This document shows, in pieces, positions 1 through 64,000 of a DNA stretch of 64,000 nucleotides. The stretch comes from a virus (Duplodnaviria > Heunggongvirae > Uroviricota > Caudoviricetes): IMG/VR virus record IMGVR_UViG_3300041955_001975, positions 26,738-90,737 of that record, one strand, 5' to 3'. The translations under genes and the position numbers were made by a program. Under the pieces are notes generated by a model, which was given only the letters and a program-made list of their open reading frames with translations, was not told the DNA's origin and searched no databases. Positions within the stretch are counted from its first letter, which is position 1, and every line of letters starts with the position of its first letter.

Positions 1-169
1 TGAACACGTTAATCATCAGGGTCCACTTCCTTTGCCTCCTCGCAGGTCTCTCGGTGCTTGCGCCAGCACTCGTCACACAATGGGCCAGCTCCGCAGGGGC
101 AGTAGGACGAGTCGTTGCTGATTCCGGCTCTTCCGGTCGGCTCGTCGCATTCATGACAGAACTCCGCGG

Positions 170-727
170 TCAGCGCACGATGCTATAGGCTTTGTCCATC
201 TCTTGAATGACGCGAGCCAGGTCACCGGGCGGGACCGTGATGTGCGGAATCCGCCACTCGTGCAGATAGTTGGCGATGGTGTCGTGCATTGCCCCAGCGC
301 TTCCAGGCGTTTGGTAACGACCCTGCGGCTTGTAGGGAACGAGGCGGTCCACGAGAAAGTTGATTGACTGATAGACCCGATCGAACTCCTCGGCAATGTG
401 CCGTAGCTCTCTTGCCGCCGGTCGCTGTTGATGCACGGCGTACATGACCTGCAACATCATCGGCGAGTCGGTCACGACCATGTTCACGCCGGCCTGGAGG
501 AAAAGGTCCTCCGCGTGCAGTTGCTTGGCGAACGTGTAAACGTAGTCAAAGGACCGCAACTCCCGACGCTGGTAGGCCCACGTCTTGATGAACTCTTGCG
601 CCAACTCCACATCGAAGCCCTTAGCCTTCAGGTGGCCGAACAACTGGGCCGCCAGGGTGCTCTTGCCTACGCCGGGGCCGCCGAAGAAGTTGATGCGTAG
701 TCCCACGATGCGTCTCTTCGTTTCCAA
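170..727 (-). CDS. P-loop NTPase, putative nucleotide/nucleoside kinase
   Basis: Walker A motif GGPGVGKST within 15 residues of the N-terminus. Size and layout resemble small AAA/adenylate-kinase-like kinases. Confidence 0.5.
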   Translation of the reverse strand: METKRRIVGLRINFFGGPGVGKSTLAAQLFGHLKAKGFDVELAQEFIKTWAYQRRELRSFDYVYTFAKQLHAEDLFLQAGVNMVVTDSPMMLQVMYAVHQQRPAARELRHIAEEFDRVYQSINFLVDRLVPYKPQGRYQTPGSAGAMHDTIANYLHEWRIPHITVPPGDLARVIQEMDKAYSIVR

Positions 728-862
728 GTCGTCGGCCGGTTACCGCGCGTTTCGCTATGTCGGTATGATCTCCGCTACAGCACGCGCCCGTCTTCAATGT
801 TCCCACCCGGGCCAACCCACACCGAAACTAGATTGGCCACCCTCACCGGCCTTCGACTTGTT

Positions 863-1513
863 TCACTGTTTGGTCTTGACGAAGACGAGGAAGTAGGAGT
901 GGTTCTTTCTCGCGTGGACTTGCTTATTCATCCGACTCACTCCGGGTCGATTTGTTCGCACGAGTACAAACAAGTCTTTCGCGTGAAACCCCATCGTGGC
1001 GTACTCGTTGATGATCTCGACGTGGGTCAAGTGTTGCCGGTTGGCGCTCACTTCGTCTTGGCACTTGACAATGAGAGTTCCGCCATGCCGAAGCACGCGA
1101 CGGGCCTCTACGGCAGCCTCGACGTAGAGCGACAGGACGGCAGCGTGATAGCGTGGCCCGCTGGTAGTCATCGCCGAGGAAGAATAGTGCTCTCGAAAGG
1201 GCGCATGAGACCCGGAGCCCGCAAGTTGGCTCACGGCTCGCCGGAAAAAGCCTTCCATGTACGGCGGGTCAAGGACAACAGCGTCGATCGACCCATCCCC
1301 ATAAGGCAGCTTCCTGCAATCCACGCCGCTGTTCAGGTCGCTGGGCAACAACGTGTAGTGGGTCGGATCGACCTCTTTCCAGAACGTCCCTTTCCCATAG
1401 GTCACGTCTGCGACCTTGGAACCGCGCGGCACGTGCAGACGCAGGATGTCTGCGAATAGACGCGCGTTCTGGCCGACATGCGCGCTGAGAATTAGGGAAA
1501 TCGAGGCAGCCAT
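863..1513 (-). CDS. DNA methyltransferase (N6-adenine or N4-cytosine, DPPY motif)
   Basis: Catalytic motif VLDPPYMEG and SAM-binding-like DVTYGKGTF. Start set at MAASISL, which overlaps the upstream stop in a TAATG arrangement. The ORF track extends it to 1708. Confidence 0.6.
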
Positions 1514-2247
1514 TACTCGTCGCGCAGCCTCTTCATGGCCTGGAGGTAGTGCGTCTCGCAGTTGCGGCAGGCCCGGCAATAGCTCGACTCGATGCTGCCG
1601 CACATGGAGACCAGGCGATTGTCCCTGTAGCGGGACATGACGTATCGCATGAAGAGCTTGGTCGGGCAGTAGTAGGAGTTGATGTGCCGGACGCGCCACT
1701 CGTAGCACTCATCCGGGCCGCCGATGTCGTTCTGAACCTCGACGGAGACTGTAGGCTTGCGGTCGTAGTAGGCCATGAAGGTCAAGACCACGGGCAGGCC
1801 CCCCGTCGTCCAATGCCGCACGGCGGCGTCAATGTGTTCGAGGTTGGTGCCAGAGACTCGCAGGCGAATGAACATCACGTTCAAAGGCACCTGGTCTGCC
1901 CAAATTGGGCACCATGCCGGCGACTCTTCTTGCTGGTTGGCGGTCAGGACTACCGGCCCGGGGAAGTCCAGTGCGGGGACGCTCGTGTTGAAGAAGAAGT
2001 TCCTGTACTGCTGGGCCGTGGCGATCACCAGGTCGCGCTGGTTGTTACTGTCGTTGCCACAGTTCATGCGGACGATGCCGTCGCCCACTTCCTCCGGCGT
2101 CGGGACCACGGGCAACTGACCCAGCGGAATGTAGTACGCCCCCGGCCGATTGAAGAAGCACTGGCTGCATCCAATGGGACACGACCCCTTCTGCGGGATG
2201 CAATCGAATATCGGAGTGCCTTCTAGCTTCGGGTTGCGCCTGGTCAT
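1513..2247 (-). CDS. radical SAM domain protein
   Basis: Canonical CX3CX2C motif (CPIGCSQC) near the N-terminus plus an extra C-terminal Cys cluster (CRACRNC). 244 aa. Confidence 0.5.
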
Positions 2248-2256
2248 GGTGCGATC

Positions 2257-3015
2257 TCAGAAGTTGGTGAAGAGAATCTCGACCTTGTTGCTGCACTCGC
2301 CCCGACGCTCGCAGGCTCCTCGGCGGGGTGTGTCCCGCGTGATCCGGTTCCAATGCGGGTAGAAACTCGCAGCAGCTAGCGACTCGGACACGATCACCTT
2401 GGCACTGGCCGAGTTCAGCAATTCGACCATTGCCGGATAGTCAACGCGGTAGCGATACTCGTCCTCGTGGCCCACGTAGGGCGGATCGACGTAGATCAGG
2501 GCCTCGGAGTCGTTGTAGACTCGCTGGATTGCGGCCAGTGCGTCCTCGTGCAACAGCGCGACCCCGCGCATCCGGTTGGCGGCCGGGAGCACTCGTTGGA
2601 ACCAGTCGGCCCAGACCTCGCTCTTGGGCTTGTGCGGGGCTGAGGACTTATCCAGCGACCAAGTTGAATTGTTGCCGTTGCCGCAGTAGAACTGCGTTCC
2701 CTGGGCCATCAGCAGCACGGCCTGGTCGATGTCGCCCACCGGCTGCCCGCGCCAATTGGCGGCCGTATAGGGCGTGGCCCAGATCAGCGCAGCCAATTGC
2801 TCCGGCTGCGACTGGATTGCTTTCCACATGCCCATGACCACCTCGTCCAGATCGTTGACGATCTCGGCAAACGAGCGGGGCTTTGCCAACAGCACGGCGG
2901 CCGAGCCACAGCAGGGCTCCATGTAGACCCGGTGCTGCGGGAAGTGGGAAACAACCCACTTGGCGATGGACGCCTTGCCGCCGTACTGGCGATAGGTGAT
3001 CTTGGGCGTGGCCAT
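2257..3015 (-). CDS. Dam-type (D12 class) DNA N6-adenine methyltransferase
   Basis: N-terminal YGGK motif (RQYGGKASIAKW) and motif IV IYVDPPYV, typical of the D12/Dam family. Confidence 0.7.
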   Translation of the reverse strand: MATPKITYRQYGGKASIAKWVVSHFPQHRVYMEPCCGSAAVLLAKPRSFAEIVNDLDEVVMGMWKAIQSQPEQLAALIWATPYTAANWRGQPVGDIDQAVLLMAQGTQFYCGNGNNSTWSLDKSSAPHKPKSEVWADWFQRVLPAANRMRGVALLHEDALAAIQRVYNDSEALIYVDPPYVGHEDEYRYRVDYPAMVELLNSASAKVIVSESLAAASFYPHWNRITRDTPRRGACERRGECSNKVEILFTNF

Positions 3016-3410
3016 CAGTCTTCGTCGTCCTCTTCCTTGGCAACGATGTCTAATGCCTCCCCCATCAGGTACTCGGCCGCCAGGGCTCCGGCCTTCTCGA
3101 TGAGGACGGCGGCCCAGTGGACGATCAACGGTTGGTCGTCGTTCAGCTTGGCCTCCTCCAAAGTGACCAGGGCTTCCAGGACCAACTTGCCTTTCTTGGT
3201 GAGATGGCCGTCATCCAGGGCGTCGCCCAGGGCGCGGGCGTCGTTTCCCTCTTCCTGAAGGGTTAGAATTTCCTCCAGGGTGGCCTCAAGCTGGGCTTCC
3301 CGTGACTCCGTGGCAGCGGCCCCGGAGCCGTTACGTTGCTTCATTGCCTCCAAGAGTCCCTGGGCCTTCGTCCAGAGCTGGATCACTTCGCGTAAGGTCG
3401 CTTTATTCAT
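3015..3410 (-). CDS. highly acidic hypothetical protein (DNA-mimic-like composition)
   Basis: 131 aa from MNKATLREV. Very rich in D/E and has a C-terminal EEDDED tail. It sits inside the methyltransferase island. Confidence 0.35.
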   Translation of the reverse strand: MNKATLREVIQLWTKAQGLLEAMKQRNGSGAAATESREAQLEATLEEILTLQEEGNDARALGDALDDGHLTKKGKLVLEALVTLEEAKLNDDQPLIVHWAAVLIEKAGALAAEYLMGEALDIVAKEEDDED

Positions 3411-4089
3411 GGCTCGCCTCAAAGGTGAAAGTGGAGTCGATCTGGTTTCCCCGTTGATCCCAGCCTGCCCACGGCCTGCGGGCAAACAGTTCCAGGTAAG
3501 GCCCGGGGCTCTGCTCTTCGATCAGGTCGTAGAAGAAATCGGGCTTGACGCTGCGAGTCTCCCCGCGGCAGCAGGTAGGCTGTCGGCCGGCACGGGCCCG
3601 CCAGACGCAGGCTTCCACGCACTGCGAACAGAAGATGCTCTGTCGCACTGCGGTAGTAGTAGCCGGTCTTCATCGACGGGCTGCCGTCCGCCTTCACCTT
3701 CACCCAGGTCAACACCGTCTTGGGAACAAAACCCCAGGCCCCGACAATCTCATGTGCTTCAACCAGGAACGAGTTGGTGGTCCGCCGGATCGGCCTGGTC
3801 GCCCATGTGGGCCAGTTCGCCTCTTTCCGCGTCAGACCTCCTGGTTGCTGGCCTCGCGGCAGGTCTTGCACTGGACGATCTTGGTGCTGATGCCCTTGAT
3901 CTCGCTGTCGTAAGGGTCGGCGGCCGGCAGGGCGTCGGTGCCGCGCGACACTTTTCCGCAGTCGCGGCAACAGCCCACGAGCTGCTGGAGGTCGTAGGTC
4001 TTGCGATGGAATGTCGCTGGGTTGACGCAATGGCCCTTGTAGACCAATTGGCCGGGCTTCAGCGGGGTAGTCTTGGTCATGGCTGGCAA
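3403..4089 (-). pseudogene. MT-A70-family adenine methyltransferase, disrupted by two apparent frameshifts
   Basis: MT-A70-like blocks are split over three reading frames. One frame has LVEAHEIVGAWGF...TVLTWVKVK...GYYYRSATEHLLFAVRGS. Another has RSVKPDFFYDLIEE...YLELFARRPWAGWDQRGNQ. A third holds an N-terminal Cys-rich segment with ADPYD. Confidence 0.45.
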
Positions 4090-4114
4090 AAGGACTTGAT
4101 TCGCGGCGTCATCG

Positions 4115-4288
4115 TTACCTCACGATCCAGTGGTAGCAGTTGACCGGCCAACTCAAGGCCCACATCAGTTGATCCGGCGTGAGCCTGTGGTGGACCTGTT
4201 CCAGGGCCATCGCCAGGGCAAACGCGCCGCCGGCCCAAAAAATCAGGGTGTTGGTTATCAGGGCCAGGGTGAAGGAGATCAGTCGCAT
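4115..4288 (-). CDS. small membrane protein (57 aa, one TM helix)
   Basis: ATG to TAA ORF MRLISFTLALITNTLIFWAGGAFALAMALEQVHHRL..., hydrophobic at the N-terminus. It is below the 60-aa cutoff of the ORF track. Confidence 0.3.
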   Translation of the reverse strand: MRLISFTLALITNTLIFWAGGAFALAMALEQVHHRLTPDQLMWALSWPVNCYHWIVR

Positions 4289-4471
4289 GGTTCTTCCGCC
4301 TCGCGGCGGTCCTTGTGTTGAAGATGTTGACGGACTTGCTTTGCACCCTTCCGCTTCAGCCGCTTGCCAATGCCTCGTCGCACGTTATGACAGCGGCTAT
4401 CGGTATCTTGCGTGCGGGCCGTGGCCATGATTTCGGCACGTTTCGTATCCATGCCACGTCCCTGCCCAATA

Positions 4472-4504
4472 AAGAGTTGCAAAACACGGCTAACTGGTTT
4501 TCAG
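4472..4504 (-). promoter_or_regulatory. conserved intergenic motif copy A (candidate phage promoter)
   Basis: Plus strand: aagagttgcaaaacacggctaactggttttcag. Gene orientation: CTGAAAACCAGTTAGCCGTGTTTTGCAACTCTT. Confidence 0.5.
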
Positions 4505-4518
4505 CGGCGTGCGAATTG

Positions 4519-5025
4519 TCACTGCCTCGTAGCCGTCGTACAGAACGCCCCCTTCAGCGAGCAGCACTGCAACGCTCGGGCATTCCCCTTGCCGTAGGCC
4601 AGTAACACCGATGGGCCGCCGGCGTTGCCCTTGGCCCGGGTCCCGTTCATCTGGTAGAAATGCAACCGTCCTTCCAGGAACAGGACCCCATCCGCGTTGG
4701 CCCAGACATGCTCGAAGAACATCGCCGTTTCCGTTCTGGCGAAGATCAAAGCGATCCCGTTGCCGTGCTGACCCAGCCGGCCGAGCCATCGTCCCGTCTC
4801 CTGACCGTAGGGCGGATTGAGCCACACGCGGCCGAACCACGGCAGTTGCAGGCCGTCCTGTGGCGGAGTGTAATGGGACTTGGCTGTCGCCCACGGCTGG
4901 CCGGGGGCGGCGCAAGGGTCAAGATCAAACGGCCCAAGCGCCTTGATGATCTCCGGCGGCGTCAGCCAGCAGTCAGTTGCCCCTTGGAACGCGCGAGTAT
5001 GGCTGCCGATGCCTGTCTTCGTCAT
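4519..5025 (-). CDS. phage Dam-like DNA N6-adenine methyltransferase (NPPY)
   Basis: WLNPPYGQ catalytic motif in a ~170-aa protein typical of the phage N6A_Met/Dam family. Start MTKT overlaps the upstream stop as ATGA. Confidence 0.65.
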   Translation of the reverse strand: MTKTGIGSHTRAFQGATDCWLTPPEIIKALGPFDLDPCAAPGQPWATAKSHYTPPQDGLQLPWFGRVWLNPPYGQETGRWLGRLGQHGNGIALIFARTETAMFFEHVWANADGVLFLEGRLHFYQMNGTRAKGNAGGPSVLLAYGKGNARALQCCSLKGAFCTTATRQ

Positions 5026-6005
5026 GGGGCGACTTGCCGGGTTCGTTGGATTCGTTGAAGTGCTTGCTCGTACACGGCCTGCTTGATCTCGGCGGCAAAT
5101 GCCATCCGCCCGGCTTCCACCGCCGCGATCGAGGCGGTGCAAAGGCCGCCGAACGGCTCCCACACCACGTCGCCCGGGTCCGAGCAACTTTTCACGAGCA
5201 ACTGCATGAGGGCGAGCGGCTTCTGATTGGGATGGACCACGCTGCCTTGGACCTTGATCCGTTCCTTGCCGCGCACTGCCGGGACGTGCCAGACGTTGGT
5301 TACCCCGGCCTCACAGTGAAACTTCCCGCGAAGCTGCTCCCACTGTGAAGCCGCCAGGCTCGTCTCGCCGTCAACCGAAAAGTAGGGACGGCCCCAGGGA
5401 TCGCCGTGCGTGTTGGCGTAGTCCACCAGCCGTTGGAACACGTCGGGCGGCGGGAAGTACCACAGATAATCGCCGGTGAGATACTTGCGGGTGGCGGCGT
5501 TCTTCACGCCGCACGCCTTGTTCGACTTGGCGAGAGGCAGTCCGGTCCGCCGCCATTCCGCCCGGAGCCACTGCTGGGCAGAAAGCGGGGAGTCCGCGAC
5601 GGCCAATCGAAACTGGGGTTGCCGGACGTAGTGGACGCAGACCTCGGTGACGACGGGGAACTTCCGCAGCGTTTGCGTGTTCGTGTTGCCGGCGACGTGG
5701 GCCAGACCCTTGTCCCAGACGCAGCACGCCCGGTAAATCCAGCCCGCGTCCCGCAAGACGGGGTGGACTTCCGCCCAGCCGACCTCCGTGTTCCAAAACC
5801 AAAGCGTCGTGCTCGCGGTAGCACGGCGGGTCCATGCCGCAACGTGCGGCTCGTACCACTGGCGAAGTTGCTCCGGCCGTGCGAGATCGCCGTCGTAGCC
5901 ACTGAGACCGTAGGGCCCATCGGAAACGATGAGCGCCGGCGAGTCCCACTGATCGTAGTAGATCAGGGCGTCTCCGCAGCAGAGATGGATCAAGGGATCT
6001 CTCAT
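5022..6005 (-). CDS. DNA methyltransferase (N6_N4 MTase, beta class)
   Basis: N-terminal SDGPYG motif IV-like region. C-terminal HPNQKP...VWEPFGGLCTASIAA motif I region typical of PF01555-type enzymes. Start set at MRDPLIH. Confidence 0.6.
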   Translation of the reverse strand: MRDPLIHLCCGDALIYYDQWDSPALIVSDGPYGLSGYDGDLARPEQLRQWYEPHVAAWTRRATASTTLWFWNTEVGWAEVHPVLRDAGWIYRACCVWDKGLAHVAGNTNTQTLRKFPVVTEVCVHYVRQPQFRLAVADSPLSAQQWLRAEWRRTGLPLAKSNKACGVKNAATRKYLTGDYLWYFPPPDVFQRLVDYANTHGDPWGRPYFSVDGETSLAASQWEQLRGKFHCEAGVTNVWHVPAVRGKERIKVQGSVVHPNQKPLALMQLLVKSCSDPGDVVWEPFGGLCTASIAAVEAGRMAFAAEIKQAVYEQALQRIQRTRQVAP

Positions 6006-6089
6006 AACAAGTAGGCAAGGAAGGCAATGACAGGCCCGTAGGCTGCCAGAATCGGGACGGTGATGACCCAAGACGCGAAGGCGGAGACG

Positions 6090-7199
6090 TTACTCCATGT
6101 CCCTCCGCCGCCAGTAGCGGCCTTCCTTCGGAATGCCGTCGTCGGACAACTCACGGTACTTGAAGGTCACTGCCTGACCAACCTTGAAGTGCCGGCCCTG
6201 GAACCAGCCGGGCATGTCCACGCCCGGGTTGGCCGAGGCGAAGACGCCCATCTCGCCGGAGGCAAACTCGCGCTCGATGTCGGTTAGGCCGGAGAGTTCC
6301 AGCCGCTTGCCGCCATAGTCAACGATCAGGGCACCGATGCGGCCCAGATGCTTGCTGCCCTTGTCCGTCTCACGGCCGGATGTGAAGCCGACGATCATCG
6401 CCTCGGCGTCGGAGAACGGTTTGTACTTGAGGATGCCCCGATGCCGCTTCGGCGTCCAAGTTGCGTGCGGATTGCGGACGACGACGCCTTCGCCGCCCTG
6501 GTCAAGCACCTTTTGCAGGAAGGCTTCAACCTGTTTGGCCGCCTCTTCCGCTGTGTCGATCAGCTTCGTCTGCTGGTGCATGTAGCAGGCGGACAGGTCC
6601 GTGTTTTCCAGGGCGGCCCCCAGAAACTCCAACTCCTGGGCAAAGGTCGCCCGGCGGTTGATGAAGCAGAAGTCTCCGTCGAAGTCTTCAAGCCGCCCCT
6701 TGACCCATCCTTCAACCGCCTCGTAGTTGATGGCGGCGTGCAGGTTGGCGTTCTTGATCTCGCCGGAGGCAAACACCGAAGTGAGCGGCGGCGCGGAGTA
6801 GACGGCATACTGAATCTGCCGGAACCGCGGATCGGGCGTGTCGCCGCCACAGATCGACCGGCAAAGCTGGAAGTTCCCGCGGCCGGCCCACAGCTCGCCG
6901 TCCAGCAGGCAGCACGGCAAGAGATTCAGGAACCAATCCGGGGCGAGGATCGGATTGCCGTAGCGGCTCCACAGGCCCGTGGCGACCGGCTTGATCTTGG
7001 CCTTCATCCTGCCCGTCTTCGGGTCGGTGACCGAGGCCCAGGGGACCTCCACGGTCGGCATCCCTCGGCTCAAGCCGCCGTCCCAGAAACAGCGGGTGCC
7101 GTCGAGCTTCTCGGAGATAAGCCAGCCGGCAACGTCGTGCTTGGCCCGGACGTAGTGGTCGGCCAGTTGCAGGAACTCGCGGCGATTCGATGATGCCAT
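6090..7199 (-). CDS. ATP-dependent DNA ligase
   Basis: Adenylation motif I KxDGxR (ISEKLDGTRCF). Size of 369 aa is typical of phage T7-like ligases. Confidence 0.7.
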   Translation of the reverse strand: MASSNRREFLQLADHYVRAKHDVAGWLISEKLDGTRCFWDGGLSRGMPTVEVPWASVTDPKTGRMKAKIKPVATGLWSRYGNPILAPDWFLNLLPCCLLDGELWAGRGNFQLCRSICGGDTPDPRFRQIQYAVYSAPPLTSVFASGEIKNANLHAAINYEAVEGWVKGRLEDFDGDFCFINRRATFAQELEFLGAALENTDLSACYMHQQTKLIDTAEEAAKQVEAFLQKVLDQGGEGVVVRNPHATWTPKRHRGILKYKPFSDAEAMIVGFTSGRETDKGSKHLGRIGALIVDYGGKRLELSGLTDIEREFASGEMGVFASANPGVDMPGWFQGRHFKVGQAVTFKYRELSDDGIPKEGRYWRRRDME

Positions 7200-7327
7200 T
7201 ATGACGTGCCTCTACGGTGCTCAGATGGGTTATGATGAGAATGCGGCCCGGCGCAGCCGTTCCACCCGTTCGTCCTTGCGGCGAACGTGTAAACGTCGCT
7301 CGACCTGGATCGGCCGGCTGTAGACGA

Positions 7328-7765
7328 TCAGGCCGGGGCACCAAGCGGCATGTTCCAAGTAGCGGGTGCTGATGAATTCGACCGTCCGCATTCGCAAGCT
7401 TTCTTGGTTGACTGCCCCTGTCCAAAGAAAGAGTTGCAAAACACGGCCAACTGGTTTTCAGCCTCGCGCGAATTTTCCGCCGTGCTGACTTTAGGCGCTG
7501 GCCCGACCCCTGGTATGAACCCGGGTTGAGGCTCTGGACGGGGCCTTGGTTCAGGCCACTGGGGGCGCGGAATCCGGTGCTTGGCGAACACGTCTTCGCA
7601 CCGGCGAATGTACTCGTCGCGCACACCCAGGGCGCGTTGCAGACGGTCGGCCGTCTCCCAGGCCGCGATGAACCCTTCGTGCTCACGGGCGATCTCCCGC
7701 GCGTGGTCGATCTCCGCCAGGACGACAAAGGCAAGCACCAGGACGAGGATCACGATTCTCTGCAT
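7328..7765 (-). CDS. hypothetical secreted or membrane-anchored proline-rich protein
   Basis: From MQRIVILVLVLAFVVLA (signal/TM-like N-terminus), followed by a PEPRPRPEPQP segment. The C-terminal end reads through conserved intergenic motif copy B, so the 3' end is uncertain. Confidence 0.25.
   Translation of the reverse strand: MQRIVILVLVLAFVVLAEIDHAREIAREHEGFIAAWETADRLQRALGVRDEYIRRCEDVFAKHRIPRPQWPEPRPRPEPQPGFIPGVGPAPKVSTAENSREAENQLAVFCNSFFGQGQSTKKACECGRSNSSAPATWNMPLGAPA
7429..7461 (-). promoter_or_regulatory. conserved intergenic motif copy B
   Basis: aagagttgcaaaacacggccaactggttttcag. Identical to copy A at 32 of 33 positions. Confidence 0.5.
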
Positions 7766-8361
7766 GACTTGTACTCTCCTTGATAAGCCAGTAGCCGGCC
7801 GAAACACTCAACGAGATAGAGGGACATGCAGCAATGCCCCAGCTTGTTCCAGGGGCGCGGCACCAGGACGACGCAACCGTCATTGCCGGCCCGCTCGAAA
7901 AGATCGGTGTTCGCTTCGCTATCGTCCACCAGCAGGGCGTCAGGGCGCGCGAAGAGCCATTTGCGAGGCGTGATGGCGTACTGCCGGTGCATCCACGGCG
8001 GGAAGTGCTTCTGAATCCACTGGACCTTACCGGCCGCACAATCGGGGTCTTTGGTGGGACTGGTGGCAATGATGATGTTCTCCCGCCCCACCAGCCGCTC
8101 GCATTGCTCCAGCAGCCAGGGAAACTCCGGTGTCTCCGGCACGGAAGCCCAGTCGTCGCGTGTGAAAAACTCCCAGAAGGAGGGCCGAGTGAACCGCTGC
8201 TCGCCCAGCAGCCTATTGGCGATGTCGGCAAGATCAAACACCGAGCCGGCGGGCAGATCGCCGTAGTCCGTGGGGCTGACCTTGCAGCCCACAAGCGTCA
8301 GGAAGTACATGGACAGCGTATTGCACACGTCGTCCAGGTCGAGATAGATTCGACGGATCAT
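7750..8361 (-). CDS. HAD-superfamily 5'(3')-deoxyribonucleotidase-like phosphatase
   Basis: N-terminal HAD motif I DxDxV (IYLDLDDVCNTL). Size fits the NT5C-like dNMP phosphatases found in phages. Confidence 0.5.
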   Translation of the reverse strand: MIRRIYLDLDDVCNTLSMYFLTLVGCKVSPTDYGDLPAGSVFDLADIANRLLGEQRFTRPSFWEFFTRDDWASVPETPEFPWLLEQCERLVGRENIIIATSPTKDPDCAAGKVQWIQKHFPPWMHRQYAITPRKWLFARPDALLVDDSEANTDLFERAGNDGCVVLVPRPWNKLGHCCMSLYLVECFGRLLAYQGEYKSCRES

Positions 8362-9023
8362 TTGCTGCCCTTCTTGATGTGCCTCAACTCGGCCTTAGCC
8401 AGCGTCCGCTGATACAGTCCTTCCTTCATGCGGTACGTGGAAGCCAGCGACATGCCGATGGCATCCGCAATCTCTTGCAGTGAGTAGCCGGCCTCACGCA
8501 TTGCGACGTAGGTTCGCTCCTCCTGGCGGCAACAGCAGGACGCGATCAGATCACGCATCTCGAAGAGTGAATCGTTGCCGTTGCAAAGACAGGTCTCAGG
8601 CAAAATGCCGGAAGGCTGCATCGCCTTAATCCGCTTGCCATTGGCCGTTGCCGTCCACTGTGTCCCATGCGGGATGCGGATCATGGGTTCCGCCTCGGCA
8701 AATTGTCCCAAGCGGGAGGCAACTGCAACGCCGATGTACTCGACAGGCGCAGTGACGCCGCACCTTTTCTCCGCCATGAGGTTTACAGCCGCCACCAGGC
8801 CCATGAAGCCGACACTCGTCAGATCATCCCGCAAATAGCCGTACTCGGGAAAATCGCGGATGTAGGCACTCACTTTTGACACAACCAGCGGCATGTTGCC
8901 TTCGATCATCTGGCGGCGCGCTTCCAGATCGCCCGCCGCCACCTTCGGCGCAAGCGCCAGGTTGCCCTCTGTGCTCAGCGGCGTGGTCATCTTGGAAATG
9001 AGTTCAGTGTTGTATTGGCTCAC
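8358..9023 (-). CDS. sigma-70-family RNA polymerase sigma factor (phage-encoded)
   Basis: Region-2-like block (EGNMPLVVSKVSAY...DDLTSVGFMGLVAAV) and region-4 HTH (YSLQEIADAIGMSLASTYRMKEGL). Confidence 0.6.
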   Translation of the reverse strand: MSQYNTELISKMTTPLSTEGNLALAPKVAAGDLEARRQMIEGNMPLVVSKVSAYIRDFPEYGYLRDDLTSVGFMGLVAAVNLMAEKRCGVTAPVEYIGVAVASRLGQFAEAEPMIRIPHGTQWTATANGKRIKAMQPSGILPETCLCNGNDSLFEMRDLIASCCCRQEERTYVAMREAGYSLQEIADAIGMSLASTYRMKEGLYQRTLAKAELRHIKKGSK

Positions 9024-9526
9024 GATCGCTCTTTCGGAAGAAGAATGGCGTCAATGCGCCAGGCGCACAAAGGCTGGAAGCCGCGAAGATCGAAATCGAA
9101 CCAGGCGTACTCGTAACCGTCCGGGTCATAGATGTGTCCACAGTCGTAGGCGACCATGTGACCGCTGTGGACACCGTGCCCCTCAAGGACGCCGCGCGTC
9201 GTGCAAAGCATGTCGTAGAAGCGGTTCGTCCGGTCGTGGTCGCTAAGATGGTGGCCGGCGTAGGTTCGACCACGCACGTCGCGCAGCATCGGGCAGAATT
9301 CAATCGGCGTCACGGCAAGGCCGCGCTTCAGGCACAGATCAATTAACTCCTGGATGTGAAAACCGCGGCGGCCTTCGAGGCCGCCAGGGCCTGGAGTTTC
9401 CTGCCAGAGCACTTCGCCGCCGTCATGGCCCAACTCGTCGAGCAGGGCCTTGACCGGTATATCCAGCGCAATCGCAAACGACGTTGGCACACACTGCCAG
9501 CGTTCAGGCTTTCGCTGTAGGCGCAT
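9020..9526 (-). CDS. papain-like cysteine peptidase (C39/CHAP-like); possible cell-wall hydrolase
   Basis: Candidate catalytic Cys in WQCVPTSFAIAL and downstream His in GHMVAYDCGHIYDPDG. The assignment is weak. Confidence 0.35.
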   Translation of the reverse strand: MRLQRKPERWQCVPTSFAIALDIPVKALLDELGHDGGEVLWQETPGPGGLEGRRGFHIQELIDLCLKRGLAVTPIEFCPMLRDVRGRTYAGHHLSDHDRTNRFYDMLCTTRGVLEGHGVHSGHMVAYDCGHIYDPDGYEYAWFDFDLRGFQPLCAWRIDAILLPKERS

Positions 9527-9570
9527 AGCGTCCCTCAGTTGTTGACTTATGTCGGGGGGATGGGAGCGAG

Positions 9571-9984
9571 CTAATCGAGTTGCGTGCGCTCCAGCGCTTC
9601 GCGGTCTAGCTCGTCAAGCAGCGCGTCGATGTCAGGGATCTGGCCCCATGACTCTTTCCAATACTCGCGCCAGTTGGGCCGCTTGAACAACTTGCCGTAT
9701 TCGGCTTCATTGGCGGCAGTGAGTATCCAGATGCCAATTCCCTTCGCATCCCACAAAGGCCACTTCTGTTTCTGTGCCTTCGTGAAGGTGTATTGCTTGG
9801 GCTGCTTGCAGTCGATCCAGCGTGTGCCCCACTTCTCGTGGGCGACAAACAAGTCAGGGAAGCCGGTCTGGTAGAGGTTTCCGTGGGTATGTTCCACCAT
9901 CCACCCCCGGGCTTTCAGAAAGCCGATGAGGGCTTGCTGGATATGCCACTCGGGGCCGTGGGCCGGCTGCCGGATCTTTCTCAC
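9571..9984 (-). CDS. VRR-NUC domain nuclease
   Basis: PD-(D/E)xK-like core GFPDLFVAHEKWGTRWIDCKQPKQ...QKQKW matches the VRR-NUC pattern. Confidence 0.5.
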   Translation of the reverse strand: MRKIRQPAHGPEWHIQQALIGFLKARGWMVEHTHGNLYQTGFPDLFVAHEKWGTRWIDCKQPKQYTFTKAQKQKWPLWDAKGIGIWILTAANEAEYGKLFKRPNWREYWKESWGQIPDIDALLDELDREALERTQLD

Positions 9985-12482
9985 CGCATCTCCTTGGCCC
10001 GGATCTTCACGGTGTCGGCCGTGCCCTTCTTTTCGGCCCAGTTCTGCATTTCCTTGTGCCAGGTGATGCCGATCAGGGGCACCTTGGGACGGAAACGCTC
10101 CACGTTCTCGCGCACGACATCGACGATCGTGTCGCCCAATTCCGGCCGGGTGACGCAGAGCAGCTCGTCGTGGACGTTCATAATCATCAGCCGTAGATCA
10201 TGGACGCCGGCAGGCTGCAATTCCCAAAGCTTTCGCTGGACGGCTTTCGTGATCTGGGCACCGGGGCTCTGGATCTCGTGGTTCGCCGCCGCCCGCATAT
10301 TGGCAGCCTGCATGGCGAACGACGCACCATAGAGCGCAGAAGAGACCGCGCCGCCTGCCGTCTGGACGCGATCGCGCCGCACGACCTTCACCTTGACGCC
10401 GGCCCAGTTTTTGGGTGGCTTGCGGGCCAGGTCGAAGAGCGCCTTGCAAATCTTGTTTTCCAGGCTGAAGTAGCGGCGGAACCCCAGGAAGGACTCGATG
10501 TACTCGGCTGGGTCCGCCCAGACCACCGCAGAGCCAAGGCCGCCCGGCTGCTTCATGGAGCAGAAGGCGTCGAACGTCTTCTGCCGAGCCTTGGGGATGC
10601 CCGGGAACTTCCTGAAGAATCCCTCCTCGGCACGCTGGGCGACTTCCGGCGAGAGACCGAACTTGCCCACAAGGGTGTTCCAGTCGCCGCCGTAGATCAT
10701 GCCGAAGACGCCCTGTTTGCCCTTGGTGTACATATCGAACTCGGTGTCGGCCGAGGCCAAGATGTCTTCGTAGGTCTTGCCGGGGTACATCTCCATGCCG
10801 AACAGGGCATGGATCTTCTTCCCGCTGCACAAGGCGGCGCGCAGGGATGGGTCGTTGTACACGGCGTCCGCCAGTGTCACCTCGAAGGAATCAAAGTCGC
10901 CACCGCAGAGGATGTAGCCGTCCCAGGAAAGCGGGAACATGCGGCGCACGTCCTTGGTGTGCTTGATGCCCTGCGGGTTCAGGCCGTCCGCACCGGCCAT
11001 GCGGCTGGAAAGGGTGCCGATCACGACGAACGAGGCGTGGAACTTGCCGGCCAGGAGCAGCTTCTGGTAGAGTTCCACCTCCTTGGCGGCGATCTTCACG
11101 TCGAGGATCTTGCCGGCACGCAGCGCGGCGGGGTGACGCCCGACCCGCATGACGCCCGTGCCCCCGCAGCGGGGACATTGCGGGTCGGTCCCTTCCACGC
11201 ACTTCGCGCAGGGTTCGTCTTCAGCGACTTCCCATTCGCGGATGGCTTCGAGGTTGGCCTTCTTCGTGGACGCCTCCAGGATGATGCCCTCCGTCTCGTC
11301 CATCGCGGCGGTGACGTAGCCGCGGACTTCACCCGGCTTGTTGATGTTCACCGGGGCGTTGTCCACGACGGCCTGGGCCTTTGCCAGCAGCCCCTTCATG
11401 CCGGGGATGTCGATCTGGAAGCCGTGCCAGCGGACGACGGGGACCATGCAGGCCAGGATCGAATCGTCGTCGCCCGGCGGCGGGTCGCCAAAGTGGTGGT
11501 CCAGGGCCCGCGTGTAAACGATGTCGTCGTTGGCGTACTCACGGGCGTCCGGCCGGGTCGCCCAGTGCGCGATGTGCTTGCCGATCACGCCGGGCCAGGC
11601 GTAGCCCAGCAGCTTGTCTACGCCGGCCTTCGGCTTCTTGGGGCGTTCATCGTCGTCGTGCGCATCACCCAACTGGGCGTCCAGGTCGGCGAGTGTCACG
11701 GGCTCCTCATTCAGGACTTGGAGTTTCCCCTTCTTCTTGCCCCACACCTCCCAGTTCTTTTCCGGCGACGACACGGCCAACGCCGTGGGCGCATAGCCCA
11801 ACTCGTAGGGCCGCCAAGAGGTCTGCGGCTCTACGTCCTTGAAGTGGAACTTGGGCTTGAACCCCATTGCGTGCTCGGCCAGGAACTTGAGGCCGCCGGC
11901 AGGGTTGAAGCGCAGCACCACGTCCTTGAACTCGGTATCAAGGTCGCCGAAGCGATCCTTGCGATCGAAGGTTTGCCACTTGGGCGCGTTGGGGTCCGCC
12001 GACTTGGCGAAATAGATACTGTCGAGCTGGATACGACGTTCCAGCTCGCCAGCCAGCGCGTAGGCGAGTGCGGTGGGGACCCGCTTGATGCGGATGTCTT
12101 CGCGGGCCATGAGTGCCTGGTAGGGACCCTTGCGGCTGTGCAGCAGCAAGTCCAGGGCTGAAGCGGGCTTGACGCAGGGGCCATCCTGACCCCTGGGCTC
12201 AAGCAGGGCGATCTCGTTGACGTGATCCTGCGGAATCCAGTCCGGGTCGCAGAGGCGGAAGATCGTGTAGAGCTTGACGATATGGAACCAGTCGAACGAC
12301 AGGTTGAAACCGACCACGCACTCCTCGCACAGCCACTCAATCAGATTGAGCGTCGTGCGGACTGGCTGCCGCCAGACTTCGTGAAGGTGGATCGGACCTT
12401 CACCCTCTGCGTACTGCAACAGGACTGCCATGCTGTGCAGGCCGCAGGTTTCGGAGTCGAGGTAACGTTTAATCAACGGCAT
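9981..12482 (-). CDS. DNA polymerase, family A, with N-terminal 3'-5' exonuclease
   Basis: Exo I DxE (YLDSETCGLH) at the N-terminus. Polymerase motif C (IMNVHDELL) near the C-terminus and a motif-A-like GGDFDSFE. Has an internal Cys4 insertion (CAKCVEG...CPRCGG). 833 aa. Confidence 0.8.
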   Translation of the reverse strand: MPLIKRYLDSETCGLHSMAVLLQYAEGEGPIHLHEVWRQPVRTTLNLIEWLCEECVVGFNLSFDWFHIVKLYTIFRLCDPDWIPQDHVNEIALLEPRGQDGPCVKPASALDLLLHSRKGPYQALMAREDIRIKRVPTALAYALAGELERRIQLDSIYFAKSADPNAPKWQTFDRKDRFGDLDTEFKDVVLRFNPAGGLKFLAEHAMGFKPKFHFKDVEPQTSWRPYELGYAPTALAVSSPEKNWEVWGKKKGKLQVLNEEPVTLADLDAQLGDAHDDDERPKKPKAGVDKLLGYAWPGVIGKHIAHWATRPDAREYANDDIVYTRALDHHFGDPPPGDDDSILACMVPVVRWHGFQIDIPGMKGLLAKAQAVVDNAPVNINKPGEVRGYVTAAMDETEGIILEASTKKANLEAIREWEVAEDEPCAKCVEGTDPQCPRCGGTGVMRVGRHPAALRAGKILDVKIAAKEVELYQKLLLAGKFHASFVVIGTLSSRMAGADGLNPQGIKHTKDVRRMFPLSWDGYILCGGDFDSFEVTLADAVYNDPSLRAALCSGKKIHALFGMEMYPGKTYEDILASADTEFDMYTKGKQGVFGMIYGGDWNTLVGKFGLSPEVAQRAEEGFFRKFPGIPKARQKTFDAFCSMKQPGGLGSAVVWADPAEYIESFLGFRRYFSLENKICKALFDLARKPPKNWAGVKVKVVRRDRVQTAGGAVSSALYGASFAMQAANMRAAANHEIQSPGAQITKAVQRKLWELQPAGVHDLRLMIMNVHDELLCVTRPELGDTIVDVVRENVERFRPKVPLIGITWHKEMQNWAEKKGTADTVKIRAKEMR

Positions 12483-12527
12483 AGTCGTAGCTTGGGGTAT
12501 TGCTCAGTGCTCAAGAGTGAAGCGGAA

Positions 12528-12719
12528 TCAGGCGGCTTCGATGCGGGGCCCGCCGGCCTCAGCCATAGCGCCCTCTTCGAGTAAGGCCGCCCTCGCGGCC
12601 CGCATTTGCTTCAGCGATGCGAACATGCCCCGGGTGTCCCACTCCAACACACATTCGATGAACACCTCGTAGGCAAGCGCCAACGTCTTCCAGGCTTCGC
12701 ACTCGTCTCTCAGCTTCAT
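12528..12719 (-). CDS. hypothetical protein
   Basis: 63 aa from MKLRDECEAWK. Compact and gene-like in composition. Confidence 0.3.
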   Translation of the reverse strand: MKLRDECEAWKTLALAYEVFIECVLEWDTRGMFASLKQMRAARAALLEEGAMAEAGGPRIEAA

Positions 12720-12915
12720 GGTTTCCTCGGTTCTTGGAGGGCTCCCGGCACGTCGCACGACTACCCACCAGCCACGGCGGGCGTTACCGTTATGGCCGGG
12801 CTACGGTCCCTCCCAGTCAACAGCCGTGCGGTTATGGGTTCAGCGCAGGTCCGCGCAGACCGGGAGCCCTCTTGGCCATCATTCACGGGTTAGGTGCCGG
12901 CATCCGACACCTGGA

Positions 12916-13284
12916 CTAGAACACGTCATAGGTCCAGCCGGGGCCGACAACACTGGCCGCGACGACAGGGCCGGACATGAAGTTGCCGTTGCGGAAGCGG
13001 ATGAACATCTGAAGCGTTCGACCGATCCAGGCGTCCAGGCCGACGTTGGCATCCAAGACATAGACGCCTCGTAGGTACTGGCCAACTGTGGACTGCCGTA
13101 GGAGGGGCAAGGTGCTGCTCACTTCCACCAGACCGGAAGCGGGATTGAGTACGGTGATCTCGAAGAGGTGGTTATCCGTCTCAACCATGATCTTGGTGCC
13201 CTTGTTTTGCCGTGTCAGGTCGATTCCTGGCTGGGCTTTCAGGGCCTTCAGAACTTCTTCACGGGTCGGCAGTGCAGGCATCAT
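12916..13284 (-). CDS. hypothetical protein
   Basis: ATG 12 nt downstream of conserved motif copy C with a GGAG in between. 122 aa. Confidence 0.4.
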   Translation of the reverse strand: MMPALPTREEVLKALKAQPGIDLTRQNKGTKIMVETDNHLFEITVLNPASGLVEVSSTLPLLRQSTVGQYLRGVYVLDANVGLDAWIGRTLQMFIRFRNGNFMSGPVVAASVVGPGWTYDVF

Positions 13285-13294
13285 TCGCTCCACA

Positions 13295-14158
13295 TTAAGA
13301 GTTGCAAACCGACCCTTTCTGGTTTTCGTCCTCGATGTCTTTTATCAACGCGGCGTCGTCAATCTCGGCCATCGCCCAGGCCAGAGCCCGGGTAGGGAGC
13401 CCGTTGACCCCGGCCTCAAACATTCTGAGGATCATCGCATTGATCTGCTCCTTGGTGCGGCGAAACCGGAAGCGACGTTTGTACGTTTCATCGAGTCCCG
13501 GCAACTTGCCGCTCGATCCCCGCCGCCGGGCATCCGCGGTTTTCTCGGCAAGGAACAACTGCTCCTCCGGCGCTTCCTTGTACAGCCGCTCGATCGAGAC
13601 CTGCGACAAGAGGCCGTTGGCAGCCATCTCTTGGATTTCGACCGGGAGATCCAGCAGCCGGAAGCGTGCCGCGATCCACTTCGTGGGCCGATGCAGTTCC
13701 TTATTGGCCTGCCGAAGCGACACGCCGTCAGGGTACAGACGTTTGAGTGCGATGGCCTCTTGCAGCATGTTCAGGTCTTTCCGCTCAAGATTCTCCGTGA
13801 AGTTGAGCAGGCGGGCCTCGTAGTCCGTCAACTCGTGTCGGACCATCGCCGGAATGTTCGCCCACTTCAGAAAGAACTCGACCGCTCGAAAGCGCCGGTG
13901 GCCGGCGATCAGTCGATAGTCAAAGCCCGAGGGCACAGTGCCCACGACCTCGGCGGTGAGCTGCACCACGACGGGAAAATCGAGGCCCCTTAGTTCGACA
14001 CCCCCTCCCTTCTGGCGAATGCTCTCGGCCAATTCCGAGACCGACTCCAGCGTGAACTGCCCCCGGCAGTTGAAATCGGCATCGTAGTAGATGCCGCTCA
14101 ACGGCAGGGCAAACACGTCATAGTCCTGGAGTCTCTCCGCCACCAGCAGTCTCCTCAA
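13295..14158 (-). CDS. ParB-like nuclease domain protein
   Basis: ParB N-terminal domain signature LIAGHRRFRA. Confidence 0.6.
   Translation of the reverse strand: MRRLLVAERLQDYDVFALPLSGIYYDADFNCRGQFTLESVSELAESIRQKGGGVELRGLDFPVVVQLTAEVVGTVPSGFDYRLIAGHRRFRAVEFFLKWANIPAMVRHELTDYEARLLNFTENLERKDLNMLQEAIALKRLYPDGVSLRQANKELHRPTKWIAARFRLLDLPVEIQEMAANGLLSQVSIERLYKEAPEEQLFLAEKTADARRRGSSGKLPGLDETYKRRFRFRRTKEQINAMILRMFEAGVNGLPTRALAWAMAEIDDAALIKDIEDENQKGSVCNS
13297..13328 (-). promoter_or_regulatory. conserved intergenic motif copy C
   Basis: aagagttgcaaaccgaccctttctggttttcg, 12 nt upstream of the ATG of gene 12916..13284. Confidence 0.45.
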
Positions 14159-14161
14159 CGC

Positions 14162-14938
14162 TCATTCCAGGACGATGTTGTTCGGCGTCGGGCCGTGATC
14201 CCAGTCGTAGACCCGCACCGAGTCGCCGGTGATGTTGACGAAGCTGTTAACCTGGGTACACCAGGAGCCCGAGTTGTAGTACCACTCCCCCTGACGCCCG
14301 GGGGTGTGCGTATGCCCGCCAATCACGATGTCGCACTCGCCGTTGTCCACGGGCTGCTTCAGGCCGGCGATCAGTTCTTGATCTCGCGGCTTCTTGCCCC
14401 AAAGCCACTCGTGGAAGGCGACCATCTTTTCCAGGCTGCCGACAAACAGGTCCTCGATGCTCGATCGCCCCCTCATGGGTCCGCCGTTCTTGTCCTCCAG
14501 CAGCCCCGTGATCGTGGCCAGGATGCGGCTGAAATCGGGCATCTCGTTGGAGCAATACTTATCGGCCTCGTGGCCGTGCATGATCTTGATCCGCCGGCGG
14601 CCGTCATTCAGAACGAATGGACCGCACAAGGTGTCGAATAGCGGGTGATTCAGGAAGTGCGCGCCGATGAAGTGGAGTAGGTCAATGTCGTGGTTGCCCA
14701 CGACGTAAATGGCCTGCATCGCCGCCAGGCGATCCAACAAGGGGCCATAGTGCTCGACCGACCGGCTGAAGTTGCACTGCCAGAGATCGAACAAGTCGCC
14801 CGCAATAATCAGGCGGCCGTGTTGCTGCTCCACGAAGTCCAGAAAGCGATCGAACTGCTGCGGCCGATCGTTCCACGCGAAGCGATCGCGGGGGCCGCCA
14901 TCGCACAGATGCAAGTCAGAGACTACGAAATGATTCAT
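14162..14938 (-). CDS. calcineurin-like metallophosphoesterase
   Basis: Motifs SDLHL, GDLFD, GNHD, GHEAD and GGHTH. Start set at MNHFVV, so it does not overlap the tRNA. Confidence 0.6.
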   Translation of the reverse strand: MNHFVVSDLHLCDGGPRDRFAWNDRPQQFDRFLDFVEQQHGRLIIAGDLFDLWQCNFSRSVEHYGPLLDRLAAMQAIYVVGNHDIDLLHFIGAHFLNHPLFDTLCGPFVLNDGRRRIKIMHGHEADKYCSNEMPDFSRILATITGLLEDKNGGPMRGRSSIEDLFVGSLEKMVAFHEWLWGKKPRDQELIAGLKQPVDNGECDIVIGGHTHTPGRQGEWYYNSGSWCTQVNSFVNITGDSVRVYDWDHGPTPNNIVLE

Positions 14939-14968
14939 CGGTCCTCTCCAGATTACGTAACGCATGAG

Positions 14969-15040
14969 CTGCCAGGGCAGGACTCGAACCTGCAATGACG
15001 CGATTAACAATCGCGGACCTTGCCATTAGGCGACCTGGCA
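14969..15040 (-). tRNA. tRNA-Asn (anticodon GTT)
   Basis: Manual cloverleaf: acceptor TGCCAGG/CCTGGCA, anticodon stem CGCGA/TCGCG with loop TTGTTAA, T-arm GCAGG-TTCGAGT-CCTGC, discriminator G. CCA is not encoded. Confidence 0.6.
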
Positions 15041-15104
15041 TCGTCTCACACCGTCGCCTTGACAGGCCACGGTGCGGGTACTGTTCCCGCGCATGGCGGG
15101 TCAG

Positions 15105-15458
15105 CTAATCACGTGGTCTCGTCGAACGTGTCGAAGCCTTCGTCGTCAAGGTTGTCGTGCCGCTCCTCGTGCCGCTCGGGAATCGGCACTTCTCCCGTAA
15201 CTCGGCGATCACGTCCTCAAGGGTCTTGTATTCGCCGCGCTCATAGGCTTCGATGCACCGCCGCTCCATCTCGGCGTCGTACTTGACCACCACGTCGTCC
15301 GTGGCGAAGTGCATACCGAGCCACTCCCACCAGACGGTGAAGTGCAATTCGTGCTGAGCGTCCCAGTACCAGTTGCGACGGCAGAGCGGCACGAGGGTCT
15401 GAAAGAGGAATACGAAGTCGGACAGGAACGTGACCAGGGTCAGGACAATGCGGAACAT
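15105..15458 (-). CDS. hypothetical membrane protein
   Basis: From MFRIVLTLVTFLSDFVFLF (hydrophobic N-terminus). The ORF track's upstream extension is low-complexity. Confidence 0.3.
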   Translation of the reverse strand: MFRIVLTLVTFLSDFVFLFQTLVPLCRRNWYWDAQHELHFTVWWEWLGMHFATDDVVVKYDAEMERRCIEAYERGEYKTLEDVIAELREKCRFPSGTRSGTTTLTTKASTRSTRPRD

Positions 15459-15471
15459 GGTTGTCTCCTTC

Positions 15472-15909
15472 TTATCGGTGGCCTCCGCCGCCATGACTGC
15501 CACCGCCACGTGGACCAGGGGTAGGACCAGGACGCAGACCAGGATTGTAGCGCGGCTCGGGCCGTCGCGGTTCAGGCCGAGGCTCCGGCCGTCGCGGTTC
15601 GGGTCGCATTCCAGGGCGCTCGCCTGGCATGATGATGGGCGGTCCGACAATGACGGGCGGCTCGACGATGATGGGCGGTTCCACCACAATGGGCGGCTCG
15701 AAAGCCGGCGGCTGGACAATGACAGGAGGCCGGATGACCGGCGTGACAATGACGGAGCCGTCAGGGATCAGGAACCTGCTGCCGTCCGGCGTCACGAGAA
15801 TTGAGCCATTGGGAACAGCGACCGTGTCAGCCTTGACAGGCGCGCATGTTCCCAGAACAAGCAGCAGCAAGACAATCAAGAGAACGATGCCGAAGGTGAA
15901 GCGAATCAT
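15472..15909 (-). CDS. secreted proline-rich repeat protein
   Basis: Signal-peptide-like MIRFTFGIVLLIVLLLLVLGTCAP. Then VEPPI(I/V)V and RRPEPRPEP repeats. Confidence 0.45.
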   Translation of the reverse strand: MIRFTFGIVLLIVLLLLVLGTCAPVKADTVAVPNGSILVTPDGSRFLIPDGSVIVTPVIRPPVIVQPPAFEPPIVVEPPIIVEPPVIVGPPIIMPGERPGMRPEPRRPEPRPEPRRPEPRYNPGLRPGPTPGPRGGGSHGGGGHR

Positions 15910-16229
15910 GGTTGGTCAATCTCCAGTTTGGCGAAGACAATCTTGCGCATGTCGTCAAGGTGGTGTTGTGTGGCCACCAGGCAGCCCGCGCCGGCCTTGG
16001 CCTCCGTCGGCCGCAGGCCGCAGGACCATAGCTGGTTCATCAGGGCCTGGGCCTCCTCGCGGAACAATCGAAAGGTGGGCTCGACCGGCGCACCCTGGGG
16101 AATCGTGGTGTCGAATTCCAAGGGCTTGCGGATGCCCCGCCGCTCACCGTTGTGATGGCGGACAAGGACAGCCTCTCTCCTCGTGCATCGCGGCGTAGTG
16201 ATCGAGCAGCTTCTGTAGCACCTGGTCAT
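15906..16229 (-). CDS. hypothetical protein
   Basis: ORF only; no recognisable motifs. Confidence 0.25.
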   Translation of the reverse strand: MTRCYRSCSITTPRCTRREAVLVRHHNGERRGIRKPLEFDTTIPQGAPVEPTFRLFREEAQALMNQLWSCGLRPTEAKAGAGCLVATQHHLDDMRKIVFAKLEIDQP

Positions 16230-16452
16230 CCGACAGGGTGCTCAGCTTGAAGAGGCGGACGGGCTGCTGCTCGCCGATCAAGACCTCGCGGTACTGAACC
16301 TTCTGGAATGGAGGCGGCACTTCAACCCGCAAGGGCACCGCCAGCGGGACGGGCCTCTTCCGTGGCACGCAGGCATAGAGCACCGTCAGCCGATCGTCCA
16401 CGGTTCGGACACAGCCGTCCATCGGACCGCCAATCAGTACGGCGCGCTTCAT
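16144..16452 (-). CDS. hypothetical protein
   Basis: ORF only; 102 aa. Confidence 0.3.
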   Translation of the reverse strand: MKRAVLIGGPMDGCVRTVDDRLTVLYACVPRKRPVPLAVPLRVEVPPPFQKVQYREVLIGEQQPVRLFKLSTLSDDQVLQKLLDHYAAMHEERGCPCPPSQR

Positions 16453-16502
16453 GGCAGCTTCCTATGGCTCAATGCCGCCTGGCATCCACAGCCTCGCATA
16501 GG

Positions 16503-16715
16503 TCACCTCACGTTTTGCAGCAGAAAGTCCACAAGCCCCTGCGGGTTAAAACGAAGCTCGTCGCCCGTGTCCAACACAATCATGCCGGGCGGAAAGATGA
16601 CCCTCGCAACACCATTGACCGCAGTGATGGTCGTACTCGCCAGGTCGATGCTCTCGATCCGTTCACCGTCACGCCAGTGTTCAATTGCGCATTTCATCGG
16701 AGCCTCTACATCCAA
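16503..16715 (-). CDS. hypothetical protein
   Basis: ORF only; 70 aa. Confidence 0.3.
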   Translation of the reverse strand: MDVEAPMKCAIEHWRDGERIESIDLASTTITAVNGVARVIFPPGMIVLDTGDELRFNPQGLVDFLLQNVR

Positions 16716-17020
16716 AGATGAATCAGCCAGCCCAGCGTTGTGGAAGCCAATGCGCCTGCAAGAGACTGCCAGACGCTACACTTCGCCTCAAGCCGGTGCA
16801 GCCCCAGCAACACGACAAGGGCCAAGGTCAGGCCGATGGCAGCGAGGATGCCGATAGGCGGCAGGCCCAAGGGCACAACGAACCAGAGCCACAGCTTCGT
16901 GACGCACCAAGCCCTGACCACAACCGCCGCGGCGAGCATGAGGATGGATGTGAAAGTGATCGCGCCGACGCCGGCCGCGACAATCGCCTCCAGCTTCTTG
17001 AACTCTTCGTTGTTCTTCAT
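16706..17020 (-). CDS. multi-pass membrane protein
   Basis: Three predicted hydrophobic helices (AIVAAGVGAITFTSILMLAAAVVV, LWLWFVVPLGLPPIGILAAIGLTLALVVLLGL). Confidence 0.4.
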   Translation of the reverse strand: MKNNEEFKKLEAIVAAGVGAITFTSILMLAAAVVVRAWCVTKLWLWFVVPLGLPPIGILAAIGLTLALVVLLGLHRLEAKCSVWQSLAGALASTTLGWLIHLWM

Positions 17021-17060
17021 GGGAGACCCAGGGAGTGGAGGAGAGGGTTAGGACTTCAGC

Positions 17061-17162
17061 GGTCCAATATCCCGGCCGCCGTCGATCAGGCATCATTTGG
17101 GCCATTCTTTTCGGCCGGATACTTGAGCTTGCAGTTGAGACGCCAGGTGACGCCGTGCTTGG
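17061..17162. repeat. direct repeat copy 1 (degenerate duplicate of the 3' end of gene 17703..19022)
   Basis: About 80% identical to 17717..17819 (..tcccggccgccgtcgatcagg...agcttgcagttgagacgccaggt..). Lies immediately downstream of the stop of methyltransferase gene 17163..17654. Confidence 0.5.
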
Positions 17163-17654
17163 CTAGACAATCAGGGCCATCTGTTCGCCGTGCCCTCTTC
17201 GGAAATGCACGGCTCCACAGGCCCATCCAAATCCGAAGCCCACAGCGCGACCCGTCCACGGTGCGTAAACCTCGACAATCCCGCCATAGCGCTTAACCAT
17301 CAACAACCGTTTCCGGCTGCCGAAGACCTTGGCGATCGGCAGGAGGTAGACCACGTTGGCCGCCAACGCGAAACTGTGCTCAAGCCACGCATTGAGGATC
17401 GAGTAAGGTGGGTTGCCGATAATCCAGTCCACGGGCTGCTTCCAATCGAAGAAGTCTCGGCCCTCTCTGATCTCGCACCACAGACACTCCGGCACATGGC
17501 GGCTAAACGCACGATCGCCAGCGCAGGGGTCCAGCACCTTTCCTGTTGGCAGATAGCGACGAACGATCGCCGCGGCGACATGATCGGGCGTAAAGACCAC
17601 ATCCCGATCCTTGAAGTCCTTCGAGTTGTCAGACCGCAGGTGCGTCATCGGCAA
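17163..17654 (-). CDS. N6-adenine methyltransferase catalytic domain (Eco57I/TaqI-like, no target-recognition domain)
   Basis: FTPDHVAAAIV...VLDPCAGDRAF (motif X/I) and IIGNPPYS (motif IV). At 163 aa it is too short to include a TRD. It is flanked by a ~100-bp direct repeat. Confidence 0.55.
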   Translation of the reverse strand: MPMTHLRSDNSKDFKDRDVVFTPDHVAAAIVRRYLPTGKVLDPCAGDRAFSRHVPECLWCEIREGRDFFDWKQPVDWIIGNPPYSILNAWLEHSFALAANVVYLLPIAKVFGSRKRLLMVKRYGGIVEVYAPWTGRAVGFGFGWACGAVHFRRGHGEQMALIV

Positions 17655-17702
17655 GAACTCAAGGTCGTATAGTGAACAGGCGTTGGGCGCAAAAGCCTCG
17701 GA

Positions 17703-19022
17703 TTAGCCACGCAGGAGTCCAACGTCCCGGCCGCCGTCGATCAGGTAGCGCTTGGGACCATTCCTCTCGGCTTCGTGCCTCAGCTTGCAGTTGAGACGCC
17801 AGGTCACACCATGCTTCGGATTAACGCCGTGCAGCCATTGGGCCGGCTCGCGGTAGCCAGAAAACGAGTTGTAGGAATAGCTATCGGTGCCCACCCAGGC
17901 ACCGTTTACCATCATCTCGCCATCAATGTCCGAGAGGGTCGCGGCGGCATGATGGTGGCCAATGCAGTAGTACCGAATGCGCTGGCCACCGGCCGCTGCA
18001 CCCAGGGCGACGAGGCCCTTTTGCCGGCGGACCAACCCGTACCAGGGAATTCCGAGGTTCCCCCGCACATCGTCACCGTGCGCGACATTGAAGCCCACGT
18101 CGCCGATATTGATGTTGGCCGACCAGGCATCAGGAATCTGGAAGCTGACGTTCTCCAAGCCGCGGCAATGCAACCGAGCGATCTCGGCGATCAGGTAGTC
18201 GAAGTTGTCGTGGGCACCGCCGTAGTCCTTCTTGACCGTTCGCCGGCCGTGGTTGCCCGCCAGGTAAAGGATGTTCACAGCCTCGAAATGGGCCGCAAGA
18301 TCGCGGTACATCAATGCGTGCAACTGACCAATGGCCAGGCAGTTCTTGAACGTGTTGCGGTAATAGGACCGCTGCGTGGCGTTGTGGATCTCGCCGCTGG
18401 TGAAGTCCCCATAGGCCAGCACCGTCAGCGTGGGGAACTGGAACTTGGGCACCAGGGTGTCCTGGGTCCACTCGATCACGGTGTCCACCAGCCGCTCGGC
18501 GCGGGCACAGGAGATCGGAAAGTTGTACTCCTCCAGGCCGCCCACCTCGTCCGGCCGCACGACCTGATCGTGGTGGCCATCCGAGAGGTGCAGCACGCAG
18601 GCTTCCGTGATCTGGGCCTTGCGGCGGAAGTCCAGCGCCGGCGGCAGGGCCGTGAAGGGCTTGATCCGCTGTTCCATCTCACCCACGATGGCCTTGAACA
18701 GGCCGGCGACCTTGGCCCCGGCCTTGACCTTCTGCCGCTCGCGGTTCCGCTCGTCAGTCAGGTGAACGATCTCCGACTCCAGCTCCAGGATGCGGTTGTT
18801 CGTCGGATCATAGTCGGGCTCCGGCTTCCGCTGACCGCCGGCCTTCTTGGGACAGGGCTGCGCATCGTCAGGCCAGGGCACATCCTTGTGGATGCGGCCG
18901 GTGGCGATGTCCGAGACCACCGAGCGGCTGACCTTGAATTGCTTGGCGATTCTTGGCTGGGTGACCCCCTCGGCCACTTGTGCCTTGATGGCCGCGACTC
19001 TCTTATCGGATAACTTCGTCAT
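17703..19022 (-). CDS. HTH-domain plus Mre11/SbcD-like metallophosphoesterase
   Basis: N-terminal HTH (RIAKQFKVSRSVVSDIATGR). Phosphoesterase motifs LHLSDGHHD, YGDFTSG, LAGNHG and CIGHHH. Confidence 0.5.
   Translation of the reverse strand: MTKLSDKRVAAIKAQVAEGVTQPRIAKQFKVSRSVVSDIATGRIHKDVPWPDDAQPCPKKAGGQRKPEPDYDPTNNRILELESEIVHLTDERNRERQKVKAGAKVAGLFKAIVGEMEQRIKPFTALPPALDFRRKAQITEACVLHLSDGHHDQVVRPDEVGGLEEYNFPISCARAERLVDTVIEWTQDTLVPKFQFPTLTVLAYGDFTSGEIHNATQRSYYRNTFKNCLAIGQLHALMYRDLAAHFEAVNILYLAGNHGRRTVKKDYGGAHDNFDYLIAEIARLHCRGLENVSFQIPDAWSANINIGDVGFNVAHGDDVRGNLGIPWYGLVRRQKGLVALGAAAGGQRIRYYCIGHHHAAATLSDIDGEMMVNGAWVGTDSYSYNSFSGYREPAQWLHGVNPKHGVTWRLNCKLRHEAERNGPKRYLIDGGRDVGLLRG
17717..17819. repeat. 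direct repeat copy 2 (within the 3' coding end of gene 17703..19022)
   Basis: Partner of 17061..17162. Confidence 0.5.
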
Positions 19023-19234
19023 GGTGTTCCTTCGTCAGTCATAGGCCCGTGCATCGAGGGGCTTGTCGTGAGACTCTGGATTCTGCCTGGCCTTCCGCCG
19101 GTTACGTCGATGGAGGGCCTTCTTGAACTTGCGCTTTCGACCCGCCGAGCCCACGGCACGGGCAGCCTTCTTCCAAGCGTGCGGGCGTCCCATCGGTGCT
19201 TGAAGCCTCCTTGACGGGGGAGGCAGCGGGATCA

Positions 19235-20098
19235 TCAGGCGGCCGGCCTGTAGATCGCACCGTCCCCACTGTCGTCGTCAGCGTCCTCGCCGCCCTCGTC
19301 GTCGGGGTTCAACACGCAAGCGCCTGAGTAGTCGGGAGGCAACTTCTCCGTGCCGTCCGTAAGCTTGGGAACGGCCGCCACCGGAGTCTCGGGATTCAGG
19401 GCCCACAGGATGCCCATCTTCTTGGCCCAAGGAATGATCCGACGCATCGGAATGATGAAGTTCAGACCAGGACCGGCACCCTGGGTCAGCATTCCGATGT
19501 ACCTGCCGTCTTCCAGATAGACGCCGCCGCCAGACGAGCCGGGGTAGCCCATCACGGTAGTCTGCTCGAACATCTTGCCGGTCTTGAGCAGGTCCCGGTC
19601 GGTCTGCGAAATGATGCCGAGGCTTATCGAGTCATAGGTGCCCAACGTGCAGCCAACATGAATCAGCTTCGTTCCGATCTGCTGGATCGAGCCCGTCAGA
19701 TCGAACTTCGCACCGACCGTCGTAGGCCGGAAGTTGTCTTGCAGAACTTCCAAGAGGGCCAGGTCTTCCCCGTCGTCCGGGTCGCTGTAGGCAATGACCT
19801 TGGCCTCGATGTCCGACTTGCCGATCGCACGGCCGCCATCGCGGAATTCCTGCTTGATCGTCGGATTCTTGAACGTGCCGTCCGGCTGCATGAGATGCTG
19901 GACGACGTGCCCTGCCGTCCAGACGTAGGTGCGGGTGACCTCCCCGACCTGGCGGGTCACCAGGACTCCGGTGCCGAGGCCCTTGCCGACATCGACGAGG
20001 CAGGTTGTGGCTTGCAGGTTGTCGTAGACATTGGCAAAGGCAGTGCCCGCAAACAGCAACACAGCGCACAGAGACAGAATCACGGAACGAGACTTCAT
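19235..20098 (-). CDS. secreted trypsin-like (S1) serine protease
   Basis: Signal peptide MKSRSVILSLCAVLLFAGTAFA. Catalytic His (TAGHVV) and Ser (GSSGGGV) contexts. Confidence 0.6.
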   Translation of the reverse strand: MKSRSVILSLCAVLLFAGTAFANVYDNLQATTCLVDVGKGLGTGVLVTRQVGEVTRTYVWTAGHVVQHLMQPDGTFKNPTIKQEFRDGGRAIGKSDIEAKVIAYSDPDDGEDLALLEVLQDNFRPTTVGAKFDLTGSIQQIGTKLIHVGCTLGTYDSISLGIISQTDRDLLKTGKMFEQTTVMGYPGSSGGGVYLEDGRYIGMLTQGAGPGLNFIIPMRRIIPWAKKMGILWALNPETPVAAVPKLTDGTEKLPPDYSGACVLNPDDEGGEDADDDSGDGAIYRPAA

Positions 20099-20140
20099 GT
20101 TGCAAGGCTCCAGATGCAGGGTTTGGACTTCACGCAGGTT

Positions 20141-20455
20141 TCACACGAGAGCGGTGTCCTGCTCGACTTCAAGCAGGCTGTCGTATTCGGGGGCCAGCCG
20201 AGAAATCAGGGCCTCGTAAAGGATGTCGCCCAAGAGTTCGGCGTCGGACGATTCGCTGCCCACCTCTACGCGAACAATCAGGCATACGCCTTCGTCATGC
20301 TCACCGTCGTCGGGAAGCCTGAAGCTGACCGCCTCTACGCGATCCCAGGGGCGACCGTAGAAAGCTCGCTTCAGGCAGCAAGTAATGACGTTGCGAGTCG
20401 GGTTGACCTTCCAGTAGCCGTGGTACAGCCGCAGGTCGTAAGTCATGCGGATCAT
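20141..20455 (-). CDS. hypothetical protein
   Basis: From MIRMTYDL, in an ATGA-type overlap with the downstream helicase gene. Confidence 0.3.
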   Translation of the reverse strand: MIRMTYDLRLYHGYWKVNPTRNVITCCLKRAFYGRPWDRVEAVSFRLPDDGEHDEGVCLIVRVEVGSESSDAELLGDILYEALISRLAPEYDSLLEVEQDTALV

Positions 20456-22419
20456 GTCCGGTACTCCTCGAACTCGCCTTCTTTCGTGGCGGCGTCGTCC
20501 CAATCCACGCCGTCCATCACTTCGCCCATCGTCATCAATTCCAGCTTCCGGTTGGCCCGGATCACTTCGAGCACCCGGCGGTCGCTCGGCAGATGGATCA
20601 GATCGACAATGGTGCAGCCCTTGTTCAAATCCATCGAAATCCGGTGGATTCGGTCTTCCGACTGGACCCGGTACTCAGGTTTCCAGGAATTGGACCAGTA
20701 GACCGCCATCCGGCTTTCAGTGAGTGTGAGGCTCATGCCGCCGGACTCGGGATTGGCAACGAAGGCCACGCGAGGGTTTACCTCCCTGTCGGCCCAGTAG
20801 TCCAAGGGCTCTTCCGTCACGGGCGAGTCATTGTGCGGCAGGACTTGGAAGCTGCCCTGGTCGCAGCGCACTGCGCTCCACCCCTCTTTCTTCACCAGCT
20901 TCACGACTCGATCCACGGAGCCGGTGAACCCGGCGAAGACCACGATGCGTCCCGTCTCCTCGCACTCGTCGAGCAGCATCCTGAGTGCTGCATCCTTCGG
21001 GCAGGCGACTTCGCGCGTCGTGCGGACAATCTTGTCCACTTCCTTCGTACCGCCACACACCGGGCAGGCCGCCGACTGCTGAACCAACCGATCTACGACC
21101 TCATCGGGGAGCAGATCGGTGCCGGGGTAAGACCGCCCCGGGTCTTCCGGGTCCAACCAGATCGTCACCGTGCCGTCCGTGCAGTGCGTACATCGTGTCT
21201 TACCGTCCTTTACCTCGCGGTACTGGAACCCGTCGCTCAACTCCCGCAGGAGTGTCATACCAGTGACCGCATTCGGTGCCGCTTCCACCAGGGCCTTGGC
21301 GACGCGCAGGGTGCTGGCACTCGGCTTGCAAACGATCTGGCGGTAGCGTTTGTCGGGCAGGTTCAGGCAGTCCTTCTTGTGCTTAATGACCACCAGGCCC
21401 TTGAGCCGTTCGTAGAGATAGGCGACCTCATTCTTGCTGGGCGTGAACGGATGGTACTCGGCCGGGTCGGTCAGGCCGTCCAGTTCATGCGTCCCGTCCT
21501 CACGACTCTCGCCGCAGGTGGCGCACTTTGATTCGTCGTCCTTCCAGCCGACTCGCTTCTTGAAGGCGGCAGTCTCAAACTTCTGATCGACCATGAAGGC
21601 CAGGCGTGCCTCCATCGCCTTGGCGCTGCCCTCACGGAGGAATCCAGGCCAGGCAATCTCGCACTGGCTCCACCAGTCCACGGGCGTCTTGGGCGACGGC
21701 GTGCCGGACATCTCCACGACGTAGCCGTGCTCCAGGCCCCACTTCTCGCGGATCATGTCGGCCAGACGTTGCACGGCGCGGGAGCGCTGGCTGCTGTAGT
21801 TCTTCAGCCGGCTGGACTCATCGCAGATCAGGCCGTGCGGCGGCAGTTGGCCCTCGGGCCACTCGTCGATGACGCGCACCAGACCTTCGTAGGTGAAATA
21901 CTGAATGTCGAACTGCTCGGCGGGAAACTTCCAAATGCGGAACTCCCGCTTGACGTTCGGCAGGCTGGTCTTCGGACCGATCCAGAACCAGTCCTGGACG
22001 CCGGAGCGTTCGATCAACTCCTGGGCCGAGAGCGTCTTGCCCGTGCCCATCTCGGCCGCCCACAACTGGTAGTGGTAGGTCAGGCCGGAATCGGTTAGGT
22101 CCATTTGATGGGGCATGAGCGGGCGCTGATACTCATGCCGGACCAGGTCACGATCGAACCAGGCAAATACGTCCTCGCCGCACATCAGCGAAAGCTGGAA
22201 GTTGTTCCGCTGGCAGTCCTCGACCGACCATATCTTCCGCGGATTCTCTTCCTCGAAGCCGTGCCACTTCGATCCCTTCATCGCCTTGATCTCGTCCTTC
22301 AATGAGAAAGGCGACTTGATGAAGAGGATGCGGCCATCGGCTCGCTCGATCGTCGCGGGCACCTTGATAAGGCGACCGCTGCTGGTCCGCGTAACGAGCT
22401 TGAGTTCTTCGATTGCCAT
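20452..22419 (-). CDS. SNF2/DEAD-like ATP-dependent helicase
   Basis: Walker A AAEMGTGKT, DExx box LICDESSRLKN, C-terminal helicase domain, and a Cys-rich insertion (CATCG...CTHCTDG...CPVCGG). Confidence 0.7.
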   Translation of the reverse strand: MAIEELKLVTRTSSGRLIKVPATIERADGRILFIKSPFSLKDEIKAMKGSKWHGFEEENPRKIWSVEDCQRNNFQLSLMCGEDVFAWFDRDLVRHEYQRPLMPHQMDLTDSGLTYHYQLWAAEMGTGKTLSAQELIERSGVQDWFWIGPKTSLPNVKREFRIWKFPAEQFDIQYFTYEGLVRVIDEWPEGQLPPHGLICDESSRLKNYSSQRSRAVQRLADMIREKWGLEHGYVVEMSGTPSPKTPVDWWSQCEIAWPGFLREGSAKAMEARLAFMVDQKFETAAFKKRVGWKDDESKCATCGESREDGTHELDGLTDPAEYHPFTPSKNEVAYLYERLKGLVVIKHKKDCLNLPDKRYRQIVCKPSASTLRVAKALVEAAPNAVTGMTLLRELSDGFQYREVKDGKTRCTHCTDGTVTIWLDPEDPGRSYPGTDLLPDEVVDRLVQQSAACPVCGGTKEVDKIVRTTREVACPKDAALRMLLDECEETGRIVVFAGFTGSVDRVVKLVKKEGWSAVRCDQGSFQVLPHNDSPVTEEPLDYWADREVNPRVAFVANPESGGMSLTLTESRMAVYWSNSWKPEYRVQSEDRIHRISMDLNKGCTIVDLIHLPSDRRVLEVIRANRKLELMTMGEVMDGVDWDDAATKEGEFEEYRT

Positions 22420-23657
22420 TAGCGTGATGTGGTGTTGAGGCGCGAGACGGCGATGTCGCAGTTATGAACGTCCAGTTCGACGCCGATGCACTCGCGCCCC
22501 AGGCGCTTTGCAGCCACGAGGGTCGAGCCGCTGCCGGCAAAGGGATCAAGAACCACGCCGCCGGTCGGCGTGGACAAGAGTGTGAGCAAGTAGTCCATCA
22601 GCGCCAGCGGCTTCACCGTGGGGTGGTCGTTGTCCTCGCCGCGCTCTTTCTTCGTGGCCTTGGCGCAGTAAAAGAACCGGCTCGCACCGCCGGTGTCCCC
22701 GAAGCCCGTCAGGACACTACCTGTCCGATTGGCGTCAGACCCGTAGATGCCGCTGTCACCGGACGTGCCCTTACGTGTGCCGCTCGGCTTGCCGCTGGTG
22801 AGCGTGCCGGTCTGGGCGTCCAACTGCGCGGCGGCCTTTTCGTCCAAGAGGAGATTCGCAGGCCAACGGCCCTTGGTGGATTCGATGAACTGGGAACCTT
22901 TCTTCTCGGCAGACTGCTTGATGCGCTCGCCCTGTTTGCCGTGGAAGGTCGTGCCGTTGCGGTCCGCGTTGTACTTGTAGCCGGGGTTGTCGCCGATGCG
23001 GCAGGCGTCGATGTTCATGCCCGCCACGCCCCACGTCTCGGCGTTGTGGGCGATCGTGCCGTCCAGGGGCTTCATGGCCAGGATGATCGGTTCCCAGGCA
23101 GGCTTCAGGGCGAAGGCCCAGCCGGTCCACGCCTCAGCCAACGCGGTGGCCGGAGCCGTGATCTGCGCGGCGCGGAGCCGAGCGTCGGTGCCGGGGGCAT
23201 GAAGCCCATTGCCACCGCCGTAGCACCCGTTCCCCTTCCCCTCGTGCAGGTGATAGCCAGGGCGATCCAGCTTGTCGCCGATAACCTCACGCTGGGCACC
23301 CTTGGCCTTGTCGATCAGCTTGCCCACGTCGGCCGACTTCGGGAAACCCTGGCCCTGGAGCCACATCAGGGTGTCACGAATCTCCCAGCCGGCGTCTTCA
23401 ATGGCACAAACCAACCGGTGCCACGTCCGCGTGCCGCCGAACGCCGCCAGCAACGCACCGGGCTTACAGACCCTCGCAATGGCCCTCCAATAATCCGGGC
23501 CCGGCACGGCACTGTCCCAGCCCTCTCCCATGAAGGAGAGGCCGTAGGGAGGGTCCGTCACTACGTAGTCCGCGCACGCCTCGGGCAGGCCGGGGAGCAC
23601 ATTGCGCAGATCACCGTCGTAGAGGGCGATGTTGCCGTCTGTGTGGTAAGGTATCAA
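22419..23657 (-). CDS. DNA methyltransferase (N6_N4 MTase, DPPY)
   Basis: Motif IV VVTDPPYG at the N-terminus. Motif I HPTVKP...VLDPFAGSGSTLVAA at the C-terminus. Uses a TTG start. Confidence 0.7.
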   Translation of the reverse strand: MIPYHTDGNIALYDGDLRNVLPGLPEACADYVVTDPPYGLSFMGEGWDSAVPGPDYWRAIARVCKPGALLAAFGGTRTWHRLVCAIEDAGWEIRDTLMWLQGQGFPKSADVGKLIDKAKGAQREVIGDKLDRPGYHLHEGKGNGCYGGGNGLHAPGTDARLRAAQITAPATALAEAWTGWAFALKPAWEPIILAMKPLDGTIAHNAETWGVAGMNIDACRIGDNPGYKYNADRNGTTFHGKQGERIKQSAEKKGSQFIESTKGRWPANLLLDEKAAAQLDAQTGTLTSGKPSGTRKGTSGDSGIYGSDANRTGSVLTGFGDTGGASRFFYCAKATKKERGEDNDHPTVKPLALMDYLLTLLSTPTGGVVLDPFAGSGSTLVAAKRLGRECIGVELDVHNCDIAVSRLNTTSR

Positions 23658-23707
23658 GGATTGCCTTTCGCGGCTGTCGAGCAGGCCAATACGTTGAACG
23701 CCACATC

Positions 23708-23738
23708 AAGAGTTGCAAAACGCGAAAAACTGGTTTGG
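23708..23738 (-). promoter_or_regulatory. conserved intergenic motif copy D
   Basis: aagagttgcaaaacgcgaaaaactggtttgg, about 50 nt upstream of methyltransferase gene 22419..23657. Confidence 0.45.
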
Positions 23739-23744
23739 CCGATC

Positions 23745-24272
23745 TCAACGATTTCTCTTGTCTTCCAGGTAGAAGGTCTGCTGGTCCGGCGCGGTCCGGG
23801 CGCAGAAGTCGGTCCACACGCTCAAGTCCGCAGCCTCGAAGAGGGTGAAGATCCGGTTGAAGCACTGCCGCACCGGCATGGTGGCCGTCGGATCGCTGCC
23901 CGACCTGACGGCATCCCGCCACTGGGCCAAGGTCCCGGTTATGACGGCAATCTGGATGTTGTTGGCGATCGTGTTCGCCACCACGAAGGGCATTCCCGCA
24001 GCACACTGCAAGATAGCCAGCATGTCGCGTTCGTCGGCGGCCACGAAGACACTGAAGCTGACGTGGGCAAGCAGACTCGGGACAAACCCCACCGGAGCCT
24101 TGGCGTCGCGCATCGCCGCCAAATAGCTCAGAAAACGCTCGGCATCCGACAACTCACGCGGGCACAAGTCGGCCTTGTCGGTCAGGCTGTACCCCAGCGC
24201 GCGGTGACTCAAGCCCAAGAAGGTCGTGAAGTCGATGGTCGGCTTGTTAATCAGGACGGCATCCGGCTTCAT
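23745..24272 (-). CDS. hypothetical protein
   Basis: From MKPDAVLINKPTIDF; 176 aa. Its 5' leader contains a tRNA-like 3' fragment. Confidence 0.35.
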   Translation of the reverse strand: MKPDAVLINKPTIDFTTFLGLSHRALGYSLTDKADLCPRELSDAERFLSYLAAMRDAKAPVGFVPSLLAHVSFSVFVAADERDMLAILQCAAGMPFVVANTIANNIQIAVITGTLAQWRDAVRSGSDPTATMPVRQCFNRIFTLFEAADLSVWTDFCARTAPDQQTFYLEDKRNR

Positions 24273-24308
24273 GGCAGTACGACCCCGGTAAGGAGGAAAG
24301 AGAGACAA

Positions 24309-24395
24309 TAGACACCGCCGGGACTCGAACCCGGACGCACCGAAAGCTGACGGCGAGGCTTTATGGGATGAATCTGTGTGCTCGCGCAGACGGTG
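24309..24395 (-). other. tRNA-like 3' fragment (T-arm plus acceptor 3' strand), not foldable into a full tRNA
   Basis: Minus strand: ...GCGTCCGGGTTCGAGTCCCGGCGGTGTCT. A 5' partner GACACCG exists only 85-108 nt upstream, and there is no canonical D or anticodon arm. Confidence 0.3.
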
Positions 24396-24424
24396 TTGCT
24401 GCTTTACAACACGGTGTCTTCGAG

Positions 24425-24452
24425 GGCCGCAGGCGGTGCGCACCGCCTGCGG
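24425..24452. repeat. 28-bp perfect palindrome
   Basis: GCCGCAGGCGGTGC|GCACCGCCTGCGGC, intergenic between genes 24619..25359 and 23745..24272. Confidence 0.5.
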
Positions 24453-24618
24453 CTGCGGACGAAAGACCCACCGAGAGTGAGCGTGCCCTGTGGCAGAGGC
24501 CCGATGGGTTTACTGATCTACTCGCCCATGATGCACGTCACCGTCGAACGGGAGCGGTGCAGCGAGTGTGTTGACCCTGCCGGCGGCCTTGTGGCTGATC
24601 CGGCAGGGAGCCGATGCG

Positions 24619-25359
24619 CTAGCGGGCGCGGGCCTTCTTGCCCTCGGGCTCCTTCACCGTCTCGACGCCATCGCCCTTGCAGTTGATGAACCGCGTGATC
24701 TCCTTCACGATCTGGTCCTTCGACGGCAGCTTGGGGAATGGCTGGGCGCACTTCACGATGACGGGCACGTGCCAGGAATACGTGCCCTTCTCGACGAGCC
24801 GGCTCTTGAGCGTCAACGGCAGCGGGCCGTGGGGCTCCAGGCCGGCGACATCGTTGCCGGCGGCCTTCTGGCGGGCGATGTCGGCGGCCGTCAGCGGCAG
24901 GAACGGGTAGACCTTCTTGGCCTCGCTCCGCGTGCTCTTCGTGCCGCAGAAGAACTCCAGGAAGCGGTTGGTGCTCCGCTCGTAGACGAGGAAGCTGGGG
25001 CCGTACATGCAGTGCGACTCCTTTTCCAGCGACTGCGCTGCGATCCGCTTGAACTCATCCGACTCGGGATCGTAGTTCACGATCAGGGCGTCGCCGTCGG
25101 TCATGTCGATGGCCTTCGGCCGGCGAGCCAGCGGGATGATGTGGATGGTGTCGGTCAGGTCGGCGACCTCTTCGCCATCGGGAATGCCGTAGTGGCCGGG
25201 TCGGACCTGGCCTTTGTTGACAGCCTTGCCCTTGGTGTACAGTTGCAGGCGGCCGATGAAGTCGGCGCTCTTGGCCAATTCGATGAACTGATCGTCGGTT
25301 CCGAGCTGGGTGGAGGGGAGTTGCGCAAGATCGACGGGGACCAGCGAGCTGTCGGACAT
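24619..25359 (-). CDS. hypothetical protein (basic C-terminal tail)
   Basis: From MSDSSLVPVDL; C-terminus KEPEGKKARAR. No confident family match. Confidence 0.35.
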   Translation of the reverse strand: MSDSSLVPVDLAQLPSTQLGTDDQFIELAKSADFIGRLQLYTKGKAVNKGQVRPGHYGIPDGEEVADLTDTIHIIPLARRPKAIDMTDGDALIVNYDPESDEFKRIAAQSLEKESHCMYGPSFLVYERSTNRFLEFFCGTKSTRSEAKKVYPFLPLTAADIARQKAAGNDVAGLEPHGPLPLTLKSRLVEKGTYSWHVPVIVKCAQPFPKLPSKDQIVKEITRFINCKGDGVETVKEPEGKKARAR

Positions 25360-25450
25360 GAGTAGCCTCAGAGTTGAAACGGGAATAGGGGCGTGAACAG
25401 ATACAGGAAAAGCAAACTGCAAACGCGGCCGGTGATGACAGGGTGTTACT

Positions 25451-26359
25451 TCATGGTTCGGTCTCCTCGGTAAAGTGCCTCCTCATACGCTCTCGTAGCT
25501 TTCCTCTCTGCTCTTCGAGACTCTTGGCGTCGAGGTGCGTGATCCACTCCAGGCAGGCGTTCCAACCGTCCACCGCCGTCCGTGCATTTCTGGCGGCGAG
25601 CATCATGGGCCCGGCTTCAGGTGTCTCTTTCTCGGTCAGAACTTCTCGCAAGTTGCGAAGGTGGGCAACGGGCGTGAACTCGTTGTTGAACAACACGTCC
25701 AGCTTCCCTTGCCGTGCCGCCTCGCGCTGCTGCTTGATGAAGGCAGCGACCGTGACCTTGAACACGTGGACGGGGGCCGTCCTGGCAAGATCAAGAAACC
25801 GGTGCTGTTGGCTGCGAAGGACGCGAGACAGCACGTAGCCCGACATCAAAGGGATCTCCCCGCGGTCCACGGCCTTCTGGACCTCGGGTTGCAGACGCAG
25901 GAGACCCAGTTGCTCTCCGATCCAATGCGGACTCTTGTGGATCAGCCCTTGTAGTCGCGCGTGCGACATGCCAGGGTTGGCGTCCAGGATCTTCTTCAAC
26001 TGCCTTGCAAAGTCGGTTTGCTTGGTTGTCGGCCGTATGGCATTGGCTTGAATCTGCGCGGCCACGACCATTTCATCGGTCATGCCGTACCGGACCAGGC
26101 AGGGCACAGGCGATAGCTCCAACTCCTGGTAAGCGGTGTAGCGGTACATGCCGTCCACCACTTCCCACTTCCCGGGAAGACGGGGCGAGGGCCTGACGCA
26201 GATCGAGTTCAGCGGGCCGTTGGCCGCCAGCGAGTCTCGCAACTCGATGTACTCCAGCGACTCCTTTTCCACCAATCGGAGCAGCAGGCGGGTCTCGTGG
26301 ATGTCGCAGAGCGGAATGTCACGGGACTCGATCTTCACGGTGGACTCCGGGATCAACAA
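25451..26359 (-). CDS. ParB/sulfiredoxin-like N-terminal domain protein
   Basis: ParB-like block ICVRPSPRLPGKWEVVDGMYRYTA. Second ParB-like gene in this module; TTG start. Confidence 0.5.
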   Translation of the reverse strand: MLIPESTVKIESRDIPLCDIHETRLLLRLVEKESLEYIELRDSLAANGPLNSICVRPSPRLPGKWEVVDGMYRYTAYQELELSPVPCLVRYGMTDEMVVAAQIQANAIRPTTKQTDFARQLKKILDANPGMSHARLQGLIHKSPHWIGEQLGLLRLQPEVQKAVDRGEIPLMSGYVLSRVLRSQQHRFLDLARTAPVHVFKVTVAAFIKQQREAARQGKLDVLFNNEFTPVAHLRNLREVLTEKETPEAGPMMLAARNARTAVDGWNACLEWITHLDAKSLEEQRGKLRERMRRHFTEETEP

Positions 26360-26457
26360 CTACACCTACAGGAGATGTCAAAAACGGGCGGTTTTTTCAG
26401 AAAAGGGGCACCGTTTGTGAAAAAAACACTCGTATCTGACATCTCCTGTAGGTGTAG
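26360..26457. promoter_or_regulatory. 21-bp perfect inverted repeat pair with 56-bp AT-richer spacer (candidate origin/operator/centromere-like site)
   Basis: CTACACCTACAGGAGATGTCA ... TGACATCTCCTGTAGGTGTAG, in the divergent region between the ParB-like (minus) and primase (plus) genes. Confidence 0.5.
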
Positions 26458-26530
26458 CTATCCCAGCGTCTTCCGCGCCGGAAGACCTTCCACACTGAGC
26501 GCGTGTAAACGCATCTATCAGGGAAGCGAA

Positions 26531-29251
26531 ATGAAAGTCACCGAAGCCATCAAGGTCTTCCTCAACGCCAGGAAGTTGCCCGCCAACGCCGATCTGGTCG
26601 ATCGCTGGAGCGCCAGCATAGAGACCCAGGTCAACGTCGCCGCCGGCAATGGCGAGCCGGTCGAGGGCAAACGGACGACGTACAGCGATGGAATCAACGA
26701 ATGGTGGAACATTCGCTTGCCGAAGAACGCCAACAGCGACCCGTCCTGGGACGACTACGAGCTTCGGTTCCCTTTCGAGTTACACGCCGAGGGCATTGGC
26801 TGCACGGGCTGGGACTGGGCAGCACGCCGATCTCGCTGGTGCGCATTCGATTTTGACAGTCTCACCACGCACGCCAGGGGCGTCGGCGTCACCGACGAGG
26901 AACTGGAGAAGATCAAGCTGGCGGCCGAGGCCCTACCCTATGTTGAGACCCGCCGCAGCACGGGCGGCAGCGGTGTCCATCTCTACGTCTACTTCGACGC
27001 GGCGGGCGTCCCCACAGACAACCACACCGAGCACGCCGCGCTGGCCAGGTGCGTACTGGGAATGATGTCTTCGGACACCGGCTTCGACTTTGCCTCGCAG
27101 ATCGACTGCTGCGGAGGGGTCATGTGGCTGTGGCACCGCAAGATGACCGCCGAGAACGGCGGCCTGTCTCTCGTGAAGCCGGCCACCAAGACGCTCTCCG
27201 TCTCCGATCTGCCGGCCAACTGGCACGATCACATTGAAGTCGTGACCAAAAAGCGGAGCAAAGTGCGTGTAAACGAGGTGGCCGAGGACGACCTCGACCC
27301 GTTCGAGGCCCTGGCAACATCCCGCAAGATCATTCCCCTGGACGACGGCCACAAGGCTCAGATCGAAAGCCTGATGCGGTCTGGCTTCACCACGCTTTGG
27401 ATCGCCGACCACCACCTGCTCCAGACGCACACCTGCGCACTGGCCAAGCTGATGGGTGAGGCTGACCTGAAGCTGGTCGGCTACTTCCAGACCATCTCGG
27501 AAGGCAAGAATCCGGGGTCACCCAACTGTTTCCTTTTCCCGCTCCCCAGCGGGGCGTGGAAGGTCTACCGTTTCTCGCCCGGGATCGCCGAGGCCGAGAC
27601 CTGGACCCAGGACGGCAATGGGTGGACGACCTGCTACTTCAACCGCACACCGGACCTTTCCGTCGCCGCCAAGGCCCACGGTGCCCTCGAAGACCCGGAC
27701 AAGATAGGCGAGTTCGTATTCCACGATGCTGCAAGCGCTCTGGAGGCGGCCGAGGCCCTGGGCCAGAAAATCACCCTCCTGGACGAGATGATGGACCGCG
27801 AAACCCGGCTCAAGTCCGGCAGGGACGGCCGGCTCGTCGTCGAGATCGAGAAGCGGGAAGAAGACGCCCCCATGCCGGGGTGGTTCGCCAAGAAGGGCAA
27901 GTGGTCTCGCATCTTCGACGTGAAGACCGACTCCAAGAAGTCCGACGAACTGGGCTTTTCGGAGCACGACAATGTTCTCCGCGAACTGGAGACACCCGCC
28001 AAGGAATTCGCCGGCTGGGTCATCCACAAGGGTGGCGAGTGGGTCCGCGAGCCGCCGGCCAACGTGAAGATGCTCTTGCAGAGCCGCGGTTTCGACAAAC
28101 CCGAGGCCGAGGCCATCATGGGCGGCGCGATCGGCAAGAGCTGGCGGCTGGTGAACCTGCCCTTCCACGAAGAGTATCCCGGCGGCCGGCAATGGAACAT
28201 GGACGCCGCCCAGTTGCGCTATGAGCCGGCAATCCTGGGCGATGAAGAGCAGCCGAGCCACGCACATTGGGACAAGGTTCTCAACCATATCGGCCAGGAG
28301 TTGAACGCCGGGCTGCGTGAGTCTCCCTGGGCGCAGAAGGCAGGCATGAAGACAGGGGCTCAGTATCTTTTGGCCTGGATCGCCTGCATGATCCGCTACC
28401 CTTTCTCGCCGCTGCCCTACCTGTTCCTCTACGGACCGGAGAACAGCGGCAAGTCGATCTTCCACGAGGCCATCGCCCTCTTGATGACCAAGGGCTGCGT
28501 GCCGGCCGACCGGGCATTGACCAGCGCCAGCGACTTCAACGGGGAACTGGCCAACTGCATCCTGGCGGTCGTCGAAGAAAAGGACATCTCCAAGGCCAAG
28601 GGGGCGCTGGCCAAGATCAAGGAATGGGTCACGGCCCGCAACCTGTCCATCCGCAAGATGCGGACCGACAGCTACACGCAGCCCAACACGACCCACTGGG
28701 TCCAATGCGCCAACCGCCGGGAGAACTGCCCCATCTTTCCCGGCGACACGCGGATCACCGTGATCCATGTGCCGGACCTTCTGCCGGACCAGGAAATCCC
28801 CAAGGAGAAGCTGATCGAGCGTCTTACGGAAGAGGCCCAGCACTTCATGTACAGCCTGATGAACATGGAACTGCCGGAGGTGTTGGGTCGGCTGCGGCTC
28901 CCCATCGTGATTACCGACAGCAAGCTGCGGAGCGAGGAAGACAACCGCGATGCGTTCGAGGAATTCCTTGCCGACAACTGCTTCGAGGCCCCGGGGGCCT
29001 TGATGCCTTTCAAGGACTTGTTCGACAAGTTCTACGAGTCGCTGACCGTCAACGAGAAGGGCGAGTGGACGAAGCAGAGGGCGATCAAGAAGCTGCCCTC
29101 ACGGTTCCCCACAGGAAACGGTCCCGGCAACAAGAAGTATGTTGCCAACATCTCCCTTGAAGAAGTGACCACTCCCGACGCAAAGCCCCTTCTGTACTTG
29201 AACGGCAAGTTCGTTACACAGCCGCAAGAGCCATCGGAGGCCCAGCCATGA
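26531..29251 (+). CDS. bifunctional primase-polymerase (AEP) / D5-like SF3 helicase
   Basis: N-terminal prim-pol block (GSGVHLYVYFD). C-terminal P-loop LYGPENSGKS typical of P4/D5-type primase-helicases. Start set at MKVTEAIK (906 aa). Confidence 0.75.
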   Translation: MKVTEAIKVFLNARKLPANADLVDRWSASIETQVNVAAGNGEPVEGKRTTYSDGINEWWNIRLPKNANSDPSWDDYELRFPFELHAEGIGCTGWDWAARRSRWCAFDFDSLTTHARGVGVTDEELEKIKLAAEALPYVETRRSTGGSGVHLYVYFDAAGVPTDNHTEHAALARCVLGMMSSDTGFDFASQIDCCGGVMWLWHRKMTAENGGLSLVKPATKTLSVSDLPANWHDHIEVVTKKRSKVRVNEVAEDDLDPFEALATSRKIIPLDDGHKAQIESLMRSGFTTLWIADHHLLQTHTCALAKLMGEADLKLVGYFQTISEGKNPGSPNCFLFPLPSGAWKVYRFSPGIAEAETWTQDGNGWTTCYFNRTPDLSVAAKAHGALEDPDKIGEFVFHDAASALEAAEALGQKITLLDEMMDRETRLKSGRDGRLVVEIEKREEDAPMPGWFAKKGKWSRIFDVKTDSKKSDELGFSEHDNVLRELETPAKEFAGWVIHKGGEWVREPPANVKMLLQSRGFDKPEAEAIMGGAIGKSWRLVNLPFHEEYPGGRQWNMDAAQLRYEPAILGDEEQPSHAHWDKVLNHIGQELNAGLRESPWAQKAGMKTGAQYLLAWIACMIRYPFSPLPYLFLYGPENSGKSIFHEAIALLMTKGCVPADRALTSASDFNGELANCILAVVEEKDISKAKGALAKIKEWVTARNLSIRKMRTDSYTQPNTTHWVQCANRRENCPIFPGDTRITVIHVPDLLPDQEIPKEKLIERLTEEAQHFMYSLMNMELPEVLGRLRLPIVITDSKLRSEEDNRDAFEEFLADNCFEAPGALMPFKDLFDKFYESLTVNEKGEWTKQRAIKKLPSRFPTGNGPGNKKYVANISLEEVTTPDAKPLLYLNGKFVTQPQEPSEAQP

Positions 29252-29415
29252 CGATCCTGGTCTACAAGATCACCGGCAGGCACACCCGCTCGATTGCGAC
29301 AGCGACCCTTGTGGATCAAGTCGAAACGGACAAGATGCCCAGCGACCAGATCGCGTTCGCCGAACAGCACGGCGGCGACTTCATTGAAGTGGCCGCAGAA
29401 ACGGCAGGTGCTTGA
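29248..29415 (+). CDS. hypothetical small protein (55 aa)
   Basis: ATG overlaps the primase stop as ATGA. GGAGG lies 8 nt upstream. Confidence 0.3.
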   Translation: MTILVYKITGRHTRSIATATLVDQVETDKMPSDQIAFAEQHGGDFIEVAAETAGA

Positions 29416-29657
29416 TGGCACAATTCATCCCGCTTGGCGGCGCGGTGTATGAAGTCCGCGCGGTGTTGGACATCGGCGACCTGCAACAGTTCGTCGGCGG
29501 CTTCGTGCGATTCTTGGATATCGGCTCGGGGAACCACGTCGTCTGCCACGAGGATGCCGAACTCGTCTACAGCAAGAACGCGCTGGCATCATCCCTATCC
29601 CAGCGGCCCGTTCACGGGCCTGCGATCATCTGTCGAATGAAAGAATTGGAGCTTTGA
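29412..29657 (+). CDS. hypothetical protein
   Basis: Translationally coupled to the upstream ORF. 81 aa. Confidence 0.3.
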   Translation: MMAQFIPLGGAVYEVRAVLDIGDLQQFVGGFVRFLDIGSGNHVVCHEDAELVYSKNALASSLSQRPVHGPAIICRMKELEL

Positions 29658-30115
29658 TGAAGTACAACATGACCGACAGCGGCAAGCGGCAGCAATTCGG
29701 CAGCAACCTCGCCATCCGGGACACCGCGGACGACAAGCCGCGCCCCGACCTGATCTCTCCCTTCGCCGAAGAGCGCCAGGGCCAATGGCTCCGCATGGGG
29801 GCCGCCAAGTATGCCGAACGCAACTGGGAACGCGGAATGCCCTTCACCCGCTGCGTCGCCTCGCTCAAGCGGCACGTCATGCGATACCAGCAGGGCAAGC
29901 GCGACGAGGACCACCTGGCCGCCATCATGTTTAACGCAATGGCCCTGATCCACTACGAGGAGATGATCGAGCGCGGCCTGCTCCCGACCGAACTGAACGA
30001 CATGCCCGTCTACAGCAAGCCGGCGGCCAAAGACAATAAGAGCCGTCGCAGGCCGGCGGCCATGAAGAAACACAATCCGCGCAAGCCGGCCTCCCCCACG
30101 AAGAGACGTAGGTGA
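29654..30115 (+). CDS. hypothetical protein with basic C-terminal tail
   Basis: 153 aa; C-terminus KSRRRPAAMKKHNPRKPASPTKRRR. Confidence 0.35.
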   Translation: MMKYNMTDSGKRQQFGSNLAIRDTADDKPRPDLISPFAEERQGQWLRMGAAKYAERNWERGMPFTRCVASLKRHVMRYQQGKRDEDHLAAIMFNAMALIHYEEMIERGLLPTELNDMPVYSKPAAKDNKSRRRPAAMKKHNPRKPASPTKRRR

Positions 30116-30151
30116 GTCTTACAAGGCTCTGCCAGCATAGACATCGGAATT

Positions 30152-30185
30152 CTGAAACCAGTTAGCCGGTTCCTGCAACTCTTTA
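30152..30185 (+). promoter_or_regulatory. conserved intergenic motif copy F (plus orientation)
   Basis: ctgaaaccagttagccggttcctgcaactctt, about 30 nt upstream of the exonuclease gene at 30216. Confidence 0.45.
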
Positions 30186-30215
30186 AGAGGGCGGGCAGCA
30201 CCTTGAGCACAGACC

Positions 30216-30833
30216 ATGAAAACCTACTCCTCCCTCGTGACCTGCAACGGCAATCTGTTGGTCTCCATCGACCTGGAGACAACCGGCACCCAGCCGGGCT
30301 ACCACGAGATCATCCAGATCGCCATCGTGCCGCTGAACAGCGACATCCGCCCCATCGCGGAGTTGCCGGTCTTCTACACCAACATGAGGCCGAAGTTCCC
30401 GCGCCGCGCGGAGAAATCGGCTACCGCCAAGCACGGCATTACGATCTCCGACCTGCTGATGCAAGCGCCGGAGCCGGAAAAGGTCGAGGACATGCTGGTG
30501 GAGTGGTTCGAGCGGCTGGAACTGCCCTTCGGCAAAGTGCTCGTCCCCCTGGCCCACAACTGGGCCTTCGAGTCCAGCTTCCTGAAGGCATGGCTCGGCT
30601 GCCCGATGGTGGACCGCATCTTCCACTCGCACGCCCGGGACGGGATGCTCACGGCCATTGCGCTCAATGACCGGGCGGCCTTCGCCGGAGAGCCGGAGCC
30701 CTTTAACCGGGTGGGTCTCGGCTCCATCTGCCACAAGCTGGGGATCGTCAACACGAAAGCGCACGACGCCCTGGCCGACGCCTATGCCGGGGCCGAGGTC
30801 TACCGCGCAATGGCCCTGGGAATGGTGGGATAA
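30216..30833 (+). CDS. DnaQ-like (DEDDh) 3'-5' exonuclease
   Basis: Exo I VSIDLETTG, Exo II HNWAFE, Exo III HDALADAYAGAEVY. Confidence 0.7.
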   Translation: MKTYSSLVTCNGNLLVSIDLETTGTQPGYHEIIQIAIVPLNSDIRPIAELPVFYTNMRPKFPRRAEKSATAKHGITISDLLMQAPEPEKVEDMLVEWFERLELPFGKVLVPLAHNWAFESSFLKAWLGCPMVDRIFHSHARDGMLTAIALNDRAAFAGEPEPFNRVGLGSICHKLGIVNTKAHDALADAYAGAEVYRAMALGMVG

Positions 30834-31198
30834 TGAGCGCAGAACCACGACCCGACCTGGCAGCCATTGAACTCACGCTCCCGCCGCCCGGCCCAAAGGA
30901 CACGGAGCGGACCTTCCACCGTCCGATCTTCGAGCCCGATGGTGCGATCACCTACCCGAAGACTCCAAGCGACTGGGAGCCGCCGCAGGACATCAACGGC
31001 TACGTCCGCGACCCCGACAACAAGTGGCGGTTCCTGCCACTCTGGCTGCCCTGCGGGCTGCGTTATCAGATGGCCTTCTTGAAGCCAAGCTGCGGCTGCA
31101 TCGACATCATCATGCGCTGCAACAACCCACAGGCATCCCTTTACGGTGAACGGCTGTCCCACACCGCCTGTGAATCGTGCCAGAGGAGAATAACATGA
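30833..31198 (+). CDS. Cys-rich hypothetical protein (GYVRD motif)
   Basis: Contains INGYVRDPDNKWRFLPLWLPCG plus CGC and CESC pairs. Paralogous to the next ORF. Confidence 0.35.
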   Translation: MSAEPRPDLAAIELTLPPPGPKDTERTFHRPIFEPDGAITYPKTPSDWEPPQDINGYVRDPDNKWRFLPLWLPCGLRYQMAFLKPSCGCIDIIMRCNNPQASLYGERLSHTACESCQRRIT

Positions 31199-31752
31199 AA
31201 GAACCCTGCACCGACTGTCCCCAGATCGCAATCCCGTTGCCGGGCAGCCAGCGGCCTGTAGCGCCTGCCTCGACCGTCATTCTCAACTTTGGCAGCCCGC
31301 AGCAGCACTCCCATCGGTTGGTAGCGCAGGCCATCCCGGCCGATGCCGCCCTGACGCACGGGCGTCCCGCGTGCCATGACGACGGCTCGCTGGAGTTCCC
31401 CGTGGAAGGGCACCCGGACATCCACGGATACGTGCGGGACAGCCGGAACCCGCGAGTCTTCCATCCGGCATGGCCGGAATGCGTCTATCGGGTGCTGCGC
31501 GTGACTGCGGACAAGCAGCTTGTCGTCACCGGACACTGCAACGGACCGCTAGCGGCACGCACGCGGCAGCCACTCACTACAGAGATTTGCCAGGCGTGCC
31601 CCGCCCGGCGTCCCCATCTGACCCGGGCGCTGCCTAAGAATGCCGATGAAATCAATGCTGCCGTGAGAGCCAGGTTGAAGCCTACTGGTAAAACTGCGAA
31701 TGAGCCATCCCCGCCCGGTCAGCCTGGCTCATCATCAGCTTCAGTACCTTAG
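31195..31752 (+). CDS. Cys-rich hypothetical protein (GYVRD motif), paralog of 30833..31198
   Basis: CTDCP...IHGYVRDSRNPRVFHPAWPECV...CQACP. Its 3' end overlaps the convergent SPFH gene by about 70 bp. Confidence 0.35.
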   Translation: MKEPCTDCPQIAIPLPGSQRPVAPASTVILNFGSPQQHSHRLVAQAIPADAALTHGRPACHDDGSLEFPVEGHPDIHGYVRDSRNPRVFHPAWPECVYRVLRVTADKQLVVTGHCNGPLAARTRQPLTTEICQACPARRPHLTRALPKNADEINAAVRARLKPTGKTANEPSPPGQPGSSSASVP

Positions 31753-32257
31753 TCTCAGCGAAGTCCACCAACTTCGAGCGGACAACGTGGACGCCAAACT
31801 GCCGCAACTCCTTGCGGACGGCATGAGTCAGCGTCGTAGTCAAGGTCTGGTCCGCGATCCCCTTCATAATCTCATCGTAGGTGTGGGTGGCGACCACACC
31901 GACCACCGTGGCCTGGGTCAGGTCGTTGATCGTCACGTCCACGTCCCAGTTGACCTTGCCGATGGCCTGCACCACGTCCCGGATCTTGTAGACCACCAAG
32001 GTCTTGACCGTAACTTTCTTGCCGTCCTTGGTGGTCAGGACCTGGTCAGGGATCGAAAGCGTCTGGCGGGCCGTGACCAGGACTTCCACCTCGGTCGTCA
32101 GGGGCCAGTACCAGTGCAGGCCAGGCGGCATCGCCTTGACCTTCCAGCCATGTACCCACTTCACCCCGGCATGAGTCGCCCGGACAATGACGATGCGAGG
32201 GCAAAAGCGAAAGACCGCCTCAATCAGTTGATTAAGCCACGCGAAGGCAGATTCCAT
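31682..32257 (-). CDS. SPFH/band-7 (stomatin/prohibitin-like) domain protein
   Basis: SPFH core LTTKDGKKVTVKTLVVYKIRDVVQAIGKV...VVGVVATHTYDEI. Confidence 0.6.
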   Translation of the reverse strand: MESAFAWLNQLIEAVFRFCPRIVIVRATHAGVKWVHGWKVKAMPPGLHWYWPLTTEVEVLVTARQTLSIPDQVLTTKDGKKVTVKTLVVYKIRDVVQAIGKVNWDVDVTINDLTQATVVGVVATHTYDEIMKGIADQTLTTTLTHAVRKELRQFGVHVVRSKLVDFAETKVLKLMMSQADRAGMAHSQFYQ

Positions 32258-32362
32258 CGTAGTGTCTCCAGAAAGAGAAAGGGTGTCCAGGCGTAAGCCG
32301 GGGCACCCTTTCGTCGTTTACGGCGTGCTGCGGGTCCTGCTGGGGACCCGTTAGGAAAGCCG

Positions 32363-32635
32363 TCAGGGAATCGGGCACGGAGCGTCGGGGTCCGGGTTCG
32401 GACTGCCGGGCTGCAAAAGCTGCCGGCTGCGCGATGCCTCCCTCACGCTCATCAGCGTGCTCTTGAGATCGGACCTGCGAGGGTCGATCGAGTCCAGATC
32501 ATGGGAGGCGCGAGCAGCCCGCGCCGCCTCCCGAGCGTCTTGAATGTCCCGGCCGACATCGTTAGGATTGCGGCCCTGGGCCTCAATCAAGGCGATGCCC
32601 GGCGTCGGGTTGGTGGCCTTGCTTACGTTCTGCAT
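32363..32635 (-). CDS. small paralog family protein 1 (MQNV...AQGR family)
   Basis: MQNVSKATNPTPGIALIEAQGRNPNDVGRDIQDAREAA...DAPCPIP. One of four tandem paralogs. Confidence 0.45.
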   Translation of the reverse strand: MQNVSKATNPTPGIALIEAQGRNPNDVGRDIQDAREAARAARASHDLDSIDPRRSDLKSTLMSVREASRSRQLLQPGSPNPDPDAPCPIP

Positions 32636-32652
32636 GGATGCCCTTTCTTGGG

Positions 32653-32949
32653 CTACACGATGGGTTGTGGAGAAGGGGCGGCCGTATCCGTGGCCACGGC
32701 CCTGGGATAAGTCGCCAGGGCCGGCTCGCCTCCCCACTCCCCGCCCCGCCTGTCCACGACCGCCTGCCTCATGGCCAGCAGCTTGCGTTGGACGGGCGTG
32801 TGGTCCACTGACACAGCGCGTTGGCGGACCTCCGCCGTGTGCCGAGCGTCCTGAACGTCCTGGTAGACCTCATCGTGACTGCGGCCCTGGGCCTCGATCA
32901 TCACGATGTCCGGCGAGGCGCTGTTGGTATTACCTACGTACTGAGTCAT
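32653..32949 (-). CDS. small paralog family protein 2
   Basis: MTQYVGNTNSASPDIVMIEAQGRSHDEVYQDVQDARHTA... Confidence 0.45.
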   Translation of the reverse strand: MTQYVGNTNSASPDIVMIEAQGRSHDEVYQDVQDARHTAEVRQRAVSVDHTPVQRKLLAMRQAVVDRRGGEWGGEPALATYPRAVATDTAAPSPQPIV

Positions 32950-33036
32950 GGTCGCCTCGTGTCGGGGATCGGACATCCCCATGACTGCGGCCTTGGGCCG
33001 CAATCATGGTGATGTCTGGGTGTCCCCTTCGTCTTG

Positions 33037-33315
33037 TCAGGGAATCGGGCACGGGGCATCCGTGTCCGGGGTCGTACCGATGGTGGGCGTCAGATCACGC
33101 TCCGCGTGCGCCTTCATCATCATGGCCTTCAGCCTGTCCTTGACCCCGGAGGTGAGGGTGCCGGAGGGTGCCGCTTCGTGCGACAACCGCGCCGCCGCCA
33201 CCGTCTGCCGGGCATTCTGGATGTCCTGGTGGACGGCATCGCTGTCGCGGCCCTGGGCCGGAATCAGCACGATGTCCGGCGATGGGCTGGTGACGGGTTT
33301 TCCTACGTTCTGCAT
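33037..33315 (-). CDS. small paralog family protein 3
   Basis: MQNVGKPVTSPSPDIVLIPAQGRDSDAVHQDIQNARQTV...DAPCPIP. Confidence 0.45.
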   Translation of the reverse strand: MQNVGKPVTSPSPDIVLIPAQGRDSDAVHQDIQNARQTVAAARLSHEAAPSGTLTSGVKDRLKAMMMKAHAERDLTPTIGTTPDTDAPCPIP

Positions 33316-33380
33316 GGGAATGTCCCTTCTTGCGTGAGCAGCGATCGGTGCCTGGTCTACGAGACCCGGCACAAGGTCGC

Positions 33381-33629
33381 TTACTCGGTGGCGCTGTCCG
33401 GCACGCTGGCCACGCCGGCGGCCTCGCTGACCTTCTGGCTGACGGGCTTCCAGCCGGCCTGGCCATAGACCTGGGCCTGGTCCCGCTCGGGAACCTGCCC
33501 CGTCGCCTTGTTGTACTCGTTGAGCGACTTGGCCATCGCCACGTCGCGGTCCACCTGGTCGCCCGTCGCACCTTGCGCCTGGATCAAAACGGTGTCGGGG
33601 CACTTGCCCAAAGTTCCGATGTTCTGCAT
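33381..33629 (-). CDS. small paralog family protein 4
   Basis: MQNIGTLGKCPDTVLIQAQGATGDQVDRDVAMAKSL... Confidence 0.4.
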   Translation of the reverse strand: MQNIGTLGKCPDTVLIQAQGATGDQVDRDVAMAKSLNEYNKATGQVPERDQAQVYGQAGWKPVSQKVSEAAGVASVPDSATE

Positions 33630-33715
33630 TTTCGTACTCGCTTTCTGAAACAGAGAAAACAACACAACACAGACGGAAACGAACCTACATCGGTCCGCCT
33701 CTCACTCGCACTACG

Positions 33716-33895
33716 CTACTTCTTGCGATGCTTGGCGAACTGCGCCAGTCGCTTGGCCAACGCGACCTGCCGGTTGGTCGTCGCATCCTTGTGGGGCCTG
33801 GCCTCGAACTGGGAGAGCGTCATGCCCGCCGCCTTGGCCTTCGCCGTCAACGCCCCGGGGTGCTGGATCGCCCCCTGAATCCACTTGTCAGCCAC
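33716..33895 (-). CDS. conserved small phage protein (59 aa)
   Basis: GTG start with GAAGGAGG 7 nt upstream. Sequence ADKWIQGAIQHPGALTAKAKAAGMTLSQFEARPHKDATTNRQVALAKRLAQFAKHRKK. Not in the ORF track (too short). Confidence 0.4.
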   Translation of the reverse strand: MADKWIQGAIQHPGALTAKAKAAGMTLSQFEARPHKDATTNRQVALAKRLAQFAKHRKK

Positions 33896-33918
33896 GAGAT
33901 GCCTCCTTCACGAAAAGG

Positions 33919-36900
33919 TTAGTAAACGATCGCCGAAACCAGGGACGCAACAGTGCTTGCGTCGGTCTGAATTGCCGTGAACTGGGCCGAATTCAGCGTG
34001 GCCCCCCACGCCTGAGAGACAAAAGGCGCGATGAGAGTTACGGTACTGGCCATGCCGAGGGCCAGGTTCGACACGTCGGCCGCCAACCGGGCAACGTCCG
34101 TCCCAAGCCGAGTGGCCGCCGTCACAATCGCAGTCGTCGAGCCTACCGAGATGCCGCGCACCACATTGGCCACGGCATCCAGTTGCACGGTCGCTGCCGA
34201 TCCCGGCACGTTGTAGAGGTAGTCCGACATGGCGGGTGTGTACGCGGCCTCGGCCTTCGCAAAATCCATCTTCAGGGCATACGTCGCACTGGTGTTCGTG
34301 GGGTCGATCACCGGGGCACCGACCTGGCCCAGGCTAAAGAAATCCCCCAGGTAGCCAAAGTTCTTGAGACCGGGATTCTTGCTGTCCATGATCTTCGTCG
34401 TGGAAAGGTCGAGCACAACGGCGGCAGGCACGGGGATGTCGGGGACCGACGCCTCCTGCAAGTAATCCAGGTTCAGGTCCAACTGCTTGGGAGATCCCGA
34501 AGTTGTCCCGGCATACTGATTGGGAAACACGACCGGCTGTGCCGTAAAGCCCACGTCCGTAGGCGTCGGGTCGCCCCAGTCGGCGTGCGGCCCGAAGATG
34601 ACGTTCGGACCGCCGACAAAGACTCCCCGGAGAATAGGCTGAATGCCGCCGGTAGGCACCGTGGAGCCGTCTCCCGTCAGGCCGCCGTCCGCCGCCGGTG
34701 CAACGGCATAGCTGGTGGACGGCAGTTGGCCGACCGGCAGGGGGCCGCCGGCATTCATACCGATGCCGCCGCCCCCGAAACCCACCGTCTCCTCCACGGA
34801 CAGCGGCCAGGTCTGGCTGGTCGGCAAATTGGCCGGCCAGTAGAAGGGGTTCTGCGTCATCGCCCCCGCATTCACCGGGCACTCGCACTCGAAGTCGATG
34901 CAGTTCTCCGCGGAGTTGTAGGCGGCCTTCTGCACCAGCACGGGCACGGCCGCCGAGGCGATCGCCCCAGGGACGTTGAACGTGACGCAATCGAAGGTCT
35001 CCAGGTTCAGCTTGTTCAAGAACGCGCGGAACCTGATCCGCTTCCAGATCATGGAGTAACGGATGAGCCAGAAGGTGGCCATCTTGAGGATGATGTCCGG
35101 CTGATTGAAGATCCACCAGTCGTAATCCTTCTCCCAGAGCCCATAGCGCGAGACGTTGTGCCTCAAGACGATCAACTGCTCCTGCTGCTCCCCCGGCTCA
35201 GGAGCGTAGCCCATCCTCCACTTGACGTTCATCTTGGTGACCAGGTTCTCCGTGTCCGTGGAGGCGATCTCCATGCCGCGCTCGGAGTCGATGTCGCTGG
35301 TGGTGATCGTGTCCACCGGCGTCGGCGGCTCAGGCAGGTAGGTGAGGTAGACCACTTCGTTCTCGATCCAGACCGCACAGCGGCACTGGAAGGCGATGTC
35401 CTTGAGCACTTGCAGCACGTTCTTGCGATCCAGCAAGGGGAAGTTGGCCGGGAAGGGGGCCAGCTTCGTGCGGCAATGGTTGAAGGAGGTCGCGTCCCAG
35501 GTCAGGTCCGTATAGTTCTCGATGAGGTACTCCAGGATGTCCACGATGTTCGGGCCGATCGACGACTGAAACGTGACGTAAATCTGGTCCGACCAGCCTG
35601 TGATCCAGTTGGTGTTCAAGTCCTGGTAGACCACCAGGGAGAGCCGTTGGTTCAGCACCACCTGCACGGCCGTGATGCTCCCGTACTGCACGGTCTCGAC
35701 CGTGTACCAGCTCGGCGGCACCACGTTCAGCACGCGCTGGCCGTTGACCGTCTGGTACGCCTTGACGCACAGCACCTGGCCGGGCGTGATGGAGGCGATG
35801 AAATTGCAACCCTGATTTGTGCCCAATTGGACCTTGGCCCCTGCGTCCGCCCAGAACTGCTTGGCGGTCAACATCGGCGGCTTCACGATGGGGGCCGTCG
35901 GCGTCGTGAGAATGGTGACCGCCTCGTCCAGAAGGCAGGGGTTAGCAGACAAGCTGCCAAGGCTGCCGCAGGGTATGTCGGCGGTGAAGTGCAGTGTGCT
36001 TACCGGCGGCGGGTTTAGCAGCGGGCAATCAATGAGATGCTGTGCCGCCTTCAGCTCCGCGTTCGCCACTTCCAGGTTGTAGTGAAGGATAACCTGCGGG
36101 TCCTCCGTCGCAGTGATGGTGAAGACCTCGCCCTGGAACGATCCCTGGAGGTATGCGCTGCCGAGCGTGAGCCACAATTGCTGGTTTTGCGGGAAATCCT
36201 CTCCCCCGAGTATGTGGATCGGATTGGCACCGGTGAATCCGGCCAACTCCGACAACTGCCGTGCGCGCGTGGCCCTCATGCAGGCTTCCTTATGATTCAG
36301 CAGGAATTCCTCGTTGGCCATCTGGTTGGAAATCGCCTGCGCCTGGTCCTTGTACTGCTGGTACTTGACCGGGTCCACGTCCTGCCAAAGGTCGGCCGCC
36401 TGCTGATACACGTTCATTTGCTGGCCTTGCTTCCAGAGGCCAAACAGCGTGGAGGGGTCGAAGTCCGTCCCGTTGGCGTACAGCGGCACGACCTCGCCGG
36501 TCCAGGTCACGAATCCCACGGGGTCCAGGGTCACGCCTTCGACGGCCAGATTGACCTCCAAGGCGGGGTAGTCGGCCACCTGTCCAAAGACCATCGGCCA
36601 CGCCTTGCCGATCATCTCGCTGGGAATGTAGGGAAAGCTGCCCTCCTCCACCGAGAAGCCGACTTCCAGGTTCTCCAAAGGCGAGACGATCGTGACCTTC
36701 AAGGTACGATCGCGCTCGTTCCAGGTCACCGGCGTATTGATTCGCCCGCTGAAGACCAGGAACTTGTCGGCCAGATCGAGCCCCTGGAACCACTGGTAGA
36801 TGCGGACATGGACATTGTAGATGTCGTAGGCGTCGAAGATCGCCTTGAGCGACCCGTCCGTGTCGTCCAGCGTCAGCCCGACCTGCGCCGAGCTGCCGTT

Positions 36901-37098
36901 GAAGGACAGGTCCAGCACGTCATCCAGGTCACCCAGTTCAACGATCTTGCCGGGGATGGGCGGCGGCCCGGGGAGATCCCTGTCGGCGTAAGACTGCGTG
37001 GCAGCACCCTTGTACCAGTCGATCTCGACGATCGAGATCGGCTCAGTCCCATACTGGGCGGCGAGCTTGGCCAGGCCGTTGCTGGAAATCGTTCGCAT
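33919..37098 (-). CDS. large tail protein (tail tip/host-specificity J-like)
   Basis: 1059 aa at the distal end of the tail module. Has a Gly-rich C-terminal region. Preceded by conserved motif copy E. Confidence 0.45.
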   Translation of the reverse strand: MRTISSNGLAKLAAQYGTEPISIVEIDWYKGAATQSYADRDLPGPPPIPGKIVELGDLDDVLDLSFNGSSAQVGLTLDDTDGSLKAIFDAYDIYNVHVRIYQWFQGLDLADKFLVFSGRINTPVTWNERDRTLKVTIVSPLENLEVGFSVEEGSFPYIPSEMIGKAWPMVFGQVADYPALEVNLAVEGVTLDPVGFVTWTGEVVPLYANGTDFDPSTLFGLWKQGQQMNVYQQAADLWQDVDPVKYQQYKDQAQAISNQMANEEFLLNHKEACMRATRARQLSELAGFTGANPIHILGGEDFPQNQQLWLTLGSAYLQGSFQGEVFTITATEDPQVILHYNLEVANAELKAAQHLIDCPLLNPPPVSTLHFTADIPCGSLGSLSANPCLLDEAVTILTTPTAPIVKPPMLTAKQFWADAGAKVQLGTNQGCNFIASITPGQVLCVKAYQTVNGQRVLNVVPPSWYTVETVQYGSITAVQVVLNQRLSLVVYQDLNTNWITGWSDQIYVTFQSSIGPNIVDILEYLIENYTDLTWDATSFNHCRTKLAPFPANFPLLDRKNVLQVLKDIAFQCRCAVWIENEVVYLTYLPEPPTPVDTITTSDIDSERGMEIASTDTENLVTKMNVKWRMGYAPEPGEQQEQLIVLRHNVSRYGLWEKDYDWWIFNQPDIILKMATFWLIRYSMIWKRIRFRAFLNKLNLETFDCVTFNVPGAIASAAVPVLVQKAAYNSAENCIDFECECPVNAGAMTQNPFYWPANLPTSQTWPLSVEETVGFGGGGIGMNAGGPLPVGQLPSTSYAVAPAADGGLTGDGSTVPTGGIQPILRGVFVGGPNVIFGPHADWGDPTPTDVGFTAQPVVFPNQYAGTTSGSPKQLDLNLDYLQEASVPDIPVPAAVVLDLSTTKIMDSKNPGLKNFGYLGDFFSLGQVGAPVIDPTNTSATYALKMDFAKAEAAYTPAMSDYLYNVPGSAATVQLDAVANVVRGISVGSTTAIVTAATRLGTDVARLAADVSNLALGMASTVTLIAPFVSQAWGATLNSAQFTAIQTDASTVASLVSAIVY

Positions 37099-37152
37099 GG
37101 CAAGACCTCAAACGTGCAATCGGGACGTGCAATGGGCGCGAGGCCCCGCTGT

Positions 37153-37185
37153 AAGAGTTGCTAAAACGGCGGAACTGGTTTCCAG
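37153..37185 (-). promoter_or_regulatory. conserved intergenic motif copy E
   Basis: aagagttgctaaaacggcggaactggtttccag, about 55 nt upstream of the tail gene start at 37098. Confidence 0.45.
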
Positions 37186-37201
37186 AATTCCGCGGCCGGC
37201 T

Positions 37202-37606
37202 CTAGGCGGTTTGCAGCACTCCCTCGAATTCCAGATCAATGGCCTGTACCTCCCCGCGAAGCAAGGGCGGCCGCGCCGGGGCACCTCGTTCGGGGGTGTC
37301 AAGCTCGAAGGGGTTGCTGGTGAAGTAGCCGACCCAGTTCCGTCCCAAGTGGTCCAGCACGTAAATCTTCGAGGCGAAGTAGGACTGGATGAAGGCCCGC
37401 AGTTCCAAGCCTTTGTTGCGGGTCAATTGAAACGTCCACTTCAGCCTCCGCCGGCCGCCCTTGGTCTTGACGTAGGTCCGCCGTGTGCCGTCCATCGCCC
37501 GCTTCACGATCACCGCATCGGTCAGGTTCATGGCATCGCTGAACTTCGGCTCGGGGAGAACCGTCAAGGTCTGCAACGTCGGATAGGGGGCCTGGAGGTA
37601 GAACAT
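37202..37606 (-). CDS. hypothetical tail-module protein
   Basis: 134 aa. C-terminus AIDLEFEGVLQTA resembles the C-terminus of the adjacent fibre (GLEFEGQLVS). Confidence 0.35.
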   Translation of the reverse strand: MFYLQAPYPTLQTLTVLPEPKFSDAMNLTDAVIVKRAMDGTRRTYVKTKGGRRRLKWTFQLTRNKGLELRAFIQSYFASKIYVLDHLGRNWVGYFTSNPFELDTPERGAPARPPLLRGEVQAIDLEFEGVLQTA

Positions 37607-37627
37607 GATCGACTCCCACTGCTGAGC

Positions 37628-39226
37628 CTACGAGACCAGTTGACCCTCAAACTCCAAGCCAGCCGTGAAGCTGTACTTGCTGTCTTCCACCACCGGGTCA
37701 TTGGGATTGGTGATGACACCCACCCAGCAGTGGCCTTCCCAATCCCAGAGGCCAATCTCCAGCCCGATGTGGTTCAGCATGAACTCCAGCAGGGCTTCGG
37801 CCTGCGTGGGCGTGAGCGCGGAAAAGGTCAGCACCAGGGTCTCCGTCTTCGGCCACATGGGGTCCGCGTACACGATCAGCGTGCCGCCTCGCGTCTCGCG
37901 GCTGATGCGGTTGAACTGCAAGCGGTCCTTGTTGCCGAACTCCGGGTTGCGCAGCACCAGCGTGTCCGTGGCCGTTCCCGTGGACGGGTAGACCAGGGTG
38001 AAGGTCCCCGGTGCCGCCGGGTTGGGGCCGGTCAAGGTGGCCGGGGGCGGCGTGGGATTGCCGGCCGTGCCCGCCCCGATGAAAGGTCGGTAGTCCCTCT
38101 TCACCAGTCCGAAGGGCAGCGTGTAGCTGAAGGACTGCTCAATGACGATGTTGTCCTCGGCCGACAACAGTCGCACGACCACCACCGAGGCCCGGTCGCC
38201 GATGGTCAGCGGATCGGTGGTCGGCCTGCCGACTGCGACCAGGGCCATGTCGCCCAATTCAAGCCCGTCAACAACTTCGGGCGAAGGGCTCTTGACAGCC
38301 GCATCACTGAGGCTGAGGGCGTCCGTTGCCGCAAGCGCGATCGCCGTAGAACGGATGACGCCGACCTGGATCGACTCGCCGAAGGAGAGCCGATCGGTCA
38401 CGCTTTGAGCGCTGTGCCAGATAACCTCCGAGTTGCTGTCCTGCAAGCCCGTGTAAACAGTCTGCGAGACATTGTTCGTCGAATCCCAGACCTGGTCCGA
38501 CGTTTGCAGCACGTCCACTGCGCCGGCGTAGATCGGCCCGATCTCATTGGCCGCATCGGCAATGGCAATCGCATCGGTGACCTGGAGGCTCCAGTGTTTC
38601 TGCTGCCAGACGGCCATCGAATCCTGGACAGGTATCTGGTCGATCGCGTCCAGGTGCTGGGTGGCGTCGTGGCCGGCGGCCGTATCCACCAGCGACAGCA
38701 CGTCAGTCGCGCCAGCCTGGATCACGGGGTTGGAGCCGGCCGCCGTGTCCGCCAGCGACAGCATGTCAGTCGCGCCGGCGTGGATCACAGGGTTGAAGCC
38801 GGCCGCCGCATCCGCCACCACAATGAAATCGGTGGCCTGCGGGCTGCCTATTTTCTGGACCGTCGCACTCTGGGAGACCGTCAGCGGATCGGTGACATTC
38901 TTGCCGCTCGGGCCGATGGCATCCTCATGGAGCGACAGGCTATCGGTCGCACTGACGATGTAGACCCAGGCAGATTGGGCCTGGTCTGCAACCGCCAAGG
39001 TGTCGGCCGCCGTCCGTGAGGCGATATGACACACCACAGCTTGATCGCCGAGCGAGAGAGCGGAGAGAGTGGAGCAAGCGGCAGCGTGCCCGACGTTTGC
39101 GGCATCGTTCAACGTCAGGGGATCTAAGGCGCTGGCGGTGTACGCACTGACCACCGTGTCCTGACCGAGGACAATGTTGCCAAGTTCGGCGTTGACGACA
39201 CCCAGCCTGCCGGTAGTTGCAGCCAT
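37628..39226 (-). CDS. repeat-containing tail fibre protein
   Basis: Roughly 18-20-aa repeats (ATDxLSLxDxAAG...NPVIxAG) occur more than 12 times. 532 aa. Confidence 0.5.
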   Translation of the reverse strand: MAATTGRLGVVNAELGNIVLGQDTVVSAYTASALDPLTLNDAANVGHAAACSTLSALSLGDQAVVCHIASRTAADTLAVADQAQSAWVYIVSATDSLSLHEDAIGPSGKNVTDPLTVSQSATVQKIGSPQATDFIVVADAAAGFNPVIHAGATDMLSLADTAAGSNPVIQAGATDVLSLVDTAAGHDATQHLDAIDQIPVQDSMAVWQQKHWSLQVTDAIAIADAANEIGPIYAGAVDVLQTSDQVWDSTNNVSQTVYTGLQDSNSEVIWHSAQSVTDRLSFGESIQVGVIRSTAIALAATDALSLSDAAVKSPSPEVVDGLELGDMALVAVGRPTTDPLTIGDRASVVVVRLLSAEDNIVIEQSFSYTLPFGLVKRDYRPFIGAGTAGNPTPPPATLTGPNPAAPGTFTLVYPSTGTATDTLVLRNPEFGNKDRLQFNRISRETRGGTLIVYADPMWPKTETLVLTFSALTPTQAEALLEFMLNHIGLEIGLWDWEGHCWVGVITNPNDPVVEDSKYSFTAGLEFEGQLVS

Positions 39227-39262
39227 GTTATCACCTCACCCGGGTGTCATCAAGAGAGGCCA

Positions 39263-40918
39263 CTAGAGCACGACCGTCGTGCCATCCGCGTTCAAGCCGC
39301 TGTAGAGATTCGTGACCTCGGTCGAAGTGAGGGCCCGGTTGTAGATGCGCAGGTCGCACAGGTTGCCGATGAAGGGCATGTTCGACAGGGTGCTCTCGCC
39401 AGTGCCTAGTTCCACAAACCCGGTGGCCGTGCTGATCGTAGATCCACTGGCCGTGCCCGTCGTCTGGAGCGTCCCATCCAAGTAGAACAGCACTTGGGAG
39501 TTCGCCGTATAGCCGCTGGGCACGATCCACACGCCGTGGTGCCAGGTGTCGGCGCTGATCGTGCTGGAGGAGACAACACCGCCTGAGTAGCAGTTCAGGC
39601 CCAGGCCCGAAGGCTGCATGTAGATATTGATGTTCTTCCCGGAGCTGCTTTGCCCATAGCAAAACGCGACGTTGCTGCGGGTGGTGCTCCAGGTGGACGG
39701 ACACTTGAACCAGACGGAAATGGTTCTCGGTGCCGTGGACAATGGTAGGGGCCAGTCGCAAACGCCGCCGCTCTTATAAACGTCATCGGAGCCGTTGAAC
39801 AGGGCGCTACGCCAGGCAGGGTTCGTCAGCGCGGCCGGCACATCCGTGGAGACGGTCGGGTAGCCCGACGACGGGTTCAGACAAATCTGGAAACCCGAGG
39901 AGTCCGCGTAGCCGCCCGTGGTGACGGTCTCGTTCAGCTTGTACCAGCCGACCAGGCCGGCCTCGGGCTGGCCGCTGGGCGCTCCCTCGTCCCAGGCCAG
40001 CAACACCACCGATGTAGGAGCGGAGTTGATCGTCGAGCAATAGAAGACCAGTTGGTCGGGCTCGTAGCCGCTGGGATTAAAGGTGGTGTCGGTGGGGGCG
40101 GCGCAGCCGTAGACCGGAATCCAATCGACCCCGTTGTTGGAGATGTAAAAGCCGCAACCCGTCTCACCGTTTTCCGAGGTGCAGCGGACCGCCTTCAACC
40201 AGAGGCGATCGGCGGGGGAGATAGTCGTCAATGCCAACTTGGCAGGCGTCGTGCTATCCGCGGTCGCTGGGGCACGAACCGTGATGCTCGGGCCCGCAGA
40301 CGACCAGAGCACCAGCTCGGCCTGCCCGTGCGTACTGTCGCGGAAGCCGATCCCTACCAGGCCGGCCGTGCCGTAGTTGATGTAGGTCGCCGCATCCACA
40401 CAGGCCACCAGCGTAACCACGCCGTTAGTGGCGCTAGGCATGGGCCGGGTCAGGTACACGCCCTCGTAGCTGCTGCCGCCGGTCTTGGCGATCGTCAGCG
40501 CGTTGCCGGTCTGCGTGACCGTGGTATCACTGTGCGAGTCCACCTTCGTAAAATCGCTGACAACCAGGGCAGTGCCGGAGGAGTTCACGATGCGAAGGGG
40601 AGGCTGAACTGCTGCCCAGGAGCAATTGTCCGCCAGGAAAGTCTGCAAACTGCCTGCTGCGAGGATCACGAGGACCGGCGCGGCAGAGGCGTGCGTGGCG
40701 GCTGTGGTGCCTTCGATTCCCCGCGCGACGGTCAAGGTCGTGCCGGCGCAGCCGGTGCAGAGCATGATTTCGCCGTCCACCAGCAGGCGAAAGTCGCCCG
40801 TGGCCGGAAGCGCGGCAGCGCTGGCGACCGTCAGGGTCGTCGCCGTCGTCGAGGTGATGGCGGCCGACAGCGTCGTGGCTGCCGCATCGACAAGTTGCTC
40901 GCGTCGTACCGCCATCAT
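39263..40918 (-). CDS. tail fibre / receptor-binding protein with C-terminal LamG (concanavalin-A-like) domain
   Basis: Shared N-terminal domain (ATGDFRLLVDGEIMLCT...TLTVARGIEGTTAATHASA). C-terminal LamG-like block (RTISVWFKC...WHHGVWIV...VLFYLDGTL...LCDLRIYNRALTSTEVTNLY). Confidence 0.6.
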   Translation of the reverse strand: MMAVRREQLVDAAATTLSAAITSTTATTLTVASAAALPATGDFRLLVDGEIMLCTGCAGTTLTVARGIEGTTAATHASAAPVLVILAAGSLQTFLADNCSWAAVQPPLRIVNSSGTALVVSDFTKVDSHSDTTVTQTGNALTIAKTGGSSYEGVYLTRPMPSATNGVVTLVACVDAATYINYGTAGLVGIGFRDSTHGQAELVLWSSAGPSITVRAPATADSTTPAKLALTTISPADRLWLKAVRCTSENGETGCGFYISNNGVDWIPVYGCAAPTDTTFNPSGYEPDQLVFYCSTINSAPTSVVLLAWDEGAPSGQPEAGLVGWYKLNETVTTGGYADSSGFQICLNPSSGYPTVSTDVPAALTNPAWRSALFNGSDDVYKSGGVCDWPLPLSTAPRTISVWFKCPSTWSTTRSNVAFCYGQSSSGKNINIYMQPSGLGLNCYSGGVVSSSTISADTWHHGVWIVPSGYTANSQVLFYLDGTLQTTGTASGSTISTATGFVELGTGESTLSNMPFIGNLCDLRIYNRALTSTEVTNLYSGLNADGTTVVL

Positions 40919-40927
40919 ACACCTCGC

Positions 40928-42610
40928 TTACAAGGCCACCGCCGAGCCGTCCGCATTCAAGCCGCTGTAAAGGTTGCCGATCCCAGTCGAGGTGAGGGCC
41001 GTGTTGTAGACCCGCATATCGCAGACCTTACCCGGAAAATAGTCGCTTGCACCCGGGTTGCGGCCGAAAAAGACGTTGCCCGGCTGCGTGTTCACCACGT
41101 GGGTGTCACTGTGCCCTGTCGTCGTCAGCAGCGCGCCGTCCAGGTAAAAGACGATCTGGGCGTTGCTGGTGCAACTCGTGGGCACGACCACCGCCAAGTG
41201 GTGCCAGCCGGTGTCCGGCCACGTCGAGCCTGAGAAATTGGTCCCCGGGGTTACGGTCGCGGTGGCGTTGCCGCCATTAACGTCAAGCTCCAGGCCAGCC
41301 GTGGCCAGCGATAATTGGAAAAACTGTCCCGAAGTGTTGTAGCCCCAGCCCAATAGCGCATACTCCGAGGGGATGGCACCGGCCGAGGCACACTTGAACC
41401 ACAACGAGATCGTGCGGGGCGTGCTGCCCAAGGGCAACAACTCCCAGTCCGTGGTCTGGGTGTAGTTCGAGGTTCCGTTGAAGTCCAAGGTCTGCCGGCC
41501 AGGAAGCGCGCTGGGGGAGTCCAGGGTCGTGGTAGGGGTGGCAACCTGGCCGCCGCTGATCGTGGCGTAGATTCGGTGGTGCAATTCCGCCGGCCCGTGA
41601 TCGAAAAGCGTCGATTGAACGGGGTTTTCGTTGCAGGGATACCAGCTCACCAGGCCCGACTCCGCCACGTTGGCCCCCTCGTCCCAAGCCAGCAGGTTCG
41701 CCGCACTGGGGTAGGGGCTGTCCGCCAGGTCCACGAAGATCAGGCTGTCCGGTGCGGTGCTGAAGAAGTCGCTCACCCGCTGAGAAAGGAGCGTCATCCA
41801 GTTGATGCCGGTGTCCGAGATGCTGTAGCTGTAGCCGTCGCCCGTGTAGCAAATCCGCATCCACAGGTGCGGCGTGGGGCCGAGGTTGGCGGTGCCGGAT
41901 GTGCCGTAGCCGTAGACTACGCCGGACGACCCGCCGCTGGTGGTCGTTGGGGCGCTGAACTGCGTGATGTATAAGAAAGCGCCCATGACGTTCATGGGCT
42001 GGTAGATGAAAGCGACGGCCTTGCCCGTGGACGAGCAGTACAGTCCCACGCCAACTTCCAAGTAACCCCCGTACAGCCCCATGCCGTCCACACAGGCCGT
42101 CAGCACCGCGGGGCGCTGAGATGGCAGCGGGCGTGTTAGCCAAGTGCCGAACACCTGGCTGGCCATACCGTTGCGTGCGACCGTAATCGCCGTGCCCCAT
42201 TGCTTGACGACAGGCGGCGGTCCGACACTGACCATGCCGAAGCTGGCCGTCGTCAAGGGGTTTCCCGAAGCGTCCACGAGCCGCAAGGGCGGTCGCTGGC
42301 CGGCCAGAGGGACGTTGTCACCGAGAAGTGTTTGAAGGGCCCCCTGGGTCAAGACGTTGACCACGGCAACGCCGCTGGCATGGCTTGCCGCCGTCGTCCC
42401 TTCTACTCCGCGGACGACCGTCAGGGTCGTACCCGAGATGGCCGTGCAAAGCATCACCTCCAGCTCGACCAGCAGGCGGAAGTCGCCAGTGGCGGGAAAG
42501 AGGCTGGCGCTGGCCACGCTCAGCGTCGTGGCCGAACTGTTCAGGGCGCTGGTCAACGTCGCGGCGGCGTTATTCATCAGTAGCTCGCGGCTGCTCATGA
42601 TTCGCTCCAA
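40928..42610 (-). CDS. tail fibre / receptor-binding protein paralog with LamG domain
   Basis: Same N-terminal domain (ATGDFRLLVELEVMLCT...). LamG-like C-terminus (RTISLWFKC...WHHLAVVV...IVFYLDGALL...VCDMRVYNTALTSTGIGNLY). Confidence 0.6.
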   Translation of the reverse strand: MERIMSSRELLMNNAAATLTSALNSSATTLSVASASLFPATGDFRLLVELEVMLCTAISGTTLTVVRGVEGTTAASHASGVAVVNVLTQGALQTLLGDNVPLAGQRPPLRLVDASGNPLTTASFGMVSVGPPPVVKQWGTAITVARNGMASQVFGTWLTRPLPSQRPAVLTACVDGMGLYGGYLEVGVGLYCSSTGKAVAFIYQPMNVMGAFLYITQFSAPTTTSGGSSGVVYGYGTSGTANLGPTPHLWMRICYTGDGYSYSISDTGINWMTLLSQRVSDFFSTAPDSLIFVDLADSPYPSAANLLAWDEGANVAESGLVSWYPCNENPVQSTLFDHGPAELHHRIYATISGGQVATPTTTLDSPSALPGRQTLDFNGTSNYTQTTDWELLPLGSTPRTISLWFKCASAGAIPSEYALLGWGYNTSGQFFQLSLATAGLELDVNGGNATATVTPGTNFSGSTWPDTGWHHLAVVVPTSCTSNAQIVFYLDGALLTTTGHSDTHVVNTQPGNVFFGRNPGASDYFPGKVCDMRVYNTALTSTGIGNLYSGLNADGSAVAL

Positions 42611-43560
42611 GCCAGGAGGCTACCCGAAGTCTGTTGGGCATTGTTGCTGCCGACCATGAAGAACGCCTGGTTGAAGAGGTCGCCGCTGTGCGTGTAATAG
42701 TCAGCAGACGTGGTGAGCACCAGCCAGTTCACTCCGTCCGCGGAGACCGAGTACGTCGCCGTGTGGCTGGCATCAATGGTGATCTTCATCCACGCCCGCG
42801 AGATGCGGCAGGTAGACGCAAGGCTCAGCAGCCAGGTGCTCTCCGTGTCAGAATCCGTCCAGCCGGCGACGCCGATATTGGAATTTGCAGCCGGGCAATA
42901 GACAATGCCGTAGGCATCTCCGTAGACGGAGTCGCACAGCCCGATGCCAAGATAGTTCACGTTGGGTGATACGTCGTCGATGTTAATGCCGCCGACGCAG
43001 GCAATTATCGTACAGGGGCGGGTCGCTGTCAGCGCTCGGAGCAACCAGGTCCCGTGGTAAGCGCCGCCGGTCGGTTGCGTGAGGATCTGGATCTGGTTGC
43101 CAACCTGCCGCGCGGCCCCGATGTTGCTTTTGTCGTTGATGGTGAAATTGCCGAGCGTCAAAGGGTTTCCGTTGATGTCCAGCAGCCGGAACGACGGCCG
43201 GCTGATGGCCGCCAAGGGCACGCTATCCTGCAAGAGAGCAGTCAGACCGCCGGCCGTCAGGATGTGCGCTACGACCGCCGCGCTGGCGTGCGAGGCCGGC
43301 GTCGTGCCCTCCATCCCGCGCGTCACCGTCAGCGTGACGCCCGAGACGCCCGTGCAAAGCAGCAACTCGGTATCAATAATCAGGCGGAAGTTGCCGGAAG
43401 CCGGAAAGGAAGCGCTGCTGGCCACGGTGATCGTCGCGTCCGACGACCCGGCCGCAGAGGCAAGGGTCGTGGCCGCCAGGTTCGTAAACTGCTCACGTGG
43501 GGCCATTGCGTCACCTGGAGGAAAGCGGGCCGGGGGGGGGATTAGAAGGCCGGCCCCCAA
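42595..43560 (-). CDS. tail fibre paralog (shared N-terminal domain, different C-terminal domain)
   Basis: N-terminus ASGNFRLIIDTELLLCT...TLTVTRGMEGTTPASHASA is homologous to the other two fibres. No LamG. Confidence 0.5.
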   Translation of the reverse strand: MGAGLLIPPPARFPPGDAMAPREQFTNLAATTLASAAGSSDATITVASSASFPASGNFRLIIDTELLLCTGVSGVTLTVTRGMEGTTPASHASAAVVAHILTAGGLTALLQDSVPLAAISRPSFRLLDINGNPLTLGNFTINDKSNIGAARQVGNQIQILTQPTGGAYHGTWLLRALTATRPCTIIACVGGINIDDVSPNVNYLGIGLCDSVYGDAYGIVYCPAANSNIGVAGWTDSDTESTWLLSLASTCRISRAWMKITIDASHTATYSVSADGVNWLVLTTSADYYTHSGDLFNQAFFMVGSNNAQQTSGSLLAWSES

Positions 43561-43581
43561 CCCGGCGAGGGAGAGATCAGG

Positions 43582-44202
43582 CTAGGCGGTGACGGAGTAG
43601 GTGATCTTCAACTGGTCGCCGCTCTGAACGGCCACGTCACCGCTGGTGAAGGCCGCTGCGGACCAGAGCGTTGCACCGCTGCCGCTGGTGTGGTCGCCCT
43701 TCGTCTGGCAAATGCTGTTGCCACCCACGAGGAAGAGGCCCTTGATCGTGCCGGTCGCCGTGATGTCGAAGACCGAGGCGGTCGAATTGGCGACCGCGGC
43801 CACGTGGGAAGTGACCGAGACCGCACCCGAGGTCCAGACCGGCCGGGTGGAGCTACTGCCACTGTTGAGGTCGTCGGTGTAGGCGGTGTTTTCCCGCCAG
43901 CCGTTGGTCCCGGCCAATTGGCCGTAGGCGTCCGCCTGGGCGTAGGCGGTGAAGCTCACGCTGTCCACAAGACCCATCCAGTAGGACGTGATCTGCGTGA
44001 CCGAATGGAACATCACGCCCAACAGCGCCGTGCGGCCCTCGTCGGTGATGTAGTTGGGCGCTTCGTAGGTGGCGAGCAGCTTCCCGCCGCGCCAATGCTC
44101 GACGTGGTACAGGCCATGCGGCTCCAGCTTGTCGCTGGCCGGCTTCGCGGGGCGGACCAATTCGACGTTGGCCCGCTGGCCCACATTCAAGGTGTCCTTC
44201 AT
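43582..44202 (-). CDS. tail protein (distal tail or fibre-associated)
   Basis: 206 aa immediately downstream of the tape measure gene. Ser/Thr/Gly-rich. Confidence 0.35.
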   Translation of the reverse strand: MKDTLNVGQRANVELVRPAKPASDKLEPHGLYHVEHWRGGKLLATYEAPNYITDEGRTALLGVMFHSVTQITSYWMGLVDSVSFTAYAQADAYGQLAGTNGWRENTAYTDDLNSGSSSTRPVWTSGAVSVTSHVAAVANSTASVFDITATGTIKGLFLVGGNSICQTKGDHTSGSGATLWSAAAFTSGDVAVQSGDQLKITYSVTA

Positions 44203-44228
44203 GGTGAACCTCCTTCAAGGATTGATTG

Positions 44229-47200
44229 CTAAAGGATCGAGGAGCCGCGCCGAAGTTCCCGGCGGAGTTCCGTGGCGATCGACCTGCCCGTTTGACGAGC
44301 CGAGCCGCCGCCGGTGACACTGACGTTGATGTCGCCCACGTTGGTCACGCTGCCGCCGTGGGTGTGATAGCTGGGCCTGACCCCAGCGTTCATGGCCGTC
44401 AGTTGCGAGGAAAACTTCCGTGCGCTGCCGGCGTTGATGACCATCTCGCCGGGGCTGAGCATGGCGCGGATGGTGTCCGTGCCGCGAGGGAAACCTCCAC
44501 CGGCGAGGAAGTTCCAGATGGCCCCGCCCCGGGCCTGTGCCGTCTGGGGATTCAATTGGCCGGCGACGATCGGCACCTGCACCCCGTCGTAAGCGGCTTT
44601 CAGGATCTTCACCTGCTCGGCCCAGGCCGCGGTCCTGGCAGCGGCCTTGGATGTCTCCGCCGCCGCCTGACTCGTAGTAGCGCCAACATCCTTGGTGGCG
44701 TCTGCGAGGTCTTGCGAGGCGGACACTCTCCCCGGCAACGTATCGTTCAATTGCCGCAAGTGGGCCTCGCCGGCGGCTGCGGGCCCTTGGTCTTTGTCCC
44801 TGATCTGCTGCTGAGTCTTCCGACGTTGCTCTTCGAGTTCCGTAATTCTCTGGAGCCGCTCGACGTTCGTACTGATGAGCCCCTCGGTCTCGCCAGCGCC
44901 GCTAAGAGGAAAAGCGTTATATCCTTGGGCCTTTGCCTTCCAGGCTTCCACCTGGTCCTTCGTGATCGTCTCGGGCATCGTGGACGCATTGCGGATCTGT
45001 CCCAAAGTCCGATACCGATCCTCCATCATCTCGCGCGTTTCCCTGGGACTGTCGCCGGTGAAGATGCTGCCGAAGTGGATCTTCGTCATCTCCCACATCC
45101 GCTTGTCCCAGCGATTGACGTTGACCTCGCTGCTCCCTTGGACAAGCTCCCTGGTCTTGTTGATCTCACGCTGTAGGTTCTGTTCGTTGGCCTTCAGGCT
45201 CTGGTAATCGGTGCTGGCCTTCTGCTGGTCCTTCAGCTTTTGCTCCGCCGCCGCGCGGGCCTGTTGCACCGTCTTGTCCTTCATCTCCTCCATGCTCAGG
45301 CCCGCAACCTTGGCGTAGATCGGAATGATGCCCAGGCCGTGCGTGATCTGTTCGTTCAACTTCGCCAGCGTCCCGGGGGCCGCTCGCATGTCCCTGATCT
45401 GCACGTCGGTGATGCCGGCCTTCATGTTGTCCGCCATCTTGCTCCGCAAGCTGGCATAGTCCAGAAGCTTGGAGGCGTCCCACTTCTGGCTGAAGGCCAG
45501 CTCCAGGAAGGTCGAGGTGTCCTGGGCGAAGGCCGCAGCATCCTTGGTCCGCTGCTCCGCGCTCTTCGGGTTGCCCTTCTCGTCGTACTGATTGGCTTCC
45601 TTGGCAATCTGCTTGGCCAGGACCCGCATCTGGTTGGCCTGCTGCTCCTCCTTGGCGGCGGCCTGAGCGGCGGCCTGGGCCTGCTCCGCTTTGACCTTGC
45701 GAATGGCCTCCTCGTACTGGAGTCGCGTCCCCAGGAGGTTCTCGATCGTTTGCTCGGCCTCCTCCTGAAGCCGGATGTCCCCGGACGCCTTGGCCGCGGA
45801 AGCGGCCAACTGGGCGTATGCCTCCGCCCGCTTGAGGGTCAAGTCCGCCTTTTCCTGGTTCTCCGGCGAGGCCAGGTCCGAGCTGTTGCCGGCCTCATAG
45901 CCGCCGATCAAAGCGGGAGCCCCCGCCACGCTGAACGCCAGGCTCTTGGACCGCGCCAGATAGGCCGCCTCCTCCGCACGCGCCGCCTCCTTGGCGTCCT
46001 TGTACGCCGCGGCCTTCTTCTTCAAGTCAACATCAAACCGCGTGTCGGCCAGCTTCGTTTGAAGATCGAGGGTCCTTTTCTGGGACTTCTCGATGTCCTT
46101 CTCGTCTTCCTTCGCCAGGTCACGCAGTAGGTGGGAGCCCTTTTCCTTGGCGGAGATCAATTGCTCCATCGTGGACTTGGTGCTGGCGACCAGGTTTCCG
46201 TCCGACTTCTTGGCGGCGTCAAGCTCGTCGTCGTAGACCTTGCTGACCTGCGCGATGTACTGGAGACCGCGCTGCACGATCTTGCCGTACAACTCGTCGC
46301 TTGCGCGAATCCGCTCCCGATTGGCCGCGTCCTTCTTCTTGATCTCCTCGTCTTGCTCGGCCTCGAACTGCCTGGCGGCCTCCGCCGTCGCCTCGTGCAT
46401 CTTGGTGTCCACAAAATTGAAAGTCGCCCAGCCCGCCAAGACGGTCATCGCCCCCGAAGCGGCAAAACCAAAAGCCTTCATCTCGAACGTGGCGGCCTTG
46501 GCCTGCATCGAGGCGAGGGCAAAATAAGTCCCGATCGCCGTGATCGCGCCTACGAAAACCGTCGCCGGTCCGATGACGGCGCTGATGGCGGACTTGAGCG
46601 TGCCCACGCCGCCCACGAAATCCACGATCTTGGCGAGGCTCTGCACAAGACTCTCGCCGAGGTCCGTGGCGATGTAAGTCTTCAGGTCATTGATTTCTTT
46701 GTTGAGCCTGAAGGCGTCGGTGGCCTTGAACTTCGCACTCTCACTCTCCAGCAGCGCCGCACCGGACTTCCTCATGTTGTCGTAGCCGGCTGCCGCCGCA
46801 TTGGCATTGGGTCCCGTGTCCGTGAGGATGGCGTTAAGGGCCCGGACATTCGGGATCAGCTTCAGAATGCTCTGGAGATCGTTGTCCTGGCTGTTGGCCA
46901 GCGCTTGCAGCGCACCGATCAGGCCGCCCGACATGGCGATGAACTGCTCCCCGGAGTCGGCACCGAAGTTCTTCTTGAGGGCCTCGTGCAAGGGTCCAGA
47001 ATCCTTGGCCAAGGCCACCATGACGCTGCGCAGGGAGGTGATCGCTTCTGCCGGCTTGACGCCGGCCACCGTCAGTCGCTCGGTCGATGCGCCGACATCA
47101 TCAAGGCTGACGCCCAGGGCGTGGGCCGTGGACATGACCTTGCCCCAGGTCGCGGCGATCTCCTCGCCACGGACCCGGCCGTCCCGGATCACCTGGAAGA

Positions 47201-48059
47201 ACTTGCCCGCGATAACCGACGATTGGCTGGCTTCCATGCCGTAGGCGCGCAGCCCCCCGGTGACAAGATTGGTCGCCGTATTGAGCGACATGCAGCCCAC
47301 CCTGGCCAGGTCCGTTGCAGCGCTCATGACCTGGGCGCGGTCGGCGGCATTCGTATAGGCGGCGGATACGGCCTGGTACTCGGCCTCCACCACCTGTCCC
47401 ACGGGAAAGGCGGAGGCACTAGCCAGATCGGCGGTCTCCTTCTTCAAGGACTCAATGGCCCCGATGGGACCACCCATAATGGCATTCAGTTCGGAAATCC
47501 GCGTGGAGAACTCAAGGTTTGAGGACACCGCCTCCTGAAAAGCGTCCCGGACCATGCTCAGGCCCCGCACGATGGCCTGGGTGAAGACCACGCGCGACAG
47601 CGTCCGCAGGCTGACCAGGAAATCTAGTGACGCATCCTTCGCGGGCTTGACGGCCGGAGCGATCGGCGCAAAGCCGCCGGGAACCACTTTCCCGATGTTC
47701 TCGCCCTCACCGGCAATGTCCCGCAGGTCCTTCTTCATCTGCTCCGCCACGCCGGACGGAAGCCAGAGCTTCGACGACGGCGCGGGGGCCGGAGGAACGA
47801 TCGGTGCGGCCGGCGCTTGCGTGTGCTTACTCATGGATGAGCTGAGCTTCTCCATCGCAGAAGCAGCACTGGTGGCATACGTGGCCATCTCCTTGAGGTG
47901 GCCGATGGTCGCACTGGCACCACTATTCCAGGTAGACATGGCCTGGCCGAGGGAACCGAAGCGGCCCTCCAACTGCCCCATCTGCTCGTCCATCTTGGAG
48001 AGCGCAGCCAGGGCATCGCTCACGTCCCAGCCCAGCTTCTGAATGAGTTCATCTGCCAT
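44229..48059 (-). CDS. tail tape measure protein
   Basis: 1276 aa, strongly alpha-helical A/E/K/Q-rich composition, positioned between chaperone-like ORFs and tail-tip genes. Confidence 0.75.
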   Translation of the reverse strand: MADELIQKLGWDVSDALAALSKMDEQMGQLEGRFGSLGQAMSTWNSGASATIGHLKEMATYATSAASAMEKLSSSMSKHTQAPAAPIVPPAPAPSSKLWLPSGVAEQMKKDLRDIAGEGENIGKVVPGGFAPIAPAVKPAKDASLDFLVSLRTLSRVVFTQAIVRGLSMVRDAFQEAVSSNLEFSTRISELNAIMGGPIGAIESLKKETADLASASAFPVGQVVEAEYQAVSAAYTNAADRAQVMSAATDLARVGCMSLNTATNLVTGGLRAYGMEASQSSVIAGKFFQVIRDGRVRGEEIAATWGKVMSTAHALGVSLDDVGASTERLTVAGVKPAEAITSLRSVMVALAKDSGPLHEALKKNFGADSGEQFIAMSGGLIGALQALANSQDNDLQSILKLIPNVRALNAILTDTGPNANAAAAGYDNMRKSGAALLESESAKFKATDAFRLNKEINDLKTYIATDLGESLVQSLAKIVDFVGGVGTLKSAISAVIGPATVFVGAITAIGTYFALASMQAKAATFEMKAFGFAASGAMTVLAGWATFNFVDTKMHEATAEAARQFEAEQDEEIKKKDAANRERIRASDELYGKIVQRGLQYIAQVSKVYDDELDAAKKSDGNLVASTKSTMEQLISAKEKGSHLLRDLAKEDEKDIEKSQKRTLDLQTKLADTRFDVDLKKKAAAYKDAKEAARAEEAAYLARSKSLAFSVAGAPALIGGYEAGNSSDLASPENQEKADLTLKRAEAYAQLAASAAKASGDIRLQEEAEQTIENLLGTRLQYEEAIRKVKAEQAQAAAQAAAKEEQQANQMRVLAKQIAKEANQYDEKGNPKSAEQRTKDAAAFAQDTSTFLELAFSQKWDASKLLDYASLRSKMADNMKAGITDVQIRDMRAAPGTLAKLNEQITHGLGIIPIYAKVAGLSMEEMKDKTVQQARAAAEQKLKDQQKASTDYQSLKANEQNLQREINKTRELVQGSSEVNVNRWDKRMWEMTKIHFGSIFTGDSPRETREMMEDRYRTLGQIRNASTMPETITKDQVEAWKAKAQGYNAFPLSGAGETEGLISTNVERLQRITELEEQRRKTQQQIRDKDQGPAAAGEAHLRQLNDTLPGRVSASQDLADATKDVGATTSQAAAETSKAAARTAAWAEQVKILKAAYDGVQVPIVAGQLNPQTAQARGGAIWNFLAGGGFPRGTDTIRAMLSPGEMVINAGSARKFSSQLTAMNAGVRPSYHTHGGSVTNVGDINVSVTGGGSARQTGRSIATELRRELRRGSSIL

Positions 48060-48063
48060 GCGG

Positions 48064-48579
48064 CTACCCTGCTTTGATCGTCTCGGCCTTGATGAAGGGT
48101 TTCACGCTCGGCAGACGTACACCGTCCGCAAAGTGCAGAAAAGCGACCAGTCCCTTGGCTTGAAACTCATAAGGGCCCGGCTTCTTGAGCACGGCCGGCG
48201 GCGGCCACTTGGTAGGGTCAGGGTCCACGTTGGCGTCGTTGAACTCGTTCCATATCAGCCAGGGCAGCGTCGTCTGGTAGGTGAAGGTGTAGTGCCCCGC
48301 CGGCTCGTTGACGCTCAGCTTGCTCCCCGTGCTCTCGCTCATTCCCTGACTGATGCGGTCGTTGGTCACCGGCGCGTTAGGCACCGACATGCCGATCGTG
48401 TCGGCGAGCACGGCGAAGGTGGCGCGGGACGCGCCGCTCCAACTGGGAATCTCCTCCAGAACCCTGGTGAGCCATTCCACCAGGGCCTGCGCAAGGGTCT
48501 CGCGCATGGCCTTGTCCAAGGCGGCGCGGTAGCCATCAAGGTCAATCCGCGGCGCGGCAAACTGTCCCGTGCATTTCAT
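48064..48579 (-). CDS. putative tail assembly chaperone
   Basis: Position immediately upstream of the tape measure gene. Start set at MKCTGQF. Confidence 0.3.
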   Translation of the reverse strand: MKCTGQFAAPRIDLDGYRAALDKAMRETLAQALVEWLTRVLEEIPSWSGASRATFAVLADTIGMSVPNAPVTNDRISQGMSESTGSKLSVNEPAGHYTFTYQTTLPWLIWNEFNDANVDPDPTKWPPPAVLKKPGPYEFQAKGLVAFLHFADGVRLPSVKPFIKAETIKAG

Positions 48580-48741
48580 GGTCAACAGCCTCCGCTTACC
48601 CGATGGGCATCCTTGCCCCGGCCAATTGAGCTTCCCGTTCCGCTTCGTCGTGGCTGCGGGTTTGGTGGTAGGCGATGAGGAGTGCTTGCGCTTCAACGCC
48701 GCACTCATCCCAGCTCGGCTGTACGCCGGGAGGCAGAATCC

Positions 48742-49302
48742 CTAGCCGTTCGCAGGCTCCCCAGACGACGTATTCGCCGGTTCGGTCTGGAGGCCAGAGG
48801 ACACGGCAGCCGCCTGCTCCAGACCAGCAAGAAAAAGCTTCCGTGCCCTCTCGATCTTGTCGTCATCGAGGCTGTTGGCTTCCAGCACCAGGCCGGTCAC
48901 CCGGTTGACCTCGAACTGATTGAGTCCACCGTTCTTCAGGTCGGTCTCCCAGTTGCCCCACGTCGCCGGGTTGGCGATGTCCACCGTGTCCCAGGTGATC
49001 TCCGAGGGCTCCAGCGACTTGACGGCCATGTAGCCCAGCCGCTTGGTGCCCCACATCGTAAGCAACTGCTGGTAGCTCGGGTCGTTGGTGTTGGGGATGA
49101 AGCCGTCCTTGGTCAGCTTCCCCGGCGGCTTGGGTGCCGGGCAGATGGTGCTGAACTCGCTCATGTCCTTCAGGCCGTGGGCGCGAAACACGAGCTGCGT
49201 GTCGCCCCGGGGCAGGACCAAAAGGAATTCGCGGGACAAGGTGGTGGGGTCGATGCCGCCGATCTTCACGTGCGTTTCTCCCTCGCAAATGGAAGTTGTC
49301 AA
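48742..49302 (-). CDS. putative tail assembly chaperone / tail protein
   Basis: 186 aa between the tail tube candidate and the tape measure gene; TTG start. Confidence 0.3.
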   Translation of the reverse strand: MTTSICEGETHVKIGGIDPTTLSREFLLVLPRGDTQLVFRAHGLKDMSEFSTICPAPKPPGKLTKDGFIPNTNDPSYQQLLTMWGTKRLGYMAVKSLEPSEITWDTVDIANPATWGNWETDLKNGGLNQFEVNRVTGLVLEANSLDDDKIERARKLFLAGLEQAAAVSSGLQTEPANTSSGEPANG

Positions 49303-49354
49303 GAAAGGTCAGCGCCGGCACGATTGCCGGCGCTGTTTGGAATCTCCGCAGGGC

Positions 49355-50503
49355 TTAGATGGGCTGCGGCGAGGTCTGCGGAACCCGGGTCACGACGGCC
49401 TGGGTGATGTTGCACTTGCCGGCCACGGAAATCATGGCCTTGGAGTAGTCGATGGCCCGCGACTCCACGCGGAAGTCCGGGAAGTCCGTGTACTCGATGT
49501 CCGCCCCGTAGCAGGGCGGCACGTACTCGATCGTCACATCGACGGCGTGAGGCTCGCACGGATCGGGCCCGGAGGTGACCCACTCGGCCGCCCCATTGAT
49601 GCCCTTGAGCGCATCCATCGGGCAAATCTGCTCGCCCGTGCCCGTGGTGATGTGCTCGTAGACGCACTCGAACTTCATCTCCACCGGGACCTCATTGCCC
49701 TCCCGCACGGCGTCCAGGTTGCCGCGCTCAAGGTCGTACTTGTACTCCAGCTTCTCGGTGTAGTCGCAGTTGCCTTCGCCGATCTTGATCTCCAGCCGCT
49801 GCGAGTAGAACGAGATCAGGTCGTCGTCGGCGTAGGCGGAGGTCGCGGCCCCCAAGGCCGGCGAGAAGGTGATCGCCGTGGTCACGGTATTGGGAGTCGG
49901 CACGACGCCGGTCTGCACGCTGGCGATCGTCACCACGGTGCAGCCCGTGGGGCCAGTGAGGTCCGCGCCGTTGGCCGTCATGAGGGTCTGGGGCGCGTTG
50001 CCTTGCAGGCCCTTGAACTCGACGATCCATGCGCCGGGCACGCCGGTCACGGCCCAATCCGAAGAGGAGAAGTTGGTGTCCGCCGCCACCAGGGCCGCGA
50101 GCACGTCCGTCGTGGCAGCGCTGTAGGCGATGGGTGCGGTCGTGAAGCCGTAGCAGGACAAGGTAAAGGTCCCGCCCGTGGGCGCAGCCGCCCCGGTGGC
50201 CAGCGTGACCGACTGCTTGGCGTCCGCGCCCGCGTTCGTGCCCTGGGTGCGGCCGGTGACAACGTGGACGGTTGGACCCGTCGAGCCCAGCGCCTCGGAA
50301 GCCAGCGTGAAGCGCGCCCCCACGGGAATCTTCGTCGGTGCCGCCGCGCGGGGAATGTTCACGTTGTCCACCGTCAGCGTGGATGCGCCCTGAACCGGGG
50401 CCACAGCGGCCTGGGCGGTGGGCAGAGTGACGCCGTCGACGCCGGGCAGGCCGAGCCCGTCCTTGAGCGTGATCGTGCAGTAACGCAGTTCAATACGTGC
50501 CAT
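49355..50503 (-). CDS. putative major tail (tube) protein
   Basis: 382 aa, Thr/Ala/Gly/Val-rich, upstream of the chaperone-TMP block in canonical synteny. Confidence 0.4.
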   Translation of the reverse strand: MARIELRYCTITLKDGLGLPGVDGVTLPTAQAAVAPVQGASTLTVDNVNIPRAAAPTKIPVGARFTLASEALGSTGPTVHVVTGRTQGTNAGADAKQSVTLATGAAAPTGGTFTLSCYGFTTAPIAYSAATTDVLAALVAADTNFSSSDWAVTGVPGAWIVEFKGLQGNAPQTLMTANGADLTGPTGCTVVTIASVQTGVVPTPNTVTTAITFSPALGAATSAYADDDLISFYSQRLEIKIGEGNCDYTEKLEYKYDLERGNLDAVREGNEVPVEMKFECVYEHITTGTGEQICPMDALKGINGAAEWVTSGPDPCEPHAVDVTIEYVPPCYGADIEYTDFPDFRVESRAIDYSKAMISVAGKCNITQAVVTRVPQTSPQPI

Positions 50504-50539
50504 CTCAGTTACCTTTTTTCATGGGTTAAGGATGCCGGG

Positions 50540-51052
50540 CTAAATGTTGCCGTCACCCGTGTGGTTCGTCACATACGACAGATACCGGGCATCCACGAGG
50601 GTCTGCTTGATCCGGTCGGTCAAGTCGGCCTGTCCAAAGTGCAGCACCCGCACCCCGCTGCCGCGCTCCTTGCGCGGCTCCATGACGCCGACAATGACCG
50701 TGCTGTCGTCGCCTTCTTGGTTGCCGTACTTGTAGATCGGGATGGGAGCGTCAAGGGCGGCCTGGAATGCGCCGACGGCTTGGAGAATGGCGTACTGGTT
50801 CTTGCCGCCCTCGTAGCGGCTGACAAACAGCGCGTTGGCATCCACGGAAAGTTCGTAGTAGTTGCGGCTCAGGTCCCGGGTGAACGGGCCGGTGATGCGG
50901 ATCTCAACCCGGTCCGTAGCCTCCATAAAGGCTGTGGTCCGTTCGTCCAGGCCCTCCACCATGACCGGCAGATTACAGCTTTCCGCCACCCCCTTGAGCA
51001 AAGTTGCCAAGGAGGCAAAGACCCATCGCGCCCAATTAGGATCAACGCTCAT
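50540..51052 (-). CDS. head-tail joining / tail completion protein (by position)
   Basis: 170 aa between capsid and tail tube genes. Confidence 0.3.
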   Translation of the reverse strand: MSVDPNWARWVFASLATLLKGVAESCNLPVMVEGLDERTTAFMEATDRVEIRITGPFTRDLSRNYYELSVDANALFVSRYEGGKNQYAILQAVGAFQAALDAPIPIYKYGNQEGDDSTVIVGVMEPRKERGSGVRVLHFGQADLTDRIKQTLVDARYLSYVTNHTGDGNI

Positions 51053-51061
51053 GGGCGGCTC

Positions 51062-51568
51062 CTATGCGTGAGTGCCGGCGTCAGCCAGCGACAAGCCGTC
51101 CGTAGCCGATAGGAAAAGCAACTGCATCCCTTCCGCGCGGCCCACGAGTTCCTTCCCGATGGCGACCCATGCGGTGCCGTAGGGATACTCGGTCACGGTG
51201 TCGAGGTCATAGTGCCGGCTGTCGAAGACGATCCAATCGTCCTTCCGCAGCACGAAGTCCCGCGGCACGTCCCTGCGGTCAATGATGAAGGTCCGCTTGC
51301 CCACGTCAAAGCCGCCGCCCTGGACCATCTGCTTCTGGGCCGTGATGAGCGAGATGCTCTGCTTGGCGTCCCGCGTGACCACCCCTTGCAGAACCACGGC
51401 CCGGCGGACCCTCAGCGTCGTAATCGTCAGGCTGGTATCTCCCGTCTGGGAGTTCGACGTGGCGGCAGCCTTGGTACGGACGAGGATCGGCGCACCGTAC
51501 TGCTTCTTCATGGCGTAGATGTTGTGCGCGACATGATAGTGCGTCGTGTCGTTGTAAGGGGGTCTCAT
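51062..51568 (-). CDS. head-tail connector/adaptor protein (by position)
   Basis: 168 aa, head-tail junction synteny. Confidence 0.3.
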   Translation of the reverse strand: MRPPYNDTTHYHVAHNIYAMKKQYGAPILVRTKAAATSNSQTGDTSLTITTLRVRRAVVLQGVVTRDAKQSISLITAQKQMVQGGGFDVGKRTFIIDRRDVPRDFVLRKDDWIVFDSRHYDLDTVTEYPYGTAWVAIGKELVGRAEGMQLLFLSATDGLSLADAGTHA

Positions 51569-51577
51569 GGTCGGCCT

Positions 51578-51871
51578 CTACTTGGGGCCCAGGCACTTTT
51601 GCTTCAGGGGGCACTCGAAGCGCTCATCGAGAGCCTTTTCCAGCCGTTCCATGACATTCGTGTTTTGGGTAATCACTTCCGTGCAGCGCTCGACCATCGG
51701 CAGCAGCACGTTGCGCTGCTCGTCTTCGAGCAGGTCGATCCGGTTTCCCATCCTGGTTTCCCGATTCCAGCCCTGCCAGAGCAGGTACACGACCACCAGG
51801 ACCAGCGGGCCGTATTGTTTGAGCAAGGGGAAAATCTCAGTGAACGTAACGTCGGCCAGTAGGTAGGTCAT
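51578..51871 (-). CDS. small single-pass membrane protein (holin-like topology)
   Basis: From MTYLLADVTFTEIFPLLKQYGPLVLVVVYLLWQGW, one TM helix. Placed after the post-capsid terminator hairpin. Confidence 0.3.
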   Translation of the reverse strand: MTYLLADVTFTEIFPLLKQYGPLVLVVVYLLWQGWNRETRMGNRIDLLEDEQRNVLLPMVERCTEVITQNTNVMERLEKALDERFECPLKQKCLGPK

Positions 51872-51903
51872 CGCCTTGCCTCCCTTCGTCGAAAGAAAGG
51901 CCG

Positions 51904-51930
51904 CCCCGCCCGGATACCGTCCGGGCGGGG
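51904..51930 (-). terminator. candidate intrinsic terminator downstream of the major capsid gene
   Basis: 10-bp GC stem CCCCGCCCGG / CCGGGCGGGG with a 7-nt loop, followed on the minus strand by CCTTTCTTTCG. Confidence 0.4.
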
Positions 51931-51977
51931 CAAGCCTCTTCGTTGCGAGACACACCGCGGCAGGTCCAAGGACCCGC

Positions 51978-53432
51978 TTAGCCTTGCAGCACGACTGCCA
52001 GGTTGGTGTCGAGAATGGCGACCCCGGCGAGGATGTCGAGGTTGACGATCGTTCCGCCGTTGACCACGCTGTACTGCATCGAGACCCGCATGGCGATGTC
52101 GTTGTAGACACCGACGTGCGCCAACACGCCCATCGCGTTGTTGGGGATGGCCAGGGGGCGGGTGACCAGGGCGATGGCGTTCCGGTGGAAGGCCAGATTC
52201 ATGGCCCCGGCCGGCCCGGGGAAGCAGAGGTCGCCGGCGTTCACCGTGTTGTCCAGCGGCCGATCCAGGAGGATCGTCTGGGTGTTGCTGCCGCTGTAGG
52301 TGGACTCGATCACCGTGTAGGTCGCCCGGCCGCTGCCGGTGCCGAAGGCCACCAACTGGCCGATGGACGGCGCGTTGGTCCAGCCGGTGACGGGAATCCC
52401 CTGGGACCAGCCGGCGAGGTAGTTGCTGCCGGCGGCCACCTTGCAGGACTCGTAGACCGTCAAGACCGCCCCGGCGGACGTGGCGTACTTGTTGGCCTCG
52501 TTCAGGGTGATCGCCGTGGTGGTGCCGCTGGTCGGGTACGGTCCGCCCGTGACGGTGGCCGCGGTGATGACGGTCGGCTGATCGTTGCCGGCCACGACGG
52601 CGAAGCAGCCCACGTCGGCGGCGATGGCCAGGGTCACGGTCTGGCTGGGACCGGCAGGGGCCGTGCCGAAGACGGCGGCGGCCAGGGCGTTGGTGACCGC
52701 GCCCACGGTCACGTCGGACTTGCTCGCCGACGCGCTATTGACGTTCTGATCCATGTAGGTATCGAACCCGAGAATCCGTCCCAGGGTCGCGCTCTCCAAG
52801 GATGTGCCGAAGTCACCCCGTTGCTGGGCGGCGATGAACAGCTCGTTCTTCAGCAGCGCGGTCTCGCTGACCGGGGCCAGGACCAGGTTGCGGCCCTCCA
52901 GCGGGGCCTTGTTGACGTTCAACTGCTCGCGGGCCTCCAGCACGTAGTCCTTGCTGTTGGCGGCGTTGAGGTTCGCCAGCCGGCCGACGCGCTGCGTCGG
53001 GCCGCCGAGGAAGCCGTGGACCTGGCCGAGGACGGCGCGGTCCACCGAGCGGGCGATGGTAATCATGCCGGGCCGGAGGTAGATGTCCACCAGGTCTTGG
53101 AAGGACTGGCTGGCCTCGCCGTCCTTGATGGTGAAGTTGGCGTAGAACCACTGGTTCAACGGCACCGGGACTTTGGTCGCCGAGGCGTCCTGCGGCACCA
53201 GGGGCACGCCGTCCGACTTGCGGCTGATGGCGAAGTTGCCGGGCCGGCGGGTGTTGACCACGTCGCCAAACTGGCGGATCTCGTTCTCGAAGTCGCGGTG
53301 GACCAGGTTGGCGATGACCATGTTCTCCTGGAGGATGGCCAGGCCCTCATTCGCCCACAGCTCGGGGATGAAAGCGCTGTTGTCGTTGTCGAAGCAGACG
53401 AAACGAGCGCGGGCGGCGTACAACAGATTCAT
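51978..53432 (-). CDS. major capsid protein
   Basis: 484 aa immediately downstream of the scaffold gene. Gly/Ala/Thr/Val-rich composition typical of HK97-fold coat proteins. Shares its N-terminal 15 aa with the scaffold. Confidence 0.6.
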   Translation of the reverse strand: MNLLYAARARFVCFDNDNSAFIPELWANEGLAILQENMVIANLVHRDFENEIRQFGDVVNTRRPGNFAISRKSDGVPLVPQDASATKVPVPLNQWFYANFTIKDGEASQSFQDLVDIYLRPGMITIARSVDRAVLGQVHGFLGGPTQRVGRLANLNAANSKDYVLEAREQLNVNKAPLEGRNLVLAPVSETALLKNELFIAAQQRGDFGTSLESATLGRILGFDTYMDQNVNSASASKSDVTVGAVTNALAAAVFGTAPAGPSQTVTLAIAADVGCFAVVAGNDQPTVITAATVTGGPYPTSGTTTAITLNEANKYATSAGAVLTVYESCKVAAGSNYLAGWSQGIPVTGWTNAPSIGQLVAFGTGSGRATYTVIESTYSGSNTQTILLDRPLDNTVNAGDLCFPGPAGAMNLAFHRNAIALVTRPLAIPNNAMGVLAHVGVYNDIAMRVSMQYSVVNGGTIVNLDILAGVAILDTNLAVVLQG

Positions 53433-53575
53433 GGTAGAACTCCAAAGGTTGTCACATCGAGAAACGCCGAGGGCCGTCTACATCGACGGTCCAACACACA
53501 GGCTATCTCCCGAAATAAAAGAGCCGTGTAGAAACGGCGATCGCTCGGATTGTTGAACAACCCCTGTCCAGCCGC

Positions 53576-54457
53576 TTAGACGCTGCGGCGCTTGTCGCGG
53601 CGGAGTCCGAGCAACTCAGGGTTCTTTGCTCGAATGTCCTGGTACTGCTGAGGCGTGAGCTTTCTCACGTCCAGCTTGCCGCTGGAACCCGGCGCAATGC
53701 CGCCGGTTGCTGAACTCGCACCGATGCCGGAGACGACACCGGACTTGAACAAATTGCCGTAGCGGGCGGGCAGCTCCTTCATCCGCTTCACGGCCGACTC
53801 GGGCGTGTGGAGGGTCACGCTGGGCTCGCCGGTGTTGGGGTCCGTGTCGGGGAAATCGACCACGACCTTGAACTTGCCGGTGCCCTTCTTCGTCTTCTCG
53901 TCGAGTTCCTCCGAGATACGGGTCATGCCGCGGAGCATGGTCACGACCTGCTCCGGCTGCCAGGATTCGCCGGTCACGGCGGCGTCTTGCAGCGCCCGCT
54001 CGACCATGCTCTCCCGGTAGCGGTTCTCCCACAGCACGCGGCCCTTCTTCTCCTCCTCCACCTTGGTGTTGAATTGCTCTTCGAGCTGCTTCCGTTCGTG
54101 GGCCTGCTGTTGCTCGCGGGTCCTCGTCTCCTTCTGCATGTCTTCCAACCGCTGGGCAAGCTGCTCGCGCTCTTGCGTCGTCAGATTCTTGCTGGTCAGC
54201 GTCTCCTCCAAGGTCTGCTGGATCTTGGTGATCTGCGCCTGGTGCTTCCTGCGGTCCTCGGCCAAAAGCCGGTTCAGGTCGTCCTGAGTGAACTTGGGCG
54301 GCTCCTGGAGGTTCAGTCCGGCGGCGGCGGCAGCGGCGGCAGCGGCCTGGGCCTTGGCCTGCTCCTGGGCTTGAGCCTGGGCCTGGGCTTGGGCGGCGGC
54401 AGCGTCCTCGGCGGCGTCGAAGCAAACGAGACGGGCGCGAGTGGTGTAACGATTCAT
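53576..54457 (-). CDS. scaffolding protein
   Basis: Coiled-coil Q/E/A-rich (AQAQAQAQEQAKAQAAAAAAA, EQQQAHERKQLEEQ), placed upstream of the capsid gene. Confidence 0.6.
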   Translation of the reverse strand: MNRYTTRARLVCFDAAEDAAAAQAQAQAQAQEQAKAQAAAAAAAAAGLNLQEPPKFTQDDLNRLLAEDRRKHQAQITKIQQTLEETLTSKNLTTQEREQLAQRLEDMQKETRTREQQQAHERKQLEEQFNTKVEEEKKGRVLWENRYRESMVERALQDAAVTGESWQPEQVVTMLRGMTRISEELDEKTKKGTGKFKVVVDFPDTDPNTGEPSVTLHTPESAVKRMKELPARYGNLFKSGVVSGIGASSATGGIAPGSSGKLDVRKLTPQQYQDIRAKNPELLGLRRDKRRSV

Positions 54458-54577
54458 TGAGAAATCCTTCGCCCCACATCATGTAACGCAAGCAATCCGC
54501 TGGCTGTGGGTGGCCAAGGAATCAGCGTCATCGGACCCGATGCAAACCATCGGTAGTGCGCCGAAGAACTCGGCAGT

Positions 54578-54599
54578 AGAAAGACCGCGCTGGCGGTCT
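54578..54599 (-). terminator. candidate intrinsic terminator between gene 54706..55275 and the scaffold gene
   Basis: Hairpin AAGACCGC-cagc-GCGGTCTT followed on the minus strand by TCTACT. Confidence 0.3.
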
Positions 54600-54705
54600 T
54601 AATTCTTCGTGGAAAGATAGGCCCCGAGGCCCATCTGAGAAATCTGTGCGAGGTTCTCTTCGATCCTCTTCAGGTGCTTGTCCTCTTCATGTTGTTGCCG
54701 CTGCA

Positions 54706-55275
54706 TTAGCACACGCGGCTCAGACGCACGGCGTCACCATCCCGCAGGAACGGTCGCAGCAGGTTCCACGCAACGGCGTTGGGCACCATGTTCAGTAAAT
54801 GTTCGATCGGCACCTGGCCGCGCTCGTAATGCGTCCGCACCTCACCGTAGCCGTGGGCCGTGACCTCAAGATTCTCCAATTCCATCTCCGGGTCTTTGCC
54901 GTCCAGCAGGCTGTAGGCAATCTCGTAGCAGGCCCGGAGAATCGCGGCCGGCACGTCGGTGTCAGAGCCACGCGGAAACTCCAGCGGCTGTTGCTCTTCA
55001 GCGGCCCGAATCTGTGCCTTTCGCTGCTCGCAAAGGATCGTTGACTCGAAGGTGTCGCCTGGGGTGGCCCACAGCGGTGTTAGCGACTGTTTCAAGAGCC
55101 AGACCGTGTGCCGGTCTCCCTTGAAATTCAGGTTGTCGATGATCTGTGTGGCAGCATAGAGGGCCTTGGGCTTGTCGGCCGGCTCGGCCTCCCGCCATGC
55201 GTACTCATGGAGTCGCATGGCGAAATAGGACTCCGCCTCATCGACCGAGCCGTAGTAGGTGAAGTCCAAGGCCAT
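54706..55275 (-). CDS. hypothetical head-module protein
   Basis: 189 aa between the glycosyltransferase and scaffold genes. Confidence 0.3.
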   Translation of the reverse strand: MALDFTYYGSVDEAESYFAMRLHEYAWREAEPADKPKALYAATQIIDNLNFKGDRHTVWLLKQSLTPLWATPGDTFESTILCEQRKAQIRAAEEQQPLEFPRGSDTDVPAAILRACYEIAYSLLDGKDPEMELENLEVTAHGYGEVRTHYERGQVPIEHLLNMVPNAVAWNLLRPFLRDGDAVRLSRVC

Positions 55276-56438
55276 TACCGCCTCCGTAACCAGTCAAGGT
55301 CTTTTCGGTTATCGTGGGCGGCGTACCAGCCATCGCCCCACAGGTCGGTGAGCATCTCGAAGTATTCCTGATAGGTGTGCCGCAGTCGGTCCATCGAATA
55401 GTTGGCCACGGCCCGCTCGTGGATGTACAGCGGGTCGAGTTCGCAAGCGTGCTGAGCGGCCCAAGCGAACTGGTCGAGCGTGCGGCAGCGGTATCCCGTG
55501 CGGCCATGCTCCACCGTTTCGGGAAAGGCTCCCCAGTCGGTGGTGATCGCCGGCGTGCCGGCCATCTGCGATTCGATGGCCACCGCGCCGAAGGGTTCGA
55601 TGTAAGTCGTGGGCACGAAGGTAGCGATGGCGTTCTGGTACAGCCTCGCCCGCTTCTCGCCGGTGGCAAAGCCCATGTACTCCAGGTTGTCGCCCTCGTA
55701 GACCTCGCCATCGGCACAGTGGATGCGGTTGCCTTCCACCCTGACGCAGCCCTGGCCCGCGATCTTTAGCTTGGCTCCGAGGCGTTTACACGTCTCGACG
55801 GCGACGTGGATTCCCTTCCGCTTCACCAGCCGGCCGAGGTAGAGGTAGTAGTCTCCCTTCACGGTTTGCAGCGGGTAGTCGTCTGGGTTGAGGTAGTTGG
55901 GAACCACGGCGTCGTAGAAATGCCCGTCCGGGTCGAAGCCGCCCTCGGCACCCCAAATCTTGTGCATGTGGGCGTAGGACTCGTAGACCCGGTAGCGCCC
56001 CGGCTTTCGCGGCAACAGTCCGTTGTAGCCCGCCCCGTACTCGACGACCATCATGTTGCTTTCCACCATCGCCACCAGCGGCAGGCTCAGCGAGCCGGTG
56101 ATGATGCAGAGGAAATCCCCCTGTCGCTTCCGTTGATTGATCTCGGCAGTGGCGCGACTATGGAACAACCGCCAGTAGGGCGCTCGCCCGGTCCAATCGA
56201 CCTCATAAAGGGCATGGGGGTCGTAGGGGCCGAAGAAGCCTTCCTGCTCCTTGCGAGACAAAACAGGCACGTCCTCGCACCACTGGCGAATGTCGCTTCC
56301 TTCGACGCCATAGTGGATGCACTCGTGGCCCAGGGACGCCATCATTTGGATCAGATGGCGGGCCTTCATGCTAAACGCGCAGGCGCTGTGTTCCATACCC
56401 AAGGTTGTATGCGGAAGCCCTACCACGTGGAATCGCAT
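55275..56438 (-). CDS. glycosyltransferase family 4 (GT-B, group 1)
   Basis: Group-1 signature YLGRLVKRKGIHVAV and the E-x7-E region EPFGAVAIESQMAGTPAITTDWGAFPETVEHGRTGY. Confidence 0.7.
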   Translation of the reverse strand: MRFHVVGLPHTTLGMEHSACAFSMKARHLIQMMASLGHECIHYGVEGSDIRQWCEDVPVLSRKEQEGFFGPYDPHALYEVDWTGRAPYWRLFHSRATAEINQRKRQGDFLCIITGSLSLPLVAMVESNMMVVEYGAGYNGLLPRKPGRYRVYESYAHMHKIWGAEGGFDPDGHFYDAVVPNYLNPDDYPLQTVKGDYYLYLGRLVKRKGIHVAVETCKRLGAKLKIAGQGCVRVEGNRIHCADGEVYEGDNLEYMGFATGEKRARLYQNAIATFVPTTYIEPFGAVAIESQMAGTPAITTDWGAFPETVEHGRTGYRCRTLDQFAWAAQHACELDPLYIHERAVANYSMDRLRHTYQEYFEMLTDLWGDGWYAAHDNRKDLDWLRRR

Positions 56439-56499
56439 CAGTTTTCCTTTGATTGCAGAGTGAAAATGCAGACAAAGTGCTCAACGCGCCGGGCCGCGT

Positions 56500-58653
56500 C
56501 TAGTCCAAGACTGGAGGACCGAGGAGAATCATCAAGGTGGTCGAAGTCAGGGCGATGCCTACCGGCGCAGTGTAGTCCGATGCACTTGGCGGCCCAATAA
56601 GTAGCTCTCCTGAGACTGTGTCCACGTAGTACCAAGCGCCGGGCGTCAATGAAGCACCGTTAGAAGTGACCGCTTCCCATTGCGCCGCAGTCAAGGTCAA
56701 CTGCCCCCACACTGCCACACTGCCGGTCGCATTATTGGCACAGGTTGCCGTCATCAGGCCGACAGGGAAGTTGTTCTTTTCGAGACTGCTACTGGCTACG
56801 GCCGCAAAGAGACCCGTGCCTATCTCGTAGTACACCACCTGGCCTATCGTCAAACTGCCGCCGCTGCCATTGAGAAGACTGACTGTTACCAAAGTCGGTC
56901 CAGACACCCCGGTTGCTCCGGTAGCCCCGGTGGTTCCAACCCCAGTCGGGCCCGTAGGCCCCGTGGCTCCAACTGCACCGCCGCTGCCTGCCGGGCCGCT
57001 CGGACCACTCGGTCCACTGGGTCCGGTGTTGCCTGTCGTACCTGTTGCACCTGTCACTCCCGTATTGCCCGTTGTGCCTGTTGCACCTGTCGTGCCCTTA
57101 GCCCCGCTCGGACCGCTGGGTCCACTCGGGCCCGTCGCGCCTGTGGCTCCGGTGACGCCGACACCTGTCGGGCCAGTCGCGCCCACATCGCCGTCGCTGC
57201 CTGCGGGACCGCTTGGGCCGCTGGGTCCACTCGGGCCTGTCGCGCCTGTAGCTCCGGTGACGCCGACACCGGTCGGGCCAGTCGCGCCCACACCGCCGTC
57301 GCTGCCTGCGGGACCGCTCGGGCCGCTGGCTCCACTCGGGCCCGTCGCGCCTGTAGCTCCGGTGACGCCGACACCGGTCGGGCCCGTCGCGCCCACACCG
57401 CCGTCGCTGCCTGCGGGACCGCTCGGGCCGCTGGCTCCACTCGGGCCCGTCGCGCCTGTGGCTCCGGTGACGCCGACACCTGTCGGGCCAGTCGCGCCCA
57501 CACCGCCGTCGCTGCCTGCGGGACCGCTCGGGCCGCTGGCTCCACTCGGGCCCGTCGCGCCTGTGGCTCCGGTGACGCCGACACCTGTCGGGCCAGTCGC
57601 GCCCACACCGCCGTCGCTGCCTGCGGGACCGCTCGGGCCGCTGGGTCCGCTCGGACCCGTTGCGCCTGTAGCTCCGGTGACACCGACGCCGGTCGGGCCA
57701 GTCGCGCCCACAACGCCGTCACTGCCTGCGGGACCGCTCGGGCCACTGGGTCCGCTCGGACCCGTTGCGCCTGTAGCTCCGGTGACACCGACACCAGTCG
57801 GGCCGGTCGCACCCACACCGCCATCGCTGCCTGCGGGACCGCTCGGGCCGCTGGGTCCGCTCGGACCCGTTGCGCCTGTAGCTCCGGTGACACCGACACC
57901 AGTCGGGCCGGTCGCGCCCACACCGCCATCGCTGCCTGCGGGACCGCTCGGGCCGCTGGGTCCACTCGGCCCAGTCTCGCCTGTGGCTCCGGTGACGCCA
58001 ACACCAGTCGGGCCGGTCGCGCCCACATCGCCGTCACTGCCTGTGGAACCGCTCGGGCCGCTGGGTCCGCTCGGACCCGTCGCGCCTGTAGCTCCGGTGA
58101 CGCCGACACCTATCGGGCCAGTCGCGCCCACACCGCCGTCGCTGCCTGCGGGACCGCTCGGGCCGCTGGCTCCACTCGGGCCTGTCGCGCCCGTGGCTCC
58201 GGTGACGCCGACACCAGTCGGACCAGTGGCCCCAGTATCGCCCGTGCTGCCCGTGGCTCCACTCGGTCCTGTTGCACCAGTGGGCCCGGTCGAACCCATG
58301 ACCCCTGTGGCCCCGATCCCGGCAACATCACCTGGAATGCCCTGGGGGCCAGTGGGACCCGTCGCGCCTGTAGCTCCGGTGACGCCAGCGCCAGTCGGGC
58401 CGGTAGCACCCGTCGGTCCATAACGACCTAAAGGTCCAATCGGCCCCGTCGCGCCTGTGGGACCTGGCACCCCCGTGGCACCTTGAGTGCCCGTCGCGCC
58501 TACGACCCCTTGTATGCCCGGCGCGCCAGTTGGCCCTGTAGCGCCCGTAACCCCTTGAGGTCCGGTCGCACCGGTAGACCCAGTCGCCGGCCCTGTCGGA
58601 CCAGTGGGGCCTTCTTCACCGGGAGTGCTCATATAGAAATCCATGCTTCGCAC
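56500..58653 (-). CDS. collagen-like triple-helix repeat protein with globular C-terminal domain
   Basis: About 550 aa of Gly-X-Y repeats, including eleven 35-aa units ([35 protein letters not shown]). Non-collagenous C-terminus of about 150 aa. Confidence 0.75.
57080..58230. repeat. 105-bp tandem repeat array (about 11 units) inside the collagen-like gene
   Basis: Unit ...gcccacaccgccgtcgctgcctgcgggaccgctcgggccgctgg... recurs at 105-bp spacing (for example 57286 and 57391). It encodes the 35-aa Gly-X-Y unit. Confidence 0.7.
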
Positions 58654-58668
58654 TCCCGTTCACGGCTA

Positions 58669-59577
58669 TTACTGCGGCGTGAACACCTGCCAAGTCAAGT
58701 TACCTGCACCGTCTGCACTCAAGTAGTAGCACTTATTGGTTCCCACAGGGGCGGTCGGCAAACCGGCACTCGGGCCAGTTGGACCGGTGGCCCCTGTCGC
58801 ACCGGGAGGACCGCCGCTCGGGCCACTCGGGCCAGTCGGACCCGTCGCACCAATCTGGCCTGTCGCGCCGCGTGGACCAGTCGGACCAGTGGCTCCAGTC
58901 AAACCTGTGTCACCGACATCGCCGACATCGCCTTGCGGTCCAGTCGGGCCGTAGGGACCTGTTGGACCCGTCGCGCCAGTGACTCCCGTTGAGCCTGTCG
59001 CGCCTGTGGCTCCCGCACCAGTCGGCCCAGTTGCGCCGTCAGAACCAGCCGGTCCCGTCGCGCCCGTGGCTCCCGTGGCTCCCGCGCCCGTTGGCCCTGT
59101 CGGGCCAGCAGGACCTGTCGGTCCTGTGGCACCATCAGCGCCTGTCAGGCCGCTCGGTCCAGTAGGTCCGCCACTCGGGCCAGTCGCACCGATCGGACCG
59201 CTAGGGCCGGTCGCGCCATCGGGTCCTGTCTCGCCGATCTCACCTTGCGAACCCGAAGGACCAGAGGGACCTTGCGAGCCAGACGGCCCGCTTGGGCCAG
59301 TGGCACCATCAGCCCCAGTTGGACCAGAAGGACCATAGAGACCCTGCGAGCCGGAGGGCCCCGTGGCCCCTGTCTCGCCTTGTGGGCCGCTCGGTCCAGT
59401 CGCGCCAGTGGCTCCCGCGCCGGTCGGGCCCGTGGGGCCGATCGACCCGGTCGGACCAATGCGTCCAGAAGGACCGGAAGGGCCAGTGGCTCCAGTCGCC
59501 CCAACCGGGCCGCCCGATGGGCCGCTCGGGCCAGTCGGGCCTTGAGCCCCCAGAGGTTCGCTGTACGTGATCCCCAT
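58669..59577 (-). CDS. collagen-like Gly-X-Y repeat protein
   Basis: [26 protein letters not shown]... throughout. Short C-terminal domain ...[22 protein letters not shown]. Confidence 0.7.
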
Positions 59578-59579
59578 GA

Positions 59580-59900
59580 CTAAATCCCCAACCAGTTGAG
59601 GTTCTGACCGGGAGTCCCGGAGATGGCATAGATCAGCGACGGATCGTCCACCGGCAGTTCGAGAATGCCGCCGGGAACCAGCGGCATCCCGCCCGTGGCG
59701 CTTGAGTCTGCGGTGACGCTCGCCAACCCGATGTAGATGATGTCCGTGTTGGGCACCGAGTCCGCCGCGCCGGGCGACCGCAGCAGCAGGCCGCGCACCA
59801 GCTCCACCGAGTTCGGCGACACTTGGACCGCAGACGTGCCAACCGTGGTGTTGCCGTACTTCAGGTCGCCAGCCGGCGAAGTCTCTTTGACCTCAAACAT
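59580..59900 (-). CDS. hypothetical head-module protein
   Basis: 106 aa between the portal and collagen-like genes. Confidence 0.3.
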
Positions 59901-59911
59901 GGTTGCAGTCC

Positions 59912-61840
59912 TTACTCTTGATTGTTCTTACCCTTGCCCCGCACGCGGGGCTGGTGATCGTCGGCCAGCGTCGGGTCCTGACTGATCGTCTTCTCCTCGA
60001 CGGGGGCCGTGTTCGGGTCCGCCGAGAGATCAGGCAGACCACGCGCCGCAGGGTCCGTTCCCGCGACACCGGGCACTGCGCCTCCGGCACCCTTGCCGGC
60101 GACCTTTTGCTGGGCTTGCAGCACGCGGATCGCGCGGGCGGCATGATCCTTCGCGGCCTGGATGTGCTCGTCGTCGTCAAAGCCAAGGGCCATCGAGCCA
60201 ACCTTTTCGCCACAGAGGCCGTTGACAACCGCCTGGATGATCGTGTTGACATCGCTGGTGGTATACGGGCAGGCGTCGATCTCCTCGTAGATGGCTTCCA
60301 GATCAGCCACGCTAACCTTGCCGCCGAGCAACGCCGTCACGACGCACTTGGCCAGCTCGCGCTTGATCTTGCGGCCAGGTACGGCCGTCATCAGCTTGAC
60401 CAGGTTTTGTGCCTCGGTCACGCGATCGGCATCGCTCTTGAGGCTGTACACGTCCGGGTACTTGATCGTAGCGACCTGCCGATTGGCCGGGTTCCGCTCC
60501 TCATAAGCGGCCCAATGCTCCGCGATCTGCCGCTCGGCGTTCTCCAGGACCAGGCCGATGTAGGACAGCCCCGCCTCAAGGCCCTGGTTGTCCACGATCT
60601 TCGACTCGGCCGACTGCCGGCTGGCAAGACTGGCCACGGCCAGGTTGACGAGCTTCCTGATGTCGTCGGCCAACCGATCCTGCAACTCCATCGACGTTCG
60701 CAACGGATCGGACGGCGGTGCAATGAAACTGGGCGCATTCAGGCCCTTATCATAGGACCGGCCGTGGGTCGGGCCGACCTCGATGTCAACGTCAGCGCTC
60801 GGCTGGCCGCCCGTAGTGGCCGTGCCGTCCGTCGCCGCCGGCTTCAAGTGAGCACCGCTGGCCCGGAGGTCGCGCTGTTCGACGTAGAAGGGGAAGTTCG
60901 CCTTGAGGGCGTAGTTCACGTCCGAGCTGCCGAGGTTCAGCAGCGCGATCTGGTGGTTGACGACATCCTTAATCATGCTGTCGCCGATGTCGAGCAGGAT
61001 GAAGGGAATCCGCCGTAGTTCCAACTCGATGACGCCGCCCGGATTGCCGTCGCGGTCCACCGGGTTGCCGTCCGTGTCAAGGAACTGCAAGTTGACGAAC
61101 CCCGTCTCGCGGTTGATCCACAACATGCGGAACCGCTCGACCGTCGTGGTCGGCAAGTAGGTCCGCTGGTCGAAGTTCAACACCACGTCCCGCAACAAGA
61201 TCGCCTGAAACTCAGTGGGCTCCTCGGGCTTCGAGCACGTCCAGCTCAGGATGTCCTCGATAGGATAGAAGTAGACGTAAGGCCGCTGCTCGCGCGATTG
61301 GGCCTCGGCCAGGGTCACTTCCCCGGTCAAGGCCGGCGCATCAACGAAGATGCCCACACGTCCCATGATGAGCAGATCGGTCAGAACCTTGATGCCGAGA
61401 AAGGCATTCATGTTCAGGCCGCGCTTGTCCACACCCAAGTTCAACCCGGCGACAGCTTCCTGGTAGGATGTCGTACCGCCGCGGCGCGTGATGTCACGCA
61501 TCCGCTGGAAAATGGCGTTGCGAACGTCGTTGATCGCCAGCCGAGCAAAGGCCGGAATGGGCGTCATGTTGAGACGTTCATTGAACTCCTGATCGTCCTC
61601 ACGCCGGGAGAACTTGGTCAGGTAGAGCTTGCGAAAGTATTCCCCGCCGTTGTAAGTGATCCGCCACTTGCGCCAGTCGAGAAGACTACTGAGATAAGAC
61701 GGATGCCTTACCTCCACTATGTTAGTGATGTATTCAACTACCAAAGCGGCGGCTCCTTTTGCAGAGGCCCGTGGATAGCGGACAACCGCTTCGAGCCGGG
61801 TAGTCTTCAGGGCACTTGGAAACAGGGCGGCGGCAGGCAA
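59912..61840 (-). CDS. portal protein
   Basis: 642 aa immediately downstream of the terminase region. Size and position are canonical. Confidence 0.55.
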   Translation of the reverse strand: MPAAALFPSALKTTRLEAVVRYPRASAKGAAALVVEYITNIVEVRHPSYLSSLLDWRKWRITYNGGEYFRKLYLTKFSRREDDQEFNERLNMTPIPAFARLAINDVRNAIFQRMRDITRRGGTTSYQEAVAGLNLGVDKRGLNMNAFLGIKVLTDLLIMGRVGIFVDAPALTGEVTLAEAQSREQRPYVYFYPIEDILSWTCSKPEEPTEFQAILLRDVVLNFDQRTYLPTTTVERFRMLWINRETGFVNLQFLDTDGNPVDRDGNPGGVIELELRRIPFILLDIGDSMIKDVVNHQIALLNLGSSDVNYALKANFPFYVEQRDLRASGAHLKPAATDGTATTGGQPSADVDIEVGPTHGRSYDKGLNAPSFIAPPSDPLRTSMELQDRLADDIRKLVNLAVASLASRQSAESKIVDNQGLEAGLSYIGLVLENAERQIAEHWAAYEERNPANRQVATIKYPDVYSLKSDADRVTEAQNLVKLMTAVPGRKIKRELAKCVVTALLGGKVSVADLEAIYEEIDACPYTTSDVNTIIQAVVNGLCGEKVGSMALGFDDDEHIQAAKDHAARAIRVLQAQQKVAGKGAGGAVPGVAGTDPAARGLPDLSADPNTAPVEEKTISQDPTLADDHQPRVRGKGKNNQE

Positions 61841-61843
61841 CGA

Positions 61844-62116
61844 CTAGAAGTCGCAACAGTCGTGGAGCAGCTCGGAAAGACGCCTGTAGGTGTAGCCGTC
61901 GTAGGCCGAGAGGCGGTAGAGCACTTCCTGGAACGCATTCGGGTAGGTGTCCGCTGACGGCGATGCGGGCGGTGACTGCGCGGCCAAGGCGGCCGTGAGC
62001 GCCGTCTCCTCGGCGGCCAGCGCCGAGAGAAGCAGATAGGCAACGTCACCGCCGTTGTCCTGGCTGCTGCTGTCCAAAGCGAGCGTGTTGAGAACCGTCT
62101 GGTAGCACTGGGTCAT
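61844..62116 (-). CDS. hypothetical protein between terminase and portal
   Basis: 90 aa, lambda gpW-like position. Confidence 0.3.
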   Translation of the reverse strand: MTQCYQTVLNTLALDSSSQDNGGDVAYLLLSALAAEETALTAALAAQSPPASPSADTYPNAFQEVLYRLSAYDGYTYRRLSELLHDCCDF

Positions 62117-62144
62117 TTTTCATTCTCCGGTTCCCAAGGAACCC

Positions 62145-63818
62145 TTAGAGGAACTTCTTGATGTCCTGCCCCGTCGTCATCGACGCCGCAAATGGCAGTG
62201 CAATCTCCGCGTAGTTCAGGCTGTGAGCAAAGTGGTCGGGGCCGGTCTCAACAAAAGTGGCTACAGGGTTGCCCGTCTCATCCTTCTCGTAGGTCCGCAC
62301 AAGCGACTTGAGGTGCTCACGGTACTCAAGCGTTATGTCGCGCGGGAGCATGATGCGTGGCGGCTTCGTCTTAAAGCGGCCGAGCGTGCAGCTCAGCCAG
62401 TTGGTGCGGTCCACCGTCGCCATCGGTGCCCCGGTCTCTTCCTCGGTCACGGAAACTTCCTTGGCCGTCTGGCCCCGCCGATAGCGGCACAACCAGACGT
62501 AGCCGTGAAACCTGCGTGCGAAGCGGCGGGCCTCATTGATCTGCGGGTCGGCGTCGATCACGCAGGCCAAGACCTGCCATTCACGCATCAGATCATTGAG
62601 GAAAGCCCAATCGTCTTCGAGAAACTTGCCGAACCAGAGGAGCTTGGACACGGCGGCGACATTGATGTCGCTGCTCATTACGTCAACGAACCACTCGCAC
62701 ACCGAGACGTAATTCCACTTGCCCTGGTCCACTCCCATCGTGATGCAACGGCGACCGCCCGTAGCCGGCCGCGGATCGTTGAGCGTGTGATTCTTGATGG
62801 CCGCATCAATCATCTCGTCGGTGACCTGAGCACCGGTGCCGATGAAGGGCAGACCCAGCTTCGAGTTGTGAAACTCCTTGTTGGCGGCCTCGTCGCCCTG
62901 GCCACGGTGATAGGCAATCACCAGCTCGCCCGGCGACACCGTGCTGCTGTACAACTGGTTGACGTAGAAGCCACGCGATTCCTGGGGATCGACGTTCGTA
63001 GCGGTCGCCACCCACTCCGCGGCGGCCAGCCATTGCGGCTTGGCCTTGTGTTCCAGCGCGTGCTGGCATTCCTTGCACTTGAGGAACGATTCCTTGCATC
63101 GCGGGTCTTGAACCGACTCGCCGATGATCTCAATGCAGTCAGGCCAGGTCAGCTCCGTCAATCGTGAACAATGCGGGCACCTGAAGAAGAAATGTTCCTG
63201 GGTGCTCGACAAGAAGAGTTTGTGGATGCCGTACTTCGGGACGGTCGGCGTCGAGATCGCTATGACGTGCTTCTGGACCTGACCGGACAGGCGTTCCAAA
63301 GCCAGCCAGACGGCCTTCTGCTCCATTTCGTCCAACTCATCCAGCACCAGTTCGGACACCGGGATGGACTTCAAGTTGGAGTCGCCGCGCGAACCGCGGA
63401 TATAGAGCGAATTGATGCCGGTGGATTTCAGGCCGACCGTATTGGTGTCAGTGAAGAGATTCTTGAGGTAAGGGCTGAGATTCAGGGCCCCGGAGAACCT
63501 GGCCTTGGAAAAGTCGCTCGCATTCAAGGTCGTCGGCAGGACGTAGAGCACGTCGCGCTTCAACTGATCGAGCGTGAAGAAGGCACGATTGATTCCGGTT
63601 TCCGTCACGCCCAACTGGGCAGCTTTCATCGCCACCGTGAAAGCCGATTGAGAATCATGGATCGCACGGCACCAGGGGTGATGATAAAAGCTGTAGGGTC
63701 CCTCGAAAGGCGACCCCATCACCCGTCGATGTTCAGCCCACCGAGAACAAGTCTTTACCGTCCTGCTCCGCACGCCTTCCATGAACGTCAGCTTCAGATC
63801 GTCGAGGAGGCTGTTCAT
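62145..63818 (-). CDS. terminase large subunit
   Basis: N-terminal ATPase with Walker-A-like AMKAAQLGVTETG and Walker B LVLDELDEM. Has CxxC pairs and a C-terminal nuclease-sized domain. 557 aa. Confidence 0.7.
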   Translation of the reverse strand: MNSLLDDLKLTFMEGVRSRTVKTCSRWAEHRRVMGSPFEGPYSFYHHPWCRAIHDSQSAFTVAMKAAQLGVTETGINRAFFTLDQLKRDVLYVLPTTLNASDFSKARFSGALNLSPYLKNLFTDTNTVGLKSTGINSLYIRGSRGDSNLKSIPVSELVLDELDEMEQKAVWLALERLSGQVQKHVIAISTPTVPKYGIHKLFLSSTQEHFFFRCPHCSRLTELTWPDCIEIIGESVQDPRCKESFLKCKECQHALEHKAKPQWLAAAEWVATATNVDPQESRGFYVNQLYSSTVSPGELVIAYHRGQGDEAANKEFHNSKLGLPFIGTGAQVTDEMIDAAIKNHTLNDPRPATGGRRCITMGVDQGKWNYVSVCEWFVDVMSSDINVAAVSKLLWFGKFLEDDWAFLNDLMREWQVLACVIDADPQINEARRFARRFHGYVWLCRYRRGQTAKEVSVTEEETGAPMATVDRTNWLSCTLGRFKTKPPRIMLPRDITLEYREHLKSLVRTYEKDETGNPVATFVETGPDHFAHSLNYAEIALPFAASMTTGQDIKKFL

Positions 63819-64000
63819 GGTGTGCTGCTGAATGTAAAAGAGGTTGCATTACAGGCTCGCGGCAGCTCGTGGCTTTAGTGGTGGGCGTTCATCCTGGCAA
63901 CCTCATGTTTCCCGTTGGCTTTGGGCTCTTGCCTTGGAGAGCACAAAGCCAACGGCCCTTGGTCGCCAAAGGGCCAGAGGTTCATTATGTGGGGTCGGTC

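Follow-up and report, generated by a model that had tools for sequence, protein, structure and literature searches.

What is a run of four small, related genes doing between the tail genes and an SPFH gene of a metagenomic phage? We addressed this question in a 64,000-nucleotide stretch of DNA (hereafter, the window) from a siphophage-like element linked to Pirellulales (Planctomycetota), a host assignment drawn from one metagenome-assembled genome (MAG) contig whose end falls within the phage region. That 698,710-bp Pirellulales contig carries the nearest relative of the window, L016, which is collinear with it and 92–96% identical. To our knowledge, very few phages of Planctomycetota have been characterised and the group is almost unstudied. 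Among 50,697 phage records, the region had no match by blastn and neither the SPFH gene nor gene B of the array had one by tblastn; the 59-aa protein encoded upstream of the array gave only a marginal match, to an archaeal virus. Nothing bearing on the array family turned up in literature searches for SPFH proteins of phages and for phages of planctomycetes. The analyses below identify the array as an accessory cassette that is dispensable and specific to its lineage, lies at the 3' end of the tail genes and encodes small, predicted soluble proteins.

The original prediction had placed four adjacent minus-strand genes here, and they were recovered as open reading frames of 82, 92, 98 and 90 aa lying exactly at 32363–33629 (genes A, B, C and D in series; see the table). 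BLASTP and alignment also recovered the N-terminal core that the four were said to share, ~35 residues of the form MQN(V/I)G..(S)PDI(V/A)(L/M)Ix(A)QG(R)..D.V..D(V/I)..A(R/K), with two departures from the consensus first given: gene C does not begin with MQN, and gene A has AQGA and DVAMAK in place of AQGR and DIQxAR. In pairwise BLASTP, A and B (7e-7) and C and D (5e-8) matched over the N-terminus only, and B and D over their full length (2e-15). The DAPCPIP ending attributed to two of the genes belongs to B and D, and apart from it the C-terminal halves are as strongly diverged as described. A profile of the core, searched against the whole window, matched A–D and one intergenic fragment and nothing else. 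The DNA reported as conserved upstream of the starts (tacgttctgCAT) proved to be the reverse complement of ATG CAG AAC GTA, codons 1–4 (MQNV); because this motif lies inside the genes, as the start codon plus codons 2–4, it adds nothing to the protein motif.

Table. Features of the array and its borders, in the order of transcription of the minus strand (positions are those of the window; dN/dS against L016).
Feature	Position	Strand	Description	GC3	dN/dS
59-aa basic protein gene	33716–33895	−	pI 11.2; phrog_20603		0.04
Stem-loop with T-rich tail	33647–33703	−	Conserved; gap between the 59-aa gene and gene A; terminator-like match; hairpin at 33676–33701
Gene A	33381–33629	−	A-type, 82 aa, acidic, pI 4.7	0.90	0.29
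Stem-loop, A–B spacer	33348–33372	−	GUGCCGGGUCUCGUAGACCAGGCAC; spacer fold −25.7 kcal/mol
Gene B	33037–33315	−	B-type, 92 aa, DAPCPIP end	0.84	0.08
Putative ribosome-binding-region remnant	33018–33036	−	CAAGACGAAGGGGACACCC; assigned to the truncated fifth copy from a by-eye alignment
Truncated fifth core copy	32972–33016	−	B–C spacer; virtual peptide DITMIAAQGRSHGDV, nearest to gene C
Gene C	32653–32949	−	98 aa, MTQYVG start, APSPQPIV end	0.80	0.38
Gene D	32363–32635	−	B-type, 90 aa, end PGSPNPDPDAPCPIP	0.78	0.12
Intrinsic-terminator-like hairpin	32270–32311	−	Gap between gene D and the SPFH gene; A-tract, GC stem, T-tract; 14/16-bp stem
SPFH/Band_7 gene	31682–32257	−	191 aa; Pfam PF01145, E = 6.5e-21; conserved, not a family member

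A–D are real, homologous genes. Their GC3 (0.78–0.90) resembles that of the phage's long genes, and the alternative reading frames that overlap them are less gene-like, with lower GC3 or higher GC2. Relative to L016 every frame is intact and dN/dS lies between 0.08 and 0.38. A Shine–Dalgarno-like motif can be read 5' of B, C and D, with a weak one for A, and the four genes look translated; the product of gene A is identical to a protein from metagenomes (P0011). All four are under purifying selection, yet they evolve faster than their neighbours: between the same pairs of phages, identity is 49–59% for gene A and 53–71% for B-type genes, compared with 71–90% for the 59-aa gene, 72–98% for SPFH and 73–86% for the exonuclease. 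Weak constraint on proteins that are partly disordered may be enough to explain this pace.

The family comprises at least two old subtypes. A-type genes (orthologues in L006–L015, L024, L029, L034 and L035) always come first after the 59-aa gene, and B-type genes carry the Pro-rich ending PDPDAPCPIP. The split between them is older than the sampled lineage. In the clade of the window the B-type now numbers three intact genes, B, C and D. The original prediction had attributed the array to recent duplication, which the identities do not support. B, C and D are only 34–44% identical to one another, and gene B, the copy nearest the one B-type gene found in phages with two copies, is closer to such genes of other phages (53–63% identity to those of L006, L010 and L014) than to the adjoining copies; the copies are therefore either old or fast-diverged. 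Gene C has diverged furthest of the B-type members; it is 38–47% identical to the single B-type genes, and its orthologues P0003 and P0004 retain the Cys (APCPQP). Gene D is the final gene ahead of the terminator-like hairpin. Across the family the N-terminal core is retained, while the C-terminal parts vary in kind and in length, from ~25 to 60 residues, as seen in P0033, P0029, P0037, the third gene of L024 and the middle genes of L029 and L035.

Searches of 5.8 billion proteins and of 1.8 billion representatives returned only 24 and 21 clusters, respectively, and the gene context was the same for all true members whose context was examined, suggesting an orphan family of ~25 clusters in one phage lineage. 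Two long proteins with 9–12 matched stretches in an exhaustive profile search (P0026 and P0034) were set aside as unrelated low-complexity repeat proteins, being on inspection an S-layer-like repeat protein of bacterial origin and the tail of a eukaryotic receptor. Within the lineage, copy number varies at a constant position, from the 59-aa gene to the SPFH gene, in otherwise syntenic genomes, and in all family-bearing loci the first member comes after the 59-aa gene. Four copies occur in the window, L001, L003 and L016, three in L024, L029/L030 and L035, two in L006–L015 and one in L034; L020–L023, L026 and L028 have none. Related phages thus carry zero to four copies, which marks these as optional accessory genes and agrees with the accessory or moron alternative that had been offered for the locus. 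On a broader scale, 72 of 80 IMG/VR viral contigs with the conserved SPFH gene have no family member and the rest have one to three, so the array is dispensable and not tied to SPFH.

The family was originally described as matching no known domain, and this description stands. Searches with A–D at E ≤ 0.1 gave sub-threshold noise only in Pfam, PHROG and NCBIfam, and PADLOC gave nothing significant; weak Pfam matches to Thiamine_BP, YqgF and UPF0180 were far below cut-offs and were discarded. A profile search of PDB sequences found chance matches only (E near 1), and comparison of a model with viral structures in Foldseek returned nothing with E below 4. Structure prediction, which had been suggested as a route to function, did yield helices, but at low confidence: AlphaFold2 models contained one or two helices only, with pLDDT of 56–64, the gene D model (pLDDT 64) having helices at residues 24–48 and 52–74. 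No signal peptide, lipobox, membrane segment or enzyme domain was detected in A–D. Their maximum 19-residue Kyte–Doolittle means are 0.03–0.40, and those of all family members are below 0.7, against a threshold of about 1.6 for a transmembrane segment; the array proteins are accordingly predicted to be soluble.

We propose that a dispensable cassette, inserted between the conserved 59-aa gene and the terminator-like hairpin and SPFH gene, encodes modular binders that would interact with the host late in infection. In this proposal the shared N-terminal segment would act as a common docking or oligomerisation module made up of MQNVG, a short linker that varies, the hydrophobic strand DIVLI, the turn AQGR and the beginning of an amphipathic helix. 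Since the structure models are of low confidence, this strand-plus-helix module is deduced solely from the pattern of the sequence, and the assignment of A–D as binders is itself a low-confidence one. Each paralog could then owe a separate target to its variable helical middle part and its C-terminal peptide, and the interaction might serve counter-defence, host takeover or competitor exclusion. Because the cassette is dispensable, differs in copy number and evolves fast, host interaction is its most likely role, and a role in virion assembly or lysis is unlikely. The reading as a whole is a tentative one, to which we give slightly less than even credence. Among the points against this reading, the cassette lies 3' of the late tail genes, and no Aca-like helix-turn-helix (HTH) protein, the regulator typical of anti-defence loci, is encoded nearby: the 59-aa protein, the tail protein and the SPFH protein had no match to an HTH family in Pfam, PHROG or NCBIfam. 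Known anti-defence genes are usually early.

Two kinds of accessory locus invite comparison. As with siphophage morons of the lambda bor/lom type, the array consists of optional genes that interrupt a conserved gene order where the late region ends, is polymorphic for presence and absence in syntenic phages and has terminator-like hairpins at its borders. A moron, however, is a single gene, whereas the array is a multi-gene paralog family that includes no membrane or surface protein, and no promoter of its own was identified: a sigma-70-type scan of 30000–35000, which did not extend to host-group promoters, gave only a chance-level site at 34364–34392, inside a tail gene. With anti-CRISPR and other anti-defence islands the array shares small orphan genes in a narrow phage group, rapid evolution and variable content at a fixed position. 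It differs from them in having no linked HTH regulator, in being late rather than early, and in being made of paralogs of one family, where the islands collect unrelated genes. If the family does act on the host, it would be among the first handles on phage–host conflict in Planctomycetota, and its range of 0 to 4 copies would provide a ready-made natural comparative experiment; for now, it joins the other orphan accessory families of metagenomic phages.

The position of the array, 3' of the structural and tail genes and on the same strand, would also suit proteins that are packaged and ejected like the T4 internal proteins, with the N-terminus as a virion signal and the C-terminal parts as effectors carried into the next host alongside the DNA (e.g., to counter restriction or other defences). 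The array proteins are small and soluble, conserved at the N-terminus and variable elsewhere, and their number varies at one locus. T4 IPI, IPII and IPIII are likewise a tandem group of small, diverged proteins; they are encoded with late genes, share an N-terminal segment and vary in number among related phages. In the T4 proteins the targeting sequence spans ~10 residues, and the prohead protease cleaves it. The conserved segment of the array, at ~35 residues, is far longer, no sequence similarity links the two sets, and no similarity to internal protein families was found in PHROGs. Pfam scans of the window's reading frames found no prohead protease family, the sole peptidase being a trypsin-like one in the replication region, and the coat of this phage is P22-like. 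Coats of that type normally mature without a prohead protease. In addition, a terminator-like hairpin divides the array from the preceding structural genes. Packaging is putative here, and we regard it as unlikely. More doubtful still is a reading in which the core is a loading or docking signal for interchangeable small effector tails of the A-type, the B-type and further subtypes, made late and possibly virion-delivered, that would act against Planctomycetota defences and make the array a new, family-specific counterpart of the T4 arsenal.

The array was correctly placed between the tail module and an SPFH gene, the latter being confirmed as Band_7/SPFH by Pfam, and in most loci it directly adjoins this gene on the same strand. 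In L024 the third family member even lies 3' of the terminator-like hairpin, immediately before SPFH. The array proteins might on this basis be partners or regulators of the SPFH protein, either NfeD-like or modulators of an SPFH/FtsH-type membrane complex, recalling the NfeD–SPFH operons of bacteria and archaea, in which a small gene adjoins the SPFH gene on the same strand. We consider this improbable. SPFH is far more widespread and conserved (homologues in at least 200 clusters, 50–91% identity), and the association is non-obligatory in both directions, given the 72 of 80 SPFH contigs without the family and the presence of A and B in L025, which has no SPFH gene. A conserved terminator-like hairpin separates the array from SPFH. 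An NfeD protein combines membrane segments with an OB-fold domain; the array proteins have neither a membrane segment nor an NfeD domain, and their models are helical.

Siphophage lysis genes commonly sit after the tail genes. A non-canonical lysis cassette of holin, antiholin or spanin components would suit the position of the array, which the original prediction named as that of the usual lysis cassette, and, as had been noted, no recognisable endolysin or holin family was found among the reading frames of the window (for PHROG, among the matches listed). The proteins themselves make this scarcely plausible: no member of the family has a hydrophobic segment, signal peptide or lipobox, A–D have no enzyme domain, and their solubility and low-confidence helical models likewise indicate that these are not lysis genes. 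Most related phages do not carry the genes and must still lyse. Candidates for membrane proteins are encoded elsewhere in the window, at 16706–17020 (three hydrophobic segments), 15105–15749 (two) and 19235–20098 (a peptidase with an N-terminal hydrophobic segment). For annotation, the array should be labelled neither a lysis cassette nor an SPFH partner.

The 48-nt core is quasi-palindromic, its copies score as both direct and inverted repeats, and a non-coding fifth copy forms a near-perfect hairpin, so that the core could in principle be a repeated DNA or RNA hairpin element in which the reading frames are incidental. Folding, shuffling, recoding and Rfam comparisons led us to reject this for the four genes, for which it has next to no credibility, and to accept it only for the fifth copy. 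Compared with synonymous recodings, the coding copies show no excess of structure (z from −2.7 to +2.0), A-type cores retain the peptide and not the palindrome, and between the window and L016 gene C shows synonymous changes that break the stem. In addition, dN/dS is below 0.4, frames are kept across 50%-diverged orthologues, GC3 is high and Rfam gave no match. Least credible of all is that A–D are RiPP precursor peptides with a conserved leader and a variable core, as tandem paralogs with a conserved N-terminal part and a Cys near a Pro-rich C-terminus might suggest, since the extreme C-terminus is conserved in B-type proteins (PDPDAPCPIP) and not hypervariable, Leu or Ser replaces the Cys in intact orthologues (P0010, P0014 and gene C of the window), no leader-cleavage motif is present, and no modifying-enzyme family was found near the array or in the window.

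The truncated fifth copy of the core, in the B–C spacer at 32972–33016, had been overlooked in the original prediction; the core HMM matches it with E = 1e-4. It belongs to the 48-nt repeat family, also scores as an inverted repeat and folds into a near-perfect 20-bp intergenic hairpin with a minimum free energy of −36.2 kcal/mol (z = −6.5 against dinucleotide shuffles and −4.9 against synonymous recodings). Only four hairpins of this strength, itself included, occur in the 64 kb, and its stem is unchanged in L001, L004 and L016. The quasi-palindromic core of a truncated copy has here been turned into an intergenic RNA hairpin, a small, clean case of coding sequence recycled as RNA structure. 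Adjacent to it, CAAGACGAAGGGGACACCC aligns by eye with GCAAGAAGGGACATTCCC upstream of gene B and is probably a relic ribosome-binding region. Like the intercistronic REP-like stem-loops that stabilise or mark for processing the mRNA of polycistronic operons, this hairpin and those of the A–B spacers are strong GC stems that lie between cistrons and have no U-tract; REP-like elements, however, are dispersed repeats, whereas the hairpin at 32972–33016 derives from a coding fragment of the same gene family.

Other hairpins of the locus recur among related phages. Stronger GC hairpins stand at the matching position of the A–B spacer in L006, L010 and L011. An equivalent of the terminator-like hairpin lies directly upstream of SPFH in the window and in L016, L006, L010, L011, L014, L021 and L023, its stem sequence differing between phages and its architecture constant, and L024 and L025 have an equivalent terminator-like hairpin 3' of the B-type gene. 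We also considered GTAGG, or the rare GTA at codon 4, as an operator, for which AT-rich codons near starts are the simpler explanation. In the consensus fold of the stem-loop that parts gene A from the 59-aa gene, built from eight loci, compensatory changes occur in 6 of 10 pairs and GTAGG is invariant.

The block between the genes for a large tail protein and a Band_7/SPFH protein holds five small minus-strand genes: a basic 59-aa gene, followed by genes A to D. The four-gene paralogous array is real. An N-terminal core of ~35 residues can be aligned across A–D; A and B (BLASTP, 7e-7) and C and D (5e-8) match at the N-terminus only, and B and D match over their full length (2e-15) and have the ending DAPCPIP in common. 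The original prediction of four paralogs with a shared core, two of them ending in DAPCPIP, is therefore borne out; the conserved DNA that it placed upstream (tacgttctgCAT) corresponds to codons 1–4 of the genes themselves, being ATG CAG AAC GTA in reverse complement. A profile of the core, run against the six frames of the window, matched a single intergenic fragment besides A–D.

Features of the array, its flanks and candidate membrane or lysis genes (window coordinates unless a related locus is named)
Feature	Position	Strand	Remarks
Large tail protein gene	33919-37098	minus	flanks small-gene block
Basic 59-aa gene	33716-33895	minus	phrog_20603
Stem-loop after 59-aa gene	33647-33703 (stem 33676-33701)		also in L006, L010, L011, L014, L016, L024, L025
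Gene A, 82 aa	33381-33629	minus	
Gene B, 92 aa	33037-33315	minus	
Fifth copy of core	32972-33016		B-C spacer; conceptual translation DITMIAAQGRSHGDV, out of frame with gene C
Gene C, 98 aa	32653-32949	minus	
Gene D, 90 aa	32363-32635	minus	
Intrinsic-terminator-like hairpin before SPFH	32270-32311		also in L016, L006, L010, L011, L014, L021, L023
Same-type hairpin after B-type gene	L024 975-1020; L025 about 5290-5335		
Band_7/SPFH gene	31682-32257	minus (window locus)	flanks small-gene block
Trypsin-like peptidase, N-terminal hydrophobic segment	19235-20098	minus	
104-aa protein, three hydrophobic segments	16706-17020	minus	
214-aa protein, two hydrophobic segments	15105-15749	minus	

Composition, SD-like motifs, dN/dS and the retention of reading frames show that A–D are genuine genes. 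Their GC3 (0.78–0.90) and GC2 (0.45–0.55) resemble those of long genes of the same phage; GC3 is lower or GC2 higher in the alternative ORFs overlapping them, which look less like genes. An SD-like motif can be read 5' of the start in B, C and D, and weakly in A. All four ORFs are intact in L016, a collinear relative 92–96% identical to the window, with dN/dS values of 0.29 (A), 0.08 (B), 0.38 (C) and 0.12 (D), and the frames are kept in orthologues only ~50% identical. Val at codon 4 is encoded by GTA, the least used Val codon of the phage (23/527), in most genes of the B-type, the subtype that includes B, C and D (window 33304–33306, 32935–32937 and 32624–32626; L006, L010, L011, L025); selection for AT-rich codons close to the start probably accounts for this choice, which also regenerates the GTAGG found in the stem-loop upstream.

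A repeat finder listed a 48-nt unit in five copies, which score as inverted repeats too. The fifth copy, a truncated core nearest to that of C with an SD-like remnant 5' of it, folds as a 20-pair hairpin (−36 kcal/mol; z = −6.5 versus shuffles and −4.9 versus synonymous recodings). Only four hairpins in 64 kb, itself included, are as strong; L001, L004 and L016 carry the identical stem. We rejected the coding cores as structured nucleic-acid elements: they are only mildly palindromic and no more structured (z −2.7 to +2.0) than recodings that preserve their peptides, cores of the A-type (the subtype of gene A) are not palindromic, and synonymous changes disrupt the stem in gene C of L016. Conservation in A–D therefore acts at the protein level, and the fifth-copy fragment alone has been perfected into an RNA or DNA structure, which probably acts between cistrons in stability or processing; stem-loops also occur in other cassette spacers. 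A 25-codon upstream ORF (MIAAQGRSHGDVRSPTRGDHDSVRR; 32947–33024, minus strand) begins within this hairpin and ends a few codons into C, whose translation it could couple or gate.

Genes A–D form an orphan family that is new in itself and familiar in kind. They matched no family in Pfam, PHROG, NCBIfam or PADLOC, a PDB sequence search returned no relative, and a search of viral structures gave no match. The family is tiny, with 24 clusters among 5.8 billion proteins and 21 in an exhaustive reading of 1.8 billion representatives, two of which were rejected as spurious repeat proteins. The proteins are hydrophilic (pI 4.4–9.1), and no hydrophobic segment, signal peptide or lipobox was found in them. 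AlphaFold2 models built with the family alignment were of low confidence, with two helices (24–48 and 52–74) for D (pLDDT 64), one helix and a small hairpin for A (pLDDT 56), and extended termini in both. Two subtypes stand out: A-type proteins are acidic, 61–88 aa long, with the pattern ...QVPE..AQVYDG.W..., and B-type proteins are about 60–98 aa long, with the C-terminal pattern (G)PDPD(A/C)P(C/V/L)PIP; related loci yielded additional variants. One locus has a barely recognisable relative, a 64-aa ORF right after the 59-aa gene (L027 2708–2902, beginning MQTYGQLKSYDPRVMILPNP); because it keeps the family pattern in its first ~17 residues only, profile searches may underestimate the family's age and spread.

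As the original prediction had proposed checking, copy number varies among related phages, from 0 to 4 by locus. The gene order in relatives is tail protein, 59-aa gene, A-type, one B-type, terminator, SPFH and a convergent replication block, and an inserted family always begins with an A-type gene directly after the 59-aa gene. The window's clade (L001, L003, L016) has an A-type and three B-types, L029/L030 and L035 have three short members each, L034 has an A-type alone, and L020–L023, L026 and L028 have none. Of 80 SPFH-bearing IMG/VR contigs, 72 lack the family within 4 kb; a single member occurs in one contig, two members in four and three members in three. In about two dozen of the 80 the 59-aa gene abuts SPFH, leaving no room for an insert. 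Since SPFH also has at least 200 homologous clusters at 50–91% identity, it is a conserved core gene and the small-gene family is an optional insertion. A dedicated partnership with SPFH is contradicted by this survey and by L025, which has A and B and no SPFH gene.

In L024 (1–2391), A, B, the terminator and a third, diverged member precede SPFH, and the N-terminus of the large tail protein follows the cassette, so either its genes are permuted compared with those of the window, or its assembly is circular or collapsed. In L025, ~640 nt without an ORF (5271–5914) follow the B-type gene and terminator and include three copies of a ~45-nt repeat (GCAAATGCCCxTCGCCGCTxGCGACTCTCTTxGTG) that may be iterons or a regulatory region. 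In L003 (1417–2208) the SPFH frame breaks after ~45 codons, and an Rpf-like transglycosylase gene (PF06737) comes next on the opposite strand; the contig is probably chimeric through assembly, or else has a different junction.

Recent duplication, as originally proposed, is unsupported. B, C and D are 34–44% identical to one another; compared with the lone B-type gene that two-copy phages have, B is 53–63%, D 46–51% and C 38–47% identical. The B-type copies are thus old or diverged fast after duplication. Across the same phage pairs, identity is 49–59% for A and 53–71% for B-type genes, compared with 71–90% for the 59-aa gene, 72–98% for SPFH, 73–86% for the exonuclease and about 40% for the tail protein; the family thus evolves faster than its neighbours, the tail protein excepted, which evolves faster still.

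In eight loci a hairpin made up of A-tract, GC stem and T-tract, its stem differing in sequence between loci, lies directly 5' of SPFH, so that SPFH sits between a terminator and the convergent replication operon. The stem-loop after the 59-aa gene had no Rfam match; it shows compensatory changes in 6/10 pairs over eight loci, with an invariant GTAGG in its loop and 3' stem, and could act in termination, regulation or processing. Structured elements thus lie on either side of the array, right where the late gene block ends.

The family is optional, fast-evolving and modular, with a constant N-terminal segment and interchangeable C-terminal parts of 25–60 residues, and its optional insertion and variable copy number uphold the accessory-gene reading. 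The constant segment, we propose, would serve all members in docking or oligomerisation, and target specificity would lie in the variable parts. Host interaction (counter-defence, takeover or exclusion) would be the most likely role; the main rival is that the proteins would be packaged effectors resembling T4 internal proteins. The suggested lysis cassette fails as far as sequence can tell, because A–D have no membrane segment or enzyme domain and most relatives lack them. Three other products in the window (16706–17020, 15105–15749, 19235–20098) matched no named lysis family and may have membrane or lysis functions.

The phage is a siphophage-like element with a gpA-type terminase, P22-type coat and tape measure protein, and it further encodes Laminin_G_3 fibres, collagen-like proteins, PolA, ligase, methylases and ParB-like proteins. 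No relative was found among 50,697 deposited phage genomes. The closest genome match was a Pirellulales (Planctomycetota) MAG contig of 698,710 bp, on which L016 (CAWJKP010000005.1, 661971–682240) lies near one end; this placement points to a link, as prophage or through the host, with a phylum from which very few phages are known, and the position at a contig end makes the link to a Pirellulales host likely, not proven. The window has several ParB-like genes, and no integrase family was recognised in it. Elsewhere in the window, a strong AT-rich palindrome (TTTTTTCAGAAAAGG..GTGAAAAAA; 26392–26425) may be an operator or bidirectional terminator, given its divergent intergenic position, and another strong palindrome, with a 17/18-bp GC-rich stem (63912–63955), lies just past the terminase gene. 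A tRNA-Asn (GTT) gene (14968–15040, minus strand) extends into the region called as the start of ORF 14162–15010, whose true start is probably further downstream.

What the first reader, a model, noticed from the sequence alone, without database searches (positions are those of the whole stretch)
39263..43560. Three consecutive tail-fibre paralogs with a shared ~100-aa N-terminal domain and divergent C-terminal domains
All three proteins start with a homologous block, ATGDFRLLV...LCT...TLTV.RG.EGTT...HASA. I read it as an attachment domain. The first two then carry different concanavalin-A/LamG-type lectin domains with the WFK...WHH...FYLDG...LYSGLN pattern. The third carries an unrelated shorter C-terminus. 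A repeat-rich fourth fibre and a J-like 1059-aa protein follow. This looks like either a multi-receptor-binding-protein arsenal or a cassette system where the shared 5' regions drive recombinational swapping.
Basis: seen in the sequence. Interest (0 to 1): 0.55.

Follow-up and report, generated by a model that had tools for sequence, protein, structure and literature searches.

The report
Tandem lectin-type tail adhesin paralogs
Three neighbouring genes in the tail module of a phage of Pirellulales (Planctomycetota) encode related proteins that share a fibre-anchor-type barrel and a lectin-like domain; this is a fairly ordinary multi-adhesin set, not an active gene-swapping cassette.

Summary
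All three share about 300 aa, not about 100. This core is a ~90-aa beta-barrel (55-62% identical) followed by a ~210-aa ConA-like jelly roll (31-35%). A and B add homologous, not different, Laminin_G_3 domains (43%). C simply ends after the shared core, so it has no "unrelated C-terminus".

The window is a phage. A 95%-identical copy lies on a 699-kb contig of a Pirellulales genome assembly. Relatives keep the order TMP, 206-aa gene, [barrel-jelly roll] genes, 532-aa, 134-aa and ~1000-aa genes. They carry from 1 to at least 4 core genes, most often 3.

The paralogs' DNA is 66-71% identical over the shared 5' regions, with no exact shared run over 16 nt. dN/dS is 0.07-0.11, and gene order is conserved. 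Cassette swapping is therefore unsupported.

The best reading is a set of tail-tip glycan adhesins. Interest is low to moderate.

The parts
42595..43506 (-). Paralog C (slot 1), 303 aa. It consists of the N beta-barrel (43228-43506) and the ConA-like middle domain (42598-43227), with no further domain.
   Evidence: (P0001 is 99% identical, 303 aa, same start).
40928..42598 (-). Paralog B (slot 2), 556 aa. It consists of the N barrel (42320-42598), the middle jelly roll (41669-42319) and Laminin_G_3 (40931-41668). Its ATG overlaps C's stop codon (ATGA).
   Evidence: PF13385, 68.5 bits; P0015 is 96% identical, 556 aa.
39263..40918 (-). Paralog A (slot 3), 551 aa. It consists of the N barrel (40631-40918), the middle jelly roll (39977-40630) and Laminin_G_3 (39266-39976).
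   Evidence: (PF13385, 61.9 bits).
43582..44202 (-). Conserved 206-aa gene that always lies between the tape measure gene and the paralog array. Function unassigned (phrog_8123).
44229..48059 (-). Tape measure protein, 1276 aa. It marks the upstream boundary of the tail-tip module.
   Evidence: (PF10145).
37628..39226 (-). Conserved 532-aa gene immediately downstream of the array. It has 21-aa (63-nt) repeats in its N-terminal half, and a C-terminal ~100 aa weakly similar to the next gene.
37202..37606 (-). Conserved 134-aa tail-tip gene.
33919..37098 (-). Conserved 1059-aa large tail-tip protein. Its 'J-like' label rests on position and size only. It is the fastest-diverging gene of the module between close relatives (86.7% aa identity, 29-aa length difference).

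Best explanation
C, B and A are three old tandem paralogs that encode peripheral tail-tip adhesins of a siphovirus-type phage of Pirellulales, probably carried as a prophage.

Each protein has the same core. First comes a ~90-aa six-stranded beta-barrel, homologous to the N-terminus of a GP4 tail-fibre protein (the only part of that chain modelled in the portal-tail complex) and inferred to dock the protein on the tail tip. Next comes a ~210-aa ConA-like jelly roll. B and A carry a second, C-terminal LamG jelly roll. The lectin-type domains are inferred to bind host surface glycans.

The genes are packed end to end and each has its own SD-like motif. The array is an expandable slot in an otherwise fixed tail module, holding 1 to at least 4 core genes in relatives and most often 3. 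It changes slowly, by duplication and by adding domains at either end. It does not change by ongoing recombination between the copies.

**Shown:** the homology, the domain folds, the conserved gene context, the purifying selection and the lack of identity tracts.

**Inferred:** presence in the virion, the docking role of the barrel, glycan binding and the oligomeric state.
For: - **Domain homology** is significant in all three shared or paired parts.
- **LamG:** PF13385 scores lie above the gathering threshold in A and B.
- **Folds:** in the AF2 model of B, the N and middle domains are confident, with pLDDT about 80-90. Foldseek hits are all ConA-like lectins, including tandem galectins, laminin LG4-5, NanA CBM40 and the mycobacteriophage TM4 gp23 receptor-binding domain.
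- **PHROG matches** of the N-domain are to tail fibre and tail protein families.
- **Conserved context:** the module TMP, g206, array, g532, g134, g1059 recurs in more than 20 related contigs.
- **Old, ordered paralogs:** slot orthology has bootstrap support of 100, 100 and 89.
- **Selection:** dN/dS is 0.07-0.11 for all three genes.
- **Host:** a 95%-identical copy lies on a 699-kb contig of a Pirellulales genome assembly.
Against: - There is no experimental evidence that any of the three proteins is in virions.
- The barrel is not strictly a terminal anchor. It is internal in the slot-1 orthologs of relatives (1055-1309 aa) and is repeated up to 34 times in giant proteins, where it looks more like a bead or spacer.
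- The model shows no fibre shaft, coiled coil or beta-helix, so 'fibre' may be the wrong shape. The LamG part of the model has low confidence.
- Between close relatives the paralogs evolve no faster than their neighbours. The 1059-aa protein is the variable one, so it may be the main host-range determinant.
- The middle domain could be structural rather than a lectin.
Confidence: 0.6

Rival explanations
1. The three paralogs co-assemble through their shared barrel-jelly roll core into a single hetero-oligomeric tail-tip appendage at fixed stoichiometry. They would then not be three independent receptor-binding proteins.
For: - Three copies is the modal state across many diverged lineages.
- Gene order is fixed and the genes abut or overlap (ATGA between C and B).
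- Copies within a genome are more alike than copies between distant lineages, as co-evolving partners could be.
- There is a precedent: the phiKZ gp131-family paralogs share an N-terminal region and form a hetero-hexameric fibre complex (PMC13250141).
Against: - Copy number is not fixed. One copy is seen in L011. L112 has two copies plus three unrelated ORFs of about 350-375 aa. L017, L107 and L117 have four or more.
- The GP4 homolog is present as 18 chains of a single sequence in the deposited complex.
- No multimer prediction could be run here.
Confidence: 0.12
2. This is the first reader's cassette idea: the conserved 5' regions are recombination substrates that shuffle C-terminal binding domains between the genes or with incoming phages.
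For: - The N-domain tree disagrees with the middle-domain tree for slot 3. Orthology has 20/100 bootstrap support in the N tree and 100/100 in the middle-domain tree.
- Copies cluster by genome between distant lineages, which would fit occasional gene conversion.
- Architectures differ by slot among relatives: LamG added at the C-terminus, or extensions of about 750-1010 aa at the N-terminus.
Against: - The 5' DNA is only 66-71% identical, and the longest exact shared run between genes is 16 nt and out of register; the other two pairs reach 10-12 nt, in register.
- No long near-identical repeat (TR/VR-like pair) was found in the 64-kb window.
- Slot orthology and order are stable down to 45-50% aa identity.
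- Selection is uniformly purifying.
- Close relatives (95-97% DNA identity) show no swapped modules.
Confidence: 0.08
3. These are not adhesins. They are structural baseplate or decoration proteins, or jelly-roll glycan-degrading enzymes (GH16/PL7-like depolymerases), that happen to share an anchoring barrel.
For: - Foldseek also lists jelly-roll enzymes, including PL7 alginate lyases and the accessory domains of GH43 enzymes.
- At least one core gene is present in every related tail module examined, as expected of a structural part.
- Conservation between close relatives is high.
Against: - No conserved acidic or catalytic residue set exists in the middle domain. Beyond position 94 of C, the only invariant residues across 13 homologs are F121, W239 and G258.
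- The best fold matches are non-catalytic lectins and carbohydrate-binding modules.
- No enzyme family matched in Pfam, and the only NCBIfam match was a weak TafC fimbrial-protein hit far below its cutoff.
Confidence: 0.15

Closest known systems
Tail-fibre protein of Ralstonia podophage GP4 (PDB 8jov chain 1; 439 aa)
   Different: GP4 is a podovirus whose fibres hang from an adaptor collar. Here the phage has a long tape measure protein, so it is siphovirus-type. The rest of the protein is a ConA-like/LamG lectin, not the GP4 fibre body. The docking partner is unknown.
phiKZ gp131-gp135 fibre paralogs (PMC13250141)
   Same: These are tandem paralogs with a similar N-terminal region and dissimilar C-terminal binding domains.
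   Different: No sequence or fold relation to them was tested or found. phiKZ is a jumbo myovirus and its C-terminal domains are beta-propellers. Co-assembly is shown there and is only speculative here.
Multi-tailspike or depolymerase sets with conserved N-terminal anchor domains (Klebsiella phage K64-1 S2-4, 9k4a; Pseudomonas phi297 gp61, 4ru5; Acinetobacter AP22 gp54, 4y9v)
   Different: Their distal parts are enzymatic beta-helices. Here they are non-catalytic-looking jelly rolls. The paralogs here are old and slowly evolving rather than horizontally swapped specificity modules. Which part of those chains aligns with the barrel was not checked.
Laminin_G_3 / ConA-like lectin domains in phage receptor-binding proteins (for example mycobacteriophage TM4 gp23 RBD, 9n6a; LamG-like proteins of cyanophages in BFVD)
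   Same: A and B pass the PF13385 threshold. The whole-protein model matches tandem ConA-like sandwiches and these phage proteins.
   Different: No ligand or receptor is known, and sequence identity to any characterised lectin is at most about 15%.

Membership tests
Laminin_G_3 (PF13385, ConA-like lectin/glucanase superfamily) | The Pfam HMM score is above the gathering threshold (27.6 bits). | tested here: met
   A scores 61.9 bits (residues 393-535) and B scores 68.5 bits (residues 378-544). C has no hit because it lacks this domain.
ConA-like jelly-roll fold (middle domain) | A beta-sandwich fold that matches solved ConA-like lectins. | tested here: met
   The middle domain in the AF2 model has pLDDT about 80. 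All top Foldseek PDB hits are ConA-like, including tandem galectin-8/9, laminin LG4-5 and DUF1349-type structures 3mep and 3o12 with TM 0.64-0.67. No Pfam model hits this domain.
GP4-type tail-fibre N-terminal barrel domain | Sequence and structural homology to residues ~4-100 of the GP4 fibre protein (8jov). | tested here: met
GP4-type tail-fibre N-terminal barrel domain | The domain physically docks the protein on the tail. | not testable with these tools
   This is inferred only from the GP4 structure, and from the domain being the most conserved part among the paralogs (55-62% against 31-35% for the middle domain).
Classical trimeric tail fibre or tailspike | A trimerising shaft (coiled coil, triple beta-helix or beta-helix) and a homotrimeric state. 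| tested here: inconclusive
   The monomer model shows three globular domains and only one short helix (residues 85-95) after the barrel. No multimer prediction was possible.
Lambda J / tip attachment protein J (for the neighbouring 1059-aa protein) | A match to a J-family profile or to a solved J protein. | tested here: not met
   No Pfam, PHROG, NCBIfam or PDB sequence match was found. Only size and position resemble J.
Diversity-generating or recombinational cassette system | Near-identical repeat tracts (TR/VR or conversion tracts) between the copies, with an associated reverse transcriptase or invertase. | tested here: not met
   No repeat of at least 60 nt links the genes, apart from segments that are 66-76% identical. 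The longest exact shared run is 16 nt. No RT or invertase was seen among the ORFs scanned, but not every ORF was scanned.

The most novel reading that the evidence does not exclude
The paralogs may not be independent receptor-binding proteins. They may co-assemble through their shared barrel-jelly roll core into one hetero-oligomeric tail-tip appendage, and be kept alike within each genome by occasional gene conversion. That would explain why three copies is the modal state and why copies cluster by genome between distant lineages. It would be a siphovirus counterpart of the phiKZ gp131-family hetero-hexameric fibre.
Probability: 0.12. Interest if true: 0.55.

Novelty: new member of a known kind. 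Interest (0 to 1): 0.3.

Why it matters
From general knowledge, phages of Planctomycetota are barely characterised. This locus gives a concrete, conserved candidate for their host-recognition apparatus: a lectin-type adhesin array placed between the tape measure gene and the tail-tip core genes.

The work also points to a ~90-aa barrel domain that no Pfam-A or NCBIfam model matched. It is present in about 28,000 protein clusters and now has a structural anchor in GP4, Chi and JBD30. A curated model of it would improve the annotation of tail fibres.

Beyond that, the finding is an ordinary example of paralogous receptor-binding proteins with a conserved anchor module.

Tried and rejected
- **tblastn of C against 50,697 GenBank phage records** gave no match. 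No cultured relative exists in that collection.
- **PDB sequence searches with neighbouring genes** (the 1059-aa, 532-aa and 206-aa proteins) gave nothing meaningful, so the identities of Dit, Tal and J remain unassigned.
- **NCBIfam** gave only a weak TafC fimbrial-protein hit on the LamG part, far below the cutoff.
It was repeated with alignment A1.
- **The GP4 structure paper** (J Mol Biol 2023, PMID 37660940) is not held. The role of the GP4 chain is therefore taken from the PDB entry description and from citing papers.
- **The 'copies are always 1 or 3' idea was entertained and then rejected.** After it seemed to suggest a heterotrimer. The metagenome scan then showed arrays with 2 copies and with 4 or more.
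- **A DGR explanation was considered and rejected.** There is no TR/VR-like repeat.
- **A truncated pseudogene explanation for C was considered and rejected.** The ~300-aa form is the commonest architecture in the family, and C has dN/dS of 0.07.
Full report
**1. What is in the sequence**

The region holds three consecutive minus-strand ORFs. Taking the ATG starts that match near-identical database proteins and have SD-like motifs upstream, the genes are:
- C: 42595-43506, 303 aa.
- B: 40928-42598, 556 aa. Its ATG overlaps C's stop codon as ATGA.
- A: 39263-40918, 551 aa, starting 9 nt after B ends.

The similarity is not compositional. phmmer E-values between paralogs are 1e-26 to 1e-27 for the first ~93 aa and 1e-16 to 1e-17 for the next ~210 aa. 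The C-termini of A and B match at 2e-34.

Per-domain identities are 55-62% for the N domain, 31-35% for the middle domain and 43% for LamG between A and B.

- The shared part is about 300 aa and ends at LLAWDEG/LLAWSES.
- The C-terminal domains of A and B are homologous Laminin_G_3 domains (PF13385, E 1e-16 and 9e-19).
- C has no alternative C-terminus. It stops where the shared core stops.

**2. Context**

The whole window is phage DNA. It encodes:
- a gpA-type large terminase, a portal, two collagen-like proteins and a GT1 glycosyltransferase;
- a P22-type coat protein, a major tail protein and a 1276-aa tape measure protein;
- DNA polymerase A, a DUF5906 primase/helicase, a ligase, three methyltransferases and a tRNA-Asn.

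The long tape measure protein, and the absence of any identified sheath gene, point to a siphovirus-type tail.

The transcription order is TMP, g206, C, B, A, g532, g134, g1059. A copy of this region that is 95% identical in DNA lies at 653-675 kb of a 699-kb contig of a Pirellulales genome assembly. Other homologs are annotated in Pirellulales, Planctomycetaceae, Thermoguttaceae and Gemmataceae assemblies. The host is therefore most likely a member of Pirellulales (Planctomycetota), and the phage is most simply a prophage. No integrase was identified in the window, so temperate status is inferred.

**3. Domain folds**

*Whole protein.* An AF2 model of B built on 18 homologs is confident for the N domain (pLDDT about 88) and the middle domain (about 80), but poor for LamG. 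Foldseek against the PDB returns only ConA-like sandwiches. These include the lectin domain of trypanosomal sialidase, tandem galectin-8 and -9, laminin LG4-5, neurexin, NanA CBM40, DUF1349-type proteins and the TM4 gp23 receptor-binding domain. BFVD returns phage LamG and ConA-like proteins. It also returns ~330-aa uncharacterised phage proteins with the core architecture, one of which UniProt names a 'virion structural protein' of S-PM2.

- Capsid and tail-tube decoration domains.

The N-domain profile also finds 8jov by sequence (E 2.9e-6, residues 4-100; 18 chains of one 439-aa sequence) and Chi 8vjh_A (E 1e-6, two internal copies). Papers that cite the GP4 study describe three fibre types hung from an adaptor collar.

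**4. How widespread the barrel is**

An exhaustive profile search finds 28,352 cluster representatives at E ≤ 1e-3 and 6,505 at E ≤ 1e-10. The top hits are giant proteins of up to 7,980 aa with up to 34 copies. Single N-terminal copies occur in proteins of about 150-790 aa, such as those studied here.

Neither Pfam-A nor NCBIfam has a model for it. In PHROGs it is embedded in tail fibre, tail protein and virion protein families. It is therefore a very common but uncurated phage virion module. It is used both as a terminal unit and as a repeated bead.

**5. Comparative genomics of the array**

Related contigs keep the module TMP, g206, array, g532, g134, g1059. The unit that recurs is the barrel plus middle domain ([N-Mid], about 300 aa). 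Three variants occur:
- the bare core;
- the core with a C-terminal LamG;
- the core at the C-terminus of 1055- to 1309-aa proteins, in slot 1 of L008, L010, L023, L024, L025 and L103-105.

L032 also has an [N-Mid-N] protein of 782 aa.

The number of core genes ranges from 1 to at least 4, and 3 is by far the commonest:

| Core genes | Loci |
|---|---|
| 1 | L011/L012 |
| 2, plus three unrelated ORFs of about 350-375 aa | L112 |
| 3 | window, L006/7, L014, L008/10, L009, L013, L019, L023/24, L026-30, L032, L036, L038, L039, L042, L095, L103, L105, L110 |
| 4 or more | L017, L107, L117 |

Within the window's sub-lineage each slot has its own ortholog in the same order, with NJ bootstrap support of 100, 100 and 89. 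The triplication is therefore older than the divergence of these phages to 45-50% aa identity.

Between distant sub-lineages, copies cluster by genome, and slot-to-slot alignment scores show no correspondence between matching slots. This means either repeated duplication or occasional concerted evolution. Artefacts of NJ at 25-35% identity cannot be excluded.

**6. Test of the recombination idea**

- The 5' 360-400 nt of the three genes are 66-71% identical. The longest exact shared run between genes is 16 nt and out of register; the other two pairs reach 10-12 nt, in register.
- No long near-identical repeat exists anywhere in the window other than the collagen repeats.
- Against L006/L007 (locus 97% identical in DNA to L014), C, B and A are 97.7%, 96.2% and 97% identical in protein. 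That is no more diverged than their neighbours. The 1059-aa protein is 86.7% identical with a 29-aa length difference.
- dN/dS is 0.07, 0.10 and 0.11 for C, B and A. The lectin domains show no elevation.

The only hint of exchange comes from slot 3. Its N domain does not group with its orthologs (20/100 bootstrap support), whereas its middle domain does (100/100). On a 93-aa domain this is weak evidence.

**7. Mechanism**

*Shown:* three intact, selected, tightly packed genes in a conserved tail-tip module, each with a fibre-type barrel and lectin-type domains.

*Inferred:* the barrel docks each protein on the tail tip, and the ConA-like and LamG domains bind host surface glycans. The array would give the virion several adhesin specificities or avidity.

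The main rival is co-assembly of the paralogs into one hetero-oligomeric appendage, for which the phiKZ gp131 family is a precedent. The variable copy number weakens it. A purely structural or enzymatic role is less likely because the middle domain has no conserved catalytic residues.

**8. Verdict**

This is a new member of a known kind, namely paralogous receptor-binding proteins with a conserved anchor. It has some added value from the unusual host phylum and from the uncurated, very widespread barrel domain.

Noticed in passing
window 56500-59577 (minus strand): Two adjacent collagen-like (Gly-X-Y) genes of 717 aa and 302 aa. The first matches PF01391 at E 2e-53. An 11-copy tandem repeat of 105 nt (35 aa), with copies mostly 90-96% identical, spans 56999-58348. 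The genes lie between the portal gene and a GT1 glycosyltransferase, upstream of the coat gene, and GC rises to 0.67-0.68 there. They may be head or neck fibres.
   Followed up: no
N-domains at window 43228-43506, 42320-42598, 40631-40918; proteins P0029-P0173: The ~90-aa barrel has no Pfam-A or NCBIfam model, yet it matches 28,352 cluster representatives. Among them are proteins of up to 7,980 aa with up to 34 tandem copies. It looks like a large uncurated phage virion domain family.
   Followed up: partly
window 33919-37098: The 1059-aa tail-tip protein is the fastest-diverging gene of the module between near-identical phages (86.7% aa identity, 29-aa length difference, dS 0.32 against 0.09-0.18 for its neighbours). 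This suggests it, rather than the paralogs, is the main specificity determinant or a recombination hotspot. It has no detectable family.
   Followed up: partly
window 37628-39226 and 37202-37606: The 532-aa protein has 21-aa (63-nt) tandem repeats (38663-38819 and weaker copies). Its C-terminal ~100 aa is weakly similar to the following 134-aa protein (BLASTP E 4e-4). In some relatives the two genes are fused (L036, L037, L114).
   Followed up: partly
L008 5745-8912; L010 2046-5975; L024 2399-6340: The slot-1 orthologs of C carry N-terminal extensions of about 750-1010 aa. L010 has a Gly_rich_2 domain and L008 has LamG-like segments. The conserved core is therefore at the C-terminus, which is the opposite polarity to B and A.
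   Followed up: partly
L004/L005 (Pirellulales MAG contigs), locus positions 4619-17332: A small element of about 13 kb bearing an integrase and HTH_17. It carries a tape measure homolog of the window's (E 1e-75) and a single core gene, but no obvious head genes. It may be a degraded prophage or a satellite-like element.
   Followed up: no
window 32522-33309: Three copies of a ~111-nt segment (63-74% identical), spaced 311 and 366 nt apart, just downstream of the 1059-aa gene. They are probably small paralogous genes.
   Followed up: no
window 2257-3015, 5022-6071, 22419-23657; 14968-15040: Three DNA methyltransferase genes (one D12-class and two N6_N4_Mtase) and a phage-borne tRNA-Asn (GTT).
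   Followed up: no
L013, L028, L036, L032 against the window (core genes): Between distant sub-lineages the tandem copies are more similar within a genome than to any copy elsewhere. This implies either repeated expansion, usually to three copies, or concerted evolution.
   Followed up: partly

Follow-up and report, generated by a model that had tools for sequence, protein, structure and literature searches.

Among the structural genes of a siphophage lies a gene for a glycosyltransferase (GT), and the question raised by this locus is what the enzyme modifies. The window, meaning the whole stretch of DNA that was analyzed, is 64,000 nucleotides of a Caudoviricetes virus (IMG/VR record IMGVR_UViG_3300041955_001975, positions 26,738 to 90,737), and the most likely host is a Pirellulales planctomycete. 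The GT gene is part of a cassette inside the late head-gene operon, where it lies beside the genes of two collagen-like proteins, Col302 and Col717. We propose from the sequence that the GT is a collagen-like-protein O-glycosyltransferase. As a whole, the explanation that we consider probable is Thr/Ser O-glycosylation of the two putative fiber proteins by a soluble, retaining GT-B (GT4) enzyme. The features of the locus are the following.

59912..61840, minus strand, portal protein (phrog_145, 2.5e-37)
59580..59900, minus strand, p106, a small jelly-roll protein of 106 aa, after the portal gene (AF2 model)
58669..59577, minus strand, Col302, a collagen-like protein of 302 aa (Pfam Collagen, 2.9e-31)
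56500..58653, minus strand, Col717, a collagen-like protein of 717 aa (Pfam Collagen, 2e-53)
57104..58234, minus strand, tandem array within Col717 (Tandem Repeats Finder)
55275..56438, minus strand, GT4 glycosyltransferase of 387 aa, GT-B fold, retaining-type (PF00534, PF13692, phrog_3408)
54706..55275, minus strand, Ad1-like head-tail adaptor of 189 aa (phrog_477, 1.2e-16, and PF20557)

The minus-strand gene order is portal, p106, Col302, Col717, GT, Ad1, scaffold, and major capsid protein. The earlier note had described three genes here, a group 1 GT with an EPFG...E-x7-E signature and two Gly-X-Y collagen-like genes, and all three are found where it placed them. It also set the GT directly beside the scaffold gene. 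The GT does adjoin the collagen genes within the head module, but Ad1 lies between it and the scaffold. The genes are packed closely, with spacers of 2, 15 and 61 nt and one 1-nt overlap, and no transcription terminator was seen in the operon before the end of the capsid gene. The Col302 ATG is 2 nt past the p106 stop codon, and the GT ATG is preceded by an AGGAAA ribosome-binding site. In Col717, a GGGAG ribosome-binding site stands ahead of the ATG at 58644, which is the more likely start. The GT stop codon shares letters with the Ad1 ATG (TAATG), an arrangement by which Ad1 is predicted to be translationally coupled to the GT. Ad1 downstream and the portal gene upstream mark the edges of the insertion slot.

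Searches of Pfam, PHROG, and NCBIfam gave zero matches for p106. Its AF2 model (pLDDT 88) resembles nothing significantly in the PDB, and in BFVD it matches many uncharacterized small phage proteins (best 9e-9, TM 0.83). In relatives, p106-like modules lie ahead of long, variable proteins or are joined to them at the N-terminus. It is possible that p106 is an adaptor or anchor for variable fibers, and its membership in the module is uncertain.

Col717 contains 182 G-X-Y triplets (~575 aa of repeats), followed by a 130-aa non-collagen C-terminal domain that is kept in relatives at 30-43% identity. Its tandem array has 10.8 copies of a 105-nt (35-aa) unit with 93% matches (score 1849), and each unit is composed of 11 G-X-Y triplets and a two-residue VT break that recurs every 35 residues. 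Col302 contains 84 triplets and ends in a short 32-aa tail. The collagen reading frame is the genuine one, because it continues into the non-repetitive and conserved C-terminal domain and because low-GC phages, in which GC-rich repeats cannot fake open reading frames, carry the same gene pair. Thr and Ser together occupy 66% of the Y positions in the repeats (Thr 45% and Ser 21% in Col717; Thr 46% and Ser 20% in Col302), and the X position of Col717 is mostly Pro (38%) or Ala (31%). Charged residues make up 4-5% of the two proteins (4% in Col717), and Lys accounts for 2 of 717 residues in Col717 and 1 of 302 in Col302. Thr occupies 31.6% of Y positions in the collagen-like proteins of all bacteria and 48.3% in those of Gram-positives (PMC8968730). 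Since Thr at Y is this common in prokaryotes, its abundance here is permissive for O-glycosylation rather than discriminating.

The GT matches PF00534 (Glycos_transf_1) at 5.5e-19 (68.8 bits; cut-off, 26.4), and it also matches PF13692. The family phrog_3408, 'glycosyltransferase', covers it end to end (2e-67), and the enzyme belongs to this distinct, uncharacterized GT4 subfamily. The signature reads E281-P-F-G-A-V-A-I-E289. E281 and E289 are invariant across 39 GT homologues and at least 90% conserved across 33 distant ones, and R203 and K208 are invariant among the aligned homologues. The family is coherent: its phage and bacterial members share conserved residues in each of the two Rossmann domains. 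In Foldseek, the AF2 model (pLDDT 91.8) is closest to GT4 enzymes, namely the alpha-1,2-glucosyltransferase Tll1591 (4.5e-21), BGluT, AviGT4, BshA, and MshA. The nearest solved structures use sugars or small molecules as acceptors, not proteins, and the GT4 protein O-glycosyltransferases SdgB and GtfA are placed lower in the ranking.

What the GT family is found beside points to the acceptor. When 160 phage and bacterial loci were clustered at 70% GT identity, 26 of the 35 resulting clusters had a same-strand collagen-like ORF within 3 kb of the GT, nearly always just upstream. Over the 3 kb upstream of the GT, collagen-like ORFs reach a density of 18.7 per 100 kb, compared with 0.8 per 100 kb in the interval 3-8 kb downstream. 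A nearby collagen ORF is absent in 9 of the 35 clusters; among these, L070 and L072 lie in sugar-gene clusters and L076-L079 in T4-like baseplate regions. A scan of viral contigs confirmed 171 stretches with a relative of the GT, and most of the 80 loci kept have an adjoining collagen-like gene. The statement in the earlier note that phage structural modules rarely carry GTs thus fails for this family. In a scan of genomes (80 loci; at least 15 triplets required), 55 loci have a collagen-like ORF, which in 49 is on the GT strand and within 400 nt, the usual arrangement of Bacillota loci. The linked loci span unrelated phages, cyanophage S-CAM7, and genomes of Clostridia, Saccharibacteria, and Chloroflexota. 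Six of them (L036, L055, L060, L062, L063, and L067) show the linkage but otherwise have no structural protein that is detectably shared with the window. In the cultured Synechococcus phage S-CAM7, two unannotated genes, gp014 and gp015, encode collagen-like proteins, and a P4H-type 2OG oxygenase gene follows the GT. In L036, the second gene upstream of the collagen gene encodes a nucleotide-sugar epimerase. In Anaeromicropila herbilytica, whose chromosome is complete, the pair is found among cellular genes, beside a prophage-like region. Because collagen-like genes accompany the GT family across so many phages and bacteria that are unrelated, the most likely function of the enzyme is to coat those fibers with sugar.

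The same association is seen among close relatives. Forty-eight were picked by portal homology, independently of the GT. Both GT and collagen genes are present in 8 and absent in 38, with one relative having the GT only and one a collagen gene only (Fisher p = 2e-7; 1e-4 without duplicates). In the 38, Ad1 follows the portal and p106 region without the cassette, and the distance from portal to Ad1 ranges from 12 nt to 6.8 kb among the relatives. The cassette is an accessory module, because its GT and collagen genes are jointly present or absent in nearly all relatives. The sole collagen gene occupying the slot without a GT, in L201, is of the charged GDR/GDK type with zero Thr/Ser at Y. L013 has kept the GT in a slot without a collagen gene, and Thr/Ser-rich collagen genes occur without a GT in L213 and L221. 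Conserved linkage and co-variation support, by association, the earlier proposal that the GT would act on the neighboring collagen-like proteins.

From these data we infer the acceptor, linkage, donor sugar, virion incorporation, particle location, and biological role as follows. The GT and both collagen genes would be transcribed and translated together with those of the portal, adaptor, scaffold, and capsid. Working in the host cytoplasm, the GT would draw on a host nucleotide-sugar, most plausibly a UDP-hexose or UDP-HexNAc; none of the window proteins scanned was assigned to sugar-nucleotide synthesis. It would O-glycosylate the Y-position Thr/Ser of G-X-T/S triplets, and the chains would trimerize into fibers joined to the virion, at the capsid or neck as the operon position suggests. 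The glycan may replace hydroxyproline or charge pairs, stabilizing and hydrating the triple helix, and the particle would gain a sugar-coated surface for adhesion or shielding. If true, this is a phage with a dedicated GT for its own collagen-like fibers, held as an optional cassette.

A different location, possible but clearly the less likely, is that the glycosylated collagen-like proteins are tail or side (host-recognition) fibers encoded in the head module. The PHROG matches of Col302 and Col717 are mostly to 'tail fiber' families, through the repeat region only, and elsewhere the GT-collagen pair occurs in tail or tail-fiber regions (after a minor tail protein in L060, before tail genes in L036, and between baseplate and tail-fiber genes in S-CAM7). 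This phage, however, already has a complete set of tail-tip/fiber candidates after the tape measure (42595-43560, 40928-42610, 39263-40918, 37628-39226, and 33919-37098), the second and third with ConA-like lectin domains, and the 38 relatives with the same tail genes dispense with the cassette. The N-terminal non-collagen segments, merely ~9-11 residues, are too short for a typical baseplate-attachment domain, and head modules can encode collagen-like capsid binders, as with SPP1 gp12 (PMC7602432).

It is improbable that the GT targets a different virion protein, for example that of the major capsid or the tail tube, with the collagen genes as unrelated neighbors. The GT is mostly absent (38 of 48) from relatives with 59-79% identical capsid and related tail-tube proteins, its family accompanies collagen-like genes in unrelated phages and bacteria without such capsid genes, and the capsid protein lacks a Ser/Thr-rich tail at its C-terminus. 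These points weigh against the nearness of the GT to the adaptor, scaffold, and capsid genes, its predicted coupling to Ad1, the lone GT of L013, and the glycosylated capsid and tail-tube C-termini of some mycobacteriophages that PMC12619734 summarizes.

Just as improbable is an action on host envelope polysaccharide, LPS, or a cell-wall polymer (superinfection exclusion or lysogenic conversion), or the making of a free glycan. Such a role is usually assumed for phage GTs (PMC7029224), polysaccharide synthesis is typical of GT4, generic names in databases read 'glycosyltransferase involved in cell wall biosynthesis', and NCBIfam gives weak matches to Agl16, EPS, and LPS enzymes, all far under cut-off. 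In addition, a Pirellulales genome bin has a close relative on a contig of 698,710 bp, where it is probably prophage-borne. Yet the GT is no moron with its own promoter and terminator: it lies within the late structural operon, translationally coupled as predicted and tightly linked to collagen-like genes with which it co-varies, and no flippase, polymerase, or sugar-synthesis partners were found among the window proteins scanned. Glycosylation of phage DNA bases to evade restriction, though a classical role of phage GT-B enzymes (PMC10202952; PMC12619734) in a phage whose three DNA methyltransferases show investment in DNA protection, is highly implausible given that the GT gene belongs to the structural operon and not to the replication module, that homologues adjoin collagen-like genes in bacterial genomes including the A. 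herbilytica chromosome, and that no hydroxymethylase or other base-hypermodification gene turned up among the window proteins scanned.

Dedicated O-glycosylation of the collagen-like proteins, the reading we prefer, can be set beside known systems. The GT shares a GT-B fold, a C-terminal nucleotide-sugar domain, and E-x7-E with Tll1591 (7FG9, 8X3Q) and UDP-Glc:tetrahydrobiopterin alpha-glucosyltransferase. In sequence searches the alignment with such enzymes is confined to the donor domain (residues 187-362, 8.6e-25 for the nearest GT4 structures, at just 16-22% identity) and leaves out the N-terminal acceptor domain, and these enzymes act on glucans or pterins instead of proteins. In mimivirus and animal systems (L230/LH3, R699, and GLT25D), Lys is hydroxylated and the hydroxylysine is then glycosylated, and the collagen-glycosylating enzymes are of the GT-A fold. 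The phage proteins contain hardly any Lys, no hydroxylase is encoded in the cassette, and the GT is a GT-B/GT4 enzyme. The giant-virus analogy of the earlier note therefore does not carry over in mechanism, though mimivirus does encode collagen-like proteins together with enzymes for their glycosylation (PMC8968730; PMC9546862), while the bacterial one, in the form of BclA-type Thr O-glycosylation, fits. Phage GTs of Che8-type mycobacteriophages (Freeman et al. 2023) glycosylate virion structural proteins with glycans that shield the surface, and the reported targets are capsid and tail-tube subunit C-termini rather than the collagen-like fibers proposed here (PMC12619734).

Like the proteins of the cassette, SPP1 gp12 is collagen-like and encoded within a siphophage head-gene module. 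It is tiny, with ~8 G-X-Y repeats, and is not known to be glycosylated or to have a companion GT. The proteins here, putative capsid binders, have 84 and 182 triplets and a 130-aa C-terminal domain. SPP1 gp12 is a non-essential decoration protein that forms a trimer on the capsid surface (PMC7602432).

In Clostridioides difficile, SgtA adds beta-O-GlcNAc onto Thr of the GPT repeats of BclA3, a collagen-like glycoprotein of the exosporium, and is encoded beside bclA3 (PMC7157674). Bacillus BclA is a broader parallel, and the collagen regions of BclA carry O-glycans (PMC12357932). Both systems have a Thr-rich (GPT-type) collagen-like protein adjoining its GT gene, and SgtA is a cytoplasmic, co-expressed, and dedicated GT that modifies Thr (and Ser) of the repeats. 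The two enzymes are analogs and not homologues, since SgtA has a GT-A fold and TPR repeats and the phage GT is a GT-B/GT4 enzyme without TPR. The linkage formed by SgtA is beta, whereas alpha is predicted for the retaining GT4 enzyme, and sgtA is upstream of bclA3, whereas the phage GT is downstream of its collagen genes. BclA3 and SgtA give a glycan-coated fiber on the surface of a dormant particle, and the particle proposed here would be a phage virion instead of a spore.

The GT4 glycosyltransferase (GT, 387 aa) lies next to the genes of two collagen-like proteins, Col302 and Col717 (302 and 717 aa), in the interval between the portal and the 189-aa head-tail adaptor (Ad1). A 106-aa protein, p106, is encoded beside the portal.

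Features of the window
62145-63818, minus strand, large terminase (GpA_ATPase and nuclease; phrog_675, 2e-94)
61844-62116, minus strand, 90-aa ORF with no supporting match
59912-61840, minus strand, portal (phrog_145, 2.5e-37)
59580-59900, minus strand, p106 (no family match)
58669-59577, minus strand, Col302 (Pfam Collagen, 2.9e-31)
56500-58653, minus strand, Col717 (Pfam Collagen, 2e-53)
57104-58234, minus strand, tandem array in Col717 (10.8 copies of a 105-nt unit, 93% matches)
55275-56438, minus strand, GT (PF00534, 5.5e-19; phrog_3408, 2e-67)
54706-55275, minus strand, head-tail adaptor Ad1 (phrog_477, 1.2e-16)
53576-54457, minus strand, scaffold-like protein (phrog_6663, function unknown, 1.2e-06)
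51978-53432, minus strand, P22-type major capsid protein (PF11651, 6.8e-20; phrog_283, 5e-47)
51901-51933, minus strand, strong intrinsic-terminator-like hairpin (14-bp stem, 11 G-C pairs, T-rich tail)
49355-50503, minus strand, tail tube (weak PHROG major tail protein matches)
44229-48059, minus strand, tape measure (PF10145 and several PHROG tape measure families)
42595-43560, 40928-42610 and 39263-40918, minus strand, tail-tip/fibre candidates
2257-3015, 5022-6071 and 22419-23657, three DNA methyltransferases (one D12-class, two N6/N4 type)
13295-14158 and 25451-26359, two ParB-like proteins
14968-15040, tRNA-Asn (GTT)

The putative scaffold assignment of the protein at 53576-54457 rests on gene position and on a coiled-coil-like sequence rich in Ala, Gln and Glu. 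The replication genes, found elsewhere in the window, encode PolA, a DUF5906 primase-helicase, a ligase, an SNF2 helicase and exonucleases. This structural and replication gene content indicates that the window is part of a siphophage genome larger than 64 kb. The three consecutive tail-fibre-like genes at 39263-43560 have related N-termini (~100 aa), and the last two end in ConA-like lectin (Laminin_G_3) domains. They look like paralogous receptor-binding proteins with divergent binding domains.

Megablast of positions 51000-64000 against 50,697 phage records returned no near-identical phage. The closest relative, L081, is probably a prophage; it lies on a 698,710-bp contig from a Pirellulales genome bin. 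Identity to the window over the matched segments is 89% for the GT, 99% for the capsid protein and 100% for the scaffold, and the placement of L081 in this bin makes a planctomycete the likely host. The scanned window proteins included no integrase, though this relative sits within a bacterial contig. The L081 cassette of collagen-like genes and GT is longer than that of the window (~8.4 kb) and contains more collagen-like genes. Among the genes called in the L081 structural region, those at 11737-12411, 16581-16997 and 19223-19900 have weak or faint matches to GIY-YIG homing endonucleases; one follows Ad1, one follows p170 and one lies close to the tail-tube gene. The Ad1-scaffold gap of the window is only 248 nt and has no ORF, and the other two positions lack a comparable ORF.

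The GT meets the Pfam cut-offs of two glycosyltransferase families, scoring 68.8 bits for PF00534 (cut-off 26.4) and 57.6 bits for PF13692 (cut-off 27). The EPFG/E-x7-E signature reported in the earlier note is confirmed as E281 and E289; these residues, like R203 and K208, do not vary among 39 homologues, and their conservation is 90% or higher in 33 distant ones. Conserved residues of the N-terminal domain include H4, Y43, R103, D108, E133 and Y138. The AF2 model (pLDDT 91.8, pTM 0.90) has a GT-B fold of two Rossmann-like domains, and all top Foldseek matches in the PDB are GT-B/GT4 enzymes (TM 0.65-0.81). The best is the alpha-1,2-glucosyltransferase Tll1591 (E 4.5e-21), and others include tetrahydrobiopterin alpha-glucosyltransferases, AviGT4, BshA and MshA. 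By sequence, solved structures align to the C-terminal donor domain only. The Pfam score, the GT-B fold and the E-x7-E motif with the donor-phosphate Arg/Lys place the protein in CAZy GT4 (Glycos_transf_1). The nearest GT4 structures use UDP-Glc, a weak hint to the donor sugar, and the acceptors of the closest solved structures are not proteins. The same note had set the gene directly between the scaffold/capsid genes and the collagen genes. It does adjoin the collagen genes, but the Ad1 gene separates it from the scaffold.

That the two neighbouring genes encode Gly-X-Y proteins is borne out by their Pfam Collagen scores and triplet counts. Both have the long, uninterrupted G-X-Y repeats of PF01391, with 84 triplets in Col302 and 182 in Col717, the latter followed by a 130-aa globular C-terminal domain. 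The tandem array of Col717 encodes a 35-aa unit of 11 G-X-Y triplets and a two-residue VT break, and this regular break would interrupt the triple helix at even intervals. The array copy number is probably unstable, as public contigs break inside it. At the Y position, Thr accounts for 45-46% and Ser for 20-21% of residues, together 66% in both proteins, while charged residues make up 4-5% of each. No Pfam or PHROG match covers the C-terminal domain of Col717, and the domain has two matches among 5.8 billion proteins, one of them a shortened gene call, too few for a reliable model. In two JGI metagenome contigs, L163 (435-827) and L164 (847-1239), the Col717 orthologue is called as a 130-aa "hypothetical protein". 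Both contigs begin inside the collagen repeat, and the caller took an internal start in a frame that stays open to the contig end; such shortened calls indicate that Col717-type genes are under-annotated in databases.

A GC3-based gene picker favoured opposite-strand ORFs over the collagen frame, which raised the possibility that the collagen ORFs are artefacts of high GC content. This is ruled out by Pfam scoring, by synteny, by conservation of the C-terminal domain and by the presence of the same pair in phages of 40-45% GC. The collagen genes have a GC3 of 0.57-0.63 compared to 0.78-0.94 for their neighbours, with the GT normal at 0.81. They also use the four Thr codons evenly (ACA and ACT 53%, versus 9% in other structural genes). 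Horizontal origin is a possible cause of the low GC3, as is selection that spreads tRNA demand or lowers repeat identity.

The cassette genes are tightly packed. The p106 stop codon is 2 nt from the Col302 ATG, and the Col302-Col717 spacer is 15-24 nt, depending on the Col717 start chosen; the ATG at 58644, behind a GGGAG site, is the more likely one. Col717 and the GT, on the same strand, are separated by 61 nt containing an AGGAAA ribosome-binding site, and the GT stop and the Ad1 start overlap in TAATG. A scan found no promoter-like or terminator-like sites above chance inside the cassette. Within the structural region at 51-64 kb, the one convincing terminator is the hairpin 45 nt past the major capsid stop. 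The tight spacing and the lack of internal promoters or terminators indicate that the GT is co-expressed with the late head genes, as judged from gene layout. Inspection by eye revealed no obvious hydrophobic, signal-like N-terminus in the GT, Col302 or Col717, so any modification would be cytoplasmic.

Relatives were sampled by portal homology, independently of the GT, and 48 loci had a readable portal-to-Ad1 interval.

GT and collagen-like genes in the portal-to-Ad1 interval of 48 relatives
GT present: collagen present in 8 loci, collagen absent in 1 (L013)
GT absent: collagen present in 1 locus (L201), collagen absent in 38

The two genes co-occur (Fisher's exact p = 2e-7, or ~1e-4 after duplicate removal, both without correction for phylogeny). 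The portal-to-Ad1 distance ranges from 12 nt to 6.8 kb, which indicates that the collagen genes and the GT form an accessory cassette and not core head machinery. All head genes are kept in the 38 of 48 relatives without the cassette, making it a dispensable part of the head module. The layout differs in L010, L034 and L035, where the GT and a collagen-like gene are placed upstream of the terminase and the portal directly adjoins Ad1. The sole collagen gene in this interval without a GT (L201, 10105-11598) is of a charged GDR/GDK/GxQ type with no Thr/Ser at Y and contrasts naturally with the Thr-rich type that is paired with a GT. Thr/Ser-rich collagen genes without a GT occur in L213 and L221.

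The pairing extends beyond this lineage. In viral contigs, the search for GT relatives confirmed 171 stretches, from which 80 loci were kept. Approximately 35 belong to the same phage lineage as the window and have the order portal, p106, one to three collagen-like genes, GT, Ad1, scaffold and capsid. The other ~45 have no further detectable structural protein in common with the window, and GT identity is 31-46%; in most, a collagen-like ORF sits on the same strand just ahead of the GT. In L036, a 1853-aa collagen protein ends 54 nt before the GT, with a nucleotide-sugar epimerase two genes upstream of the collagen gene, and similar pairs are found in L055, L060, L063 and L067. A scan of 185,579 species genomes identified 131 confirmed relatives in bacterial genome contigs. 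Full-length relatives with 37-46% identity are found in Bacillota/Clostridia, Saccharibacteria, Chloroflexota, Anaeromyxobacter and Planctomycetia. Of 80 bacterial loci, 55 have a collagen-like ORF with 15 or more triplets, in most cases rich in Thr at Y; in 49 of those 55, it is on the GT strand within 400 nt of the GT and almost always upstream. Across the 160 pooled loci, 26 of 35 GT clusters have a collagen-like ORF within 3 kb, and nine have no nearby collagen gene. Collagen-like ORFs occur at 18.7 per 100 kb in the 3 kb upstream of the GT versus 0.8 per 100 kb at 3-8 kb downstream, and the pairing spans 31% to 68% GC. In the complete genome of the clostridial species Anaeromicropila herbilytica (L135, NZ_AP024169.1), a collagen-like gene and a GT4 gene at 7057-9137 lie between cellular genes, for a YetF/DUF421 protein and a HAD hydrolase, adjoining a prophage-like region (ImmA/IrrE, tail sheath, LysM). 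In bacteria, the pair may serve the spore or the cell surface, or may be cargo of phages.

The best matches in cultured phages are from the Synechococcus myoviruses S-CAM7 and ACG-2014f (35-36% identity). In S-CAM7 (NC_031927.1, 3078-10574), the "hypothetical" gp014 and gp015 directly upstream of the GT are collagen-like; they have ~197 and ~46 triplets, and Thr occupies 40-59% of their Y positions. The GT homologue is gp016; its match begins at 8001 and the annotated CDS at 8094, so the start appears to be annotated ~93 nt too far downstream. It is followed by gp017, a weak second GT1-like protein, and gp018, a P4H-type 2OG-Fe(II) oxygenase (PF13640). Located beside a tail-fibre gene, this region looks like an unrecognised collagen-maturation cluster.

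Glycosylation of virion fibres had been suggested by the earlier note from gene order, and the comparative genomics, through linkage and co-variation, now supports modification of the collagen-like proteins by the GT. We consider it rather more probable than its opposite that the GT O-glycosylates Thr/Ser of the neighbouring collagen-like virion fibres. Thr and Ser at Y would be the acceptors, O-glycosylation of these residues being plausible chemistry, and a retaining GT4 enzyme is predicted to form an alpha linkage. In the cuticle collagen of Riftia, glycosylated Thr at Y stabilizes the triple helix. Glycosylated Thr would likewise stabilize a collagen that is poor in charge and has no hydroxyproline. 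Thr at Y is common across prokaryotic collagens (PMC8968730). A broader reading, for which we see the balance as even, is that phrog_3408 and its bacterial relatives are an unrecognised mobile family of collagen O-glycosyltransferases, that phages and bacteria share a two-part glyco-collagen fibre module, and that glycosylated Thr replaces hydroxyproline as the triple-helix stabilizer. The claimed range of this module covers tailed phages of Planctomycetota, Cyanobacteria and others, along with Clostridia, Saccharibacteria and Chloroflexota.

Where the fibres would sit on the particle has two candidate answers. A position on the head or neck is suggested by the location of the cassette genes between portal and adaptor, their dispensability, the full and separate set of tail-fibre candidates in the window, the very short non-collagen N-terminal segments of Col302 and Col717, and the precedent of SPP1 gp12, a collagen-like capsid binder (PMC7602432). 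The PHROG labels of the collagen proteins, assigned via the repeat region only, point to tail fibres, as does the occurrence of the GT-collagen pair in the tail regions of other phages.

The neighbouring p106 has a well-predicted structure, a small jelly roll. Its PDB search gave no significant match, the top ones being jelly rolls of nucleoplasmin, cupin and Ena-like type at a best E of 5e-3, and its BFVD matches are only uncharacterised phage proteins of a large family, such as those of Gordonia phage Bakery and Mycobacterium phage Eureka and two in Pseudomonas phage tf. At L186 (4792-6870), L216 (4740-8808) and L201 (9491-12742), a p106-like module stands directly before a variable long protein or is fused to it at the N-terminus. 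This suggests that p106 may serve exchangeable fibres as an adaptor or anchor.

Precedents exist separately for glycosylated collagen-like proteins of bacteria, for glycosylation of phage virions and for collagen-like decoration of capsids. Full-text literature searches found no description of a dedicated GT4 subfamily with Thr/Ser-rich collagen genes as a mobile phage/bacterial cassette; papers on pelagimyophages and Nanopelagicales phages name both gene types without linking them. Phage glycosyltransferases are usually annotated for DNA modification or host-surface remodelling, and this subfamily gains a specific, testable alternative role in glycosylating collagen-like virion fibres. The cultured phage S-CAM7 carries the same gene pair, making the idea directly testable. 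If true, phage virion glycosylation, so far described mainly in mycobacteriophages, would reach aquatic and soil phages of many phyla, and many environmental particles, including cultured cyanomyoviruses, would bear sugar-coated collagen fibres. It would also show how phage and bacterial collagens without hydroxyproline and charge pairs could be stabilized, provide a compact two-gene system for glycosylated recombinant collagen, and bear on phage adhesion, particle stability and antigenicity.

Among known systems, the giant-virus type of collagen glycosylation, raised in the earlier note as a precedent, does not hold. The animal LH3/GLT25D and mimivirus L230/R699 enzymes need Lys at Y and a lysyl hydroxylase, whereas Lys is nearly absent (2 of 717 residues in Col717, 1 of 302 in Col302), which excludes hydroxylysine-linked glycosylation, and no 2OG oxygenase or lysyl hydroxylase was found in the cassette or the window proteins scanned. 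Like the genes of the capsid decoration or head-fibre proteins SPP1 gp12 and phi29 gp8.5, those of the cassette belong to the head module and are dispensable. The closest parallel is in C. difficile, where SgtA, encoded beside bclA3, modifies Thr (and Ser) of GPT repeats with beta-O-GlcNAc in vitro (PMC7157674); the collagen regions of BclA proteins are O-glycosylated (PMC12357932). Homology to SgtA, which would transfer an experimentally proven function, is ruled out because SgtA is a GT-A type enzyme with four TPR repeats (PMC7157674), unlike the GT-B/GT4 enzyme of the window, which has no TPR match. The window GT is thus an analogue of SgtA and not a homologue, and the two systems are alike in having Thr-rich G-X-T repeats encoded next to a dedicated glycosyltransferase.
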